Below, one piece after another: positions 1 through 64,000 of a stretch of DNA of 64,000 nucleotides. Made by a program: the position numbers and the translations under genes. Below the pieces are notes generated by a model, which did not search any database, had not been told where the DNA came from, and saw only the letters and a list, made by a program, of their open reading frames with translations. The DNA comes from Candidatus Undinarchaeota archaeon (lineage in GTDB: Archaea; SpSt-1190; JASMDC01), in the NCBI GenBank assembly GCA_964519305.1, contig CAZFHY010000013.1, positions 52,153-116,152 on the forward strand, written 5' to 3'. Positions within the stretch are counted from its first letter, which is position 1. Each line of letters opens with the position of its first letter.

Positions 1-1372
1 CCTTAGCGCCTACGTGCTGCGACGTGCCTGGGGACCCACTGTACCTCAGAATGAGGACGAGGAGGGTTTCATGTTCAGTCACTATGTCTCGCTCGCCTTC
101 ATCGTGTTCGTCATCCCACTCACCATCCTTGCGACCCTGCACACAGGAGGCGCTAACGCCACTGTATCCCCGGAACTGTCCGAGTCGGCCTACGTGCTCC
201 ACGGCTGGGCGACAAGGAACATGAGCGATTATGTGTCGAACCTCGGTTCCACCGAGTCGTTGGCAGACACACTTACCAGTGTGTTCGTGCTTTCCTGGCT
301 CGTTTTCTACCTGGCGCTTCTGGTGTCCTACGTCAGGAGCGTCGAGCTCCGTAACTTCGCCAAGAAGCTCATCATCGCCTTCTTCATGTTCTGCCTCTGT
401 AGCTACACGCTCATCGACGGGTACGCGTTCGCTTCTGGCCTGAACTCATCAATGGACCCTGACTGGCTTGACAGCCTTCTCTGGCTCAAGCATCATTCGC
501 CCGACGATGCGATCGTCATGACCTGGTGGGACTACGGTTACTGGATCCAGTACGTGGCCAACCGCACAACAGTGACGGACGGGGAGAACCGCATCTCCAA
601 CTGGAACGTGGACATGGGCCAGTTCTTCCAGAAGACCAACGCTGACGACTTCTTCTCCTTCCGCAAGTGCGCTCCTGACGCATACCCCTTCTGCAATTTC
701 GTGCACGCCAACACCGGTGCTGGCGAGGTGTTCATGGACTATCACACCCTCGATCCGGACACCGGGAAGCGACGACCCGCCTACATAATCATCGACAACA
801 CGCTCATCGGCAAGTTCTACTGGGTCACCAAGATCGGTGATAACTGCATCGCTACAAAGTGCGGGACCCAGTTCCAGTACTTCCCCATAGCCAAGACGTC
901 CGAGAACCCGGAGGACCAGCGCCTCGGAGCTGGCGTCTACATGAACTATATCTACAAGCGGCTGCCCAATGGTGATGTTTCGCAGAAGGTCGCCCAGATC
1001 AACCTCATGTTCGACACACAGCACGGGGGATACATCCCCATCATCCTTGTAGGGGGCATCACGCCCGAAGGACAGTTCCGTATCGAGGAGGAAGCCATCA
1101 TCGGCAAGTACATGGTGGCCGGCAGTCCGACCATATTCGAGACCCAAGGGATCAAAGAGGACGCCAACGTATTCCCCGGCATGGTCATTATCGCACGAAG
1201 CTCCGATCCACGACGGGGTGCCCTGTACTATGTAGAGGAGAAGACCGTGGACATGCTCTTCACAAACCTCTACTTCAGGGACGGGGTCGGCGTAGACTGG
1301 GTGGAGAAGGTGCACGACTCCAAACCCTACGGGACCGTGAAGGTATTTAAGATAAAATACCCAGAAGCCTAG
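1..1372 (+). CDS. aglB: Oligosaccharyltransferase STT3/AglB, C-terminal part (5'-partial)
   Basis: WWDYG motif, ANRTTVTDG, TM helices before a soluble domain; frame is open to the window edge. Confidence 0.9.
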   Translation, partial: LSAYVLRRAWGPTVPQNEDEEGFMFSHYVSLAFIVFVIPLTILATLHTGGANATVSPELSESAYVLHGWATRNMSDYVSNLGSTESLADTLTSVFVLSWLVFYLALLVSYVRSVELRNFAKKLIIAFFMFCLCSYTLIDGYAFASGLNSSMDPDWLDSLLWLKHHSPDDAIVMTWWDYGYWIQYVANRTTVTDGENRISNWNVDMGQFFQKTNADDFFSFRKCAPDAYPFCNFVHANTGAGEVFMDYHTLDPDTGKRRPAYIIIDNTLIGKFYWVTKIGDNCIATKCGTQFQYFPIAKTSENPEDQRLGAGVYMNYIYKRLPNGDVSQKVAQINLMFDTQHGGYIPIILVGGITPEGQFRIEEEAIIGKYMVAGSPTIFETQGIKEDANVFPGMVIIARSSDPRRGALYYVEEKTVDMLFTNLYFRDGVGVDWVEKVHDSKPYGTVKVFKIKYPEA

Positions 1373-1376
1373 TCCC

Positions 1377-2327
1377 ATGGAGCTTGCGGTCTGCCTGGCG
1401 GTCTCCTTCGTAGTCACATACCTAGCCGTCCACTTCTACATCCCGCGGGCCATTAAAGCGGGCATCACCGGTAAGGACATGAACAAGCGCGACAAGCCGG
1501 AGGTCGCCGAGATGGGCGGGCTCGCCGTAGTGGCCGGGTTCCTGGTGGCCTACCTCCTTGTCATTTACAATGCTCCGGCCGAGACACTTCCCGACCACCT
1601 CGCGAGCCTGGCCACCATCCTCGTGGTCACCATCGTAGGGATGGTGGACGACCTATTCGACATGCGTCAGAGCGTGAAGGCCGTGCTCCCCGTGCTGGCC
1701 TCGCTCCCCTTGGCGGCGATCAAGGCCGGTACGCATATCATGTACTTCCCCATTTATGGTGCGGTATATCTCGGGGACGCCTATCCATTGCTACTGGTCC
1801 CCCTGGGGATCACAGGTGCCGCCAACGCATTCAACATGCTCGGAGGCATTAACGGGCTGGAGGCAGGGATGGGCATCATCTCGTGTGTCACTGTGCTCGT
1901 GTGCGCGGTCATCGCGGAGCGGACCGCGTCTGCCCTGCTCATGGCGTGCATGGTGGGTGCTCTTTGCGCCTTCTACTTATTCAACCGTTACCCGTCCAAG
2001 GTGTTCCCCGGTGATGTGGGCACACTGACCATCGGCGCCGCCATCGCAGCAGCGGTGATCATCGGGAACATGGAGCGTGTTGGACTGTTCGTGGTTACGC
2101 TCTACTTCGCCGAGCTCGTGCTCAAAGCAAGGACCGGGTTCAAGGCCCAGTGCTTCGGCACACCCACACGCGATGGTCTCGAGCCGCCGGAGGACATCGG
2201 CTCCCTCACCCATATCGTGATGCGCCACACTACCGACGAACCTCGAGTGGCCTATACCCTGTTCGTCATCCAGGCTCTGCTCTGCTCTCTTGTGGTCATG
2301 AACGTGTACCTGACCTACGGAGTGTAG
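1377..2327 (+). CDS. UDP-GlcNAc:dolichyl-phosphate GlcNAc-1-P transferase (AglH/GPT, MraY family)
   Basis: GKDMNK..EMGG, GMVDD, NAFNMLGGINGLE, FNRYPSKVFPGDVG motifs; polytopic. Confidence 0.88.
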   Translation: MELAVCLAVSFVVTYLAVHFYIPRAIKAGITGKDMNKRDKPEVAEMGGLAVVAGFLVAYLLVIYNAPAETLPDHLASLATILVVTIVGMVDDLFDMRQSVKAVLPVLASLPLAAIKAGTHIMYFPIYGAVYLGDAYPLLLVPLGITGAANAFNMLGGINGLEAGMGIISCVTVLVCAVIAERTASALLMACMVGALCAFYLFNRYPSKVFPGDVGTLTIGAAIAAAVIIGNMERVGLFVVTLYFAELVLKARTGFKAQCFGTPTRDGLEPPEDIGSLTHIVMRHTTDEPRVAYTLFVIQALLCSLVVMNVYLTYGV

Positions 2328-2330
2328 GCA

Positions 2331-3710
2331 ATGCGCGTTCTCATCCTCAATCCACCCGGGCCCGGCGGTGTGCGCTACAGTCGCGACGGTCGGTGCCAGA
2401 GCGATGAAGGGGCATGGCTAGATACGTTCCCCCCTACCATGCTGGCCAGCGTGGCCGGTGCCCTCCGTACCGAGCATCAGGTGGTAGTCACCGACTGCAT
2501 CGGCGAAAGACTGGGCATGGACGCTCTCCTGGAGCGGGTGGAGGCGCTTGATCCTGACGCTGTTGTGTGCAATACCGCAACACCCACGATCGCTGCCGAC
2601 ATGGCAGCCCTTGCCGTGGTGAAGGAGAGCTGTGATGCCATGACGCTCGCTTATGGCGAGCACGTAACGGCCCGTGCCACAGAGCTCCTCAAGGATCATC
2701 CCTCCTTGGACGTTGCCGTGCTGGGCGAAGCGGAGACACCTGTGCTCCGGGCATTGCGAGGGGAAGAACGTATCCCCGGTACAGCTGTGCGCGGATGGAC
2801 GGGAGAACCTTGGATCGAACCCGAACTGGACATACTGCCATTCCCCGCCTACGACCTGCTGCCCACATACCGCTTCCCCCTTACCGGTGAGCCCTGGCTC
2901 TTCGTTCGTGACGGCCGTGGATGTCCCTACAACTGCTCGTTCTGTGTGATGCCTCGCTTGGGCGGGCGACGGGCACGGTTCCATTCTTCTGAATACATGC
3001 TCGACCAGTTGACCTGGATCGTGGAGCGACTGGGGATCCACCTGTGGATGCTCTGGAACGAACTTGCCACACTTGACAGAGCACGCATGGAACGACTGTG
3101 CGACCTGCTCGTGGGGTCCGGGCTGGCAGAACGGGCCCGCTGGTTCTGCACGACCCGCGCCGACCGGTTCGATCAGGCCCTCGCACAAAGGATGCATTCC
3201 GCAGGATGCCGTATGATATCCTTCGGTGTTGAGTCAGGGAGCCAGCACGTTCTGGACCGGTGCGGTAAGGGTATCACCGTAGAGCAGGTGCATCAGGCCG
3301 TGGCCGCCGCCAGGGAAGCTGGTATGCACACCATCGGTCACTGCATCATCGGGCTACCGGGCGAGGACGAGGAGTCCGCCCGGGCCACCGTCGACCTCGC
3401 TATCGAGAGCGGGCTCGATTTCGCTCAGTTCTATACCGCAACACCCTTCCCGGGAAGCGCTTTCCACGAGGAGGCCGTGCGAGAGGGGTGGTTCGCTGAC
3501 GACGACTGGGGCGCGGTCGAGCAGGGGACTGCCGCCGTATCCTACCCGCACCTTCCCGCTGAACGCATTGCTGAGCTCCGACGCGAAGCGTACCGCGCGT
3601 TCTACCTCAGGCCTCGGGCAGCTGTATCGGTGGCGACCATGACGTCGCCCCGTGCGCTCCTCGACCTACCGCGCATGACGCTCGGATTCCTTGGGTGGAT
3701 GGGCCGGTGA
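2331..3710 (+). CDS. Cobalamin-binding radical SAM protein (HpnJ/BchE-like)
   Basis: GRGCPYNCSFC (CxxxCxxC), FGVESGS, N-terminal B12-binding-type domain. Confidence 0.85.
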   Translation: MRVLILNPPGPGGVRYSRDGRCQSDEGAWLDTFPPTMLASVAGALRTEHQVVVTDCIGERLGMDALLERVEALDPDAVVCNTATPTIAADMAALAVVKESCDAMTLAYGEHVTARATELLKDHPSLDVAVLGEAETPVLRALRGEERIPGTAVRGWTGEPWIEPELDILPFPAYDLLPTYRFPLTGEPWLFVRDGRGCPYNCSFCVMPRLGGRRARFHSSEYMLDQLTWIVERLGIHLWMLWNELATLDRARMERLCDLLVGSGLAERARWFCTTRADRFDQALAQRMHSAGCRMISFGVESGSQHVLDRCGKGITVEQVHQAVAAAREAGMHTIGHCIIGLPGEDEESARATVDLAIESGLDFAQFYTATPFPGSAFHEEAVREGWFADDDWGAVEQGTAAVSYPHLPAERIAELRREAYRAFYLRPRAAVSVATMTSPRALLDLPRMTLGFLGWMGR

Positions 3711-5917
3711 GAGCGCAGACCCTGCTCCTCATATTAGTGGTCACGTTCCATACCGCCCTTCTCTGGCCGGTCATCGGCCGGGGTCCGCCCATCGGAATGG
3801 ACAACTCATATCATATAGGGAAACTCGCATGCCTTTCCGATAACACGGCAGAAGGTGGACCTGTGTTCGGGTGGTGTCCGGAGTACAGCGGTGGATTCCC
3901 ACTGTTCCGGTACTACCAGCACGTCCCCTATATTGTCACGCTCGCGATGATGCGGGTGCTCCCCCTGAACGTCACCGATGTGTTCAACATCACCCTCGTC
4001 CTCTTCTTCGTTGCGCCGGCCCTGGCCATCTTCCTTCTGGCACGTGCACTGGGCGCCCCCCCGGGGTTCGCGGCGGCATTGTTCTTGTTCTATCCGACCT
4101 GTTGGGGTCACGACCACTGTGCCTACTTCAATCTGGGCGTGTGGACACAGCCCTTTGGCCTCTTCTTCGCAGCGCTCGCCTTGTGGTCACTGGCGACGCG
4201 CCGTCAGAGACTTGCTACGCTCCTCCTCGCTATGACGATGGCATCGCATCTCGTCCTTGCCTACATGCTCGTCCCCGTGATCATCCTCTTCCCTCTTCTT
4301 CTTCACACCGACCGTACACTCTCCCGGCGTCTGGCGCAGGGGGTGATGGTGCTCGTGCTGGCCGCGGCCCTTAGCTCGTACTGGCTGGTGCCCACCCTCA
4401 CCACTATCTCTGCCCGTGGTTCCAATCCCTGGGTGCAGAACACCATCCAGAAGCGCTCTCTTGGCCTGGATGCGATCGACCTACTACTGGACGGTCGACT
4501 ATTGGATGGTGTCACCAATGGCTCGAGCGAAAGGTACACTGTATCGAAGCTGGGCCGTCCACCGGTCATCACGGCGCTCGGGATGGTCGGCCTCGCGCTC
4601 TCGCTGGCCCGCGATCGCCGCTGCATCCTTCTCGTGCTCTCGTTCGCATGCTCGATGGTGCTCTTCATAGGCGCTGAAGTGGTCACCCCGCTCAGTTACC
4701 TGCCCTTCGAAGCATCACTGTACTACATCCGCGCCCTCGCTCTCGTCGAGGTGTTCTTCGCCATCCTGGCAGCACGGGGATTGGGATGGCTCACCGGGGA
4801 ACGGACGGCAGGGCTAGTCCTCGCCCTTGTCCTCCTATGGCCATCCGTGACACAGAGCGATATGTGGGCGCGGAGCGGTACTTTCCTATCGGATGTTATC
4901 GCCCGAGTCCTAGGTATAGTGCTGGAGAGCACAGCTCGTACAGTGCTCCTTGTCATGGGGGCCATTGTTGCGCTCGCATCCTCCCGGCGACCTCGCGGAC
5001 GGCGCATTGCTGCCATAGCGCTAGTAGTGGTGCTCCTTCTCCCGCTCGGACTGGAGCGCGCTGGCTCCGCCGACGGACATGCACGCTCCATCCGCGACCA
5101 CTCGCACATCGCGCGTCGTGTGTACGGCGCCGCTGACATCCTCACCGGGCTCCCCGGTCTAGGCAGGGTGCACACTGGCGGTAGCCTGGGATTGGGCAGC
5201 CACTGGGACATCGGTATCCTCGCGCTACGAGGTGGGAAGGATGCCACTTCGGTATACGGTGCCGGTCTTGATCACACGGCGCTCAACCACCATATCATCG
5301 GCCCGCGGCTCCAGGTCACGCCTAGTGATCTGGTGATGGCAGGTGTACGGTACGTGGTGTCGGCCAAGCCCCTATCCCAAGGCTGGTTGATCGAACATCC
5401 CCACGACTATGACGGCTTCTATCTGTACGAGGCACTGGGTTCGTCCTACGCCACGATCGTGAACCGCGCACCGTTGTTCCAGGGCACTTGGAACGAGTGG
5501 AAAGAGTTCGCGGACACGTGGGACCGCCGTATCACAGCATTGTACTACATGGATGGGCCAATATCGGATGTGGGGCCTACTTTCGGACCGGGCGAGCCCG
5601 TCCCCGACGTCGGCCAGCGGACTACACCCGTTTTCGAATGTCAACACACCCGAACAGATCATACGTGCACCGTGCGGTCGGACGATCCGGGAGTCCTCGT
5701 GTTGAGAGTAGCTTACTTCCCCGACTGGCATGCCACCTATGACGGGAAAGAAACCCCCTTGTTCGTCGCAGCACCGTTCTTCATGGCGGTCGATTTCGAG
5801 CCCGGTACACACGAGATAACGTTCACCTGGCGTCAGTCGTACATGGTCACCCTATCATGTCTGCTCTCACTGATCGTGTTCCTAGGAATTGTGTACGGGT
5901 CTGTCCGGCGCCGGTGA
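3695..5917 (+). CDS. Polytopic membrane protein, GT-C-like (PTPS-related/YfhO-like)
   Basis: MDNSYH..W....GGFPLFRYY N-terminus, many TM helices, C-terminal AYFPDWHATYDG..PGTHEITF. Confidence 0.65.
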   Translation: MDGPVRAQTLLLILVVTFHTALLWPVIGRGPPIGMDNSYHIGKLACLSDNTAEGGPVFGWCPEYSGGFPLFRYYQHVPYIVTLAMMRVLPLNVTDVFNITLVLFFVAPALAIFLLARALGAPPGFAAALFLFYPTCWGHDHCAYFNLGVWTQPFGLFFAALALWSLATRRQRLATLLLAMTMASHLVLAYMLVPVIILFPLLLHTDRTLSRRLAQGVMVLVLAAALSSYWLVPTLTTISARGSNPWVQNTIQKRSLGLDAIDLLLDGRLLDGVTNGSSERYTVSKLGRPPVITALGMVGLALSLARDRRCILLVLSFACSMVLFIGAEVVTPLSYLPFEASLYYIRALALVEVFFAILAARGLGWLTGERTAGLVLALVLLWPSVTQSDMWARSGTFLSDVIARVLGIVLESTARTVLLVMGAIVALASSRRPRGRRIAAIALVVVLLLPLGLERAGSADGHARSIRDHSHIARRVYGAADILTGLPGLGRVHTGGSLGLGSHWDIGILALRGGKDATSVYGAGLDHTALNHHIIGPRLQVTPSDLVMAGVRYVVSAKPLSQGWLIEHPHDYDGFYLYEALGSSYATIVNRAPLFQGTWNEWKEFADTWDRRITALYYMDGPISDVGPTFGPGEPVPDVGQRTTPVFECQHTRTDHTCTVRSDDPGVLVLRVAYFPDWHATYDGKETPLFVAAPFFMAVDFEPGTHEITFTWRQSYMVTLSCLLSLIVFLGIVYGSVRRR

Positions 5918-5952
5918 AACACATTTAATACTGTCCAAGGAGATATTGGACC

Positions 5953-8166
5953 ATGGCCCGGGCTGGTACGAGGTTCGCGGTGGTCGCGCTCCTTCTTCTC
6001 GTACTGGTCACGGCCGAGGACATCTCACTCACCGTTCGCCTGGTCACTAACAATCCGCTCGAGATCGGTTCTAGTGCCACTGTATCGCTTAGCATCCAGA
6101 ACAGTGGCGAGTATGACACTGAGGTAGTGGTGGCCCTTGACGCTCCGCGCCTCGAGTCCTCTTCAATGAGCGGGCCCGAGCAGAATCTGGGGTATCTGGG
6201 CCCTGGGGCGAAAGGTCAGACTGACTGGCGTGTATCTGCCCTGGGCCCGGGCAATTACACCATCTGCGTGAACGTCACCGGATCAGCCAGCATCGAGATG
6301 GACTATCCGACCCTGCCCGTATGCCTGGACGTTAAAGCGATCACCAAGGTGGAAAGCAAGACAGATGCGATCAATAGCACAGTGCTCACGGCCAAGGGTG
6401 TCCCCAAGAAGGGCGGATTGGCCGAGGTCCGCCCACCACTGAACCTCACCTTGGCAAAGGGCGCCATTACACGAGAGAACGGTAATATCCAGTTCAAGCT
6501 CTCCGTGGAGAACACGGGTACAAGGGGCGGGGTGGTGACCGTGAACGTAGAGGGGAAGGGCGCCATCGACGTGGACCCTGCCTCATTCAACCTCCCCCCT
6601 GATGCTTCAAGGAGCGTCAACATTCTGGTCCAGGGCACCGACCTCCTGGACATCACCGTGACTGTGAAGGACGACCTAGATCGGTTGTTGGTATCTGAAA
6701 GAGTGCTCGACCGCCCTGAAGAGACCACCAACTGGGCGCGAGCAGTCGTACCGCTCCTGTTGATCATCCCCATAATCCTCGTCATCATCATTAAGGGGCG
6801 GGCCATGGAACGGCTCCTTCCCTCGCTGTACGTCCAGCGCTTCGAGAGCGTCATCGATGTCCGGGAGCGCGAATCCGAGCTCATGGGCAAGCGCATCACC
6901 CTTGAGGGCAAGGTCATCCTGGACGAGAACTTCGAGTTCTTCCATACTGTTTACGTCTACGATGCTTCGGGCGACTACCTGGCCGCCACGACCGACATCC
7001 AGTTGGAAGAGGGCATCTACACCGTGACCGGTCGCCTCGGCCGTGCCGAACACACCCAAGGATACGTCCAGGAGGGCGAGCTCCTGCTCCAGGTGGAGTC
7101 CGCCCGCGGCGAGTGGCAGTCCGGTGCGTCGCTGTTCGCTATGCGCAACCATATCCGTGCCGTGGCGGTGCTGGCCGTGCTCTACCTGCTCGTGTCCCGG
7201 CGCATCCGCGACATCACCTACATAGCTCCCTGGGGCAACCTCCAGTACTTGGCTATCGCACCTTTCTCCCTGCCGCTCCTGCCCATCCTTTTCGCGCTCG
7301 TGCCACTGCTGTTGGCCCTGGTAATGGGCCCTGTGTTCTGTGGCTGGGTATGCCCCGTCGGCTTCTTCCACGAGGTCATCGGCACAAGGCTCTCAAAACC
7401 ACGTAAGGCGCTCGCACGCCTCAACGACCGCAACATCAAGTATCTGGGACTGCTCGTCGTAATCGTCGTCACACTCGGCTTCCGAACTCCGGCCCTGTGC
7501 AAGGTGTGCCCCTTCGGCGATGTACTGGCGCGGATCGAACTGGACACAGGTATCTCCGCTGACGCCTTTGCAGGGGGAGCGGTCGCTTGGCGTCTGGGCA
7601 TCCTGGGGGCGCTGATCATCGCCATGATCCTCATCCAACCCATCTACTGGTGCAAGAACCTCTGCCCATACGGTGCGCTCCTATCGGTGATGGGCATCAC
7701 AAAGTGGACCGAGGTCCATGTCCAGCGGCAGGCCTGTGTCGACTGTGGTCTGTGCGAGAACGTGTGCCCCTACGAGCTGGGCATCCTCACCGACACCCAC
7801 ATGAACGAGTGCACTTCCTGCGGCAAGTGCGTGTCCGTCTGCTTCAAGAACGCCCTGACGCTCAATTTCAATCCTGGTCTCATCCGACAGAACCTTGTGC
7901 CCGCGGTACTGGGTCTACTGGTCGTGGCCATCATCCTGATGTTCCCCTTCGTCAGCGAGCGGCTCCCTGTCAACATCGACTACACGAAGTGCATCAAATG
8001 CGGTGCATGCTGGGAGCAGCACCCCAAGTTCTTCGCTGAGGACGATCGTACAGGGTTCCCGGTCATCAGCGAGGCTTCGGCAGTGAAGGTCGCTGGGCTC
8101 ACGCCAGAGGAGGCGGACCGCATAATAGCGGTCTGTCCCGTGGACGCAATCTCCGTTGAGGATTGA
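5953..8166 (+). CDS. Multidomain membrane Fe-S protein: signal peptide, Ig-like ectodomains, NapH/MauN-like domain, C-terminal ferredoxin
   Basis: FCGWVCPVG, CKVCPFG, WCKNLCPYG, CVDCGLCENVCP, CTSCGKCVSVC, CIKCGAC..CPVDAI. Confidence 0.75.
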   Translation: MARAGTRFAVVALLLLVLVTAEDISLTVRLVTNNPLEIGSSATVSLSIQNSGEYDTEVVVALDAPRLESSSMSGPEQNLGYLGPGAKGQTDWRVSALGPGNYTICVNVTGSASIEMDYPTLPVCLDVKAITKVESKTDAINSTVLTAKGVPKKGGLAEVRPPLNLTLAKGAITRENGNIQFKLSVENTGTRGGVVTVNVEGKGAIDVDPASFNLPPDASRSVNILVQGTDLLDITVTVKDDLDRLLVSERVLDRPEETTNWARAVVPLLLIIPIILVIIIKGRAMERLLPSLYVQRFESVIDVRERESELMGKRITLEGKVILDENFEFFHTVYVYDASGDYLAATTDIQLEEGIYTVTGRLGRAEHTQGYVQEGELLLQVESARGEWQSGASLFAMRNHIRAVAVLAVLYLLVSRRIRDITYIAPWGNLQYLAIAPFSLPLLPILFALVPLLLALVMGPVFCGWVCPVGFFHEVIGTRLSKPRKALARLNDRNIKYLGLLVVIVVTLGFRTPALCKVCPFGDVLARIELDTGISADAFAGGAVAWRLGILGALIIAMILIQPIYWCKNLCPYGALLSVMGITKWTEVHVQRQACVDCGLCENVCPYELGILTDTHMNECTSCGKCVSVCFKNALTLNFNPGLIRQNLVPAVLGLLVVAIILMFPFVSERLPVNIDYTKCIKCGACWEQHPKFFAEDDRTGFPVISEASAVKVAGLTPEEADRIIAVCPVDAISVED

Positions 8167-8174
8167 AGCGATCC

Positions 8175-8610
8175 CTACTCGATCACAGGATTCGCATCCT
8201 CGTCGAACGGGTTCGTCCGCATGGCGAGCGAGAACAGGTACGGGTGATCGTCCTTGAGGTGCTTCATGTACGCCAGCCATTGACGGACGAGCAGGCCGTA
8301 GGCGCGTTGCAGGTCCTTGGCCAGATGCTCGCGGTCAGTGTCAGGGAGCACGTCGAGGTACGGACGGACGGATAGTTCTTCGGTCAGGTGGAACACGGCC
8401 TGCAGGAGCTCGGTGAACGACTCGTGCTCCAGAAGGTTGGGATTGGCCAGCAGGCGCACCAGGAACTTACGCTTCTCTATGAGGAACCGTCGAAGGTCCT
8501 CGAGCTCCACACGGTCGGTCTCGATATCGTAGCCATGGTCGTCCAGCCCTTTCCTGACACGGTCGAAGTGCTCGTCGTCCCATTCACTGTTGACGAGGAG
8601 GCGCTGTCCG
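8175..8610 (-). pseudogene. 5'-truncated hypothetical gene
   Basis: Host-like coding frame (GQRLLVNSEWDDEHF..LLANPNLLEHESFT..RTNPFD) runs back to ~8610, then meets AT-rich DNA and an in-frame stop with no proper start. Confidence 0.6.
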
Positions 8611-8806
8611 GGAAAATGGCCATATTGTGTATCCTAAAGGGTGCCGACGGTGGGTTGTAGTACTTGATCTCACGATCAAGGAGAGAGCTCTATCAGGCGA
8701 GATGGGCGAAAAAAGATGAGTTCAAGGATAAAAAATCAATGTAAAATGTTCAATTTTTTAGCAGATTAGCTATTATAACCTCCTTTTACAATATCCACCA
8801 TATACC

Positions 8807-10660
8807 TCATAACTTACGCTTTCTCCACGATGATAGAATGATATTTCGTAACTCCTCCCTGTTTTGTGCATTTAACCATTTTTTATCAAAATCTTCTTTT
8901 TCAACACTCGCAATTATCCACATAAGTGAGTGATACCAGAACCTCTCCTCGTCAGGTGTATGAACGATAATAAATGCTCCATGGATTGGTGTAGATTTGT
9001 ATGAAAAAGTAATACCTTCCCTATCCCTAACTAATATAACTTCAAATTTGCTATGTCCCTGAATAGTGAGGGGAAGACATACCACACGGGAATGGATTAT
9101 TGCCTGCGGCTTTTGCTCTCGTTCTATTAAAAGCTTGAATAACTCCTCTCGGCTTGTCTTTAATCGTTCTGCCAATGAATTTGTAACTATTTTAGTGAAC
9201 TCGTCTGGCGAGAGAGAGGTTTTGAGATCAATAACGGGGCATTTTTTTATTAAACGCTCAAACCGCTCCTCACAAATATTGTCTCTTTCTATTAGGATCT
9301 CCCTTAGCTCTTCCTCTATTAGGTAACTCGTTGAAGTGATCCCAGTAACCCTTTCGACCACATGTAAGAGCGCATATTCTCGTTCTATCTTACCGCTTGC
9401 ATAGACCCAATACCAGCCCAATCCACAAACGATTAATATACCAACCAAGAGAAGCGGAACAACGCCCATTTGAAAAATAAGAAATCCGTATCCAATAATT
9501 CCTGCTATCTGAACCCATGGATAAAAAGGAGATTGAAAACTTGGCTGATAATTTTCGATTTTACTTTCTCGCATAACAATGACCGAGAGAGTTACCATCA
9601 GAAACAAGAGGATCTTCATGGTTGAGGCCGTCTTGACGAGACTTTCTATGTCCAAGAACAAAATAACGCAGATCATGAAAGCAGAGGTGAAAAGTATAGA
9701 AAAAACCGGAGTTCCGCGTTCAGACACACTTCCAAAAAAACTCGGTAAGAGTTCGTCTTTACCCATTGCCATTGGGATCCTAGAAGCAGATAATATCCCC
9801 GCATTAGCTGTCGTTATAAGTGCTATAAGTGCAGCTACAGCCATCATTATACTTCCACCCCACCCCATGAAAGTGCTGGCACCGAGAGAAATTGGTGTGA
9901 GAGAACCTTGCAGTTGAGTAGAATCCACCACGCCTACTGTTACAGAAATTACGAGAATGTAAAGGAGAGATATGAAAACCCAAGCAAAAAACATTCCACG
10001 AGGAATATTTCGTCTCGGATTTTTCACCTCCTCTGCAACACTAGCAATTTTTGTTAGACCCCCAAAGGAAACAAAAACAAGACCCACCGTTGCGAAAAAA
10101 GAACCAAAATCCCTGGGTGCAAGAGGGGCAAATCTGGAAAATTGGATCGAGAAAGAACCCACGACAGTATACAAAACAAGCAGACAGAGGAGGGCTCCAA
10201 CCAAGGCTATCTGAGTCTTTCCTGCATGTTTAACACCAACGAGATTAATAATGGTAAGAATTACACAAAATGCAACGGCAATAAGTTTCATTTGCATCTC
10301 TGTAAAACCCGGATTAAGCAATAAAGCAAACACACCGATTCCTATCAAGGCAAAAGCACTTTTTAGGGCCAAAGAAAACCACGCTGCAAATCCACCAATT
10401 GTTCCCATCCTAGGCCCCATACATCGATCTATGAAAAAATAAGTTCCACCTGCTTTTGGCATGGCTGTGGCGAGTTCGATCTTCGAAAGCATGGCAGGAA
10501 TAACAAAAATACTGGCAAGGAAATACGCAAGAATTACAGAAGGACCTGTTTTTGCATATGCCAATCCAGGCAAAATAAATAATCCTGAACTGATCATTGC
10601 TCCTGACGCTATGCAAAAAAGGTTGAGAAGCCCAAGTTCTTTTTTTAACTTATAAGACAT
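8807..10660 (-). CDS. APC-family amino acid permease with degenerate PTS-EIIA-like C-terminal domain
   Basis: LKKELGL..GAMISSGLFILPG, MPKAGG, AEEVKNP; ~12 TM; AT-rich. Confidence 0.85.
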   Translation of the reverse strand: MSYKLKKELGLLNLFCIASGAMISSGLFILPGLAYAKTGPSVILAYFLASIFVIPAMLSKIELATAMPKAGGTYFFIDRCMGPRMGTIGGFAAWFSLALKSAFALIGIGVFALLLNPGFTEMQMKLIAVAFCVILTIINLVGVKHAGKTQIALVGALLCLLVLYTVVGSFSIQFSRFAPLAPRDFGSFFATVGLVFVSFGGLTKIASVAEEVKNPRRNIPRGMFFAWVFISLLYILVISVTVGVVDSTQLQGSLTPISLGASTFMGWGGSIMMAVAALIALITTANAGILSASRIPMAMGKDELLPSFFGSVSERGTPVFSILFTSAFMICVILFLDIESLVKTASTMKILLFLMVTLSVIVMRESKIENYQPSFQSPFYPWVQIAGIIGYGFLIFQMGVVPLLLVGILIVCGLGWYWVYASGKIEREYALLHVVERVTGITSTSYLIEEELREILIERDNICEERFERLIKKCPVIDLKTSLSPDEFTKIVTNSLAERLKTSREELFKLLIEREQKPQAIIHSRVVCLPLTIQGHSKFEVILVRDREGITFSYKSTPIHGAFIIVHTPDEERFWYHSLMWIIASVEKEDFDKKWLNAQNREELRNIILSSWRKRKL

Positions 10661-10732
10661 TGTTCTACTGCTCCATTACAGGCGGCCGAGAAAAGGCTAT
10701 ATATTTCTTTGCCTCCTGCGCCCCCAAGGGGT

Positions 10733-12049
10733 ATGCGCGTGGTCAGCGAGGAGAGCCTGCTCATTAAGAACGGCACCATCGTCACCATGGGAGAGCAGAA
10801 CCGGGTCCTGAATGGCTCGGTGCTCATGAAGGGCGGCCGGATCGCCGAGGTCGGGAACACGAGAAGCTCTGCCGACACGGTCATCGATGCTGCGGGGAAG
10901 CTGGTCATCCCGGGAATCCCCTGCGGTCATTCCCATATGTACGGAGTGTTCTCGCGGGGCATGGCGCTCAAGTCAGAGCCCGCGACGGACTTCAAGGAGA
11001 TCTTGGAGCGTTTGTGGTGGATGCTCGACAAGGGGCTCACGCTCAAGGACGTACGGCTCTCGGCCGAGGTGTGCCTGTGTGAGGCCATCCGCTGTGGGAC
11101 CACTTCTTTCGCCGAGCACCATGCGTCGCCCAACGCGGTCACAGGTAGCCTGCAGACGATCGCCGACGCAACAGAGCGGGCCGGATTGCGTGGATTGCTG
11201 TGCTACGAGACCTCGGACCGCGACGGCGAGGACATCGCACGACAGGGCATAGAGGAGAACCGCGCCTTCGCTGCCAGCTATCGTGACCATCCTCGGATCC
11301 GTGGCAACTTCGGGCTCCATGCATCGCTCACGCTCTCTGACGAGACCCTGGCGCGGTGCGTCGAGGCCGAAGGCCCGCTGGGTTGCGGGTTCCACGTCCA
11401 CGTGGCCGAAGGCCAGTGCGATGTGGACGATGCAAAGGAAAAGTACGGTATGGGCGTTGTGGAACGGCTCCATGACCGGGGCATCTCCGGTCCGCGCTCG
11501 ATCTTTGTCCATTGCGTCCACGCCTCTGATGCGGAGAAGGACCTGTTGGCCAGTTCCAAGACCCATGTGGCCCACAATCCCGAGTCGAACATGAACAACG
11601 CCGTAGGCGTTGCCGACGTTCAGGGGATGCTGGACCGGGGCGTCAACGTCGGCCTGGGGACCGATGGTTTCACGTTCAATATGTTCCGGGAAGCGAAGAG
11701 CGCCTACGTCGTGCACAAGCTCGCCACACGGGACCCGCGATCCATGGGCGCGGACACGGTGATGGACCTGATGTTCCGTCGCAATTCCGCGATACTGGAC
11801 ATGCCCGTGGGAGAGCTGGCTCCTGGCAAGTGCGCCGATGCGGTCATCCTCGATTACGATCCGCCCACACTGCTCAACGGCGGTAACTTCCCCTGGCACT
11901 TCATGTTCGGTCTGGAGGATTACCAAGTTCGCACCGTCATCGCTGACGGGAAGATAGTGATGGAGGACCGGGTCATCAAGACACTGGACGAGTCGCGCAT
12001 CATGGCTGAGGCGCGCGAGGCATCGGCGGCCTTGTGGGACCGCCTCTGA
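10733..12049 (+). CDS. ssnA: SsnA-like amidohydrolase
   Basis: HSHMY, EILERLWW.LDK, HHASPNA, HVHVAEG, HNPESNMNN, GLGTDG. Confidence 0.8.
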   Translation: MRVVSEESLLIKNGTIVTMGEQNRVLNGSVLMKGGRIAEVGNTRSSADTVIDAAGKLVIPGIPCGHSHMYGVFSRGMALKSEPATDFKEILERLWWMLDKGLTLKDVRLSAEVCLCEAIRCGTTSFAEHHASPNAVTGSLQTIADATERAGLRGLLCYETSDRDGEDIARQGIEENRAFAASYRDHPRIRGNFGLHASLTLSDETLARCVEAEGPLGCGFHVHVAEGQCDVDDAKEKYGMGVVERLHDRGISGPRSIFVHCVHASDAEKDLLASSKTHVAHNPESNMNNAVGVADVQGMLDRGVNVGLGTDGFTFNMFREAKSAYVVHKLATRDPRSMGADTVMDLMFRRNSAILDMPVGELAPGKCADAVILDYDPPTLLNGGNFPWHFMFGLEDYQVRTVIADGKIVMEDRVIKTLDESRIMAEAREASAALWDRL

Positions 12050-12092
12050 TACGACATACTCATCGATCATAAGAAATGGAGGAGAGAAGGAC

Positions 12093-13190
12093 ATGGCTGA
12101 TATCTCGATGGACATACTCGGTATGAAGATGAAGAACCCGGTGATGCCCGCTGCGGGTCCGCCCTGCCTTGACGGTGACGCCATGGTGGCGGTCGCCGAG
12201 GGAGGTGCTGGTGCCATCGTGGCCAAGACCGTGAGCAGGCAGCCTGCGAAGGTGCCCCGACCCTGCATGTACCGGATCCGGAACAGTATGCTCAACACCG
12301 AGCTCTGGTCCGACCTGCCGGTCGAGCAGTGGATCAAGACCGAGTACAAGAAGGCACTGGCCACCGGGCTCCCCCTCATCGCAAGCCTCGGGTACAACGC
12401 CGAGGACATCGGTGAACTGGCGCCCAAGCTGGAGAAGGCCGGCGTCCACGCGCTCGAACTCTCCACACATTACCTAGGCACCGATCCCAAGCCCATGGTC
12501 GATGCTATCAAGGCGGCCAAGGAGGGAACGTCCATCCCTGTACTGCCAAAGCTCTCCCCCAACATCCTCGATATCATGGAGTTCGCCCGTGCCGCGGTGA
12601 AGGCCGGTGCCGACGGTATCGTCGCCATCAACTCGCTGGGTCCGTGCCTGACGATCGACCTTGATACGGGTATGCCCGTCCTGGGCGGCGACAGCGGGTA
12701 CGGCTGGGTGTCAGGCGACGCCATCAAACCAGTGGCCTTGCGGTGCGTATACGACATCGCCCGGGCAGTGGACGTCCCCGTCATCGGGGTGGGCGGCATC
12801 CGCACCGGACGCGATGCGGCCGAGTTCATCATGGCCGGCGCCGCAGGCGTCGGAGTGTGCACGGCCGCCATCCTCGAGGGACCATCTGTCTTCGGCCGGA
12901 TCGCCCGCGAGCTCGAGGTGTTCATGGCCGCCCATGATTACAGGACAATCGAAGACATGCGCGGCGTGGCCATCCGAAACGCCAAGGGACGCAAGGGCAA
13001 GAGCACGCCCTCCTTCCCCAAGGTCGATGCTGACCTTTGCACGGGATGCGGTTCCTGCGTCAAGCATTGTATCTACGACGCACTCACGCTCAAGGATGAT
13101 GTTGCACAGGTGGACAGGGAAAAGTGCTATGGCTGCGGGCTATGCACCTCCTACTGCGCTGTGAGGGCGATCAAGATCAAGTACTGGTGA
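12093..13190 (+). CDS. Dihydroorotate/dihydropyrimidine dehydrogenase-like FMN protein with C-terminal 2x[4Fe-4S]
   Basis: KNPVMPAAGP, VAKT, KLSPN, SGDAIKP, GVGGI, two CxxCxxCxxxC. Confidence 0.8.
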   Translation: MADISMDILGMKMKNPVMPAAGPPCLDGDAMVAVAEGGAGAIVAKTVSRQPAKVPRPCMYRIRNSMLNTELWSDLPVEQWIKTEYKKALATGLPLIASLGYNAEDIGELAPKLEKAGVHALELSTHYLGTDPKPMVDAIKAAKEGTSIPVLPKLSPNILDIMEFARAAVKAGADGIVAINSLGPCLTIDLDTGMPVLGGDSGYGWVSGDAIKPVALRCVYDIARAVDVPVIGVGGIRTGRDAAEFIMAGAAGVGVCTAAILEGPSVFGRIARELEVFMAAHDYRTIEDMRGVAIRNAKGRKGKSTPSFPKVDADLCTGCGSCVKHCIYDALTLKDDVAQVDREKCYGCGLCTSYCAVRAIKIKYW

Positions 13191-13195
13191 TTATC

Positions 13196-14440
13196 ATGGC
13201 TGACCTCGTTGTACGCAACGCCCTTCTCAGGGGCGCGGACAAGACAGTGGACATCGTCATAGAGCAAGGTCGCATCGCCGCCCTGGAGCCCAAGTTCGGG
13301 GGCAAGGCATCGACCGAGGTAGACGCGGAGGGCGGGCTGGTTCTCCCGAGTTTCACTGATCCCCATATCCACCTGGACAAGGTGCTCATCTCCGAGGTCG
13401 TACGGGACAACGTGTCCGGTAACCTGGAGGAGGCCATCGCGATCATCTGGGAGAAGAAGAAGCGCTACACTCTCGACGACATCTTGGAGCGGGCCAGCAG
13501 GACCGTCCAATGGGCGGTCTTGAACGGGACCACCCGTCTCTGCAGTCATGTGGACGTGGACACCATCGGCGGTCTCATGCCCCTGAAGGGTGTGCTCGCG
13601 GCCCGTGAGAAGTGCAAGGACATAGCCGATATCCGGATCGTGGCGTTCCCCCAGGAGGGGATCGTCCAGGACGAGGGGTGCGAGGAGCTTATGTGGAAGG
13701 CCATGGAGATGGGCGCGGACATCGTCGGAGGGATGCCCTTCAACGAGATGACGTCCGACGATTCCAAGAAGCACCTGGACATCTGCTTCGAGATCGCCAA
13801 GGAGCATGATGCTCCCCTGGACATGCACGTTGACGAGACGGACAATCCGAACGCCCGGACCCTGGAGGAGTACGCTACGCGAGCCATCAGGAACGGGTTC
13901 GTCGGTCGTGTGACGGCCGGCCATACCTGTGCTCTGTCCTCGTACGATGACCACCACGCCGCCAAGGTCATAGGACTTGTGAAGCGAGCGGAAATGAACA
14001 TGATAACCAATCCTGCCACGAACCTCATGCTGCAAGGTAGACTGGACACAGGCAACATCCGCCGCGGGCTCACCCGTGTCAAGGAACTGCTGGCAGCTGG
14101 TGTGAACGTGGCCTACGGCCAGGACTGCGTCAAGGACACATTCTATCCGACCTTCGGTCAGTGCGATCTCCTAGAAGTGGGGCTCCTGTGCGCCCATGCG
14201 GTCCAACTGTCCATGCCGAAAGAGATCGAAACGCTCATGGACATGCCCACGGTGAACGCGTCACGGATGTTCGAGGTGGCGGACTACGGAATCGCTGCCG
14301 GTAACACGGCCGATATCGTGGTGCTCGCCGAGAAGACCCCGCAAGAAGCATTCCGCACACACATGCCCCGACCTGCGGTCATCAAAGGTGGTCGCATCAT
14401 TGCCCGATCATCGATCAATCGGGAGCTGGTACGCGGCTGA
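13196..14440 (+). CDS. Cytosine deaminase (CodA)-like metal-dependent amidohydrolase
   Basis: DPHIHLDK, AFPQEG, HVDETD, GHTC, GQDC.KD. Confidence 0.8.
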   Translation: MADLVVRNALLRGADKTVDIVIEQGRIAALEPKFGGKASTEVDAEGGLVLPSFTDPHIHLDKVLISEVVRDNVSGNLEEAIAIIWEKKKRYTLDDILERASRTVQWAVLNGTTRLCSHVDVDTIGGLMPLKGVLAAREKCKDIADIRIVAFPQEGIVQDEGCEELMWKAMEMGADIVGGMPFNEMTSDDSKKHLDICFEIAKEHDAPLDMHVDETDNPNARTLEEYATRAIRNGFVGRVTAGHTCALSSYDDHHAAKVIGLVKRAEMNMITNPATNLMLQGRLDTGNIRRGLTRVKELLAAGVNVAYGQDCVKDTFYPTFGQCDLLEVGLLCAHAVQLSMPKEIETLMDMPTVNASRMFEVADYGIAAGNTADIVVLAEKTPQEAFRTHMPRPAVIKGGRIIARSSINRELVRG

Positions 14441-14445
14441 GGACC

Positions 14446-14787
14446 ATGGGTGCCGAGGACGAGCGCCTGTCGCAGGCCCAGGGAGTAATCCGCGCGTACA
14501 TGCAACGAGCTCAGGTCACGATCGACAGTCTGAAGAAGGAGAACACCTCGCTCAAGCAGGAGGTGCGTCGGCTGAAGACCGACATCGACAGGATGGTCTC
14601 CGAACTGAAGAGGGACCTAACGGGCGAGCTGAGCGAGCTGCGGGGCGTGGAGCAGAACGTGGGCGGGTTCATGTCGAACTACAACCAGCAGCTGGACATG
14701 CTACGACGAGAACTGGCCGAACTGGAAGGGCGCATCGGTGCCCTCGAACAGTTCCGCCACGACCAGGAGAATAAAGGAATCTTCTAA
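14446..14787 (+). CDS. Hypothetical coiled-coil protein
   Basis: Heptad Leu pattern; GAGG ribosome site; contiguous with flanking genes. Confidence 0.6.
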   Translation: MGAEDERLSQAQGVIRAYMQRAQVTIDSLKKENTSLKQEVRRLKTDIDRMVSELKRDLTGELSELRGVEQNVGGFMSNYNQQLDMLRRELAELEGRIGALEQFRHDQENKGIF

Positions 14788-14793
14788 CGGACG

Positions 14794-15225
14794 GTGACGA
14801 TGATGGAGTGTACTGCATGCGATATGATGGTGACCGATGTGATCACCCTTGATGAGGTTATGCTGCTGGATGAGGCCATTTCCAAGATGACCCACCACCG
14901 GGTGCACGCCGCTCCCGTTGTCCATGAGGGCAGTGTAGTCGGGATTCTCTCCGAACGCGACATCATCGCTCTGCTCGACGGGGCGCCCTACGCGCGTTTC
15001 TTCAAGTCCCACCACACCCTGCGCGAAGAGGCGGAACGTGTGGGTTCCATGGAGGTCAAAGACGCCATGGATCCGGACTTCGAGTGGCTGGAACCGGACG
15101 ATACCGTATATGACGCGGCTCGGCTGCTCCACGAGACCGGTCAGCGCATCCTGCCCGTCATCCGCAACGGGCAGCTAGAAGGCATCATCACCCGCTCCAC
15201 TATCCTGGAGCACTTGGTAAGCTAG
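14794..15225 (+). CDS. CBS-domain protein
   Basis: APVV..VVGILSERD, LPVI..GIITRS. Confidence 0.85.
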   Translation: MTMMECTACDMMVTDVITLDEVMLLDEAISKMTHHRVHAAPVVHEGSVVGILSERDIIALLDGAPYARFFKSHHTLREEAERVGSMEVKDAMDPDFEWLEPDDTVYDAARLLHETGQRILPVIRNGQLEGIITRSTILEHLVS

Positions 15226-15231
15226 GAGGTC

Positions 15232-15702
15232 ATGACCATGTTCCAGACAACCGTCGAGAGCGTAATGGAGGAACGGTTCCCTGCCGTGTCCCCGAACGAG
15301 ACCATCGAGGATGCGGTCCATACCCTACACGAGACAGGGATCGGCGAGATGCCCGTGGAGGAGGACAACATAATCCGCGGGATGTTGCGTGAAAAGGACC
15401 TGTTGCGCTTGGGGGAGCTGGACCTCAATCCATCGGACCCGTTCTTCCTCTTCACGGTGCTGTTATCCACCCCTGCGGACGAGATCCAGCGCCACGTAGA
15501 GATCCTCAATAAAGGACATGTGCGTGATGTCATGCGAAAGACGTTCGACCGTCTCGCGCCCGACGACGTTGTGAAGAAAGCGATCCATCTCCTGGCTACC
15601 GGCGACGAGGTACTTCCCGTCGTTGATGACGATGATCATCTGCTCGGCATAGTCACGCGGGACTCCGTGCTCCGGCACGTGGTCCGACATGAACCCGTGT
15701 GA
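15232..15702 (+). CDS. CBS-domain protein
   Basis: MPV..GMLREKD, LPVVD..GIVTRD. Confidence 0.85.
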   Translation: MTMFQTTVESVMEERFPAVSPNETIEDAVHTLHETGIGEMPVEEDNIIRGMLREKDLLRLGELDLNPSDPFFLFTVLLSTPADEIQRHVEILNKGHVRDVMRKTFDRLAPDDVVKKAIHLLATGDEVLPVVDDDDHLLGIVTRDSVLRHVVRHEPV

Positions 15703-15703
15703 G

Positions 15704-16225
15704 CTAGCGCTCCGCCTCCAGTCGTTCGCCGCCCGTGCAGTAGGAAGATCCCCCAAGATGCTGGAGCAGGCTCAACCTGTCCAAACCTGGATCGGCGTGC
15801 ATGGCGACTACCTCGGCCACGAAGATCGTGTGGTCTCCCGCAGGGTGGGCCGCCGTCACTCTACACTCCACAGCAGCAGGACAGCTATCCAGAATGAGTG
15901 TGTCGACCTCATCACCCGTTCGTCCGGTGAGCCCGAGACTTGCGAGCTTGTCACCTGAGCGACCGCTTGTACAACCTGCTGTGTGGACCTCCGTCAGGAG
16001 GTCCTTTCCGGGCACGTTGAGGATGAACTCACCCTCACGCTCGACGAGCGAATGGGTGTGACGCTCAGGAGCGATGCTCACCGCTAGGAGCGGAGGTCGT
16101 ACTGACACAGGCATAACCCATGCTGCGGGCATGGTGTCATGACGTTCATTCTCCCGGTCCCGGGCGGTGACGAGCACCACGGGAGGTGCCGGAAGCAGGG
16201 TGCGATAAGCGGTGACGGAGGGCAT
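15704..16225 (-). CDS. Flavin reductase-like (flavoredoxin) protein
   Basis: PVVLVT, WVMPVS..PP, SGR..DK, ECRV, GDHTIFVAEV. Confidence 0.85.
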   Translation of the reverse strand: MPSVTAYRTLLPAPPVVLVTARDRENERHDTMPAAWVMPVSVRPPLLAVSIAPERHTHSLVEREGEFILNVPGKDLLTEVHTAGCTSGRSGDKLASLGLTGRTGDEVDTLILDSCPAAVECRVTAAHPAGDHTIFVAEVVAMHADPGLDRLSLLQHLGGSSYCTGGERLEAER

Positions 16226-16272
16226 GGCCCTTCAGGTCTTCAAGAGAGATAAAAAGATATCCTCTGTCCCCC

Positions 16273-16779
16273 TCACTTCCCATCGTACACGATCTCTGAA
16301 CCGAGGCAGCGCTTGTACTCCTTGAGGATTATGTAGGTGTGCTCGTTGTTGATCCCCTCAATCTTGAATATCTCGTTGCTCAGGAAGGAGTTCAGGTCCT
16401 CCTGGTCCTTGAATATCCCGTGTACCATGAGGTTGAAATTACCTGACACCGAGTACATGAGGGTCACCTGGGGAAGCACTTTGAGTCTGTTGGTGACAGC
16501 CTCCACCATGCTGGGGGATATGTTCAGACCGAAGATGACCGTGATGTTCTTCCCAAACTTCTTCGGATCGATGGCAGTGATGAAGCCAGTGATATATCCT
16601 TCCTCTCTGAGTCGTTTCACACGTGTACCCACAGTGACCGAGGATATTCCGATCTCCTGTCCGATCTTGCGGAACGACTTTCGAGCATCATTGTAGAGAT
16701 GGGTGAGAATCCTCTTGTCGATCGAGTCGATACCGATCGACGGGTCCATTCTTGCTTGGACACGCTTTTTGGTTTGCAT
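16273..16779 (-). CDS. Lrp/AsnC transcriptional regulator
   Basis: IDKRIL..L..DARKSF..IG, RVKRLREEGYI, VSGNFNL. Confidence 0.9.
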   Translation of the reverse strand: MQTKKRVQARMDPSIGIDSIDKRILTHLYNDARKSFRKIGQEIGISSVTVGTRVKRLREEGYITGFITAIDPKKFGKNITVIFGLNISPSMVEAVTNRLKVLPQVTLMYSVSGNFNLMVHGIFKDQEDLNSFLSNEIFKIEGINNEHTYIILKEYKRCLGSEIVYDGK

Positions 16780-16973
16780 TGGAATGATGAACCATCCGTT
16801 CGCTTAAAACACTTCGCATTTTCAGCCTTTCATCTTTCCAAATAAAAACGCGATTTGAATACCTCTGAAGGCTACTAATTCTCCCTCGAAAAAAAATCGA
16901 AAAACCACCCATAAATAGTAAAAAACCTGTTTTTCAATTGTTAGTAGAATTCTGTTGTTGATTTAGGATTTCT

Positions 16974-16995
16974 AAGAAAATTGGCCAAATTTCTT
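16974..16995. promoter_or_regulatory. 22-bp near-perfect palindrome in the lrp/hdrA divergent intergenic region
   Basis: AAGAAAATTGGCCAAATTTCTT (10 of 11 pairs), ~35 bp upstream of TATA-like CTTAAAA at 17031. Confidence 0.5.
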
Positions 16996-17090
16996 TGTAG
17001 TTATGCGGTGTTTTCCCCTCATTAACAAACCTTAAAAGTCTGCTCTCGTTGGGCGAACACATCATGCCGGAAAGGCAGGGGTCTGATTCC

Positions 17091-19046
17091 ATGAAGATTG
17101 GCGTCTATATTTGTGACTGTGGAATAAATATCGGGGCAACGGTGGACGTACCCGCCGTTGTTGAGTTCGCAAAGACGTTGCCCAACGTCATTGTCGCTCG
17201 GGAGAACAAGTACACGTGCTCGGATCCGGGTCAGGAGACGATCAGGAAGGATATCAAGGAGCTCGGTGTGGACCGAATTGTGGTAGCTGCGTGCTCCCCT
17301 CGGATGCACGAGCCGACCTACCGGAACGTGCTGAAGGATTGCGGTCTGAGCCCCCATCTCCTTGAGATGGCCAACATCCGGGAGCAGTGTTCCTGGGTGC
17401 ACAAGGACAGGGCTGTCGGGACACCGAAGGCGAAGCAAATCGTCGCCGGTTCGGTCGCGCGAGCTGCGCTCCTTGAACCGCTCGAGTACCTAGAGGTCCC
17501 AACCATCCCCTCCGTGCTCGTGATCGGGGGCGGTATAGCGGGAATCCAGGCGGCACTCGATAGCGCTGACAAGGGATTCAAGACCTACCTTGTCGAGAAG
17601 GATCCCAGCATCGGCGGAAAGATGGCCCAGCTGGACAAGACATTCCCCACCATGGACTGTTCCGCGTGCATCCTCACCCCGAAGATGGTGGACGTGGCTA
17701 GGCATCCCAACATCGAACTAATCACCTACGCGGAGATCGAAGAGGTCTCCGGTTTCATCGGTAACTTCAAGGTGAAGGTCAAGAAGAAGACCCGGTTCGT
17801 CGACATAGAGAAGTGCAACGGTTGCGGTGAGTGCGCCGCAAACTGCCGTATGAAAGACCGCATCCCTAACGAGTTCGACGCCAACCTCGGCAAGCGGAGC
17901 GCGATCTACGTACCGTTCCCACAGGCAGTCCCGTTGAGGATGACGATCGATCCGGAGAAGTGCCTCATGCTCACTCTCGGCAAGTGCGGGAAGGGCCCCC
18001 TGTGCCAGGAGGCTTGCGACCGTGGTGCGATCGACTTCGAGCAGAAAGAGGAGATCGTGGAGCTGGACATCGGCTCCATCATCGTTGCCACCGGTTTCGA
18101 CCTATTCGATGCGAAGAGGAAGCCCAACTACGGCTATGGGACGTCCCCGCGCGTCATCACCGGCCTTGAGTTCGAGCGCATAGTCTCGGCCTCCGGCCCT
18201 TCCGGCGGTCACATCGAGATCGACGGCAAGGAACCGAAGAACGTGGCGTTCATCCAGTGCGTAGGTTCACGTGACAAGGAGACGAACGAGTACTGTTCGC
18301 GAGTCTGTTGCATGTACACGGCCAAACACGCCCACATGGTCCGGGACAAGCTCCCTGACTCCAACGTCATCGTGTACAATACAGATGTCCGCGCTTTCGG
18401 GAAGGGTTTCGAGGAGTTCTATAACAGGGTCAAGGACGAAGGCGTCGAGTACCGGCGACGGGAGCTCGATCAGAGCATCGAGGTCACCCCTGAGGGGGAT
18501 TCCGTGATCGTGAAGGCCGAGGGACACCCCGACTTCGCCGCCGATCTGGTCGTGCTGGCCACGGCCATCGAGCCGAGGCTGGACTCGAAGGAGCTGAAGA
18601 ACCAGCTGAAGATCTCATGCAGCCCGGACACGTTCCTCTTAGAGGCGCACCCGAAGCTGCGCCCCATCGACACGTTCACAGATGGCATATTCCTAGCCGG
18701 GTGCTGCCAGGGGCCCAAGGACATCCCTGACGCTGTTGCCCAGGCGAGCGGTGCCGCCGTGCGTGCCTGTATCCCCCTCGCTCAGGGGAAGGTCAGCGTG
18801 GAGCCTATCTTCGCTGCTATCGACGATGACTCATGCTCGGGATGCCGGGTATGTGAGAGCCTGTGCCCCTATGGCGCCCTGGAGTTCGATGCCGAGGAGA
18901 AGACCATGAAGATCCAGCAGGTACTCTGCAAGGGATGCGGGACCTGTGGTGCGGCCTGTCCCTCGGGTTCGATTACCATGAGCCATTTCAGTGACAGCCA
19001 GCTGATCGCGCAGCTTGTGGCCATCATCAAGAGCGGAGGTGCTTAA
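17091..19046 (+). CDS. hdrA: Heterodisulfide reductase subunit A (full length)
   Basis: [51 protein letters not shown]-terminal 2x[4Fe-4S]. Confidence 0.95.
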
Positions 19047-19048
19047 TC

Positions 19049-20392
19049 ATGAGGATTGGTGTATACGTTTGCGAGTGCGGTATCAACATCGCCGCCACCG
19101 TCGATGTGGAGAAGGTGGCGAAGGCCGCAGAGAGCCTGCCCGGCGTGAAGATCTCACGGTACTACAAGTACATGTGCTCGGACCCGGGCCAGGACATGAT
19201 CAAGAAGGACATCAAGGAGCTCAAGCTCGACCGCGTCGTCGTGGCGTCCTGCTCTCCCTTGATGCACGAACCTACCTTCCGAACTGCCTGTGAAGAGGCG
19301 GGCCTCAACAAGTACTGCTTCGAGATGGCCAACATCAGGGAGCAGTGCTCATGGGTGCACAAGGACAAGGAGAAGGGGACCGAGAAGGCCCTCGCCATCG
19401 TCCGAGCGTCCGTAGCTAAGGCCGCTCTCCTCCAGGCCATGGACGAGAAGCAGGTCCCTGTGACGAAGAAGGCGATGGTGATCGGCGGCGGTATCGCCGG
19501 TATCCAGACCGCGCTGGACATCGCCGACATGGGCTTCCCCGTGACCCTGGTGGAGCGCGAGCCCAGCGTAGGTGGGCACATGGCCCAGCTGGACAAGACA
19601 TTCCCCACCCTGGACTGCTCTGCATGCATCCTGACCCCCAAGATGGTCGACGTGGGAAGGCATCCCAACATCGAGCTCCTGACCTTCGCCGAGGTCGAGG
19701 AGATCGACGGCTTCGTAGGTAACTTCAACGTCAAGGTCAGGAAGAAGGCTAAGTCCATCGACACGGAGAAATGCACGAGCTGCGGTGAGTGCATGATCAA
19801 CTGCTTGGTCCGGTACCTCCCCCAACCCCAAGAGGTCCCGAGCATCCGTGACTCCATCGATGAGGACACCCTCAAGAAATACGATGCAGTCATCAGCAAG
19901 CACGAGGGCGGCGCCCTCATTCCGGTCCTACAGGACATCAACGCGACGTTCAACTACCTGCCTGCGGACGCCCTTGCCTGCGTTGCAGAGAAGCTGGAGC
20001 TCCCGCTGAGCCAGGTGTTCCACGTGGCGACCTTCTACACGGCCTTCAGCTTGGAGCCGCGCGGTGAGCACCTCATCAAGGTCTGCCTCGGCACTGCCTG
20101 TCACGTGCGGGGTGGCCATGGGGTCCTGGACGAGATCGTGCGACAGCTCGGTATCCAGCCCGGTGAGACCACCGAGGACAAGAAGTTCACACTGGAAACG
20201 GTCAACTGTCTCGGTTGCTGTGCCCTCGGCCCAGTGGTCGTTATCGATGACCAGTACTACCCGACGTCCCCCAGGAAGGTGGGCGCACTGCTCAATGAGT
20301 ACCGGACCACGGGAGGGGCCGGGATCAAGCCGGTCGCCCCCCCTGAGCAAACACTTGAGGAGCTGACGGAAACGGGAGGTGGACGAATATGA
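19049..20392 (+). CDS. Fusion: N-terminal half of HdrA + NuoE/HydC-like [2Fe-2S] domain
   Basis: HdrA motifs to [11 protein letters not shown], then [29 protein letters not shown]. Confidence 0.9.
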
Positions 20393-22242
20393 CGAAGCTC
20401 GCTAACGTCAAGGATCTAGAGGCGCTTAGTAAAGAGGTCGCTGCCACAAAGGACCCGAAGAAGCGCAGCATCATCGTATCAGGCGGTACCTGCGGTCGCG
20501 CCTTCGGTGGGGACGAACTGGTCGCCTCCGTAAAGAAGGAGCTCGAAGCACAGGGCCTTAAGGACAAGATCGACCTCAGGGTCACCGGTTGCCTTGGTTT
20601 CTGTGAGAGAGAGCCCATCATGCTGATCCTCCCTGAGAGGATATTCTACCCCCAGCCTGCCCCGAAGGACGTGGCCGAGATCATCACCGAGACCGTGGTC
20701 AACGGGAAGGTGATCGACCGGCTCCTGTTCACCGATCCCGCCACTGGCGAGAAGGTCGTGCAGGCACCGGAGGTACCCTTCTACAAGAAGCAGGAAAAGA
20801 ACGTCTTCGGCAGGAACGATAAGATCGATCCCACGAGCATCACCGACTACATCGGTATCGGAGGGTACGGCTCCCTGGCCAAGGCCCTCTCGTCCATGAA
20901 ACCCGAACAGGTCATCGGCACTATCAAGAAGTCGGGCCTGCGCGGGAGGGGTGGTGCTGGTTTCCCCACAGGGAAGAAGTGGGAGTTCTGTCGGAACGCA
21001 CCCGGTGATTACAAGTACATCATCTGCAACGCCGACGAGGGAGATCCCGGTGCCTTCATGGACCGGAGCATCCTGGAAGGTAATCCGAACAGTGTCCTTG
21101 AGGGGATGCTCATCGGAGCGTTCGCCATCGGTGCCAACAAGGGCATCATCTATGTGCGGGACGAGTACCCGCTGGCCGTCGAGCGACTCGAGAACGCTAT
21201 CAAGCAGGCGAAGGAGCTCGGGCTCATGGGCAAGAACATCCTCGGCTCCGGGTTCGATTTCGAGATCGAGATCCACCGCGGTGCCGGTGCCTTCGTTTGC
21301 GGCGAGGAGACATCTCTCATCGCCTCCCTTGAGAACCGTGCGGGCGAGCCGCGCCAGCGGCCCCCCTTCCCCGTTACCAAGGGTCTGTGGGGCAAGCCCA
21401 CCAACATCAACAACGTGAAGACCTGGGCCAATGTCCCCCTTATCATAGACAAGGGTGCCGACTGGTTCGCCGGTATCGGTACAGAGGGGAGCAAAGGAAC
21501 CATGATCTTCTCCCTGGTAGGCAAGGTCAACAACACGGGATTGGTCGAGGTCCCCATGGGGATCACTCTCCGGGAGATGGTCTACGACCTCGGTGGCGGT
21601 ATCAAGGACGGTAAGGCGTTCAAGGCCGTACAGATCGGCGGGCCTTCAGGTGGCTGTATCCCAGCGGACCTGCTCGACCTACCGATCGACTACGAGCGCC
21701 TCACAGAGGCCGGCGCCATGATGGGCTCCGGCGGTATGATCGTCATGGACGAGACCACCTGTATGGTGGACGTGGCCAAGTACTTCCTCAACTTCCTCAA
21801 GGGGGAGTCGTGCGGTAAGTGCACGCCGTGCAGGGAGGGGGTCATGCAGATGCACAAGATCATCAGTGACATCTGCGACGGCAATGGGAGCATGGAGGAC
21901 CTCAAGCTCCTCGAAGAGCTCGCTGCCTTCATCAAGGACGCGTCGCTCTGTGCTCTAGGGAGGACCGCGCCGAATCCGGTCCTGACCACGACCCGGTTCT
22001 TCATGGATGAGTACAAGGCCCACATCGAGAACAAGAAGTGCCCCGCGGGCGTGTGCAAGGCGCTGATCAGCTACAATATCAATGCCGAAGCGTGCACGGG
22101 TTGTACCCTGTGCGCGACACAGTGCCCACAAGAGGCCATCACTGGCGATAAGAAAGCAGCGCATACCATCGATTCGAAGAAGTGCATCAAGTGCGGCATC
22201 TGCAAGGATGTGTGCAACTTCGGTGCGGTGAGGGTCGACTAG
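20389..22242 (+). CDS. NuoF/HydB-like FMN/NADH subunit
   Basis: [52 protein letters not shown]-terminal 2x[4Fe-4S]. Confidence 0.93.
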
Positions 22243-22245
22243 GAG

Positions 22246-24021
22246 GTGATGATGATGGTAACATTCACTATTGACGGAGAAAAGGTCGAAGCTGACGAAG
22301 GTATGACGGTGCTAGAGTTCGCCCAGAAGCAGGGTATCGAGATTCCGACCCTGTGCTACCACAAGGCGCTCGAGCCCTACGGTGGTTGCCGGTTGTGCCT
22401 CGTGGAGGTCACCGATAACGGACGGACGAGCCTCATGGCCTCGTGCAGCTACCTGATCAAGGACGGTATCGAGATCAAGACCGCATCCGACCGGGTCATC
22501 ACGACCCGCAAGATGGTCATGGAGCTGTTGCTGGCGCGCTGTCCGAACTCGGACGATGTCAAGGCCCTGGCCAAGGAGATGGGCGTCGACGGGACGCGGT
22601 TCGCTATCAACGAGAACAAGGACGAGAAGTGCGTCCTGTGCGGCCTGTGCGTGCGCATCTGCAAGGACGTGATGGGGCTCGGCGTGACGGGCTTCGTGAA
22701 CCGCGGATACAAGCGTGATAAGACCACACCTTTCGGCGAGCTATCCAAGCTCTGCATGACCTGCGGCGCGTGCACCTTCGTGTGCCCGACGGACGCCTTC
22801 GGATTGGACGAGATCACATCGACCGCGCCCAAGCCGATCAAGTTCGAGTTCGAGGAGGGGCTGGTCAACCGACCTGCGGTGTACATCCCCTTCCCCCAGG
22901 CCGTCCCCAAGATCCCCGTGATCGACAAGGAGCGCTGTGCGTACTACACCACCGGGCAGTGCAAGGCCTGCGAGAAGTTCTGCGAGCAGGATGCGATCGT
23001 GTACGACCAGGAGGACGAGGTCGTCGACCGGGACGTGGGCGCCATCGTGGTGGCCACCGGGTTTGACATGTTCGATCCCGCGAAGACGCCCCAGTACGGC
23101 TACGGGACGTCCGCCCGCATCATCACTGGCCTGGAGTTCGAGCGTTACACCAACGCCTCGGGCCCCACCGGCGGTAAGATCAAGATCGATGGTAAGGAAC
23201 CGAAGAAGGTCGCCTTCATCTCGTGCGTCGGCTCGCGCGACAGAGAAGGCCATGAGTACTGTTCCAGGATCTGCTGCATGTACACGGCAAAACATGCGCA
23301 CATGGTCAGGGACAAGCTCCCCGGCTCCGAGGTCACGGTGTACTTCACCGATATGCGCGCCTTTGGAAAGGGCTTTGAGGAGTTCTATAACAGGGTCAAG
23401 GAAGAGGGCGTCGAGTACCGACGACGGGAGCTCGAGGAAGACATCCAGATCATCCCGAAGGGCAACGGCGTCGTTGTCAAGTCTGCCGGTCACCCGGACC
23501 TCGATGTGGACCTTGTTGTGCTCGCGACGGCAGTGGAACCTCGAGGGGACACGGGTGCCGTCCGAAGCCTCCTGAAGGTATCCTCCAGCATGGACGGATT
23601 CCTCCTGGAAGCCCACCCCAAGCTGCGACCCATCGACACCCACACTGACGGCATATTCCTGGCCGGTTGCTGCCAGGCACCAAGGGACGTCCCCGACACC
23701 GTGGCCCAGGCGAGCGGTGCGGCCTCGAGGGTCACATCGCTGCTGTCGAGGGAGAACCTCTCCATCGACGCCATCGTGTCGTTCGTCAATGAGAAGCAGT
23801 GCCGCGGATGCGGATTCTGCGTCGAGGTGTGCCCTTACGGGGCCATCGAGCTCGTGACCAAGGACCTGGCCGGGCGCGAGGTCATGATCGCCTCGGTGAA
23901 CGAGGCGCTGTGCAAGGGCTGTGGCTCATGCGCGGCCGCCTGTCTGTCCGGTGCGATGCAACAGAAGGGCTTCACGGACGAGCAGCTGCTTGATGCTCTT
24001 GACGGACTGGTGGGGGGGTGA
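22246..24021 (+). CDS. Fusion: NuoG/HydA N-terminal Fe-S domain + C-terminal half of HdrA
   Basis: IPTLC..GGCRLCLVE, CVLCGLCVRIC, CMTCGACTFVCP, then [39 protein letters not shown]. Confidence 0.9.
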   Translation: MMMMVTFTIDGEKVEADEGMTVLEFAQKQGIEIPTLCYHKALEPYGGCRLCLVEVTDNGRTSLMASCSYLIKDGIEIKTASDRVITTRKMVMELLLARCPNSDDVKALAKEMGVDGTRFAINENKDEKCVLCGLCVRICKDVMGLGVTGFVNRGYKRDKTTPFGELSKLCMTCGACTFVCPTDAFGLDEITSTAPKPIKFEFEEGLVNRPAVYIPFPQAVPKIPVIDKERCAYYTTGQCKACEKFCEQDAIVYDQEDEVVDRDVGAIVVATGFDMFDPAKTPQYGYGTSARIITGLEFERYTNASGPTGGKIKIDGKEPKKVAFISCVGSRDREGHEYCSRICCMYTAKHAHMVRDKLPGSEVTVYFTDMRAFGKGFEEFYNRVKEEGVEYRRRELEEDIQIIPKGNGVVVKSAGHPDLDVDLVVLATAVEPRGDTGAVRSLLKVSSSMDGFLLEAHPKLRPIDTHTDGIFLAGCCQAPRDVPDTVAQASGAASRVTSLLSRENLSIDAIVSFVNEKQCRGCGFCVEVCPYGAIELVTKDLAGREVMIASVNEALCKGCGSCAAACLSGAMQQKGFTDEQLLDALDGLVGG

Positions 24022-24026
24022 GGACC

Positions 24027-24452
24027 ATGGCAGATGATACTTTCGAACCGAACATCGTAGCGTTCCTGTGCAACTGGTGCTCGTATACGGGTGCCGACCT
24101 AGCGGGGACCAGCAGGATCCAGTACCCGCCCAACGTGAAGGTCGTGCGGGTCATGTGCAGCGGCCGGGTGAATCCCATGCTCGTCGTCCACGCTCTTCAG
24201 CAGGGTGCGGACGGTGTGCTCATATCAGGATGTCACCCCGGCGACTGCCACTACACACAGGGCAACTACTTCGCCCGCAGGAGGATGAAGCTCATGACGA
24301 GCCTTCTGGAGTACGTGGGCATCGATCCCAAGCGGGTTCAGATGTCCTGGGTCTCCGCTTCCGAGGGGCAGAAGTTCGCTGACGTGATCACAAAGGTCAC
24401 CGAGGACGTGCGGACGCTCGGACCGAACACCGAGTTCCCGAGGGAGGTGTGA
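24027..24452 (+). CDS. MvhD/FlxD [2Fe-2S] adaptor
   Basis: FLCNWCSY.GAD, VMCSGRV, GCHPGDCHY. Confidence 0.92.
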   Translation: MADDTFEPNIVAFLCNWCSYTGADLAGTSRIQYPPNVKVVRVMCSGRVNPMLVVHALQQGADGVLISGCHPGDCHYTQGNYFARRRMKLMTSLLEYVGIDPKRVQMSWVSASEGQKFADVITKVTEDVRTLGPNTEFPREV

Positions 24453-25399
24453 AGATGGACGAGGAAAAGATGCGTTCGACCGCCCGCGATCTACTGAGCA
24501 AGGGAGAGGTCAAGTACGTTATCGGATACGAACAGGCCGGCTTTGGACAAAAGGTGCGGCCCTGCATCATCACGAAACCCGAGGAGACCGACAAGCTAGT
24601 GCTCTCGCCCATGTGCAAGAACAACCTCGCTGTCTATCTCACGCTCGAGCCGCCCGAAGAGAAGGGTAAGATCGCCGTTATCGCTAAGGGTTGCGATGCC
24701 CGCGCACTGGTCCAGCTCATCCAGGAGCGGGGCTTCGAGCGAGATAACCTGGTCATACTGGGCGTTCCCTGCCCGGGCATGATCGATCCGGACAAGCTCT
24801 ATGAAGAGGTCCTCGAGGAGGACATCGTCGGGATCTCCGAGTCAAGCGACACGTTCATCATAAGTACGAAGGGCGGCGAGCGCACCTTCAAGAAGGCGGA
24901 CGTGATCTTCGATGAGTGCGGTCACTGTGCTCATCCCACTCCGCTCATCGCCGATAAAATGCTCGGCGAGGTCATCGAAAGTGGTGCCTTGGAGCTGACC
25001 GATCCTACAAAGGACATGTCGCCTGGAGAGCGATGGGCCTACTGGTCGGAAAAGTTCGAGACGTGCATCCGGTGCTATGCCTGCAGGCAGGCATGCCCGC
25101 TCTGCTTCTGTGAGGAGTGCGCCGCCGACTCGCTCCGACCCAACTGGGTCCGACGGTCAGTGAACCGCTCAGAGAATGCGGCATGGCATTTCATGCGCGC
25201 CTTCCATCATGCAGGGCGGTGCTCGGAGTGTGGCGAGTGCGAGCGTGTGTGTCCTGTTGGGCTCCCTCTCATGGTCCTCAACAAGATGCTCGCTCAAGAG
25301 GCCAAGGATGTCTTCGACTACACGGCCGGTACTGACGCTGATGGAAAGCCGCTCTTGACATCATTCGAGACCGATGACAAGGAGGACTTTATCCTGTAG
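24449..25399 (+). CDS. FlxC-like 4Fe-4S protein (FrhB/FdhB-related)
   Basis: KGCD, CIRCYACRQACPLCFC..C, AGRCSECGECERVCP. Confidence 0.8.
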   Translation: MKMDEEKMRSTARDLLSKGEVKYVIGYEQAGFGQKVRPCIITKPEETDKLVLSPMCKNNLAVYLTLEPPEEKGKIAVIAKGCDARALVQLIQERGFERDNLVILGVPCPGMIDPDKLYEEVLEEDIVGISESSDTFIISTKGGERTFKKADVIFDECGHCAHPTPLIADKMLGEVIESGALELTDPTKDMSPGERWAYWSEKFETCIRCYACRQACPLCFCEECAADSLRPNWVRRSVNRSENAAWHFMRAFHHAGRCSECGECERVCPVGLPLMVLNKMLAQEAKDVFDYTAGTDADGKPLLTSFETDDKEDFIL

Positions 25400-26407
25400 G
25401 TGATCATCATGGACGCGATACTCAATAAGGACAATCTCGACGAGCTCATCACCAAGCTGGGGTACGAGGTGCTCGCACCCGTCAAGAAGGACAAGACCGT
25501 GTCCTTCGAGACGGTCAAGAAAGCCTCGGACATCGCCTGGGGGTCCGCGAACACCGCGGTGCCCCCCAAGCGACTGTTCTTCCCTCAGACCGAAGAGCTT
25601 TTCACCTACGATGGCGATGAGATCACCGACCGGGCGCCCAAGCCGGAGAAGCGGCTCGTGCTCGGTATCCGGCCCTGCGACGCCCGCAGCTTCGCCATCC
25701 TGGACCCGCTCTTCACCAAGGACTTCAACGATCCCTACTACAAGAACAGGAGGGACAACACGGTGCTCGTGGGCCTTGCATGCACGGCCCCCGGAAGGAA
25801 CTGTTTCTGCACTTCGCTAGGAGCGGGACCATTCGACACCAAGGGTCTTGACCTGCTCCTGGTGGACCTCGGGGACAAGTTCCTCGTTCGCTCCGCTTCC
25901 GAGAAGGGTGAGAAGTTCCTTGCAGAGAACAAGAGCCTCTTCGGTGAGGCCGGCAACGATGCCGCGGCCGCCGATGAGCTCAAGGCGAAGGCCGAAGGTA
26001 TGATGCACCGCACGATCGATGTCTCCACGCTTCCCACGAAGCTGAAGACGCTGTTCGACGACCCGATCTGGGACGACCTTGCACAGACATGTGTTGGTTG
26101 TTATGCGTGCACCTACCTCTGCCCCACCTGCCACTGCTTCGATATCCAGGACGAGGTCCGGGGCAAGAAGGGACGACGTATCCGTATCTGGGACAGCTGT
26201 GTCAATCCCGAGTACACCCTTCACGCCTCAGGGTACAACCCCCGACCCGGACGGACGAACCGGATGAGGAACCGGATCCTGCACAAGTACCAGTACTACC
26301 CGGAGAACTTCGACGTTATCGCATGTGTGGGTTGTGGACGATGTATCGACCACTGCCCGGTGAGCAATGACCTAGTTGAGTTCCTGGGAAAGATAGGAGG
26401 GAAGTGA
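25400..26407 (+). CDS. FlxB/AsrA-like 4Fe-4S protein
   Basis: GIRPCD, CFC, CVGCYACTYLCPTCHC, WDSC, CVGCGRCIDHCP. Confidence 0.85.
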   Translation: MIIMDAILNKDNLDELITKLGYEVLAPVKKDKTVSFETVKKASDIAWGSANTAVPPKRLFFPQTEELFTYDGDEITDRAPKPEKRLVLGIRPCDARSFAILDPLFTKDFNDPYYKNRRDNTVLVGLACTAPGRNCFCTSLGAGPFDTKGLDLLLVDLGDKFLVRSASEKGEKFLAENKSLFGEAGNDAAAADELKAKAEGMMHRTIDVSTLPTKLKTLFDDPIWDDLAQTCVGCYACTYLCPTCHCFDIQDEVRGKKGRRIRIWDSCVNPEYTLHASGYNPRPGRTNRMRNRILHKYQYYPENFDVIACVGCGRCIDHCPVSNDLVEFLGKIGGK

Positions 26408-26408
26408 A

Positions 26409-27245
26409 ATGGAGAATCCCTACGTACCCATCTCCTCCACAATCGTGAACCTGAAGGAGGAGGTCAAGGGCGAGCGCGCCATTACGACATTCAGGACAGA
26501 GTTCAAGGACAAGAAGCTTGCAGAAAGCTTCGACTTCATACCTGGCCAGTGCGCCATGGTCACCCTTCTGGGGAAAGGGGAGTGCTTCTTTGCCATCTCC
26601 TCCTCACCCACAAAGAAGGGGTACCTGGAGTTCAGCGTCATGAAGCTGGGCAAGGTGACCGACGCCCTCCACGAACTGGAGATCGACGATGTCCTTGGCG
26701 TCCGCGGGCCCTACGGGAACGGCTTCCCTGTTGACGAGTGGAAGGGCAAGAACATCCTCTGCATCGGGGGAGGTATCGGCCAGGCGCCACTGAGGTCGCT
26801 CATCCAGTATGTGATGGACAACCGGAAGGATTTCGGGAAGCTGGACGTGATCTACGGAGCACGTTCTACTGCCGACCTGTGCTACATGGACGAGTTCGAG
26901 GAGATGGAGGCACGCGATGATGTCGACGTCCATCTCTCCATCGACAAGGCCGAGGATGGCTGGAAGCGGTTCGTCGGGTTCGTCCCCGACAACCTCAAGC
27001 GCCTCGCGCCCTCGCCGAAGGACACAATCGCCATCACCTGCGGGCCACCGATTATGATCAAGTTCGTGATCCAGGCCTTGGAAGGGCTCGGGTTCACCCC
27101 CGACCAGATATTCACGACCCTTGAGATGCGCATGAAGTGCGGTATCGGCAAGTGCGGCCGGTGCAACATCGGCAGCCTCTATGTATGCAAGGACGGTCCC
27201 GTGTTCTCATGGGAGGTCCTCAAGGACGTCAAGGGGGAGATGTGA
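26409..27245 (+). CDS. FlxA/AsrB-like FAD/NAD(H) oxidoreductase
   Basis: PGQ, RGPYGNGF, GGGIG.AP, CGPPIM, MKCGIGKCGRC..VCKDGPVF. Confidence 0.88.
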   Translation: MENPYVPISSTIVNLKEEVKGERAITTFRTEFKDKKLAESFDFIPGQCAMVTLLGKGECFFAISSSPTKKGYLEFSVMKLGKVTDALHELEIDDVLGVRGPYGNGFPVDEWKGKNILCIGGGIGQAPLRSLIQYVMDNRKDFGKLDVIYGARSTADLCYMDEFEEMEARDDVDVHLSIDKAEDGWKRFVGFVPDNLKRLAPSPKDTIAITCGPPIMIKFVIQALEGLGFTPDQIFTTLEMRMKCGIGKCGRCNIGSLYVCKDGPVFSWEVLKDVKGEM

Positions 27246-27250
27246 TCACA

Positions 27251-27673
27251 ATGGCTAACGATTCATTCGAACCGGAGATCGTCGGGATCCTGTGCAACTG
27301 GTGCACCTACGCGGGGGCTGACCTCGCCGGGACCAGCAGGTTGGAGTACCCGCCGAACATCAAGTCCATCCGTGTGATGTGCACCGGCAGGGTCGATCCC
27401 ATGTTCGTGGTCAAGTCGCTGAAGGAGGGCGCCGACGGCGTGTTCATCAGCGGGTGCCACCTGGGCGACTGTCATTACCAGTCGGGCAACTACAAGTCGG
27501 TGAGGAGGATCGTTCTCCTCACTAGGATGCTGGAAGAAATGGGCATCAGTGCCGACCGCGTTGCCTTCGAGCACATCTCGGCGTCTGAGGGACAGAAGTT
27601 CGCCGACAGGGTTACCGAGTTCACCAACAGGCTCAAGGAGCTTGGTCCCAATCCCCTTAAGGAGGTCGAGTAA
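27251..27673 (+). CDS. mvhD: F420-non-reducing hydrogenase subunit D
   Basis: LCNWCTYAGAD, MCTGRVD, GCHLGDCHY. Confidence 0.9.
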   Translation: MANDSFEPEIVGILCNWCTYAGADLAGTSRLEYPPNIKSIRVMCTGRVDPMFVVKSLKEGADGVFISGCHLGDCHYQSGNYKSVRRIVLLTRMLEEMGISADRVAFEHISASEGQKFADRVTEFTNRLKELGPNPLKEVE

Positions 27674-27674
27674 G

Positions 27675-28688
27675 ATGGCCGAGAAGCTTAAAGTTGCATT
27701 TCACTGGCTCGCGTCCTGCGGTGGCTGCGAGGTCGCCGTGGTGGACCTGGACGAGAAGATCCTGGACGTTATCAAGGTCCTGGACATCCTGTTCTGGCCC
27801 GTGGCCCTGGACGGTAAGTACGAGGACATCAAGGCGATGCCCGACAAGTACCTGGACATCGCCATCATCAACGGCGCCGTCCGCACTACCGAGCAGGAAG
27901 AGCACGCCAAGCTCTTCCGCGCCAAGGCCAAGGTAGTCGTGTCCTTTGGTTCCTGTGCGTGTTTCGGCGGCGTACCCGCCCTGGCCAACCTGACCACAAA
28001 GGAGAAGATCCTGCAGACCGCGTACGAGACCACCGTGTCCACTGACAACCCCAAGAAAACACGCCCCCAGCTGGAGACGAAGATGAACGGCCGTACGCTG
28101 GAGCTGCCGGACCTGTACGAGTCGGTGAAGGCACTGCACCAGGTCATCGACGTGGACTACTTCCTGCCCGGCTGCCCGCCCATGGTGCCTCTCATCGAGA
28201 AGCTCGTGGCCGTGGCCGCTAACTTCGCCGAGACCGGCGAGCTCCCGCCCAAGGGAGCGGTAATCGCTGGCGAGAAGACCCTGTGCGACGAGTGTCCGCT
28301 GGAGCGTAAGGAGAAGATGGTCGCCGGTATCGAGCGCCCTCATACCTTCGCGCCGCCCGATCCCGAGCGGTGCCTGCTGGAGCAGGGTCTCATCTGTATG
28401 GGGCCCGCCACACGCGACGGTTGTGACAGCCAGTGCATCAAGGCGAACATGCCCTGCCGGGGCTGCATGGGCCCCCCGCCGAAGGTGGATGACCAGGGCC
28501 TTAAGATGCTCTCCGCGCTTGCGTCCATCATGGGTGTCGAGAACGAGACTGAGATGTCCCGCCAGGACCTCGAGGAGTTCATGAAGACGGTGCCCGATCC
28601 TTGGGGTACATTCTACCGCTTCGGTATGTCCACAGCGACGCTCAACAAGTCACTTGAGGGCGAGAAGCGAGAAACGGAGGAGAAATAA
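27675..28688 (+). CDS. mvhG: Group 3c [NiFe]-hydrogenase small subunit
   Basis: SCGGCE, GSCACFGG, PGCPP, CDEC, CLLEQG.ICMGP..C..C..CRGC. Confidence 0.92.
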   Translation: MAEKLKVAFHWLASCGGCEVAVVDLDEKILDVIKVLDILFWPVALDGKYEDIKAMPDKYLDIAIINGAVRTTEQEEHAKLFRAKAKVVVSFGSCACFGGVPALANLTTKEKILQTAYETTVSTDNPKKTRPQLETKMNGRTLELPDLYESVKALHQVIDVDYFLPGCPPMVPLIEKLVAVAANFAETGELPPKGAVIAGEKTLCDECPLERKEKMVAGIERPHTFAPPDPERCLLEQGLICMGPATRDGCDSQCIKANMPCRGCMGPPPKVDDQGLKMLSALASIMGVENETEMSRQDLEEFMKTVPDPWGTFYRFGMSTATLNKSLEGEKRETEEK

Positions 28689-30182
28689 ATGGCAGACGAC
28701 CTTTCAGAGAAGGCGAAGAAGGAGCGCCGGTTGACAATAGACCCGATTACGCGCCTTGAGGGGCACGGCAAGATCGAAATCTTCCTTGACGATAAAGGCG
28801 ATGTCGAGAACGCGGTCCTACAGGTGCCCGAGCTCAGGGGTTTCGAGCAGTTCGCTGTTGGACGTCCCGGTGAGGAGATGCCCCGCATCACGCCACGTAT
28901 CTGTGGCGTGTGCCCCATCGCGCACCACTTCGCCTCCACAAAGGCGCTGGACGCATGCTACAACGTGAAGCCCACTTCGGCTGCATTGAAGCTGCGAGAG
29001 CTTATGTACTCCGGGGCCTACCTCTACGACCACACCCTGCACTTCTATTTCCTTGGGGGGCCCGACTTCGTCGTCGGCCCCACTGCCCCGAAGATGGAGC
29101 GCAACATCCTAGGTGTCATCGGCAAGGTCGGCCTGGACATAGCCGGCGAGGTCATCAAGCACCGTGCCTACGGCCAGAAGATACAGGCCATGCTCGGTGG
29201 TAAGGCCACTCACCCCGTGTGTGGTCTACCTGGCGGCGTGTCCAAGGGCCTGAACGAGGAAGAGGTCGAAGAGATTAAGCAGATGGCCGATTCCTCCGTT
29301 GAGTTCGCCAAGTTCAGCCTACAGATCTTCAACGACGTCGTGCTGAAGAACAAAACCTATGTGGACATCATCCTGGGGGACACCTACACGTTCCCGACCT
29401 ACTACATGGGTCTGGTGGACGAGAACAACAAGGTGAACTTCTACGACGGAAAGGTCCGCGTGGTCGATCCCGAGGGCAAGGAGTACGTCAAGTTCGAGGA
29501 AAAGGACTATCTCGACCATGTGGCCGAGCACGTCGAGCCGTGGTCGTACTGCAAGATGCCCTTCCTCAAGAACATAGGCTGGAAGGGGCTCACTACAGGC
29601 AAGGACTCGGGCATCTACCGCGTAGCGCCGCTGGCGCGGCTCAACGCCGCTGACGGCATGGCCACACCGCTGGCTCAGGAGGCCTACGACCAGATGTACG
29701 AGATCCTTGGTGGCAAGCCGGTGCACTCCACTCTGGCATTCCACTGGGCACGGCTCATCGAGCTGCTGTACGCCTGTGAACGACTCCAGGAGCTGGCGAA
29801 CGATCCGGAAATCCTCTCGGACGACATCCGTGCCGAACCGGGAGAGCCCGGAGAGGGCGTCGGTGTGATCGAAGCCTGTCGCGGTACGCTGTTCCACCAT
29901 TACAAGCTGGACGATAAGGGCATGATCGAGAAGGCCAACCTCATCGTGGCCACGGTGAATAACTATGCCGCGATCAACGTCACCGTCAAGCAGGCCGCGT
30001 CCTCGCTCATCCACAACTTCCAGGTGGACGAGGGCATCCTGAACATGGTGGAGATGGCCTTCCGTGCGTACGATCCGTGCTTCGGGTGCGCCACCCACAC
30101 CCTCCCGGGGCAGATGCCCATGGAGGTCAACCTCCGCACGCGCGGAGGGGACGTGTTCAAGCGGTTCAGTCGGGGGATCTAA
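28689..30182 (+). CDS. mvhA: Group 3c [NiFe]-hydrogenase large subunit
   Basis: TRLEGHG, ELRGFE, RICGVCP.AH, RAYDPCFGCATH plus C-terminal extension. Confidence 0.95.
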   Translation: MADDLSEKAKKERRLTIDPITRLEGHGKIEIFLDDKGDVENAVLQVPELRGFEQFAVGRPGEEMPRITPRICGVCPIAHHFASTKALDACYNVKPTSAALKLRELMYSGAYLYDHTLHFYFLGGPDFVVGPTAPKMERNILGVIGKVGLDIAGEVIKHRAYGQKIQAMLGGKATHPVCGLPGGVSKGLNEEEVEEIKQMADSSVEFAKFSLQIFNDVVLKNKTYVDIILGDTYTFPTYYMGLVDENNKVNFYDGKVRVVDPEGKEYVKFEEKDYLDHVAEHVEPWSYCKMPFLKNIGWKGLTTGKDSGIYRVAPLARLNAADGMATPLAQEAYDQMYEILGGKPVHSTLAFHWARLIELLYACERLQELANDPEILSDDIRAEPGEPGEGVGVIEACRGTLFHHYKLDDKGMIEKANLIVATVNNYAAINVTVKQAASSLIHNFQVDEGILNMVEMAFRAYDPCFGCATHTLPGQMPMEVNLRTRGGDVFKRFSRGI

Positions 30183-30208
30183 TCCCCCGGCCACCGCCGG
30201 CCGCACGC

Positions 30209-30769
30209 ATGCCTCGACGTACGCTCCTGCTGGGACTGGGCAATCCCCTTCTCAGTGATGACGCTGTCGGGCTGGTTCTGGCCCGAAAGGTGTACAGGGC
30301 GCTCGCAGCCCATCACGGGCTAGGTCCTGCAGGTCTTGAGCATGAACCACCACTCGGGGAGCTGGACCTGCCGGCGCCCGAGCTGACGCTCCCCAACGGG
30401 GATGTGGTGGGGCTCGCCGAGGCCGCTATATCAGGTATCGCAGTGCTCGATGTCGCTTGCGGCTGGGACCTGCTGGTGCTGATGGATTCCATCAAGACCG
30501 TTGGCGGAAAACCAGGTATGGTGATGCGACTTGGGCTCGAAGCCTTTCAGGATACTGTGCGCACGGCATCACCGCACGACCTGAACTTAGCCTCGGCTCT
30601 CGAGTTCGGTGCCAAACAGGGATTCGACGTCCCCGATGAGTTCGTGATCTACGCCATCGAAGCGGTGGACGTGCTCACCTTCAACGAAGGATTGTCACCC
30701 CAGGTCGAGAACGCCCTGGATGGGGCGGTGGACCAGATACTGCGCGAGCAGTTCAACGTGGACGGCTGA
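30209..30769 (+). CDS. Hydrogenase maturation protease
   Basis: GLGNPLLSDDAVG, MDSI, SPHD; directly follows mvhA. Confidence 0.88.
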   Translation: MPRRTLLLGLGNPLLSDDAVGLVLARKVYRALAAHHGLGPAGLEHEPPLGELDLPAPELTLPNGDVVGLAEAAISGIAVLDVACGWDLLVLMDSIKTVGGKPGMVMRLGLEAFQDTVRTASPHDLNLASALEFGAKQGFDVPDEFVIYAIEAVDVLTFNEGLSPQVENALDGAVDQILREQFNVDG

Positions 30770-30778
30770 GCGCGGCGT

Positions 30779-31375
30779 TCAGGTATACCTGAACACTATC
30801 TCAGCCCCTGCCATGGCCTCGGCGTACTCGCGTTGGGCCTTGGCAGCGTCCGAGTGGTCGAGTAGCGTCTCCAGACCAGAGCAGATACCAAAGCATCCCA
30901 GAGGCTCCAGACTGTGTGCTGTGAGCGCGACCGCCAGCTCCGCAACACCCAGAGCGGGCAGTGTCAGGTGGGCAGCGATCCCAGCACCGATGAGCCCGAC
31001 ACCCATGGCGATGCGCTTGTAGCCCTCGGCCTTGCCGCCCTCCACATGCTCCGCTGCTTGCTCGGCCATCTCACTGAAGTAGCCGCGGATTGAGCCCTCA
31101 AACTCCTCCTCCATTTCCTTCGAGTATGCGGTGGTGGGCATGTCGAGCTCGATCCTGAGGTTCGAGTAGTCAGTTGGTTCCGTATGACGGAAGAGGTCAC
31201 CGATCCTGGAGAACAGACCCTTATGCTCGTTGTGTCCGTATATCTCATGGAACTGGCCTTCGAGGTAGTCCGTGAACTCCGAGCTGAGTGCATCGCCCTC
31301 GCCGTACCGTGAGCAGATGTCACCGTAGGACTCCAGGTTGATAGTGATGGTCGCGTCTTCCATTATTTGCACCAC
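30779..31375 (-). CDS. Hypothetical two-TM membrane protein
   Basis: Acidic N-terminal domain, hydrophobic hairpin, own BRE/TATA (GAAGGTTTATTAA). Confidence 0.65.
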   Translation of the reverse strand: MVQIMEDATITINLESYGDICSRYGEGDALSSEFTDYLEGQFHEIYGHNEHKGLFSRIGDLFRHTEPTDYSNLRIELDMPTTAYSKEMEEEFEGSIRGYFSEMAEQAAEHVEGGKAEGYKRIAMGVGLIGAGIAAHLTLPALGVAELAVALTAHSLEPLGCFGICSGLETLLDHSDAAKAQREYAEAMAGAEIVFRYT

Positions 31376-31409
31376 TTAACGGGTTAATTTTGGCGACTTA
31401 ACCCGTTAA
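31376..31409. promoter_or_regulatory. Inverted pair of TTAAC-N2-GTTAA palindromes overlapping the promoter
   Basis: TTAACGGGTTAA (31376-31387), 10 bp spacer, TTAACCCGTTAA (31398-31409). Confidence 0.6.
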
Positions 31410-31418
31410 TAAACCTTC

Positions 31419-32351
31419 TCATTGTATCGACGGAACACTCTTCCTGAACGGCGGCTCGTCAATCCCCCGTGGCCCGTGGTACAGTTCGCTCAGCTCCAAC
31501 ATTGTCAAGAGCCGCACCCACATCGTCGTGATCTCCCGTGTAATCGGGTGCTCGGGTACATGCTCCACCACGGCCTTCTCAGCTACCATGGCCTCGGTGA
31601 CAACGTTGTCGTAGGGGAGCTCACCCACGACCATGACATCGTTCTCTTTGGCCCATTCCTTGAGCTCACATGTTATGTCCGGATTAAGGTCGCTCTTGTT
31701 GATGCACAGGGCGGGAGTGATGCTGAAGTGCCGGGCGACCCCCACCACCCGCTGGACGTCGTGTAGCCCTGAGCGTGTGGGCTCGGCCACCGCGAGCACG
31801 AGGTCGGTGTTGGCGATGGCAGCGATGACTGCGCACCCGATGCCCGGCGGGCCGTCGATGATGGCCAGCGCCTTGTCGCTTGCCTCCGCCAACGCCCTGG
31901 TCTTGGCGCGCACCCGGGACACGAGCTTCCCACCGGCCTCTTCTCCAATGTTGAGCCTAGCATGGACCATCGCGCTATGTCGTGTGTCGGAGACATACAC
32001 CTCGCCAGTGTCCGCGTCCTCCATGGCGATGGCGCCATCCGGGCACACGACCACGCATACGCCGCACCCCTCGCACGCGTACGGATCGATGACCAACTCG
32101 CGGATGGCGTTGAAGCGGCATGCCTCCTCACAGATTCCACATCTCGTGCACTTCTTGGTATCCATCACGGCCTTCCTCGAGCCGGAGAAGTCCTCCTTCT
32201 CCCGAACGGTGGGGCTAAGGATGAGGTGGAGGTCGGCCGCGTCCACGTCGCAGTCAGCCAGTAAGGCGCTCCGGGCAAGGGCCGCAAAGGAGGCCGTGAC
32301 GCTCGTCTTGCCCGTGCCGCCCTTCCCGCTGACGACCGCGAGCTGCTTCAT
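31419..32351 (-). CDS. MinD-superfamily P-loop ATPase with inserted 2x[4Fe-4S]
   Basis: SGKGGTGKT, DCDVDA, CTRCGICEEAC, CEGCGVC..CP, DGPPGIGC. Confidence 0.9.
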   Translation of the reverse strand: MKQLAVVSGKGGTGKTSVTASFAALARSALLADCDVDAADLHLILSPTVREKEDFSGSRKAVMDTKKCTRCGICEEACRFNAIRELVIDPYACEGCGVCVVVCPDGAIAMEDADTGEVYVSDTRHSAMVHARLNIGEEAGGKLVSRVRAKTRALAEASDKALAIIDGPPGIGCAVIAAIANTDLVLAVAEPTRSGLHDVQRVVGVARHFSITPALCINKSDLNPDITCELKEWAKENDVMVVGELPYDNVVTEAMVAEKAVVEHVPEHPITREITTMWVRLLTMLELSELYHGPRGIDEPPFRKSVPSIQ

Positions 32352-33049
32352 GCCCTCGCCTCCACGAACACGTCCTCCACGGCAGCCCCCCAGTCGCGTC
32401 TTCCTCCGCCCTGGCTCACCGATGCAAGCAAGGTGCCTCTGTCGACAACATGCACCCCAGCGATGGCATCCGCCCCATACTCGAAGAGCACGGGGGAGAG
32501 GGGAGTTGTGGGGCCGATGACCAGTGTGTAGCCTCCCGACCACGTGAGCACGTCCTCCAGGGTATGGTTCACCACAGCGGTCCCGCTCAAGACCACAAGG
32601 TCGCAGTCAGGCAGCATGTCCTCCTCAGCGCTCATGGGTAGTTGGCCCCCCGCAGGCATCGCCTCGAACACCAGGGGCCATACACCATGGGCGTTGAGCC
32701 TTCGCACGAGCGGCTTGAAGTCGCCCACGATACCGATGCGCTTGGCGTTGTCGGCCAGCTCTACGATATGGTCGAACACGTTCAACCGACGTCCCGTCAT
32801 AGGAGGCAGGCATGCGTTTAGGCTGGCAGCGCCGATGGCCGCCTCCACTAGGTTGTCCGAGCGGACCAGGGGAATCAGGTCCCTGCCCACCAGTCTCCCC
32901 ACGGCCGTAGGGGTGTTCCGGTGACCGGGGAATGTGTGGGCCAGCCCCGTGCGTCCGTTCACCGTCACGGCGGTATACTTGATCCCAACACAGATATCAT
33001 GTGCGACCCCGCCATTGGCAGTTGCTATCACATCGTCGATGAGCGTCAC
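32348..33049 (-). CDS. DUF364-family protein
   Basis: AAIGAASLNA, LPDCDLVVLSGTAVVNHT, GPTTPLSPVLFEYG. Confidence 0.8.
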   Translation of the reverse strand: MTLIDDVIATANGGVAHDICVGIKYTAVTVNGRTGLAHTFPGHRNTPTAVGRLVGRDLIPLVRSDNLVEAAIGAASLNACLPPMTGRRLNVFDHIVELADNAKRIGIVGDFKPLVRRLNAHGVWPLVFEAMPAGGQLPMSAEEDMLPDCDLVVLSGTAVVNHTLEDVLTWSGGYTLVIGPTTPLSPVLFEYGADAIAGVHVVDRGTLLASVSQGGGRRDWGAAVEDVFVEARA

Positions 33050-33888
33050 TGTCGATCACCGATCCTCTCGAACATCCGCGTAAAACCGCGTCGCATGGCG
33101 GGGAGCCGGGAGGTGAAGGGTACACCCTCGGAATACAGACGGGCAATCCGCCGGTCGTTGGGGATGCGCAGGTCCACGGGTATACCCTCACCCTTGCAGT
33201 ACCATTCCACGTACTCGTCACCCACGCCGTCGCGGTTGATGACCACCGAGAAGGGGATCTCGAGAAGGCGGACCACGTCCACGGCAATCCGCAGGTCGTG
33301 GAGACCGAAAGGTGTGGGCTCGGTGACCAAGATGCAGTAATCCACACCCTTGAGCGACTCGATAACAGGACAGGCCGTCCCCGGCGGGCAATCCAGGATT
33401 ATCAATCCCTCGTCGCCCGCGGTCGCCTTCACCTGAGCGATGAGGGGGGATGCCATGGGCTCACTGATGTTCAGCTTCCCGTGGACGAAGGTAATGCTTC
33501 GGAACTCGCCCCTCTCCACTACACCGATCTCCCGGGGCACCTCGGTGATGGCATCCTCGGGACACACAAGGGCACACCCGCCACACCCGTGGCAGAGTTG
33601 GGGGAATACGAGCACCTGTTTAGAGAACGTGGCCATGGCGTTGTAGGCGCAGAAGCGGGAGCATGCACCGCAGTGGGTGCACTTCTCCTCGTCGACCTCG
33701 GGTATAAGGATGGTTGCTGGCCGAGATTCATTGATAGTGGGGCGGAGGAATATGTGCGCGTTGGGTGCCTCCACGTCACAGTCGGTTAACACCACGTCGT
33801 CACGTTCCACTGCCAGTGTGAGTGCCAGGTTCACCGCCACAGTGGTCTTTCCTGTGCCGCCCTTGCCACTGGCAACGGCAACCCTCAT
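33046..33888 (-). CDS. MinD-superfamily P-loop ATPase with inserted 2x[4Fe-4S]
   Basis: ASGKGGTGKT, DCDVEAPN, CTHCGAC, CHGCGGC, TEPTPFGLHD. Confidence 0.9.
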   Translation of the reverse strand: MRVAVASGKGGTGKTTVAVNLALTLAVERDDVVLTDCDVEAPNAHIFLRPTINESRPATILIPEVDEEKCTHCGACSRFCAYNAMATFSKQVLVFPQLCHGCGGCALVCPEDAITEVPREIGVVERGEFRSITFVHGKLNISEPMASPLIAQVKATAGDEGLIILDCPPGTACPVIESLKGVDYCILVTEPTPFGLHDLRIAVDVVRLLEIPFSVVINRDGVGDEYVEWYCKGEGIPVDLRIPNDRRIARLYSEGVPFTSRLPAMRRGFTRMFERIGDRQ

Positions 33889-33993
33889 ACACAATCACCC
33901 TGAGTGAGCACGATGGAGCCCGGCCCCATGTACATGTCGAACGGCCCTACCCCTGACAGGCCTGTCCTTCTGAGGCTCGGGATGCTCGCAGCA

Positions 33994-34401
33994 TCATGTA
34001 CATGGCCCATCGTGGTGGTGCTCGCCCCCGTGGTCGCACTCTTCCTTCTCCAGTCCGTAGCCCTTACCACCGCCGTGCGTGCAGGCGCTCTCACCACCCT
34101 TCAGTGTCCCGTCCACAATGGCCCGGATGACATCCTTCACCGGTCCTTGTACACCCAGCACGTAGCTAATGCCTACCTGGTCGAAGAGCATAGTGGCCCG
34201 TGGCCCCATACCGCCGGCTACTATGCACTCAGCACCGATCTCGTGAAGGAACCGGGGGATGAGGCCCGGCTGGTGCCCCGGGTTCGGGATCTTCTCCCGC
34301 TCAACGACCTCCCCATCTTCAATTGTAAGAATCGTGAAGATGGGGCACCTGCCGAAGTGGGCGGATACGTTTTCACCGTCGGTCGATATCGCGTACTTCA
34401 T
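33994..34401 (-). CDS. NifB/NifX-family protein
   Basis: SAHFGRC, GGMGPRA, His/Cys-rich tail. Confidence 0.85.
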   Translation of the reverse strand: MKYAISTDGENVSAHFGRCPIFTILTIEDGEVVEREKIPNPGHQPGLIPRFLHEIGAECIVAGGMGPRATMLFDQVGISYVLGVQGPVKDVIRAIVDGTLKGGESACTHGGGKGYGLEKEECDHGGEHHHDGPCT

Positions 34402-34421
34402 GGTTCACACCTCGTGCTCGT

Positions 34422-34796
34422 TCAGAGCCTCCCCCCGCGCATCCCCAGCGGGCCCAGCGATGGTTCTTTCGGCTCCTCTAACTCACCCTTCTTGAAGCGC
34501 TCCAAGGCCTCAGCGGCCCTGCTCGAGGCGCCGATGTACATGTGGATATTGGCTGCAGTGAGAGCGTTGAAAGCGTTGGGACCAACATGTCCCGTGATGA
34601 CAGCTTCCACACCAATGTCAGCCATCCGCTGGGCGGACGCGATGCCCGCGCCGCGGGCGGCATCGTTCGAGTCGTTTGCGACGGCCTCTGCCGCCCCCGT
34701 CTCGCTGTCGACGATGAGGAAGTAGGCGCACCTCCCGAAACGGGGGTCCACGCCGTCCTCTAGTGTCTTTCCATATGAGGTTATGCAGATTTTCAT
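34422..34796 (-). CDS. NifB/NifX-family protein
   Basis: DPRFGRC, GAGI..AQ, TGHVGPNA. Confidence 0.85.
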   Translation of the reverse strand: MKICITSYGKTLEDGVDPRFGRCAYFLIVDSETGAAEAVANDSNDAARGAGIASAQRMADIGVEAVITGHVGPNAFNALTAANIHMYIGASSRAAEALERFKKGELEEPKEPSLGPLGMRGGRL

Positions 34797-34863
34797 GCTC
34801 GTCAAGCCTCTCCCGAACAACCTTACCATGAGAAAGAGTGATAAATGCATGCTGTGATATATC

Positions 34864-35499
34864 TCAAACAATCACTTCTGTCTCACAGTGACGGTCGCCG
34901 CGGGGCATGCTCTTCTTGATCTGAAGTGTAACGGGCCGTTTAAGGAGGGATTCAAGGACACCTGTCTTGAGCCCGTTGCACACCTGGCAGAGGGAAGGAC
35001 GCGTGGCTGCGTACTTATAGAGCGGACAGCGGTAGATCCGAAAGGTCGTGGGTTGACCCTCATCAGCTACATCGATCTCGAACACCTCGTCCTCCGTGGA
35101 CATCTCATAGCAGATCTGCTGGATGACGTCCGATAGTACCTCCCTTTCATTGGTATGGTGAGAGAAATAGGGCGCCATTTCCCTCCCTACCTGACGGGCG
35201 AGATTTGCGCACAACGCATCGGCTTCCGACTCGGAGACCTGGTGGGTCATGGCCTCGTAATCGAGGAATCCCTTCACCATCTCCATGCAGACGTCGAACC
35301 AGAAACCCTTCCTTGTCTTAGAGTAGTTCCAGAGGTTGACCCTTCCCACTCGCAGGCGTTCGGTTGCACCCTCGGATTCCAAGGCCGCTAGCGCGTTCTG
35401 GGCAGTGTTCCATGACACATCGAGCTCACGAGCTATGTCGTGAGTGGTCTTGGGACCGCCTGAGCGAAGTTCGTGGATTATTCGTTCGGTGAGTGTCAT
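34864..35499 (-). CDS. HTH regulator with V4R/methanogen-output-like sensor domain
   Basis: N-terminal wHTH (DIARELDVSWNTA); C-terminal RCP..LC..C..GD.HC. Confidence 0.7.
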   Translation of the reverse strand: MTLTERIIHELRSGGPKTTHDIARELDVSWNTAQNALAALESEGATERLRVGRVNLWNYSKTRKGFWFDVCMEMVKGFLDYEAMTHQVSESEADALCANLARQVGREMAPYFSHHTNEREVLSDVIQQICYEMSTEDEVFEIDVADEGQPTTFRIYRCPLYKYAATRPSLCQVCNGLKTGVLESLLKRPVTLQIKKSMPRGDRHCETEVIV

Positions 35500-35644
35500 G
35501 GTAGTTATGATATATCATGAGAAATATTAATATTCTTTTCCACGACCCCCCGCTTGTGAGAAGAAGGAGTGCGTGCGTCCACCGGCGAGGTCCATTATCA
35601 ATAGTGAGCACACTAGGGATGATCCGGACAAAGAATCATGATGC

Positions 35645-36490
35645 ATGGAGGAGGGCTTGACAATGGGACACAAGGAAGATATGCAGGAGCAGGACAAGAA
35701 GATCAAACTAACACTTGACCGCATCAAGCATAAGATAGCCATCATGAGCGGCAAGGGCGGTGTAGGTAAGACTTCGGTCACCGTGAACCTGGCCGCGGCA
35801 TTCACTGCCAAGGGATTGCGCGTGGGCGTTCTAGATGCGGATATCCATGGACCAAATGTACCAAAGATGCTGGGCATGGAGGGGAAAAGGGCAACGATTG
35901 GCCCCCCGGGCATCTTCCCAGTGGAGATGGAAGGAGGCATCCCCGTCATGTCCATAGCATTCCTCCTCAGCGAGGATGACGCCCCCGTCATCTGGCGGGG
36001 CCCTGTCAAGATGGGTGCCCTGCGACAGTTCGTCTCTGACGTGGCATGGGGTGACCTGGACATCCTCTTGGTTGACCTCCCACCGGGAACCGGTGATGAG
36101 CCGCTGACCGTGATGCAGACCATACCATTGGACGGAGTGGTTATCGTCTCGACTCCTCAGGACGTGGCACTTCTGGACTCGCGCAAGACCATCAACATGG
36201 CTAATCATGTGAATATACCCGTGCTAGGACTCGTGGAGAACATGGCTGGATTCGTGTGCCCTGAGTGCGGTACTGAGAGTCATATCTTCGGAGCTGGTGG
36301 CGTTGCCAGAGCCGCGAGGGATTATGGTGTGGACCACCTCGGCACCATCCCCCTCTCGCTCGACATGCGCACATCGGGGGATGCAGGGAATCCCCTCGTC
36401 ACGAAGAATCCGGAGGCTCTCGCATCACAGCATGTCATTAGGATAGCCGAGGCAATTCAGAAGAAGCTGAAGTTGGATGGATTCACATGA
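35645..36490 (+). CDS. mrp: Mrp/NBP35 Fe-S carrier ATPase
   Basis: SGKGGVGKT, DADIHGP, WRGP, DLPPGTGD, ENMAGFVCPEC. Confidence 0.92.
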   Translation: MEEGLTMGHKEDMQEQDKKIKLTLDRIKHKIAIMSGKGGVGKTSVTVNLAAAFTAKGLRVGVLDADIHGPNVPKMLGMEGKRATIGPPGIFPVEMEGGIPVMSIAFLLSEDDAPVIWRGPVKMGALRQFVSDVAWGDLDILLVDLPPGTGDEPLTVMQTIPLDGVVIVSTPQDVALLDSRKTINMANHVNIPVLGLVENMAGFVCPECGTESHIFGAGGVARAARDYGVDHLGTIPLSLDMRTSGDAGNPLVTKNPEALASQHVIRIAEAIQKKLKLDGFT

Positions 36491-36950
36491 TAATATCGCT
36501 CAAGTAACGCGCATTCCAAACCGGAGGGATTTTATGGCCGAAATAGAACCCGCTAGCGGTGTGGAGGAACTACTGAGGAAGGCTGGTTACTCACAGAGAG
36601 CAATCCGGTATTATATAGAAAAGGTCAACGTTGGAGTGCTGCCCGAGCCGTGCGTTCGACATGCTTACACGGGTCCCTGCGGTGACACCGTTGAAGTGTT
36701 TCTCCACATTGACAAAGGCACCATAAAGGCCGCTCGGTTCGAGGCTATTGGAGGGGTGGGGGCGTTCATTTCAAGTTCCGCCCTTATCGATCTCATCATC
36801 AACGGAACTGTGGATAATGCTGAGCGGATAACCACCGATGACGTCATCGACCATCTTGGTGCGATCCCCAAGGCTAAGACCCACTGCGCATTGCTCGCGG
36901 TGACCACTCTGAAGAGGGCTCTCAAGATATATCGTGAGGAGATTGTCTGA
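36477..36950 (+). CDS. IscU/NifU-N-like scaffold protein
   Basis: GPCGD, K.HCALLA. Confidence 0.75.
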   Translation: MDSHDNIAQVTRIPNRRDFMAEIEPASGVEELLRKAGYSQRAIRYYIEKVNVGVLPEPCVRHAYTGPCGDTVEVFLHIDKGTIKAARFEAIGGVGAFISSSALIDLIINGTVDNAERITTDDVIDHLGAIPKAKTHCALLAVTTLKRALKIYREEIV

Positions 36951-36973
36951 CAGGGCCGACGTACCGTTGAGAC

Positions 36974-37276
36974 CTACTCTTCTGCCACCACTCGTATGGC
37001 GCGGCCGTACACCAACGCCTCGGCAACCTTGCGCCGCGCTTCCCGGAGGGTGCGCCAGATAGTACCACGAGAGACGCCCATTCGGTTTCCGGCCATCTCT
37101 TGAGAGAGGTCCTCCAGGTCCACGAGACGCAGAGCCTCGATCTCCTTGGGGGTGAGCTCTACATCCCCAGAGCCCCCCTCCTTGTCCGGGGTGAACTTGC
37201 GACATGCTGGCCACACTTCGATGGTCACGTCCTTGGGGCAGCGGCCCCTCCGATGCTCCCGTCGTCCCCAGCGCAT
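36974..37276 (-). CDS. DUF134 (UPF0251) DNA-binding protein
   Basis: EIEALRLVD..LSQE.AG.RMGVSRGT..ARRKVAEALV.G. Confidence 0.88.
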   Translation of the reverse strand: MRWGRREHRRGRCPKDVTIEVWPACRKFTPDKEGGSGDVELTPKEIEALRLVDLEDLSQEMAGNRMGVSRGTIWRTLREARRKVAEALVYGRAIRVVAEE

Positions 37277-37366
37277 GTGTTCCCTCGATCGCCCTCGAAA
37301 TAAAAATGTTAGCCCTCGACGCGAATCGGGACCTAATCGTCCGGGGGGATTGGCCTCTGACGGGAT

Positions 37367-37723
37367 CTATCCCTCCTTCTGCTCGTGCGTCTGATTCTCG
37401 CGCAGCTCCTCCAGCGCAATCCTCTCCGATCGCAGCGCCTCGATCTCCACGTCGATGGCTGCCATCTCGGCATCGATGTCCTCTTCGGTCCGTGGAAGGG
37501 CCATTGCTAAGTCCCTCTCAGGCGGAGCGGACGACATTCTTCCGTGGCAGGAGCCTCGTCCGTGTCTTTGTCCTCTTCCATATCCACTACCACGTCCACG
37601 ACCGCATAATCCTCGTCGGAGCCCGCTCCTTAGAAGCGACACGGTCTCGGAATTGCATGGCCCAAGGCCACGTCCTGTCAGGGAACCGCGGCCCCCGGGC
37701 CCTGTTCCATCTCTTGCTGGCAT
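37367..37723 (-). CDS. DUF5320-like Gly/Arg-rich protein
   Basis: MP.RDGTGP.G.G..TGRGLGPC, C-terminal coiled coil. Confidence 0.75.
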   Translation of the reverse strand: MPARDGTGPGGRGSLTGRGLGPCNSETVSLLRSGLRRGLCGRGRGSGYGRGQRHGRGSCHGRMSSAPPERDLAMALPRTEEDIDAEMAAIDVEIEALRSERIALEELRENQTHEQKEG

Positions 37724-37859
37724 TGTAGTTACACCTCATTTCGTGTTTATGCACGTTGTTATTTATGTGATATTGCTCGAAATATAAATACTTTTCGTGC
37801 TATGACACATATTGGACGGAACATCTCAATAAGCAGCCCGGCCTATATGATGTAATGAC

Positions 37860-39458
37860 CTAAGCCAGGTAGAGGATGACGAGCCCCATGCATGTGATGA
37901 CCGTGGAGCTCGCCAGCGAGATGCGGCGGGCCCACACAGGCGTGCTGCTCCCAAGGACCCGTTGCATCACCGAGGTGAAGGCAACTGCAGCGACACCGAT
38001 ACCAATAAGCGTGGTCGATACCCCGAGACTGAAGGCAAGGAGCACGGTGATGCCTTCGGCGAACCTGCCCCGGGAGACCGCGACGATAAGGAGGGCCAGC
38101 GCCGCGGGGCAGGGCACGATCCCCCCCGCCATGCCCAGCGAGATGAGCTCCCTGAAGTTCCTGCGCGAGCCCTTGTCGGACGGCAGGTGGTCATGCTCAT
38201 GTTCGTGGTCATGGTCGTCGTCGTGCGCGTGCTCCCCGTGCTCGTGCCCATGGTGATGATGGTGCGTCTCGCCCCGCCAGGCGCGGCGGAACATCCAAAG
38301 CCCGACGATGGTAACCAGTGTACCTGAAAGCAGGCTGAGGGCATGTGAGATCACCTCGGGGAGGAAGTACTCGGACGCAGAGAGGGCGAGCACGGCCAGG
38401 GTGAGGACGCCGACCGTATGGGTGACGGTGGCCGTGAGCCCGAGGACCACGGCATCGGTCAGGCGTGCCCCGGTCCCGACGAGGTAGGTCACGACGAGGG
38501 TCTTCCCGTGGCCGGGCTCCAGGCCGTGCAGCGCTCCCGTTAGGAACGCGCCACCGAGCAGGAAGGCGAACCAGACGAACGAGCGTTCCTCCTCGCGCTG
38601 CCCCACCCCTGTTCCCCTAGCGATCATGGGCACCCGGACCGATGCACCCCGGGTGAGAGGCACGGTGAGGTTCAGGACGGCCCGGGATGGGCGGGACAGG
38701 TCCTCGCTGATCCTCACGGGGACCCTGACGGCCGTCGCGGTCGTGGCGTTCGCCTGAGCCGGGGCTATAAGGAGGGAGAAGTCGCCGTGGGATAGCTGTG
38801 CCCCCTCCTCCCCCCGTTCGAGGATGAAACCATCGGACAAGGAGCTTCCACCAATGACGTCGACCGTTACAAGGAGGGTGGCGTCAGGCCCTTCCCAGGG
38901 ATCCATGACTATATCAAATCCTACGTCCCGCATACCGCCGTAGTTAAGCTCGACTGGCGGGTCCGCCGGTGGTGTCAGCGTCTCGGTGTGGTCGGTGTCC
39001 ACCATGGAGACATCGGCCCGGAGGGTGGTGAGGAGGAGCGGTGCAACCTGGGAGTTGTTGGTGAACATCACAAGCGGGAACCGGACCCCGGCCATACGTC
39101 CCCCTGATGGGATGTAGGAGAAGGAAGGGACGTCCCACTGGGCCGTTGCGGGACGGAGCGCGGCCAGAACGGTCTCGCCCGGGTCCGCTGAGCCGTCACT
39201 ATTCGTATCGGCCCATGCAGTGACCCGCAGGAGCTGGACCTGGTGTCTGACCAGGCTCCCGTTGGCGTTAACAGCGTGGAACTCCAAGAACGGTCCTACG
39301 GGATGGAACCGTCCGAGCGTCGAGTTGGACTGTACGGTGACGTCACGACCATGGTATGATGCGACCGCACCGCCCCCCTCCGAGCTCAGCAGGCGGATGG
39401 GAGGGTGGCAGACGCTCAGGATTAGGATGAGTAGGAAGGTCAGGACGAGTCGTCTCAT
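37860..39458 (-). CDS. RcnA/NicO-like Ni/Co transporter with large N-terminal ectodomain
   Basis: LHGLEPGHGKT, His-rich loop, GGIVPCPAA; signal peptide. Confidence 0.8.
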   Translation of the reverse strand: MRRLVLTFLLILILSVCHPPIRLLSSEGGGAVASYHGRDVTVQSNSTLGRFHPVGPFLEFHAVNANGSLVRHQVQLLRVTAWADTNSDGSADPGETVLAALRPATAQWDVPSFSYIPSGGRMAGVRFPLVMFTNNSQVAPLLLTTLRADVSMVDTDHTETLTPPADPPVELNYGGMRDVGFDIVMDPWEGPDATLLVTVDVIGGSSLSDGFILERGEEGAQLSHGDFSLLIAPAQANATTATAVRVPVRISEDLSRPSRAVLNLTVPLTRGASVRVPMIARGTGVGQREEERSFVWFAFLLGGAFLTGALHGLEPGHGKTLVVTYLVGTGARLTDAVVLGLTATVTHTVGVLTLAVLALSASEYFLPEVISHALSLLSGTLVTIVGLWMFRRAWRGETHHHHHGHEHGEHAHDDDHDHEHEHDHLPSDKGSRRNFRELISLGMAGGIVPCPAALALLIVAVSRGRFAEGITVLLAFSLGVSTTLIGIGVAAVAFTSVMQRVLGSSTPVWARRISLASSTVITCMGLVILYLA

Positions 39459-40276
39459 GATGAACTGCCCCCGCCACGCCGGAATTGGTCCCGGACCTCC
39501 CGGGCGGCCCCCGGGGAGAGCACGACTGGAGGATGCTGAATCCCGAGCATGGAGAGGACCCTGACAGATGAGGGCGGCTCCAGACCGTTCCTCTCAAGCA
39601 GCTCGACGTCGGCCAGAACCTCGTCCACCGGCCCGTCAGCGACGATGCGACCGTCCGCGAGCACTACCACACGGTCACAGAGCTCCGCCACCATGTCAAT
39701 GTCGTGGCTGGCGATTATCTTGGTAAGTCGCATCCCGCGCAGGAGCTCGATGATCTCGCGCCGCGCTCGTGGATCGACGTTGCTAGTAGGCTCGTCGAGG
39801 ACGAGGAGGCTCGGCTCCATGGAGAGCACCGTGGCGAGGGCGATGCGCTTTCTCTCGCCGAGGCTCAGATGGAACGGAGAACGACCCCCGTACCCCGCCA
39901 TCCCCACCTTCTCGAGGGCAGCATCGACACGCTTCGGGATATCGTCAGGCGGTACGCCCAGGTTCAACGGTCCGAACGCGACGTCATCGAACACGGTGGG
40001 GGAGAACAGCTGGTCGTCCGGGTCCTGGAACACCAGACCCACCCGGCGGCGCACCTCAGGGAGGTTCTCCCGGAGGACGGGCAGGCCGTCGATGTGGACG
40101 CGGTCCGAAGTTTCCAGAACGCCGTTGAGGTGGAGCAGGAGGGTGGACTTCCCCGCCCCGTTGGGTCCTAGCAGCGCCACCGACTCCCCCTCCTCGATGC
40201 AAAGGTCCACGTTACGCAGGGCGCGGGTGCCGTCGGGGTAGGTATAGCTCAAACCCGTCACATCCACGGCCTTCAC
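39455..40276 (-). CDS. cbiO: Ni/Co ECF transporter ATPase
   Basis: GPNGAGKST, FQDPDDQLF, LSLGE, LDEPT. Confidence 0.9.
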   Translation of the reverse strand: MKAVDVTGLSYTYPDGTRALRNVDLCIEEGESVALLGPNGAGKSTLLLHLNGVLETSDRVHIDGLPVLRENLPEVRRRVGLVFQDPDDQLFSPTVFDDVAFGPLNLGVPPDDIPKRVDAALEKVGMAGYGGRSPFHLSLGERKRIALATVLSMEPSLLVLDEPTSNVDPRARREIIELLRGMRLTKIIASHDIDMVAELCDRVVVLADGRIVADGPVDEVLADVELLERNGLEPPSSVRVLSMLGIQHPPVVLSPGAAREVRDQFRRGGGSSS

Positions 40277-41040
40277 GGTGTCACCCCCACGACGCAAGCA
40301 AGGACGAGCACCATCACCAAGGAGGCCGCCACGTCCCTCGACGCCAGTTCCTGTCGTTCGAGCATGGGCAGCTCGCCAGCGTAGCCGCGTGCTGCCATGG
40401 CGAGGTACACCCGCTCCCCGCGTTCGTACGAGCGGATGAAGAGGCTCCCCAAGAGTCCACCGGCGGTCCGTGCGTGCCACATGAACCCTTCATTCCCGAT
40501 GGAGCGGGACGTCCGGGCCCGGACAAGGCGCATGAGCTCGTCCTGTATGATGAAGAGGTAGCGGTACATGAAGGCGAGTACTTGGGCCATGATCCGTGGC
40601 ACGCCCAGTGAACGGGCTCCGCCAAGTAGTGAGGGGAAGGGAGTAGTGGACACCATCAATAGCATGGTGATGGCCGAGAGCCAGGACTTCACGAGCACGT
40701 TCCATACGACGAGGAGGCCCGCTCGCGGGACCTCGAAGCCGGCCCCGAGTGGGACGTAGCCATCAGTCCCGGGCTCCAGGAACGGGGCCCCGAGGGCGAC
40801 GGCGAGCACGAAGGGGAGCACCACTAGGGAGCGGCGGAGGACGAAGCCGGCGGGCACACCGGAGACGGTGAGCGTGACGGCCAAGAGCATACCCACCCCC
40901 GCGAACCGTGCTGTGTTTGTAGGAGGGGTGAGCACCACCAGAAGGATGGTGAGCACGGCCAACACGATCTTGGGGCACGGGTGCAGTCGCTGGACCGGGC
41001 CACTGAGGTGGGCGTACTGGTCCAAGAAGTCATGCTCCAT
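40273..41040 (-). CDS. cbiQ: Ni/Co ECF transporter T component
   Basis: STTPF, MYRYLF, RS.ERGERVY.AM.ARGY. Confidence 0.9.
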   Translation of the reverse strand: MEHDFLDQYAHLSGPVQRLHPCPKIVLAVLTILLVVLTPPTNTARFAGVGMLLAVTLTVSGVPAGFVLRRSLVVLPFVLAVALGAPFLEPGTDGYVPLGAGFEVPRAGLLVVWNVLVKSWLSAITMLLMVSTTPFPSLLGGARSLGVPRIMAQVLAFMYRYLFIIQDELMRLVRARTSRSIGNEGFMWHARTAGGLLGSLFIRSYERGERVYLAMAARGYAGELPMLERQELASRDVAASLVMVLVLACVVGVTP

Positions 41041-41104
41041 CGCACGATTGCTCCCACGGGCAAGCTTGAAAAAGGTTCTTACCGGGTTAAGTGGTGGCCT
41101 CTGG

Positions 41105-41431
41105 TTACTCCTCGTCCTTCTCGGTCCCTTGATCCTTCCCCTCGTCCGACTCCTCTTCCGCTCCCTTGAGCTGTCCACCGAGGAGGATGCCCAGGCCGAA
41201 CATGACCAAGGTGCCGATGATACCGGCGACGGGCCCCTTAATCGCATCATCGAGGCCCGGTACCTCGTAGTCGGGCATGGGGGCAGTAAAGACGTCATGG
41301 CCCTCCCCCTTCTCAATGAATCCTTTGTCCTCGGCCACTCGTTCAAGACCATCCGGGTCCGGCGAAGCGTAGGGCGAGAGGAGTGCTGCCATGATAAGAG
41401 CGATGATGAGTGCGGTGTACTTCCATTCCAT
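41105..41431 (-). CDS. PDGLE-domain NikN/CbiN-type component
   Basis: AS.DPDGLERVA, APMPDY. Confidence 0.88.
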   Translation of the reverse strand: MEWKYTALIIALIMAALLSPYASPDPDGLERVAEDKGFIEKGEGHDVFTAPMPDYEVPGLDDAIKGPVAGIIGTLVMFGLGILLGGQLKGAEEESDEGKDQGTEKDEE

Positions 41432-41444
41432 GACTATATCCCTC

Positions 41445-42080
41445 CTAGACCTTCTCCAGTTCCAGCAGGTCAGGCCGCGTTCTCATGACGAATCCGACCA
41501 CCCCCACCGTGATCGCTGCCTCTACCACACCGATGATGGCATGGACACCCACCATGGCGGGCAGGACGATACCGAGCGGGGAGGTGCCGGAGAGGGCCAG
41601 CTCAACGGAAGTGGCAGCCGATGCGATGACAACCGCAAACCAGGCCGCCACCGCCGAGCCCACGAGGAGCCCGTTCTTACCACCGACAACACCCTCCACG
41701 GCCCGGAAGATATAGTAGCCGAGGATGGTGCCGATGAGGCCCATGTTCACTATGTTCGCGCCCATAGCGAGCAGCCCACCGTCCTGGAACAGCACGGTTT
41801 GTACCGCGAACACAGAGGCCATGATGATGGTAGCGGTCCAGGGGCCCAAGAACACCGCGGCGAGCACGCCACCGAGCATGTGGCCCGAGGTGCCTGCCGC
41901 AATGGGGACGTTGAGCATCTGGCCGGCGAAGATGAACGCCGAGAGCACCCCCATCAGGGGAACGGCCCGCTCACCGAGCCGCTTGTTGGTCTGCTGAACG
42001 GCATAGCCCACCACGCCGATGGTGACCAGCCATAGTATCCCCCATATTGGGGTCGAGAGGAATCCGTCGGGAATGTGCAT
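41445..42080 (-). CDS. cbiM: Ni/Co ECF S component
   Basis: N-terminal MHIPDGFL, GTSGH, FQDGG, H..IG..E. Confidence 0.92.
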   Translation of the reverse strand: MHIPDGFLSTPIWGILWLVTIGVVGYAVQQTNKRLGERAVPLMGVLSAFIFAGQMLNVPIAAGTSGHMLGGVLAAVFLGPWTATIIMASVFAVQTVLFQDGGLLAMGANIVNMGLIGTILGYYIFRAVEGVVGGKNGLLVGSAVAAWFAVVIASAATSVELALSGTSPLGIVLPAMVGVHAIIGVVEAAITVGVVGFVMRTRPDLLELEKV

Positions 42081-42101
42081 ACTTAACGGGTTAAACAAGA
42101 A

Positions 42102-42128
42102 GTATTAATAATTTTCAATAAGTAACAC
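42102..42128. promoter_or_regulatory. Probable NikR operator
   Basis: GTATTA-N15-TAACAC between divergent cbiM and nikR, overlapping TATA-like sequence. Confidence 0.7.
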
Positions 42129-42133
42129 CTAAC

Positions 42134-42568
42134 ATGCAGAAAAATAACACGGATGTTACGGATGCTGACGAGAGGATAACACGCATCGGCGTGAGCCTTC
42201 CTTCCTCCCTGCTCGAGGGTTTCGACGGCATGATCCGGGACGAGGGCTACACCACCCGTTCCGAGGCCATCCGTGACGCCATCCGTGACGCAATGGCGCG
42301 ATGGCGCGGGATGGACGGCGCGGGGCAGTACGGCTCAGCAGTGATCACGTTCGTGTACGACCATCACGTCCCACGTGTGGCGACCGACATCCTCGACGCA
42401 CAGCACGAGTACCACGACATCATCGTCACCACGGTCCACCACCATCTATCACATGAGGAGTGCATGGAGGTGATCCTCGCCAAGGGTCCCTTTTATCAGG
42501 TCCGTTCCCTGGCCGATCGCATCCGCTCCCGGCGTGGAGTGACGCTGGTGCGGGTGATGCTCTTCTGA
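42134..42568 (+). CDS. nikR: Nickel-responsive regulator
   Basis: RIGVSL..FD..GY..RSEAIRD, YDHH, QH, HHHL..C.E. Confidence 0.93.
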   Translation: MQKNNTDVTDADERITRIGVSLPSSLLEGFDGMIRDEGYTTRSEAIRDAIRDAMARWRGMDGAGQYGSAVITFVYDHHVPRVATDILDAQHEYHDIIVTTVHHHLSHEECMEVILAKGPFYQVRSLADRIRSRRGVTLVRVMLF

Positions 42569-42594
42569 ACCGCGGCCTACACCGGCTCGTGCTA
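42567..42594 (+). repeat. 28-bp direct repeat, copy 1
   Basis: GAACCGCGGCCTACACCGGCTCGTGCTA; 27/28 identical to 43287-43314. Confidence 0.85.
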
Positions 42595-42633
42595 TCAGAA
42601 ATCTTAAAAAACAGACAGACATCAAGGCATCCG

Positions 42634-43164
42634 ATGCTCCAGTATAGGGGTAGGACGGAGTCTGTTCCAAGGACAGCCGGGAGGACGACATATCGGAAAT
42701 GCTCCCTGCTCCTACTTATCGCCTTGGCGGTAGGTGTCACCGGTTGCACCCGGGCCCCAGAGCAGAATGTGCAGATGGTAGAGTTCCTGAGTGGCCACTA
42801 TCCCAAGGGCAGCTCCGGAGAGGGCATCTCGACGCGATGGATGGCGGCCAACTCCACATCGGTGCTAATGAACGTCCAGGTCAAGAGAGGATCGATCTGC
42901 GAGGTCTTCGTGAACGGCACGTTCAGCGTCTCGGGCCAGGACATACGGGTGAATCTCATCAACGGCAGGGCCCACGAGTGTATGCCCTGCCCACATAGGA
43001 TGAAGGCGCAACGGATGCATAACGTCACGCTCGGAACGGTGGTCCAGGACACGCTGATGAGGCTGCCCGATCCAGGAGTGAATCCCGGTATGGACGTGCG
43101 CGTCGACGTTACCATTGATGGCAACGCAACCTTCACGACGACGCTACCCGTCCGGGCACAGTGA
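42634..43164 (+). CDS. Hypothetical lipoprotein
   Basis: Hydrophobic stretch ending VTGC (lipobox-like), several N-x-S/T sequons, TATA-like CTTAAAAA at 42603. Confidence 0.55.
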   Translation: MLQYRGRTESVPRTAGRTTYRKCSLLLLIALAVGVTGCTRAPEQNVQMVEFLSGHYPKGSSGEGISTRWMAANSTSVLMNVQVKRGSICEVFVNGTFSVSGQDIRVNLINGRAHECMPCPHRMKAQRMHNVTLGTVVQDTLMRLPDPGVNPGMDVRVDVTIDGNATFTTTLPVRAQ

Positions 43165-43286
43165 GCAAACCGGACGCGCGGATCTTGGAGACTACGGACA
43201 CCTCGCCATGCACACCCCGCTTCCCTCGCAGGCCAGAGGATTGCCGACGAGCCCTCGGGCCTGACAGAGGATCGCAAGACCCGACC

Positions 43287-43314
43287 GAACCGCGGCCTAC
43301 ACGGGCTCGTGCTA
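43287..43314 (+). repeat. 28-bp direct repeat, copy 2
   Basis: GAACCGCGGCCTACACGGGCTCGTGCTA, 720 bp from copy 1. Confidence 0.85.
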
Positions 43315-43547
43315 CTCATGGTGTCGGAGCACCGAGTCGCGGGTGAACATGTTCGGGGGGCGGAAGGCCTATCCCAGTGGGCCACCCGGGACCAGCAATA
43401 TCTAACTGATCCTGCATTATGTCGCATGTCATCGGTCGAACGACAAGTAGAGGTATCAAAGTCTACCCTTTCGAATGACATACCGCATTATGATGCATCA
43501 TCCTGCCGAGGCATAACGCTTTAACGTTCGAAGCCCTATCCGGTGGC

Positions 43548-45470
43548 ATGTGCGGTCGCGCCCTTGCCCTTGTCCTCATCCTCATACTCCTTCCCGCGTC
43601 GTCCTGGCTGCAGGTCGCCACGCTGGGACTCGGCCCCGTCAACGCCGCCGCCGCCGACGGGAGGCTTTTCGTGGCCCACGCCGACGGCAGGGTGCGGGCG
43701 TGGGAGCCCGACGGCACCCTCGCGGGCGAACTGCGCGGGCACACGGGCGGTGTCATGGACGTAGCGGCCGCCGGCAGCGTGGTGCTCACCGCCTCCAAGG
43801 ACGGCACCGTCGGCGTGTGGGACTCAACAAGCCTCGCGCTCGTCCGCACACTCCCCTGCCACCGGAGCTGGACCATGTCGGTGACCGGCGACGAGCGGTA
43901 CGTGTATGCGGGGACGGCGGGGTACACCCTTCACGTATTCGACCGCGAGCTTGACTACGCCCTGACGAGCGAGATCGAGCCTGGGGGAGGGGCGGTGCTT
44001 GCTCTGGCGACTTCCAACGGGACGCTGTACAGCGGGCACGAGGACGGTGTGGTGCGCGTGTGGACGACCGGTGACCGGTTCAGGCGCCAGAGCGTCATCC
44101 GCGCCCACGGCTCGTGGGTTCTCGACATCGCCGTCGGTCCGGACCGTCTCTTCACCTCGTCGCGGGATGGATGGGTGCGCGCCTGGTCGCTTCCCGGCCA
44201 CGAGGGTGCGTGGGAGCTCAAGGGAGCGCCGATGTCGGTGCGGGGCATCATCGCCTGGCGCGATGATGTCCTCGTCGCCCGCGACAACGGTACCGTGGCG
44301 CGGGTCCGCGGGAGCGACGGCAGCGCCCTGACAACCTGGGAGCTTACCGACTGCTCACCCCGCGAGGTGACGGTCGTCAATGGCTGGGCCATGGTACCGT
44401 GCGGGGACGGGACCGTCCGCGGCTGGGACCTGGACGGCGGCGATGTGCCCTCCCTCTCGTTCCCGCCCGACGCCCCCTGCCATCTTGGCAGGGTCGTGTC
44501 GGTGCTGGCGGCCGGACCGGTCGTGTTCACCGGCGGGATGGACGGGACGCTCGCTGCCTGGGACGCGGCCACGCTCCGGCCCGTGGCCTGCATCAACCAC
44601 ACCTCGGCGGTGAACGACCTAGCCTACTGGGCAGGCATGGTGCTTGCCGCTCAGAGCGACGGCGACGTCCACATCCTCGACCGGTCCACCTTGGGGCCGG
44701 AGGGCAGCCTTGGTGGCCACACGGGACCCGTCAACGCCGTCCATGTCCACGGTGACCGGGCCTACACAGCGTCGGACGACGGGACGGTGCGGGTGTGGGA
44801 CCTGCCCGGCGGACGTTCCCTTGCGGTCCTTGCAGGTCACACAGGACCTGTGGCCGATGTCCATGCCGATGACCAGTACATCTATTCGGCCTCGGACGAC
44901 CACACTGCGCGAGTCTGGGATGCAACGAGCCATGCCGAAGTGACCGTGCTCGACGGCCGGGGGATGGGAGTGCGCGCAGTGGTCTCCGATGAAACGTACG
45001 TGTACACCGCTGGCGACGACCGGGCAGTGCACGTGTGGGTGCGGGGGAACTGGACGCATGTACGCCGTCTCGCCGGTCACGGTGACTGGGTTCTCGCTCT
45101 CGCCCGTGACGACCGGTACCTTTACTCGGGAGGGAAGGATCGCGACGTCCGTGTCTGGGACCCTGGCGACTTGGAGGCTGGACCGGTCGTACTCTCCGGC
45201 ACTGGGAGCTGGGTGACCGCGCTCTCCGCCCAAAGACATCGCTTGTTCGCGGCCTCCGCCGACGGCACCACGCGAGTATGGGCGGATCCGGTTCGGATGT
45301 CAAAGGCCAGCCCGCATTCGACAGCGGCTGCAACAGTGACACTTGGTCCCCCTCCCACCGCGACACCCCGTCGCCAGAATCCCCCCCTCGGCCGGGGGAC
45401 TGCGCTCCCCGTGGTGATGGCCGCTATCGTGTTCGCGCTCGTGGCGGGATCGATATCGAGGAGAGGGTAG
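43548..45470 (+). CDS. Secreted, C-terminally anchored WD40-repeat protein
   Basis: ~14 GH..(S)DGTVRVWD-type repeats, signal peptide, Pro/Thr linker, TM + RRG tail. Confidence 0.85.
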   Translation: MCGRALALVLILILLPASSWLQVATLGLGPVNAAAADGRLFVAHADGRVRAWEPDGTLAGELRGHTGGVMDVAAAGSVVLTASKDGTVGVWDSTSLALVRTLPCHRSWTMSVTGDERYVYAGTAGYTLHVFDRELDYALTSEIEPGGGAVLALATSNGTLYSGHEDGVVRVWTTGDRFRRQSVIRAHGSWVLDIAVGPDRLFTSSRDGWVRAWSLPGHEGAWELKGAPMSVRGIIAWRDDVLVARDNGTVARVRGSDGSALTTWELTDCSPREVTVVNGWAMVPCGDGTVRGWDLDGGDVPSLSFPPDAPCHLGRVVSVLAAGPVVFTGGMDGTLAAWDAATLRPVACINHTSAVNDLAYWAGMVLAAQSDGDVHILDRSTLGPEGSLGGHTGPVNAVHVHGDRAYTASDDGTVRVWDLPGGRSLAVLAGHTGPVADVHADDQYIYSASDDHTARVWDATSHAEVTVLDGRGMGVRAVVSDETYVYTAGDDRAVHVWVRGNWTHVRRLAGHGDWVLALARDDRYLYSGGKDRDVRVWDPGDLEAGPVVLSGTGSWVTALSAQRHRLFAASADGTTRVWADPVRMSKASPHSTAAATVTLGPPPTATPRRQNPPLGRGTALPVVMAAIVFALVAGSISRRG

Positions 45471-45832
45471 GATGCGTGTGAAGAATCCGTAGTGAGCGTT
45501 CAGGTCACCGTCGTCGTCCGTTCTACAGGGTATCATCAGAGTCAGTAGATCATGGTGACGTCATCTTACACGAACAAGGATTCCTCGACCAGCTCCCGTA
45601 CGAGCGCCTTACCATTATACTATCCACATGTCCCCGCCCCCACTAGCGCCTCACGACGCGTGCATGGAGATTATCCTTGCGAACGATCCTTTCGGACGCG
45701 TCCGCGTCCAGTCACGGTGTAGTGTGAGGCTGGGAGTTTCTAGGTGATGAACCCAATCAGGTCATCAATGTGGTCCGGTGAAAATCCATATCTATTTATG
45801 ATTGTTAAGCCGTTAAGTCCGAGTGTGATACC

Positions 45833-46000
45833 ATGTGTGGCCCCGCCGATCCAGCGATATTTAACCTGATGATCCACCGGCTCCTTGTCACTGCTGCAAG
45901 CCTTCTCTCATTGGCCGCACTGCAGAACATGGTCCGTCACGTCTCACTTGAGGGCGTCGGGCGGACCTGGGAGCGCGCCCGGCCGGTCGATGCATGGTAG
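45833..46000 (+). CDS. Possible 55-aa small protein (below ORF-track cutoff)
   Basis: TATA-like TTTATGA, GTGAT ribosome site, hydrophobic core, stop overlaps next start (ATGGTAG). Confidence 0.3.
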   Translation: MCGPADPAIFNLMIHRLLVTAASLLSLAALQNMVRHVSLEGVGRTWERARPVDAW

Positions 46001-47013
46001 TCCCCTTCGAAGCAGTTCCTGTGGGCGTCGTGCACTCCACCATAGAGCGGCCGCGGGACATGCCGATCCAGGGTGTCCCGGCCACCATCGAGATCCTACC
46101 AGAGTACGCGGAGGCCCTCTCAGGCATCGAGAACAACTCGCACATCGTTGTGTTCTGTCACATCCACGAGGCGGACCGTGACGTGCTTTCGGCCCGACCG
46201 CGCAAACTTGGCGAGGGGTTTCCCGAGCGTGGCGTGTTCGCCATGCGAAGCCCAGCACGCCCGAATCCCATATCCCTGTGCGTCACCCGTCTCGTGCGCC
46301 GCGACGGGGACGTGCTCCACGTGGACCCCCTCGACATGGTGGAGGGAACTCCCGTCATCGACATCAAGCCCTACTCGCTCGGATGGGACTGCATATTCTC
46401 CGCACGCTCCCCCCGCCCCCTCATCGACAAGCGCATCGAGCCAGAGGCGGTCATGGAGGACTGCCTGCGCATGGCGAAGAACTTCCACGGGAGTTCCTGC
46501 CCCGGCATAGTCATCGGTGTCAGGGAGGTCCTGGCCGCGCTGCGGGAGCTGGACATCCCGAACCCGCGCAACTCAAAACGACTCGTGGTGTTCGCCGAGA
46601 GCGACCGGTGCCTTGTTGACGCTATCATGGCACTGACGGGGTGCACACCGGGCCGGAGGACCATCAAGCTCGTCGATACGGGCAAGATGGCCGCCACATT
46701 CCTCGACACGGAATCGGGCCGCGCCGTTCGTGTAGCGCCACGTGAAATGCCCTCGCTCGGGGACGTGTCGACGCGGGAAGGCCGCCAAGAGGTGTCGCAG
46801 CGGCTCAAGTCCATGAGCGAGGACGATCTCTTATCCATCACCGAGGTGCGGGTGGAACTCGCCAAGGAGGACCTGCCGGGAATGCCCCGGTTCTCCTCAC
46901 GCTGTGACGAGTGCGGTGACAGGATCAGGGACCGAAGGGAGGTGGAGGTGGATGGAAGAACGCTCTGTAGACAGTGCGCCGGACAGGGTTACTACACCGT
47001 CGTCAAGCGGTGA
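45994..47013 (+). CDS. TsaA/TrmO-like SAM-binding domain fused to FmdE domain and C4 zinc finger
   Basis: GVFAMRSPARPNPI, GTPVIDIKPY, FHG..CPG, C..DA..GCT.G, CDECG..CRQC. Confidence 0.85.
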   Translation: MVVPFEAVPVGVVHSTIERPRDMPIQGVPATIEILPEYAEALSGIENNSHIVVFCHIHEADRDVLSARPRKLGEGFPERGVFAMRSPARPNPISLCVTRLVRRDGDVLHVDPLDMVEGTPVIDIKPYSLGWDCIFSARSPRPLIDKRIEPEAVMEDCLRMAKNFHGSSCPGIVIGVREVLAALRELDIPNPRNSKRLVVFAESDRCLVDAIMALTGCTPGRRTIKLVDTGKMAATFLDTESGRAVRVAPREMPSLGDVSTREGRQEVSQRLKSMSEDDLLSITEVRVELAKEDLPGMPRFSSRCDECGDRIRDRREVEVDGRTLCRQCAGQGYYTVVKR

Positions 47014-47626
47014 GGCACCGGCAGGGATCGACACCATCCGCGCCGCGCTCATCGGTGGTGCCGGCGGATTTCTGCTCGCCTTCACGGCGCCCCAACAAGG
47101 CATCTCATACGTCATGCACCAAGTGCTCGGCCTACCGGGACCCGGCGCCGGGATGGGCATGATGGTCGGTCCATGGGCCGCCTTCTGCTGCCTCTCCGCT
47201 GCGATGCTGGTACGACAGCGAAACGCAGCGCTGGTGGCAGGGATGTGTTTCTCGCTTACCTACAACGTGCACGCGGCCCTGATCCCCCCTCTGGGTGAAA
47301 ATCCCGGGATGTTCGGGAGTCTGCGGTTCGGCCCGGGCCTCTTGCTCTTGGGGATTGTGGTCGAGGTGATGTGGTCGTTGACTCCGCACCTGTCCCGCGG
47401 TCGCCGGCTCGCTATGACCGCTGTTGCTGCGAACCTCGTCTTCCTCGCGTATACGTGGATCGTTGTGTTCCCCATCACGAAGGGATGGATCGCCCCGATG
47501 GACGCGCTGGTCATCGCTGTCGCGAGCGTCCCGCCAGCTGTGGTCGCCGGTGTGGGCTTCACCTTGGCCTCATTATCAGTGGTGATGGGGCCCCGACCTA
47601 CAGGCAGTGATATGGAGGGCGATTAA
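46904..47626 (+). CDS. Hypothetical membrane protein (start uncertain)
   Basis: 5-6 hydrophobic segments from ~47040 onward. Confidence 0.5.
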   Translation: MTSAVTGSGTEGRWRWMEERSVDSAPDRVTTPSSSGEAPAGIDTIRAALIGGAGGFLLAFTAPQQGISYVMHQVLGLPGPGAGMGMMVGPWAAFCCLSAAMLVRQRNAALVAGMCFSLTYNVHAALIPPLGENPGMFGSLRFGPGLLLLGIVVEVMWSLTPHLSRGRRLAMTAVAANLVFLAYTWIVVFPITKGWIAPMDALVIAVASVPPAVVAGVGFTLASLSVVMGPRPTGSDMEGD

Positions 47627-48307
47627 GTGACGACACCTAGAGCAATACACCTAGAGGAGGACAAGGACAACCTCAGGGCGGGCTTTCTTGAATATACGAG
47701 AAAGGCGTTCCGGATGCTCCCTACCATGGACCGGCCCCGTATCCTGGACATAGGCTGCGGTTCTGGCATACCCACCCTGGAGCTGGCTCGGTTGAGCGAC
47801 GGGGAGATAACCGGGATTGACATCGACCAGCATCCCCTAGACAAGCTGAAAAAAAGAATCGAGGAGACCGGGCTGTCGGACCGGATAACGACCGTGAAAG
47901 GCTCCATGCTCGAGATGGACTTCCCGGAGGGGAGTTTCGATATCATCTGGGCCGAGGGATGCATGCATACCATAGGCTTCGAACGGGCGCTCAGGGACTG
48001 GTATCGGTTCCTCAGACCGAATGGATTCATCGTCATCCATGACGTGCTCGGCAATGTCCAGGAGAAGCGCGGATTGATAACACTCCAGGGGTATGACCTC
48101 GTCGGACACCTCCCCCTGCCCGATGATGCCTGGTTGGACGTGTACTATGGGCCGCTCGAAAAGCTGGTCAAACAGCTTCGTGTGCAGCATCACGAGGATG
48201 CAGAGGTAAGTAGGATGCTCGACAAGGAGCAGCGCGAGATCGAGGTCTTCAAGAAGGATCCTGTATCGTTGAGAACCGGATTCTTCATCATCCAGAAGCG
48301 CGTATGA
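47627..48307 (+). CDS. Class I SAM methyltransferase
   Basis: ILDIGCGSG, FDIIWAEG, LRPNG. Confidence 0.9.
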   Translation: MTTPRAIHLEEDKDNLRAGFLEYTRKAFRMLPTMDRPRILDIGCGSGIPTLELARLSDGEITGIDIDQHPLDKLKKRIEETGLSDRITTVKGSMLEMDFPEGSFDIIWAEGCMHTIGFERALRDWYRFLRPNGFIVIHDVLGNVQEKRGLITLQGYDLVGHLPLPDDAWLDVYYGPLEKLVKQLRVQHHEDAEVSRMLDKEQREIEVFKKDPVSLRTGFFIIQKRV

Positions 48308-48341
48308 TACCCCGAAGGCATATGTAGAAGAAGGCGTAGGA

Positions 48342-48872
48342 TCAACCGTTCTTCACGAAAAGGAACGTCCGTTCACCCTTCCTCGACAATCTGAACATCC
48401 CGCTCCCTGTGACATTGGCCACTATGTCATCATCCCCCATGTGATGGTCGCTGAAGGATAGGACACCGTCCGGTTTCATGACGCGGTGGAGCTCTGCAAG
48501 GACCCCATCGGGCTCGCACAGTTTGTGGAACGTGTCGTACAGGAGGATCACGTTGACGGTGGCGTCCGGTAGCCCCGTGGCGCAATCTGAGAGAATCGTC
48601 TCCACGTTCGTAAAGTGGTCCCTCGATGCGATGTCCCGTACCATTTTCATAGCTAGGGGATGGATGTCCAGGGCATATACCTTCCCAGAATCGCCCACGA
48701 GCTCGGCGGTCGCTGCCACGTACCCGCCGGGACCGCAGCCATAGTCGAGCACATGGAATCCGGGCTCGATACCCGCTTCCTTCAGGATCCCCTTGCGTGG
48801 ACGGAAGTAATCCCTGAACCGGTACATGAGCGCCATGAGCCTGAAGCCGATGCCCGACTGGGGCGCGTCCAT
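48342..48872 (-). CDS. Class I SAM methyltransferase
   Basis: VLDYGCGPG, VYALD, RVMKPDG. Confidence 0.9.
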   Translation of the reverse strand: MDAPQSGIGFRLMALMYRFRDYFRPRKGILKEAGIEPGFHVLDYGCGPGGYVAATAELVGDSGKVYALDIHPLAMKMVRDIASRDHFTNVETILSDCATGLPDATVNVILLYDTFHKLCEPDGVLAELHRVMKPDGVLSFSDHHMGDDDIVANVTGSGMFRLSRKGERTFLFVKNG

Positions 48873-49039
48873 GTCTTCTCATTTATGCTCTAAGGTATAT
48901 TAATAGTCGTCAAATCGGGTAAGGCTCGTCCTACACGAGCAGTTCGGCATTCTAAGATAGGGGCCTCTAAGGCGTTATGGTATCAAAATTGAAACCTCCA
49001 TACTAATAAAGTCACAACGGTGTTAAGTGACCGCTCGCG

Positions 49040-50056
49040 ATGGCAAAGCAGTACCTCCTGAGGAAGGCCGACTTCGATACCTTCATCAATAGCGTCCTCA
49101 AGAGGTCCGAGGTCATCGCCCCCGTCAAGGGGGATGAGACGAAGCTGCGGACGAGGAGCAGGTACGCACCTATCACGTCACCGGACGAGATCTGGCTCGA
49201 AGGGATCCCGTTCTACACCACGAAGTACTTCTTCTTCGACCGGAAGGAGGTGCTATTCAAGTTCAAGGGGAACGAGGTCATCGATCCCACCATCACGCTC
49301 AAGGACCGTGTCTTCTTCGGTGTGCGTCCCTGTGACCTTCAGGGGATCCGGCACCAGGACATCGTGTTCCTAGAGGAGAATCCCGACCCCTTCTACAAGG
49401 CGCGACGGGAGGCCACGCTCCTCATCGGTCTCCAATGCGCAGAGGACGGGAACGACGAGTTCTGCTTCTGCGGCTCCCTAGATCTAAAGGACATATACTT
49501 CGACCTAATGCTCTACGACAAGGACGACGCGTACGCTGTGGTGTGCGGCAGTGACAAAGGAACGGCGTTCATAGAGCGGTACGAGCAGTACTTCGAGGCT
49601 ACCGAGGGCGTAATCACGCCGAGTGACGTGTGCACCAAGGACAAGAGGGGGCTCGCGACGACCGATATCGCCGACATCTACGACCGTGACGAGTGGAAGG
49701 AGGGCGCGGACCGCTGTATCAGCTGTGGTGCCTGCACCATGCTGTGCCCGTCGTGCCACTGCTTCACAATCCAGGACGAGCTAGACCTCGACCTCAAGTC
49801 AGGCCAGAGGGTCAGGACGCCCGCGAGCTGTCAGCTCATGTCATTCACCAGGGTCGCTGGGGACCACGTGTTCAGGTCCGAGCGCCTCGCGCGGTTCAAG
49901 CACCGTATCTATCATCAGCTCCAGTACTCAAGGGAGCGTCGCGGCGAGACGCTCTGCATCGGGTGCGGCAGGTGCGTCCGCGACTGCCCCGCAAAGATAG
50001 ACTGGGTGAGCATCATTAACAAGATGAAGGAGGGCGATAAGGATGACGACGCGTGA
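49040..50056 (+). CDS. Group 3b [NiFe]-hydrogenase (sulfhydrogenase) beta subunit
   Basis: GVRPCD, CISCGACTMLCPSCHC, CIGCGRCVRDCP. Confidence 0.88.
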   Translation: MAKQYLLRKADFDTFINSVLKRSEVIAPVKGDETKLRTRSRYAPITSPDEIWLEGIPFYTTKYFFFDRKEVLFKFKGNEVIDPTITLKDRVFFGVRPCDLQGIRHQDIVFLEENPDPFYKARREATLLIGLQCAEDGNDEFCFCGSLDLKDIYFDLMLYDKDDAYAVVCGSDKGTAFIERYEQYFEATEGVITPSDVCTKDKRGLATTDIADIYDRDEWKEGADRCISCGACTMLCPSCHCFTIQDELDLDLKSGQRVRTPASCQLMSFTRVAGDHVFRSERLARFKHRIYHQLQYSRERRGETLCIGCGRCVRDCPAKIDWVSIINKMKEGDKDDDA

Positions 50057-50873
50057 GATCCTCATCCGCGATAGCCCCTACCGGCCCGAGAAGAAGAAGG
50101 TAATCTCGTACCGGCGCGAGTCCCACGACTCCTTCACCATCCGACTGGACTGGCGGCTCGACCACGGACCCGGACAGTTCATCTTCTGCTCTCTACCGGG
50201 TTTCGGCGAGGCCCCCATCTCCATCTGCTCACACTCTGACGAGTACGTCGAGCTCAACATCAGGGAGGTGGGCAACGTCACCAACGCCCTTGCGGACCTC
50301 AAGGTGGGCGACGAGCTCCTGGTCAGGGGTCCGTACGGCACTCCCTATCCAATGGATGCCATGCGCGGGAAGGACGTCGTCTTCGTCGGCGGCGGCTGTG
50401 GCGTAGCGCCCCTCAAAGGTGTCATCGAGTACATCGAGCACAACCGGGAAGCGTTCGGCAAGGTCACGCTCTTCCTCGGATTCAGGACCCCCAAGGACAC
50501 CCTCTTCCTAGACAGTCTCGAGCGGTGGATGGACGTGTTCGCCGTCGACGTCAGCTTCGATGAGAAGTCGGGCGAGGTGCCTGCCGTATGCGCACTGGCA
50601 TCGGAGGGCTTCGTCACGCAGCTCGTCGCGCAGAACGTCGAGTACGACGAGAACACGCTGGCGCTGCTCTGCGGCCCACCCATCATGATCGAGAAGGCGG
50701 CCGAGCTCCTTATGGGCAAGGGCTTTTCGGCCGAACAGCTGTACCTCAGCGCCGAGCGCCTGATGTACTGCGGTATCGGTAAGTGTGGCCGTTGCATGAT
50801 CCACGGGTACTACACGTGCCTCGACGGGCCCGTGTTCAGGTACGACGAGCTCAGGAGGGCGAGCGATGGGTAG
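50043..50873 (+). CDS. Group 3b hydrogenase gamma (FAD/NAD(P)) subunit
   Basis: PGQF, GEAPIS, RGPYG, CGPP, CGIGKCGRC..CLDGPVF. Confidence 0.9.
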   Translation: MTTREILIRDSPYRPEKKKVISYRRESHDSFTIRLDWRLDHGPGQFIFCSLPGFGEAPISICSHSDEYVELNIREVGNVTNALADLKVGDELLVRGPYGTPYPMDAMRGKDVVFVGGGCGVAPLKGVIEYIEHNREAFGKVTLFLGFRTPKDTLFLDSLERWMDVFAVDVSFDEKSGEVPAVCALASEGFVTQLVAQNVEYDENTLALLCGPPIMIEKAAELLMGKGFSAEQLYLSAERLMYCGIGKCGRCMIHGYYTCLDGPVFRYDELRRASDG

Positions 50874-51642
50874 ACCACGTGTCGGGTTCTATGACCTGAC
50901 CGGTTGCCAGGGGTGCATGCTGAGCGTGCTCTACAATGAGGACGAGATCCTCGACATCGTCAAGCTCGTGGAGATCGTATCGTTCCGCTTCGTCAAGCAG
51001 GAGGACGATAAAGGCCCCCTGGATATCGCGTTCATCGAGGGGACGATCGTTTCGAAGGATGACGAAGAGCGAGTCAAAGAACTGAGGGACCGTGCGAATG
51101 TTGTCGTCGCCATCGGTGCCTGCGCGTGCGAGGGTAACATCCCCGCACTGCGTAACTTCGTGGACGAGCGGGAGCTCGCTCATCTCAAGTTCGACAAGAT
51201 GCACGAACAACAGCTCGACATCGGGAAGCCGCGGCCCATCCATGAGTTCATCAACGTTGACTTCACCCTCCCCGGGTGCCCTCCCGACAGGGACGAAATC
51301 AAGAGCTTCCTCCTCCAGACCCTGTTCGGTAAGAAATTCCGTGACTATCCCGATCCTGTCTGCATCGAGTGCTGGCTCCACCAGAACTACTGCCTGCTCG
51401 ACGCCGACCAGATATGCCTGGGCCCGATAACCAAGGGAGGATGCCAGGCCGTGTGTGTCAATAAGGGGCTCATCTGCTACGGCTGTCGTGGTCTGTCCCA
51501 GGACGCCCAGCTCAAGACGTTCTTCGACCTCATGGAGAAGAAGGGCGTTCCCAATGTCGAGGTGAAGAAGGTCATGGAGACATTCATGGGGATCGCCATC
51601 AACGAAAAACTGCGTGGTACGAAATGGGAACGATTACACTGA
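50866..51642 (+). CDS. Group 3b hydrogenase small (delta) subunit
   Basis: GCQGC, GACA, PGCPP, CIEC, CLGP. Confidence 0.9.
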   Translation: MGRPRVGFYDLTGCQGCMLSVLYNEDEILDIVKLVEIVSFRFVKQEDDKGPLDIAFIEGTIVSKDDEERVKELRDRANVVVAIGACACEGNIPALRNFVDERELAHLKFDKMHEQQLDIGKPRPIHEFINVDFTLPGCPPDRDEIKSFLLQTLFGKKFRDYPDPVCIECWLHQNYCLLDADQICLGPITKGGCQAVCVNKGLICYGCRGLSQDAQLKTFFDLMEKKGVPNVEVKKVMETFMGIAINEKLRGTKWERLH

Positions 51643-52901
51643 ACCATATCGCCAAGGTCGAGGGCCACGCCCGACTCGACCTCCAGGTGGAGGGGGGCCG
51701 GCTGGTACGCTGCACGCTCGGCGCTGTGGAGGGGAGCCGCTACTTCGAGGGACTTCTCAAGGGCAGACAGTACTATGACGCGGCCGAGATCACGTCACGG
51801 ATCTGCGGGATCTGCTCATCGGCCCACGGTGTCGCCGCCGTGATGGCCATGGAGAACGCGCTGGGAATCGAGGCGAGCGAACAAACCCTCGCCCTCCGTG
51901 AGCTCCAGACCATCGGTGAGCGCATCCGGAGCCACGCATCGCATCTCTACTTCCTGGCCATCCCCGATTACCTCGGGTACGGGTCCGCCCTCGACATGAC
52001 GGATAAGTATCCTGACGAGGTGAAGCGGGCCCTCCGACTGGTCAAGCTCGGTAACGACATGGTCACTCTGGTGTCCGGGAGGGTCCTGCACCAGGTAGCC
52101 ACCACCTTGGGCGGATTCACCCACTTCCCGACCGAGTCGGAGCTCGCGACGGTGAAGCAGCGGTTGGTGGAGTCCAAGGAGGACATCGTAAAGACCGCCG
52201 AGCTGGTGGCGTCGCTTGATGTTCCCGACATCGCCATCGACACGCCTTCCTTCTGCCTCTCCAGAGAGGATACGTACGCCACATCGCACGGTCGTATCGT
52301 CGTGGGGGACGATACGTTCGAACAGAAGGACTATGCGACCGTGCTCAAGGAGTACCAGGAACCCCACTCGAACGCCAATTTCGTTGTAAAGGACGGCAAG
52401 ACGTACTACGTCGGTGCCTTGGCGCGGCTCAACAACAACGGTCGGTTACTGAGCGACGAGGCAAGAGTTTTCATTGAGAGCACAGAGTTCAAGCTCCCGA
52501 GCCTCAATCCGTTCCACAACAATCTGGCACAGGCCATCGAGCTCATCCACTACCGGGAGGCATGCATCGGTATACTCGAGGACGTCCAGGTCCGTCGGGA
52601 GCCGCTGGCCCCTTTCACGGTCCGTGCAGGTCGGGGCATCGCGGCCAATGAAGCTCCTCGGGGGACCTTGTGGCACGAGTACAAGATCGACGACAATGGT
52701 GCAATCACCTACGGGAACGTCATCACGCCAACAGCGCAGTACCTGCGGCACATGCAGGACAGCTGCGCGGCCTACGCTCAGATACTGTTGGACCGGGATG
52801 CATCGAAGGACGAGATCGTCCGCGAGATGGAGAAGCTCATCAGGACCTATGATCCGTGCTTCTCGTGCGCGACCCACTTCCTGACGGTCAACTGGCACTG
52901 A
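51624..52901 (+). CDS. Group 3b hydrogenase large (alpha) subunit
   Basis: KVEGH, RYFEG, SRICGICS.AH, DPCFSCATH. Confidence 0.92.
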   Translation: MGTITLNHIAKVEGHARLDLQVEGGRLVRCTLGAVEGSRYFEGLLKGRQYYDAAEITSRICGICSSAHGVAAVMAMENALGIEASEQTLALRELQTIGERIRSHASHLYFLAIPDYLGYGSALDMTDKYPDEVKRALRLVKLGNDMVTLVSGRVLHQVATTLGGFTHFPTESELATVKQRLVESKEDIVKTAELVASLDVPDIAIDTPSFCLSREDTYATSHGRIVVGDDTFEQKDYATVLKEYQEPHSNANFVVKDGKTYYVGALARLNNNGRLLSDEARVFIESTEFKLPSLNPFHNNLAQAIELIHYREACIGILEDVQVRREPLAPFTVRAGRGIAANEAPRGTLWHEYKIDDNGAITYGNVITPTAQYLRHMQDSCAAYAQILLDRDASKDEIVREMEKLIRTYDPCFSCATHFLTVNWH

Positions 52902-53277
52902 GCTCCCTAATCATCCTGCATACGTCTCCTTTGATGCCTTCGAGCGCTCCTTTCAGGGGGATGCCGATGATCACGATGCCTTTTATGTCGCCCGTCCGCT
53001 CCATAAGCTTGAGGAAGAAGGCGAGGTCGAAGTCGTGGAGGGAGACTATCCTGCGACTCGCGAGCCTGTCCACGTCACGAAGTAGGACTACCTCGTCGGT
53101 GTTCTCGACAACGTCCAGGATGATGAGCTCTTTGTCGGGACGGTCGAGGAGCTCGCTAGGATCGTCGCACATGACGAACGTCACACCCGGTAGGTCGTCC
53201 TCGATAAGTTCCGCGAGCTGCTTGGCCCTGGCATCCGGTGCGACTAGCTCGTTCCCGAACACGTAGACGTTCATCAT
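52888..53277 (-). CDS. Short degenerate hydrogenase-maturation-protease-like protein
   Basis: VFGNEL..D, ILDVV, SLHDFDL, IIGIP; last gene of hyp operon. Confidence 0.55.
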   Translation of the reverse strand: MMNVYVFGNELVAPDARAKQLAELIEDDLPGVTFVMCDDPSELLDRPDKELIILDVVENTDEVVLLRDVDRLASRRIVSLHDFDLAFFLKLMERTGDIKGIVIIGIPLKGALEGIKGDVCRMIRELSAS

Positions 53278-53310
53278 CGCTCCTCCGGGCCAGGTGTGCA
53301 GGACATGGGC

Positions 53311-53679
53311 CTACTTATGCTCCATCTCTATCCGTTTGAGGAGCATGCTCTTGCCCTTGATGATCTCAACCTCGGTCGAACCGCACTTCGGACAGAGGAA
53401 CGCGATGGCGAAGTGGTCAGTGCTCGTCACGTCGATACCGCCCTCATACTCGCAGGACGGGCATCGGACCTCTGCAGGCTCGTTGCGGACCACCACGTCC
53501 AGTCCCTCGGCAAGGGTACCCTTTGACAGTTCCTTCAGCCAGTAGGTCATCTGCTCGGGCGCGGCTAGCGTCAGGTCACCGAGCTCCAGCTCTACGGTCA
53601 GGACCTTAGAGGCATCGTGCTCCTTTGCTTTCTGCATCACGATGTCGAATACCTGGCTGGCCAGCGAGAACTCATGCAT
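53311..53679 (-). CDS. hypA: Nickel metallochaperone
   Basis: MHE N-terminus, CPSC..CPKC. Confidence 0.92.
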   Translation of the reverse strand: MHEFSLASQVFDIVMQKAKEHDASKVLTVELELGDLTLAAPEQMTYWLKELSKGTLAEGLDVVVRNEPAEVRCPSCEYEGGIDVTSTDHFAIAFLCPKCGSTEVEIIKGKSMLLKRIEMEHK

Positions 53680-53680
53680 C

Positions 53681-54349
53681 CTACAGACCCAGTGCAACTA
53701 CGAGCTCGGCCATACCTAGGCCGTCGCGGGCGTTGGTGCGCACGCTCTTGGCCTTCGGGTTCACCTTGCTGAGGTCGCCCTCGAGCTTCTCGATCTCGAG
53801 CCCCATGGCCTCGGCCATGTCCACCTTGTTCACGGCCACGACGTCGGCCTCCCTGAAGATGAACGGGTGCTTGAGCACCATGTGCGGCCCCTCTGTGCAC
53901 GAGATGAGCACGAGTTTCCGGTGGGCACCCAGCGGGAACTCAGCTGGGCAGATAAGGTTCCCCACGTTCTCGATGATGAGGATCTCGGTCTTCTCCAGGT
54001 CAATCTTGTCCAGCGCCTTCTTCACGAGGTTCGCGTCCAGGTGGCATTCCTTTCCTGTGTTGATCTGGACTACCTTCCCGCCGCTCTCGCCGATCAGGTC
54101 AGCGTCGATGGTGGTGGTGAGGTCGCCTGTGAACACGGCCACTCGCGAGCCCCCGAGTTCTTTCACGAGCCGGCTGATGAGCGTCGTCTTCCCAGTGCCT
54201 ATGCTCCCCATCACGTTGATCCCGAGTATCCCGTGCGCGTCGAGCAGTTTCCGGTTCTGTTCCGCAAGCTCGTTGTTCGCCCGAAGTAGATCCTCCTCGA
54301 GCTCTATATCGAACGTCTCTCCGGGTCCGGGCTTTATCGTTTCGACCAT
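53681..54349 (-). CDS. hypB: Hydrogenase nickel-insertion NTPase
   Basis: GTGKT, CHLDA, ENVGNLICP, NKVD. Confidence 0.93.
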   Translation of the reverse strand: MVETIKPGPGETFDIELEEDLLRANNELAEQNRKLLDAHGILGINVMGSIGTGKTTLISRLVKELGGSRVAVFTGDLTTTIDADLIGESGGKVVQINTGKECHLDANLVKKALDKIDLEKTEILIIENVGNLICPAEFPLGAHRKLVLISCTEGPHMVLKHPFIFREADVVAVNKVDMAEAMGLEIEKLEGDLSKVNPKAKSVRTNARDGLGMAELVVALGL

Positions 54350-54373
54350 TGTATCATCAATCCTCCAGTATCG

Positions 54374-55381
54374 TTAACAGATCCTCGGTAGTTCCTCGCC
54401 GGCGTGGGTGTTCACTATCCTCTGGCCGGCGATGTTCGTGTTCATCCGTACCTGGCCTACGGGATTATCGACCACCTCGCCGATGATCGCTGCATCCCGA
54501 CCGTACGGGTTCGCCCTCATGGCCGCGAGCACTGCGTCCGCGTCCTCAGGAGCGACGATGGCGACGAGCTTACCCTCGTTCGCCATGTAGAGCGGATCGA
54601 GGCCGAGCATCTCGCATGCCGCGAACACGTTCCCGTCCACAGGGATGCTCTCCTCGTTGATCATGATGCCTCTCTCGGAGCTGGATGCGATCTCGTTCAG
54701 CACGGTCGCAAGCCCGCCACGTGTCACGTCCCGCATGCAGTGGATCCCACGTCCTTGCTCCATCATTTCGGCCACGAGCCCGTTCAGGGGAGCGCAATCG
54801 CTGGCGATCTCGCTCGAGAAGCGCAATCCTTCACGTTGTGACAGCACGGCGATGCTGTGGTTGCCGATCGCCCCGCTCAGGATGACCTTGTCACCCGTCT
54901 TCGCGTTAGTGGCGGAGATATTCACTCCCTCGGAGACGTCACCGATACCGGTCGTGTTGATGAACACGCCATCGGCGCTCCCGCGCTCGACTACCTTGGT
55001 GTCGCCAGCGACGATCCTCACCCCGGCCTCCTTCGCTGCCGCGGCCATCGAGCTGACGACCTCCTTCAGCGTGGCGATCTCGAGGCCCTCCTCGAGGATG
55101 AACGATGCGGTCAGGTAACGTGGTACGGCGCCCATGACGGCCAGGTCGTTCACCGTGCCGCACACGGCCAGTTTGCCGATGTTACCGCCGTTGAAGAACA
55201 ATGGGCTGACCACGAACGAGTCCGTGGTGAACGCAAGGCGCGAGCCCTCGACCGGGAGGACCGCGCTGTCCTCAAGGAGCCGGAGCGTTGGATCGTCGAA
55301 CGCCTCGACGAACACCCCTGCGATGAGGTCCTGGGTCATGCCCCCTCCGATGCCATGCGCACGCAGTATCCTTTCCTCCAT
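54374..55381 (-). CDS. hypE: Carbamoyl dehydratase
   Basis: TTDSFVV, GDTKVV, D.TRGG, C-terminal LPRIC. Confidence 0.95.
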   Translation of the reverse strand: MEERILRAHGIGGGMTQDLIAGVFVEAFDDPTLRLLEDSAVLPVEGSRLAFTTDSFVVSPLFFNGGNIGKLAVCGTVNDLAVMGAVPRYLTASFILEEGLEIATLKEVVSSMAAAAKEAGVRIVAGDTKVVERGSADGVFINTTGIGDVSEGVNISATNAKTGDKVILSGAIGNHSIAVLSQREGLRFSSEIASDCAPLNGLVAEMMEQGRGIHCMRDVTRGGLATVLNEIASSSERGIMINEESIPVDGNVFAACEMLGLDPLYMANEGKLVAIVAPEDADAVLAAMRANPYGRDAAIIGEVVDNPVGQVRMNTNIAGQRIVNTHAGEELPRIC

Positions 55382-55384
55382 GGT

Positions 55385-56467
55385 TCACACCCCGTACTCG
55401 TGGGCCGCCGCACAGCTGCCCTCTGAAGACACCATGCACGGCCCTACCGGGTGCTCGGGAGTGCACGTCTTCCCGAACAGTCCGCACTGGCCCGGGGACA
55501 TGATCCCCCGGAGGACATCGCCGCACCGGCAACCGGGCGGGTCCTTGCTCTCAGGGACCTTGATGTCGAACCGTCGTGTCGCATCGTACTTCTCGTACTC
55601 CTCCCTCAGGTCGAGACCGCTCGACGGGATGGTGCCGATCCCACGCCACGTGCTGTCGCCCACCTCGAAGACCTCGTAGAGCCGTTTCTGGGCGAGCTCG
55701 TTCCCTTCAGGCCGCACCGAGCGGGTGTACTGGATCTCGACCGCCGCCTTTCTATCACGGACCTGCTTGAGCAGCATTTCGACACCCTGAAGGATGTCCA
55801 GCGGTTCGAATCCGGTGATAACGCAGGGGATATTGTGGTCCCTGGCAATGAACTCATATGGTCGGGAACCGATGATTGTGCTCACGTGACCCGGGCAGAT
55901 GAACCCGTCGAGCTTGAGCTCGTCACAGGCCACCAGCGCCTCCATGGCGGGAGGGATGACCTTGTGAGCGGGCAGGATGAGGAAGTTGTCAAGGCCCTTC
56001 TTCTCCGCAAGCTGGACGGAACATGCGATGGACGGAGATGTGGTCTCGAACCCGACGGCCAGGAACACGACGGTCCTGTCAGGATTCTCCTCGGCGATCC
56101 GGAGTGCGTCGAGGGTGGAGTAGACCACCCTGATGTCCCTTCCCGCGGCCTTTTCGTGCTGGAGACTGGATGATGTGCCCGGTACACGGATCATGTCGCC
56201 GAACGTCGTGAGGATCACCCCTTCGGTCCGTGCGAGTTCGACGGCCTCGTCCACGGTCCGCGTCGGGGTCACGCACACGGGGCAGCCCGGGCCCGAGACG
56301 AGCGACACGCCCTCAGGCAGCAATCCCTTGATGCCGGACCTCGCGATCGCCATTGTATGAGAACCGCAAACCTCCATCAGGTTGGCCTTCACGGGAGAAA
56401 GGGCATTGATGCGCTCTACAAGCTTACTGGCGACAGTACTGTCCCTGAACTCGGAGACGTATCTCAT
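55385..56467 (-). CDS. hypD: Hydrogenase maturation protein
   Basis: MEVCGSH, GPGCPVC, GFETT, PGHVS, GPCMVSSEG.C. Confidence 0.95.
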   Translation of the reverse strand: MRYVSEFRDSTVASKLVERINALSPVKANLMEVCGSHTMAIARSGIKGLLPEGVSLVSGPGCPVCVTPTRTVDEAVELARTEGVILTTFGDMIRVPGTSSSLQHEKAAGRDIRVVYSTLDALRIAEENPDRTVVFLAVGFETTSPSIACSVQLAEKKGLDNFLILPAHKVIPPAMEALVACDELKLDGFICPGHVSTIIGSRPYEFIARDHNIPCVITGFEPLDILQGVEMLLKQVRDRKAAVEIQYTRSVRPEGNELAQKRLYEVFEVGDSTWRGIGTIPSSGLDLREEYEKYDATRRFDIKVPESKDPPGCRCGDVLRGIMSPGQCGLFGKTCTPEHPVGPCMVSSEGSCAAAHEYGV

Positions 56468-56685
56468 TTGATCGCCTCCGCGATCTCGTCGAACAACCGC
56501 AGTGTCTCGCGTGCTTCCTCCTCGTCCAGTTTCTGGATAGCAAAACCAGCATGCACGATGACGAAGTCGCCCACTACGGGGTCCTCGATGAGGGTGACAG
56601 CGGCATCCCGCACCACTCCTCCAAAGTCGACTCGGGCCATATCGCCCTCGATCTCGATTATCCGTGCAGGTATACCAAGGCACAT
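56464..56685 (-). CDS. hypC: Hydrogenase assembly chaperone
   Basis: MCLGIP, VHAGFA. Confidence 0.95.
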   Translation of the reverse strand: MCLGIPARIIEIEGDMARVDFGGVVRDAAVTLIEDPVVGDFVIVHAGFAIQKLDEEEARETLRLFDEIAEAIK

Positions 56686-58949
56686 TATCGTTCCCTCCCG
56701 GCATTGGCGACGGCCACCTGACCCAGACTGATACCCCCGTCGTTCGGGGGGACGAGCTTGTGAAGAATGGGAGTGAACCCATTCTTCTCCAGCCTCGTGC
56801 AGAGCAGGTCGGTAAGGAGGGCGTTCTGGAACACGCCCCCGCTGAGCACGACCCTGTCAAGGCCCTCGTCATCCCGTATCATGCAGCACATCTCCGTTGC
56901 GAGCTCCGCCATGGTCACATGGAACCTTGACGCCATGGTCGTTGAAGGCACGCTATTTTTAAGGTCTTCGAGTAGGTCCGTGATTATCGGTCCGGTATCG
57001 ACGACTGTGGCTCCGTTGCGGTCAATGAGCTCGTAGCCGTACGAGCCCTCGACGTCCGGCCGAGCGATGTTCTCGAGCTCGATCGCCGCCTGGCCGTCGA
57101 ACGTCACGGTCTGTCGCAATCCTATCAGTGAGGCCACAGCATCGAACAGCCGACCGCAGCTCGAGGTAAGGGGCGCATTGAGCCCCCGCTTCAGCTGTGC
57201 GACCATGAGCTCGTTCACATTGTCGTCCCTCGCTCCGAGGAAGGTCACGTCCTTGTCGAGGAGCTCCTCACCGAACACGCTGTACAGATGGCTGAACGCC
57301 ATCCTCCACGGGTTCTTTATGGCGGACTCGCCACCTGGCATCATCACGTTCGCCAGATGACCCTTCCGCTCGAACCTATCCAATCCGGCTGTGAGGAACT
57401 CGCCGCCCCAGATGGTCCCATCCGGGCCATATCCCGTACCGTCGAAGGCGAGGCCGATAACTCGGCCATCCAGGCGATGCTCGGCCATGCAGCTGGCGAT
57501 ATGTGCGTGGTGGTGCTGGACGGCGATCCGCGGGATGTCCTGTTCATGGGCGTAGCGTGTTGAGAAGTAATCGGGGTGGAGATCGTGGGCGATAATCTCG
57601 GGTGTAATCCTGAACAGCGTCTTGCACTGTTCGATCATCTCCCGGTAAGCGTCGAACGTCGGTGCGTTCTCAAGATCGCCGATATGCTGGCTGAGGAACG
57701 CGTAATATCCCTTTGCCAGGCAGAAGGTGTTCTTGAGGTCCGCACCGCAGGCCAGTGTCCTTTGGAGGTCGAGCGACAGCCGTACGGGGAATGGGGCATA
57801 CCCCCTCGAGCGCCTCACCAGCACCTCCTGTCCCCGCATCACTCTCGTCACCGAATCGTCGCACTTCGAGCGGATGTCCCGTTCATGGGAGAGGATAGCA
57901 TCGGCGACATCGAGCTCGCCCCGAGCCTCTTCATTGTCCGAGAGGATGGGGTTACCGCCACGATTACCGCTGGTCATCACAAGGGCCTGAAGGGTCGTGT
58001 CGAGCAGAAGGTAATGGAGCGGAGTGTAGGGGAGCATTACTCCCAGATACCTGTTACCGGGCGCGATATGCTCTGAGATATGCGCACTCTCCCTCTTCCT
58101 CAATAGCACGATCGGCCGCAGGGGGCTGGTGAGCAGGCGCTCTTCCTCCTCGTCCATATGGCAGTATTCCCTGATCCGTTCCAGTGAATGCGACATCAGC
58201 GCAAAGGGCTTGTCCTCCCTGTACTTCCAATCACGGATCCGCGCAACTGCCTTGTCATCGTTTGCATTGCACGCTAGATGGAAACCGCCCAGACCCTTGA
58301 TGCCGAGCACCTTGCCCGACTCTAGGAGCCCGATGGCCTGAGGGATCGGGCGTTCCCACTCGGTCCGGCCACCTTCCTCCAAGAACACCCGTGGGCCGCA
58401 AACCGGGCACCCGTTGGGCTGGGCGTGGAACCTCCGGTCCAAGGGATCGGTATACTCCTTCATGCACGAGGGGCACATCTTGAAGGGGTGCATCGTGGTC
58501 AAAGGCCGGTCATAGGGCATGTCGTCGATTATGGTGAACCGCGGCCCACAGTTCGTACACGTGATGAACGGGTACTGGAACCTGCGGTCGTTCTTGTCAC
58601 GTAGCTCGTCCAGGCACTCGTCACACACAGAGACGTCCGAGGCCACGAAAGTGTAGATCCCCTCTCCCTCGTCCTGGCTCTTACGTATCTCGAACGAGCT
58701 GTATCCCTTCGGTTCGTTGAAGGTCACCTGTAGCCCTTCGATCCTCGCGATCGGTGGCGCTTGACCTTTCACTGACGATACGAACTCCTTGAGGGCGCTG
58801 TCCTCGCCCTCTACCTCGATTACGACCCCTGTTGATGAGTTGAGGACCCAGCCTGACAGGTCATGCTGATGAGCGAGCCGGTACACAAAGGGCCTGAAGC
58901 CGACCCCCTGGACCACGCCCTCGATCACGAGACGGGCCCCCTGGTACAT
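56685..58949 (-). CDS. hypF: Carbamoyltransferase
   Basis: VQGVGFRP, zinc fingers, KGLGGFHL, QHHHAH, PPNDGG. Confidence 0.95.
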   Translation of the reverse strand: MYQGARLVIEGVVQGVGFRPFVYRLAHQHDLSGWVLNSSTGVVIEVEGEDSALKEFVSSVKGQAPPIARIEGLQVTFNEPKGYSSFEIRKSQDEGEGIYTFVASDVSVCDECLDELRDKNDRRFQYPFITCTNCGPRFTIIDDMPYDRPLTTMHPFKMCPSCMKEYTDPLDRRFHAQPNGCPVCGPRVFLEEGGRTEWERPIPQAIGLLESGKVLGIKGLGGFHLACNANDDKAVARIRDWKYREDKPFALMSHSLERIREYCHMDEEEERLLTSPLRPIVLLRKRESAHISEHIAPGNRYLGVMLPYTPLHYLLLDTTLQALVMTSGNRGGNPILSDNEEARGELDVADAILSHERDIRSKCDDSVTRVMRGQEVLVRRSRGYAPFPVRLSLDLQRTLACGADLKNTFCLAKGYYAFLSQHIGDLENAPTFDAYREMIEQCKTLFRITPEIIAHDLHPDYFSTRYAHEQDIPRIAVQHHHAHIASCMAEHRLDGRVIGLAFDGTGYGPDGTIWGGEFLTAGLDRFERKGHLANVMMPGGESAIKNPWRMAFSHLYSVFGEELLDKDVTFLGARDDNVNELMVAQLKRGLNAPLTSSCGRLFDAVASLIGLRQTVTFDGQAAIELENIARPDVEGSYGYELIDRNGATVVDTGPIITDLLEDLKNSVPSTTMASRFHVTMAELATEMCCMIRDDEGLDRVVLSGGVFQNALLTDLLCTRLEKNGFTPILHKLVPPNDGGISLGQVAVANAGRER

Positions 58950-59045
58950 CGTGGGCTGTTCGGAAGGGGAATTTAAGTACCTTCTGAAAGTGCCGGGCGT
59001 CCCATCCCACCACCCTGCCCCTCCATTTTTCTTTCTTTCGATTCA

Positions 59046-59702
59046 ATGAACCAATCAATGGAGCGGAGCATGTTCACGTCTGCTGCGGTCCTGGCCGGCG
59101 GCCAGTCCCGCCGTATGGGATTCGATAAATCGCAGCTACGTATCAGGGGAAGACCGCTCCTCGACAATATAATCGAACAGCTCGAGACAAGGTTCGATCG
59201 GATAGTCGTCGTCGCGGACCGGGAAAAGGACCTGGTCGGGCGCCCGGACGTAGAGGTCATGTACGACCTCGTCCCGGGAATGGGACCCCTCGCCGGGCTC
59301 TACACCGCTCTGAAGCATTTCCGGGAGGGATTCGTGTTCCTCACGGCGTGTGACATGCCCGTAGTGGACGTTGGTTTCATCGACCGGATGAAGGAAGCGT
59401 ACCGCTCCCGGGAGGAGGACACGTGTGACGCCATTCTGGGAAAGCATACCGGGGCGGACATGATCGAGCCGTTCCATGCCTTCTACTCGTGCGGGCTGGT
59501 ACCCGAGATCGAGCGCCTTCTGAAGGTCGGGGAAGGGAGCGAGCCGCGCAGGCTCTCCTTCCGTTCTCTTCTGCATGACAGGGATACGCTGTTCGTCGAT
59601 ATGGAGGATGCTGGTTTCTCCCTCAACCTCAACAACCAGGCCGACGTGGATACATTTATCAAATCGAACCAGGAGCACGAAGAGCGATGCAACCGTCCAT
59701 AG
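59046..59702 (+). CDS. mobA: Molybdenum cofactor guanylyltransferase
   Basis: LAGGQSRRMG.DK, GPLAG, ACDMP. Confidence 0.88.
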   Translation: MNQSMERSMFTSAAVLAGGQSRRMGFDKSQLRIRGRPLLDNIIEQLETRFDRIVVVADREKDLVGRPDVEVMYDLVPGMGPLAGLYTALKHFREGFVFLTACDMPVVDVGFIDRMKEAYRSREEDTCDAILGKHTGADMIEPFHAFYSCGLVPEIERLLKVGEGSEPRRLSFRSLLHDRDTLFVDMEDAGFSLNLNNQADVDTFIKSNQEHEERCNRP

Positions 59703-60499
59703 TCACCGAGGTCAGTGCGGTCCAGATCAAGGAGGGGAAATCCACATCCATCAGCGATCCGGTCGTCCTGGAGTATCCGTTCACACTCCACATCAACGGC
59801 GAACAGTACGTTACGCTGGTGTGCAGCCCCCAGCACTTGGAGGAGCTGGTCTACGGCCTGCTGTTCAGTGACAACATCATCCAAGGCATGGAGGACGTGG
59901 ACGACCTTTCGGTGGTACACGACAAGGGATTGGCGCGGATCCAACTAAAGGACCTCCTCGACGACAGGAAGAAGCACAGGGGAAGGCGTGTGATCACCTC
60001 CGGCTGCGGTAAGAGCACGGTGTTCTACAACGTCGAGGACCTGGTCACCCAGAGACCAGTGCGCTCAACAATGACGGTCACGCCCGAAGTCATCCAGGAG
60101 CTCATGAAGGTTTTCGACAAGTCGTCCGGGACCTACTTTTCCACAGGCGGCACCCACTCCTGTGCCATCTGCAAGGAGGACGCTATTCTGTTCTTTGCCA
60201 GTGATATCGGTAGGCACAACGCCCTGGACAAGTGCGTGGGCTACCTTCTCAAGAACACGATAGAGTCAAAGGAATGCTACATTGTGTCCTCGGGCAGGCT
60301 CTCTTCAGAGATGGTCTACAAGTGCATGCGCGCCGGAATAGGAATCGTGGCCTCACGCTCCGCCACCACGAAGCTCGCCATTGAAGTGGCCGATCAGCTG
60401 GGAATAACCCTCATAGGTTTCGTGAGGGGCCGCAGGATGAACGTTTACACACATCCAGAAAGGATCCGTCCTGAAGGGACAGTACAGGAAGGGCGTTGA
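59687..60499 (+). CDS. fdhD: Formate dehydrogenase accessory sulfurtransferase
   Basis: SGCG, TGGTH, DIGRHNALDK, SGRLSSEM, GFVRG. Confidence 0.92.
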   Translation: MQPSIVTEVSAVQIKEGKSTSISDPVVLEYPFTLHINGEQYVTLVCSPQHLEELVYGLLFSDNIIQGMEDVDDLSVVHDKGLARIQLKDLLDDRKKHRGRRVITSGCGKSTVFYNVEDLVTQRPVRSTMTVTPEVIQELMKVFDKSSGTYFSTGGTHSCAICKEDAILFFASDIGRHNALDKCVGYLLKNTIESKECYIVSSGRLSSEMVYKCMRAGIGIVASRSATTKLAIEVADQLGITLIGFVRGRRMNVYTHPERIRPEGTVQEGR

Positions 60500-60504
60500 T
60501 AGAC

Positions 60505-61245
60505 CTAGAGCTCTTTGACCTTCTTGTCCAGTTCCAAGGAGAACAGGTCGTGCTTGTCGATTATGTCGTTAAGGCTCTTCTTGTCGGTCTTCCGGTACTC
60601 TCTCTCATCCAGGTAAGCGTGGTCCAACTTGACCTGTAGCACTCCCTGTCCGTCATCACGCTTCCGTTGGAAGGAAACGGAGGAGAACGGGAGAATCTTT
60701 GTACCGGTCGAGAATGCCCTCTCGTTGATGACCCACACGCCCGTGGCATAGTGTAGCTCTTCAGCGCTGTCCATGGCGGACACTATCTCGCCCCACCGCT
60801 TATGGTCAGTGTACAGGGAATTGCCCTTCGTCTCGGAGGCAGATGGATTATAGTTCACCTGAGTGTTCCACTCGGTAATCCTGAGCTCCGGATCGCTCTC
60901 CATGCTGAATGAATAGGAATTGTCGTTGGCCGTGCCCTTGGCCTCGACGCCGTATAGTATGGCCCTTCCGTCTGAGAAACCGTCCCGGAACCGTGAAAGG
61001 TTCTTGGAGGCGTAGTCACGGGCCTCGTCCTCACCGGTGACCCAGCGATGTCGCTCCTCGGCCAGGGAATAGGAGGGAAAGAGCCCCATTAGCCCACGTT
61101 CGACATCGAAAGTGTAGCGGTGCTGGAACTCGCCGTCCTTCTGGACGGTAAGGAACAGGCGCTCCTCCCGTCGTCCGAGTAGGCCGTGCTTGTAGGTGGC
61201 TTCCAGTTTCACCTCACTTCCATCCTCGAGCTCGTAGGTCTCCAT
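60505..61245 (-). CDS. Hypothetical protein
   Basis: 246-aa ORF with BRE/TATA (GAAAGGTTTATAT) upstream. Confidence 0.6.
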   Translation of the reverse strand: METYELEDGSEVKLEATYKHGLLGRREERLFLTVQKDGEFQHRYTFDVERGLMGLFPSYSLAEERHRWVTGEDEARDYASKNLSRFRDGFSDGRAILYGVEAKGTANDNSYSFSMESDPELRITEWNTQVNYNPSASETKGNSLYTDHKRWGEIVSAMDSAEELHYATGVWVINERAFSTGTKILPFSSVSFQRKRDDGQGVLQVKLDHAYLDEREYRKTDKKSLNDIIDKHDLFSLELDKKVKEL

Positions 61246-61336
61246 GACTAATCCCTGTGGTTATATGGCGCGCTTTGGCCGCGATATAAACCTTTCCCTC
61301 AACACGGGAAATGATTGCGCTTTCTAGCAATAGGTC

Positions 61337-62230
61337 CTAGAGACCGAAGAACCGTCGAGCGTTCGCGACCGTGACTCCGGCCACTTCCTGCTGTGATACT
61401 CCGTGGGTCGAGGCGATGGCAGCTATTGCGTACGATACGTTCACCGGCTCGTTCACGGGCTCTAGCCTCGTCGGATGCTGGTACGGAGCATCGGTCTCCG
61501 TGACCAGTGCTTCGAGCGGGACATCTGCGGTGATGCGCCTCCAACGTTTGAACCGAAAAGCAGAGCTTGGGACCGATAGAGTGAAGCCTGCTTCTGCTAA
61601 ATGAGAACCATGTTCGTGTGGACCTGCAAAGCAATGCCACATGACGCGTTCCGGATGTATTGCATATTTGTCTAAAAGTTCTAGGATGGTGTTCACGGCC
61701 CCGTCCCTTTCGTTATAGATGTGTTCTGGGCGTTCTTTGTCCAAATCTCGTGCTGAGGCATTGCGGACATGGAGCACGTATGGTTTCCCCAGAGGTTTCG
61801 TGAGCTTGAGCACCCATTCAAGCTCAGTTACTTGTCGCTCTCGCGCTTGTAGGGTATTAGCGTGATGGAAATCGAGCCCCACCTCCCCGATCGCCAGGAA
61901 CTCCTCCGGATTTGCCAGCACATATCGCTCCCATTCTTTGCGTTGCTCCAGATAGATCGCTGGATCACTGTATGTTACCCTCTGAGGCGCCCATCCACAA
62001 GTGAATCCCATTTGATCTTGTCCGCTGGTGATCTCGCGAACGGCATGGAGCGACGGCATGTCCGTGCTGCTCGTGATGAGATATCTGCCACCCGCAGCGA
62101 AGAACCGTTCGATCTGTTCTGAATATGGCGGGAGTGACGGGTCCCTTCGTCCGAGCCATGGTAGATGGCAATGGACGTCTATGAAAGCTAGCCCATTCTC
62201 CGGTTCCGGCGGGAGCTTCCTGATTGACAT
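61337..62230 (-). CDS. TatD-family hydrolase
   Basis: IDVHCHL, IGEVGLD, LHVR, HCF, ETDAPY. Confidence 0.9.
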   Translation of the reverse strand: MSIRKLPPEPENGLAFIDVHCHLPWLGRRDPSLPPYSEQIERFFAAGGRYLITSSTDMPSLHAVREITSGQDQMGFTCGWAPQRVTYSDPAIYLEQRKEWERYVLANPEEFLAIGEVGLDFHHANTLQARERQVTELEWVLKLTKPLGKPYVLHVRNASARDLDKERPEHIYNERDGAVNTILELLDKYAIHPERVMWHCFAGPHEHGSHLAEAGFTLSVPSSAFRFKRWRRITADVPLEALVTETDAPYQHPTRLEPVNEPVNVSYAIAAIASTHGVSQQEVAGVTVANARRFFGL

Positions 62231-62300
62231 CTCTATTGGTCACTGTCCCCGTTCCGTTATAAATACGACCGCGATTGTCCGAAACCTTTAAATAGTTGTT

Positions 62301-62316
62301 ACTACTATTTAGTAGT
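62301..62316. promoter_or_regulatory. Palindromic operator-like site downstream of TATA
   Basis: ACTACTATTTAGTAGT, 6 bp after TTTAAATA (62287-62294). Confidence 0.65.
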
Positions 62317-62329
62317 GAAGGTTGTCCAC

Positions 62330-63319
62330 ATGTACGATGCTGCTCCCGCACCGGACGCTGGCGATGCCTACACTGAGCGTGTGTATGGTCTGGTTCGCGA
62401 CCTTGGGGCCAAGGATAAGGAGCTAGCGGACGATCTGGCATACCTTCACAAGGACGGCCTGAAGCCCGAGGACCTCACGGAGCTCAAAGGCAAGGCCGAC
62501 GGTTACCGCACCTTCTCCTCATACCTCAAGGACGACCTTGAGGGCGATATCACCTCCCTAATGTCAGAAAAGAAGGCCGCCCGTGACAAGCAGTACGGCA
62601 GCCAGATGAGCCAGGATGAGATCGACGCGGCCTACGAGCTCATGTGTGATATCGACGGTGGTAACCGAACCCTCAAACTCCATGAGTGGGAGCGCAAGGA
62701 CGGTTCTAAAGGATCCCGCCGTGGGTACACCGAGAACGCCATGCTCCGCTCACTGGGCTTCGACACATTCCAGAAGAAGTTCGGTGAATCCTCACATCGC
62801 GACGACACTCTCTCACGCATCGACGGCTATCTTAACGAGCTGGACAAGTTCGAGATCCCCGCCCAGGGTCCTTCCTACTGGGAGCGCCTTGGCGAGTACG
62901 GGGAGAAGTTCCTCGATTGGGGCAAGGCCGCCTACGAGTCGGGCAAGGACATTGCCGTCAAGGGCTACCATATCGCTGCTGACGGCCTCGAGAAGGGCTA
63001 CGCGATCGCCAAGGACGCTGCCATCAAGGGCTACCATCTTGCTGGCGAAGGCCTCTCCAAAGGCTGGGAGGCCACGAAGCGGGGTGCAAAAGCCTTCGGT
63101 GAAGGCGTCGAGTCCACAATAGCTCGTATAGGTGCCTCCTACAAGACGGATTCGGCCGCACGCGCACGTGATCTTCTCGAGTACAACAAGACCATGGGCG
63201 AGGCCCGTGACTCACTCTTCATCGGTATACTCCAGAACAAGGCGAAGATGCAGTCCGAAGTGAACCGCATCGAAAAAGAGACCGGAGGGGCCATCGACAA
63301 CCTGTTCGCCTGGGCCTAA
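62330..63319 (+). CDS. Hypothetical protein with 11-mer amphipathic repeats
   Basis: KGYHIAADGLE/KGYAIAKDAAI/KGYHLAGEGLS/KGWEATKRGAK; C-terminal domain shared with next gene. Confidence 0.7.
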   Translation: MYDAAPAPDAGDAYTERVYGLVRDLGAKDKELADDLAYLHKDGLKPEDLTELKGKADGYRTFSSYLKDDLEGDITSLMSEKKAARDKQYGSQMSQDEIDAAYELMCDIDGGNRTLKLHEWERKDGSKGSRRGYTENAMLRSLGFDTFQKKFGESSHRDDTLSRIDGYLNELDKFEIPAQGPSYWERLGEYGEKFLDWGKAAYESGKDIAVKGYHIAADGLEKGYAIAKDAAIKGYHLAGEGLSKGWEATKRGAKAFGEGVESTIARIGASYKTDSAARARDLLEYNKTMGEARDSLFIGILQNKAKMQSEVNRIEKETGGAIDNLFAWA

Positions 63320-63405
63320 GACCCCTAATCCCACCCCATCGGCCGGGAAACGCATCACCAGAACCAGCCATAGCGCACGAAAAAAGGAAATCTTTATATA
63401 CCTTC

Positions 63406-63421
63406 ACTACTATATAGTAGT
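63406..63421. promoter_or_regulatory. Perfect 16-bp palindrome downstream of TATA
   Basis: ACTACTATATAGTAGT, 5 bp after TTTATATA (63393-63400). Confidence 0.7.
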
Positions 63422-63434
63422 AAACTGGTGATGA

Positions 63435-64000
63435 ATGATGATCGAAGGTATTGACAAGGACGGCGGCGAGTGCAGGGCCCTGGTGCCCTACACCGGCGGC
63501 AAGGAGATAACACCTTACGCCGAGGCCGGTCTTCCTGTTTCATATTCACTCAACGGAAAGGAGCTCTCTCCCTACGCCAAGGGTGGCGAGCTGGTCCTTT
63601 CCGAGGACGGGAGGGGCGCTAAGGGTTCCTACTCCGTCCCCTCGGGCTCATACAGCGACAACGCTGCCGAGCTCAGCTACCTCCTGGCCGGCGAGAACCC
63701 TCATGAGCAGAATCCGCAGGAGACCGCTGAACGGAATGCGAAGCTCGGTAAGTACTGGGAGGGTGCCAAGGAGTTCGGAAAGGGTGCCCTCGACCTCGGC
63801 GGTCGCGCCGTCAAGGGCGTCGGGAACGCCATCGAGAGCGGAATCGGCTACGCGGGCGCCACCTACAAGAAGGATTCCGCATCACGCGCTCAAGATCTCT
63901 ACCAGACATCTAAGACACTCGGCGAGGCCCGAGATGTCTACTACCAGGGCATTCTTCAGAACAAGGCGAAGATGCAGAGCACCATCAACCAGATCGAGGA
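63435..64000 (+). CDS. Paralog of 62330..63319 (3'-partial, absent from ORF track)
   Basis: Hand translation MMIEGIDKD...GATYKKDSASRAQDL..GEARD..GILQNKAKMQS matches GASYKTDSAARARDL..GEARD..GILQNKAKMQS. Confidence 0.75.
   Translation, partial: MMIEGIDKDGGECRALVPYTGGKEITPYAEAGLPVSYSLNGKELSPYAKGGELVLSEDGRGAKGSYSVPSGSYSDNAAELSYLLAGENPHEQNPQETAERNAKLGKYWEGAKEFGKGALDLGGRAVKGVGNAIESGIGYAGATYKKDSASRAQDLYQTSKTLGEARDVYYQGILQNKAKMQSTINQIE

Follow-up and report, generated by a model that had tools for sequence, protein, structure and literature searches.

The hdrA gene at 19049..24021 of the window (the whole stretch of DNA analysed, 64,000 nucleotides) is interrupted within its inserted ferredoxin domain: the break separates the two Cys motifs of that domain, and a BamGHI-like Bfu cassette of three genes (bfuC-bfuB-bfuA) stands in the gap. 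An intact hdrA lies next door. The features are:

16273..16779, minus strand: divergent Lrp/AsnC regulator, standing where many related operons have hdrCB
17091..19046, plus strand: intact hdrA, all marker residues located; ORF called from 17049, Met15 being the probable start
19049..20392, plus strand: HdrA(N)-BfuC fusion gene, 447 aa, by domain and profile matches
19049..19810, plus strand: HdrA N-half, with N-terminal cluster domain (C8, C10, C43, C68), GxGxxG strand, C190/C193 and C242/C245/C248/C252
19484-19501, plus strand: GGGIAG motif, HdrA N-half
19772-19804, plus strand: first Cys motif of the inserted ferredoxin domain (C242, C245, C248, C252)
19865..20302, plus strand: BfuC/NuoE/HydC domain, with C1 [2Fe-2S] ligands C346, C351, C387, C391
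20389..22242, plus strand: BfuB/NuoF/HydB gene, 617 aa, with A222-M224, F302, GGPSG 417-421, B1/B2, B3/B4 and a three-Cys B5
22246..24021, plus strand: BfuA-HdrA(C) fusion gene, 591 aa, by domain and profile matches
22255..22803, plus strand: short BfuA/NuoG-N domain, with [2Fe-2S] (C37, C48, C51, C67) and 2x[4Fe-4S] (C129-C139, C170-C180)
22837..24021, plus strand: HdrA C-half, with the second Cys motif of the inserted ferredoxin domain (C231, C239, C242, C246), ATG strand, E299, C327/C339/C343/C344, K349, GIFLAG and C-terminal 2x[4Fe-4S]
22843-22863, plus strand: FEFEEGL motif, HdrA C-half
23044-23061, plus strand: IVVATG motif, HdrA C-half
23128-23145, plus strand: GLEFER motif, HdrA C-half
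23260-23292, plus strand: CSRICCMYTAK motif, HdrA C-half
23650-23667, plus strand: GIFLAG motif, HdrA C-half
24018..24452, plus strand: mvhD in the FlxD-type position, standard length, 144 aa
24449..27245, plus strand: three Flx-like genes (Flx names being a reading of gene order and domains), namely the next three entries
24449-25399, plus strand: FrhB/FdhB-like Fe-S protein
25400-26407, plus strand: AsrA-like gene
26409-27245, plus strand: AsrB-like FAD/NAD-binding subunit
27242..27673, plus strand: second mvhD, its probable start placed by aligning it with the first
27675..30182, plus strand: mvhG and mvhA, Mvh/Vhu-type [NiFe] hydrogenase with both metal-binding CxxC motifs
30209..30769, plus strand: hydrogenase maturation protease (ORF called from 30077)

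The preliminary description had read ORF 19049 as HdrA turning into NuoE/HydC, and ORF 22246 as a NuoG/HydA-type Fe-S domain followed by HdrA, resumed where the first half ends. Profile searches bear out both readings. Residues 2-255 of ORF 19049 match positions 1-256 of the NCBIfam HdrA2 profile and residues 273-418 match NuoE; residues 5-186 of ORF 22246 match HydA/HoxU and residues 188-586 match HdrA2 positions 247-638. The NuoG-like part needs one refinement: a motif check found no His-ligated cluster motif in it. In alignment with the neighbouring intact hdrA, the two halves are complementary (65% identity over 252 aligned residues for the N-half, 60% over 383 for the C-half), and the four HdrA domains, spread over two genes rather than carried on a single chain, are complete once the halves are summed. 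The division of motifs was also as described, with GGGIAG in one half and ATG, GIFLAG, GLEFER and CSRxCCMYxxK in the other. All eight inserted-ferredoxin cysteines are retained, shared out over both halves, and the N-terminal cluster cysteines (C8, C10, C43, C68) and Cys197 of HdrA (here C193) are kept, C190/C193 aligning with C194/C197 of 5ODC. The Lys and Glu at the HdrA FAD are present as K349 and E299 of the C-half, which align with K409/E356 of 5ODC.

BfuB contains FMN, SLBB, 4Fe-4S and C-terminal 2x[4Fe-4S] domains (PF01512, PF10531, PF10589, PF00037), and the adjacent BfuC (PF01257) and BfuA (PF13510 and Fer4) domains are both fused to HdrA parts. The B1 ligands are C475, C478, C481 and C521, and the B2 site (C458, C496, H545, C551, C556) has the conserved His that is a Bfu signature (PMC9304861). 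The three sequence criteria for bifurcating BfuB (PMC7311640), comprising A/E232 with M234, F367 and GGPSG, correspond to A222, M224, F302 and GGPSG 417-421, and the ferredoxin-binding clusters B3/B4 are kept. The N-terminal B5 site, which was essential as a [2Fe-2S] cluster in an [FeFe] enzyme, carries three Cys instead of four; its motif lines up with the one in T. sibiricus NfnB, which is active in bifurcation and binds Zn at that site. The bifurcating-HydB features noted earlier for NuoF, including the C-terminal 2x[4Fe-4S], thus stand, except that B5 has only three Cys. Bifurcation by BfuB is predicted from these motifs, whose relation to activity is correlative.

The split layout is not a product of chance or mis-assembly, because contigs of another study bridge the junctions, the homologues are fused and the same layout occurs at other genome loci. 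Contigs of run X9, from a different study (~90% and ~95% alike), span the N junction at 19498-21060 and the C junction at 21759-23070, and X13 also bridges the C junction (22354-23052), this support coming from assembled contigs, not raw reads. Contigs of X1 and X2 match without differences and may be the source of this DNA.

The layout is widespread in uncultured anaerobes. The best 120 homologues listed for each junction are fusions, and a search for HdrA(N)-NuoE / NuoF / NuoG-HdrA(C) synteny found it at 36 of the 80 genome loci fetched. Sampling 150 genomes of the phylum to which a Thermoplasmata genome belongs gave it in 13. In databases it goes under names that mask it, such as 'NADH:ubiquinone oxidoreductase subunit E'. 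The break position is identical in all split loci examined. C-half motifs occur in none of 120 N-half homologues, and an N-half motif lies in the first 260 residues of a single C-half homologue (1/120). All eight inserted-ferredoxin cysteines, and likewise all 16 cysteines of the two BfuA motifs and the two inserted-domain motifs, are kept in 118-119 of 119 homologues. E299 is present in 119/119, K349 in 118/119 and C190/C193 in 119/119, the homologues having been chosen by junction score and K349 and C190/C193 lying outside the scored parts. Four split loci (L031, L125, L129, L132) have TGA at the C197 place, probably encoding selenocysteine. A literature search, whose coverage left out one key HdrA review, returned no description of the split layout.

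The two halves very probably assemble in trans into one HdrA, as motif complementarity, the kept inserted-ferredoxin cysteines and complex prediction together suggest. The predicted FAD fold closes in trans at 0.86 against 0.00 for the best of three controls, possibly through likeness to solved HdrA; 51 of 78 solved complexes reach the mark used, as do 2 of 108 mismatched pairs, and the prediction gives no cluster distances. Runs agree in at least 96% of contacts, with partner pLDDT of at least 85. The best predicted contacts pair residues 143-146 with 266-271, and the interface includes 241-261 and 208-253; the chain-1 residues touching BfuA are not specified by the prediction and could be BfuC contacts. 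In the model, strands of both chains make up the FAD-binding sheet, and the ligands of each inserted [4Fe-4S] cluster would likewise come from both. In seven loci (L024, L031, L038, L124, L141, L144, L160) the N-half is a free gene ending just past the first motif, and therefore must work in trans there.

From hdrA to flxA the genes abut or overlap (intergenic gaps 2, -4, 3, -4, -4, 0, 1), and the catalytic inputs, MvhGA hydrogenase and an FlxA-like NAD-binding subunit, are encoded by neighbour genes. A domain scan of the operon proteins found no hdrBC; the only clear hdrCB pair of the genome lies on contig C21, beside another, divergent hdrA. In the genome, which is 99.8% complete, neither mcrA nor dsrC was found. 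Matches to CO dehydrogenase, RnfD and MetF suggest that both NADH and reduced ferredoxin can be used by the host. A second NAD(P)-linked [NiFe] hydrogenase cluster lies at 49040-52901.

Partners vary among relatives while the Bfu insert stays constant. Of 45 split loci, 31 have mvhD, 17 mvhA and 7 flx genes. Among the 36 with more than 1.5 kb upstream, hdrB/C occurs in 14, an HdrD-like gene in 1 and a membrane QmoC-like gene in 10, so that an HdrC-type partner stands upstream in 25/36 and 11/36 have no high-potential partner gene.

The inserted domain is the low-potential exit of HdrA (PMC9012536, PMC13518236, bioRxiv 10.64898/2026.04.10.717634), and the outer cluster of BfuA lies 18-20 residues from it, with linkers of only about 20 residues. 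The low-potential electron may therefore be handed to Bfu instead of free ferredoxin, and we consider it probable that Bfu is wired at this exit. Because the cut falls there, HdrA bifurcation feeding Bfu bifurcation is the likeliest wiring. In forward mode, H2 (through MvhGA) or NADH (through the Flx-like genes) would enter through MvhD, and the HdrA FAD would send one electron to a high-potential acceptor: here an HdrBC-bound disulfide, if HdrBC from another locus joins, and in relatives quinone or methylene-H4F. The second electron would reach FMN by way of the inserted clusters and BfuA, and Bfu would there split electrons again, to NAD+ and ferredoxin, giving in sum 4 H2 + 2 RSSR + NAD+ + 2 Fd(ox) -> 4 RSH + NADH + 2 Fd(red). 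As a candidate dimer partner, the intact HdrA may join the split copy in an asymmetric dimer with two MvhD-linked inputs. As predicted chemistry, this tandem reading fits the features seen. That both sites bifurcate in the forward direction is an evenly balanced proposition, and we would give the predicted whole (HdrA in trans, exit wiring and tandem bifurcation) about an even chance of being the best explanation.

By arithmetic, the mean acceptor potential would rise by 55 mV, since the potential at which Bfu accepts is about -390 mV, not -500 mV. With a -140 mV acceptor the H2 threshold falls from 67 Pa to 0.9 Pa, and reduced ferredoxin would, if the tandem reading is true, be obtainable at ~70-fold lower H2. 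If the heterodisulfide potential is instead set at -281 mV, the value cited in PMC13518236, the tandem would continue to require ~220 Pa H2, and driving it with NADH would be uphill.

There are precedents both for a complex that holds two bifurcation modules and for a second flavin module inserted at the same HdrA site. The class II benzoyl-CoA reductase of Geobacter metallireducens, Bam[(BC)2DEFGHI]2, likewise joins an HdrA-type and a HydBC/Bfu-type module (bioRxiv 10.64898/2026.04.10.717634; PMC9304861), two distinct bifurcation modules in one complex being unreported before it according to the former source. It shares a short BfuA with three clusters, a related BfuB and, for a tandem-HdrA variant of the split layout, a related HdrA module. 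In that variant, the cassette sits in the module that keeps C194/C197 (46/46 short N-halves) and matches the bifurcating module of BamE; the second module has neither C197 nor the inserted domain (116/116). However, BamE is whole, separate BamGHI chains feed its input side through BamF, and its inserted ferredoxin domain is the exit to BamBC, whereas here Bfu is fused into that exit. Instead of a whole tandem BamE with a long BamF, the present HdrA is split and of a single type, with an MvhD of normal length (144 aa); the 12 operon proteins scanned gave no match to the BamBC tungsten module or BamD. On the likeliest wiring, the order from HdrA to Bfu would be the reverse of that in Bam.

HdrA9-11 of ANME-1, with two proposed bifurcation sites, have a 500-aa NfnB-like insertion in the same domain (PMC9012536), but in one chain with an in-frame NADPH-type insert, whereas three genes, FMN/Bfu chemistry and an HdrA on two chains are found here. 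HdrABC-MvhAGD of methanogens (PDB 5ODC, 8RVU, 7BKB) shares all HdrA domains and marker residues, MvhD, MvhG and MvhA; its HdrA is one chain whose inserted domain reduces ferredoxin or a polyferredoxin, in contrast to this operon without hdrBC in a genome where mcrA was not found. The solved structure that the BfuA part matches best is that of WorABCSL; with this and other Type 2 Bfu enzymes (PDB 9MQX; PMC12318220, PMC9304861) it shares the lack of A3 and A5, but here fusion extends to the third-substrate module, as in Type 1, and also to BfuC, and the third-substrate module is itself one half of a different bifurcating enzyme. Unsplit hdrA-mvhD-nuoEFG clusters (Desulfotignum phosphitoxidans, PMC4046663; L120, L145, L161) have the same genes side by side, with neither split nor fusion. 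The present operon also resembles Flx-Hdr in having mvhD, FrhB-like, AsrA-like and AsrB-like genes in order. Flx-Hdr is defined by a flxDCBA run behind hdrA with hdrBC in the same operon, from which this operon differs in having no hdrBC.

Other electron routes have to be weighed against tandem bifurcation. The same wiring could run in reverse for fermentative or syntrophic electron disposal, with Bfu merging NADH and reduced ferredoxin, HdrA adding thiol, quinol or methyl-H4F electrons, and H2 (or NADH) leaving via MvhD. Both modules are reversible (PMC9304861), metV/metF genes adjoin the operon in L113, L124 and L014, and symmetrical arithmetic makes H2 release feasible below about 1-10 Pa; such double confurcation nevertheless requires very low H2, which the second NAD(P)-linked hydrogenase could release more simply, and we judge it rather unlikely. 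A smaller chance falls to HdrA being mainly scaffold and wire, at least in this genome, so that Mvh-HdrA-Bfu would be a bifurcating [NiFe] hydrogenase with no high-potential branch (2 H2 -> NADH + 2 Fd(red)). The operon without hdrBC, the failure to find an [FeFe] hydrogenase in the genome and the existence of NiFe-Bfu enzymes favor this, whereas the FAD Glu/Lys, C197 and high-potential cluster ligands kept in nearly all homologues, and the frequent HdrC-type partner upstream, argue against it.

It is improbable that Bfu serves simply as an NAD(H) diaphorase and that the HdrA FAD alone bifurcates, the insert turning the ferredoxin exit into an NAD(H) port. Although B5 lacks its first Cys, isolated BamGHI is largely reduced by NADH alone and the motif-based prediction is correlative, the A/M, F and GGPSG residues are all present, B3/B4 are kept and the B5 motif is shared with a bifurcating enzyme. 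Least probable is a Bam-type order, in which mid-potential electrons would pass from BfuA into the input arm, made up of the C-terminal ferredoxin domain and MvhD, and an outside acceptor would be reduced by the inserted clusters. The solved wiring of BamI to BamE, and Bam-like loci that hold the same parts and whose BfuB sequences intermix with those of split operons, are consistent with it; but the BamI-BamE link uses a BamF more than 100 residues longer than MvhD, the input here is occupied by MvhGA or Flx-like genes, and the linkers to the inserted domain are short.

Tentatively, and with somewhat less than even confidence, we suggest that tandem bifurcation represents an unrecognised widespread enzyme class, with two unrelated bifurcation machines, HdrA and then Bfu, covalently in series, exchangeable partners, cross-chain FAD and clusters and, here, an asymmetric dimer. 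If so, Mvh or Flx would be exchangeable at the input and HdrBC, HdrD, QmoC-like or MetVF at the high-potential side, and the enzyme would act as a gear by which a weak donor, either H2 near 1 Pa or NADH, gives NADH and reduced ferredoxin. It would be a second and apparently common case of two bifurcation modules per complex, in the opposite order, and a possible answer to the role of the many HdrA genes in non-methanogenic sediment archaea and bacteria. The gene fusion fixes the wiring genetically, which makes the layout testable, and a naturally split flavoprotein with putative cross-chain Fe-S clusters points to a site that tolerates insertion and could be used to build redox wires.

In 7 of 45 split loci the ferredoxin-binding end of BfuB is replaced by a GltD-like domain, and GAYAN replaces GAxMD in 3-4 split loci; therefore not all members need share one chemistry. 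In one locus, L098, both fusions are present but bfuB is missing between them.

The division of HdrA by an NADH/ferredoxin bifurcation (Bfu) module is a real, widespread and uncharacterised variant. In the window, it lies within eleven abutting redox genes that form one run on the + strand, as follows.

17049-19046, +, intact hdrA, first gene of the redox run
19049-20392, +, HdrA(N)-BfuC, 447-aa product
20389-22242, +, BfuB
22246-24021, +, BfuA-HdrA(C), 591-aa product
after BfuA-HdrA(C), +, mvhD, three Flx-like genes, second mvhD, mvhG, mvhA, then a maturation protease

Re-location of motifs and ORFs confirmed every coordinate of the preliminary description. In the 447-aa product, residues 2-255 match the HdrA2 profile and residues 273-418 match NuoE; in the 591-aa product, residues 5-186 match HydA/HoxU and residues 188-586 match HdrA2. 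As had been claimed, the halves match complementary parts of both HdrA2 and the intact hdrA next door, with 65% (N) and 60% (C) identity to the latter. HdrA is cut between the two Cys motifs of its inserted ferredoxin (2x[4Fe-4S]) domain, such that C242-C252 close the N-half and C231-C246 begin the C-half. By the usual arrangement in ferredoxins, each inserted cluster would draw 3+1 ligands from these two motifs. Promoter and terminator scans performed no better than chance.

Both junctions are supported by assembled contigs, not raw reads: contigs of run X9, which belongs to another study (~90% and ~95% identity), span the N and C junctions, and X13 spans the C junction. Matches from runs X1 and X2 are exact but possibly the source of the window. 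At the N junction, the best 120 of 4906 matches all carry the Cys motif and the NuoE motif, and 119/120 carry GxGxxG; at the C junction, the best 120 of 2889 matches all cover 96-100% of the junction (both totals take in unfused proteins and are not family sizes). Bridging contigs, fused homologues and genome loci with the same layout rule out mis-assembly or a frameshift, and the conservation of residues rules out a pseudogene relic.

A species-genome search for HdrA(N)-NuoE / NuoF / NuoG-HdrA(C) synteny confirmed 593 loci; among the 80 that ranked best, both fusions are present in 27, with the N fusion only in 5 (where the contig or locus ends), the C fusion only in 4 and neither in 44. Carriers are annotated as Altiarchaeales, Thermoplasmatota, KSB1, Zixibacteria, Nitrospirota, Planctomycetota, Myxococcota, Gemmatimonadota, Bacillota, Acidobacteriota, Ignavibacteriota, Bacteroidota, Chloroflexota, Thermodesulfobacteriota and Aminicenantes. 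Full-length junction-query matches were found in 13/150 genomes sampled from the phylum of genome G041 and in 2/150 from that of G044 (centre genomes not counted), and the layout was not found in the 40 searched relatives of the host genome, one of the same genus included. A single-protein metagenome scan returned mostly unfused NuoE, and 10 of 80 loci were subsequently assigned to the split class. The 36 split loci with names all come from MAGs or uncultured sources and no cultured carrier was identified; the proteins P0072 and P0132 bear the source label '[Eubacterium] cellulosolvens'.

A literature search, whose coverage of subscription papers and supplements was poor, found no description of the split layout; none is given in the available parts of PMC5736913, PMC10327494, PMC12318220, PMC11406978, PMC11237513 and PMC11216029, and the available supplement text of PMC9304861 holds no Hdr term. 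Related systems differ in architecture. According to the accessible portion of a preprint (bioRxiv 10.64898/2026.04.10.717634), class II benzoyl-CoA reductase (BCRII) also has both modules, but on separate chains and with Bfu at the input. From the sections available, HdrA9-11 of ANME-1 carry an NfnB-like insert at the same HdrA site in a single chain (PMC9012536), and unsplit hdrA-mvhD-nuoEFG clusters have already been reported (PMC4046663).

Among the best-scoring homologues, the four N-half and four C-half Cys of the inserted domain and the twelve Cys of BfuA are each kept in 118-119/119, the FAD Glu in 119/119, the FAD Lys in 118/119 and C190/C193 in 119/119. C-half motifs occur in 0/120 best-scoring N-half proteins, and an N-half motif occurs near the start of 1/120 C-half proteins. 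The break position is identical in every split locus examined; seven loci encode the N-half as a separate gene ending just past the first Cys motif. Four loci have TGA at the position of C197 (5ODC numbering of C193), probably encoding selenocysteine. These sequence patterns indicate that the two halves are retained to function together.

The proposal that the halves reassemble an HdrA is supported by their complementarity and by a two-chain ESMFold2 model of the FAD fold (residues 134-420 with 4-588), which scored 0.86 against 0.00 for the best control, the mark being attained by 51/78 solved complexes and 2/108 mismatched pairs. The runs showed at least 96% contact agreement and a partner pLDDT of at least 85, and the surest predicted contacts pair the GxGxxG strand (143-146) with the ATG strand (266-271). 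Split-gene halves may pass by likeness to solved HdrA, and the prediction therefore indicates compatibility, not binding.

Judged by its sequence, the inserted module resembles a functional Bfu. BfuB, the only NuoF match of the host genome, has bifurcating enzymes as its best solved-structure matches, with A. mobile HydB first. Features of a bifurcating HydB are present in it: A222, M224, F302 and GGPSG, which correspond to the bifurcation criteria in the consulted part of PMC7311640, the five B2 ligands (a set that includes a conserved His in the accessible text of PMC9304861), and B1, B3 and B4. The B5 site consists of three Cys and aligns with T. sibiricus NfnB, an active enzyme described with Zn at B5 (PMC12018979, in part). 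BfuA contains motifs for one [2Fe-2S] and two [4Fe-4S] clusters, and no His-ligated cluster motif was found in it, as in the Type 2 Bfu enzymes in the available text of PMC9304861.

The low-potential exit of HdrA is its inserted ferredoxin domain, according to the portions available of PMC9012536, PMC13518236 and the BCRII preprint, and BfuA ends ~20 residues ahead of the C-half Cys motif. In a second, tandem variant, the N-half is short and the C-half is followed by another, complete HdrA module. Among the matches listed, which are unpaired sets with pairing taken from loci, C197 and the inserted domain are absent from 116/116 second modules and C194/C197 are kept in 46/46 short N-halves; thus, it is the module with a complete low-potential route that houses the cassette. 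In BamE, the HdrA-type subunit of BCRII, the module bearing this route is the bifurcating one, as far as the preprint's available text goes. That text gives Gln at the second FAD of BamE, whereas the second module of the tandem type (P0241-P0360) keeps the FAD Lys in 116/116 of the matches listed.

The split complex most likely works as HdrA-then-Bfu bifurcation in series, a reading that combines the observed anatomy, conservation and synteny with the modelled two-chain fold; cluster contact, direction, stoichiometry and a heterodimer with the intact HdrA are what we infer. H2 via MvhGA, or NADH via the Flx-like subunits, would reduce the HdrA FAD through MvhD. One electron would then pass to a high-potential acceptor and the second would travel via the inserted clusters and BfuA to FMN, at which Bfu would apportion electrons to NAD+ and ferredoxin. 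At the potentials given in the available part of PMC9304861 (NADH -280, ferredoxin -500, H2 -414 and heterodisulfide -140 mV), the calculated mean acceptor potential moves from -320 to -265 mV, the H2 threshold with the -140 mV acceptor falls from 67 to 0.9 Pa, and the value with NADH as donor changes from -40 to +20 mV. The calculated gain of 55 mV is independent of the acceptor; with an acceptor at -281 mV (PMC13518236, in part), the H2 threshold remains at ~220 Pa, and running on NADH would be uphill.

The high-potential branch is the weak point, because hdrBC is absent from the window's split-HdrA operon and the host's hdrBC pair, on contig C21, adjoins a different hdrA. The host, an archaeon on a reading of its genes, has matches to CO dehydrogenase, RnfD and MetF, and none to mcrA, dsrC, group 4/NuoD or [FeFe] hydrogenase, in a genome that is 99.8% complete. 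The remaining ports differ between loci. Of 45 split loci, 17 carry mvhA and 7 carry flx genes at the input, and metV/metF lie close by in three split loci. The 36 split loci with room upstream hold hdrB/C (14), an HdrD-like gene (1), a QmoC-like membrane protein (10) or none of these (11). L105, L106 and L108 have compact operons in which hdrCB and mvhDGA are both present. The QmoC-like gene (390-400 aa, with an HdrC-like Fe-S domain and, in four examined, 4-5 hydrophobic segments) precedes the N-half in L026, L116, L117, L118, L122, L131, L133, L136, L137 and L151, which suggests that some split complexes are linked to quinone.

A purely local origin, in which the module entered a duplicate of the adjacent hdrA, is not supported as a full account, since the junctions are common to distant phyla. 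The intact hdrA of the window is sister to its split C-half (support 99-100) but not clearly to the split N-half, and no recent conversion tract stands out. A single origin of all split HdrA parts is not supported either: in the HdrA C-core tree, single-type and tandem-type proteins separate, the latter grouping with first modules of BamE-like proteins (support 97), and an AU test, run on a quick tree with groups named after a first tree was seen, rejects monophyly both of the split C-halves as a whole (p 2e-76) and of the single type alone (p 0.0012). The test kept 52/114 rows, with second modules, long branches and near-copies dropped. BfuB of split operons is likewise not one clade, its sequences being interspersed among BamH-like and other ones. 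These phylogenies would fit a junction that stayed fixed while the parts around it were exchanged repeatedly.

Several loci vary the arrangement. In L120 (5195-14853), the order is hdrC-hdrB-intact hdrA-mvhD-flxC-nuoE-nuoF-nuoG-flxB-flxA, with the cassette inside the flx run; the tree places this unsplit hdrA as sister of split copies. In split operons L014, L026, L109, L110, L116 and L160, BfuB is fused to GltD-like Fer4_20 + Pyr_redox, which replaces the C-terminal ferredoxin domain. Accessory genes of ~2.7 kb separate bfuB from bfuA-hdrA(C) in L107, L118, L131, L133, L136 and L137; where Pfam gave matches, in two of these loci, they are to CBS and PHP domains. L098 (9332-12483) has both fusion genes side by side, bfuB being absent between them.

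Additionally, the host encodes an HdrC-like domain fused to a GltD-like pyridine-nucleotide oxidoreductase domain (contig C5, 115104-118971; orthologue L178:7652-11691) right before hdrA-mvhD, among fwd- and cdh-looking genes; it is possibly an NAD(P) module at an HdrA high-potential exit. Elsewhere in the window, another [NiFe] hydrogenase cluster, which is of the sulfhydrogenase type (49040-52901; AsrA-like, AsrB-like, small and large subunits), is followed by hyp maturation genes (53681-58949). Two amidohydrolase genes flank a dihydroorotate-dehydrogenase-like gene that encodes a C-terminal 2x[4Fe-4S] domain (10709-14440); together they may serve pyrimidine or purine catabolism. A 737-aa membrane protein (5953-8166) has an extracellular-looking N-terminal region, followed by a part resembling NapH (Fer4_5) and by a ferredoxin at the C-terminus. 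The genomes of the host and its congener measure 3.6-3.8 Mb, and those of 15 others of the class searched 0.6-1.2 Mb.
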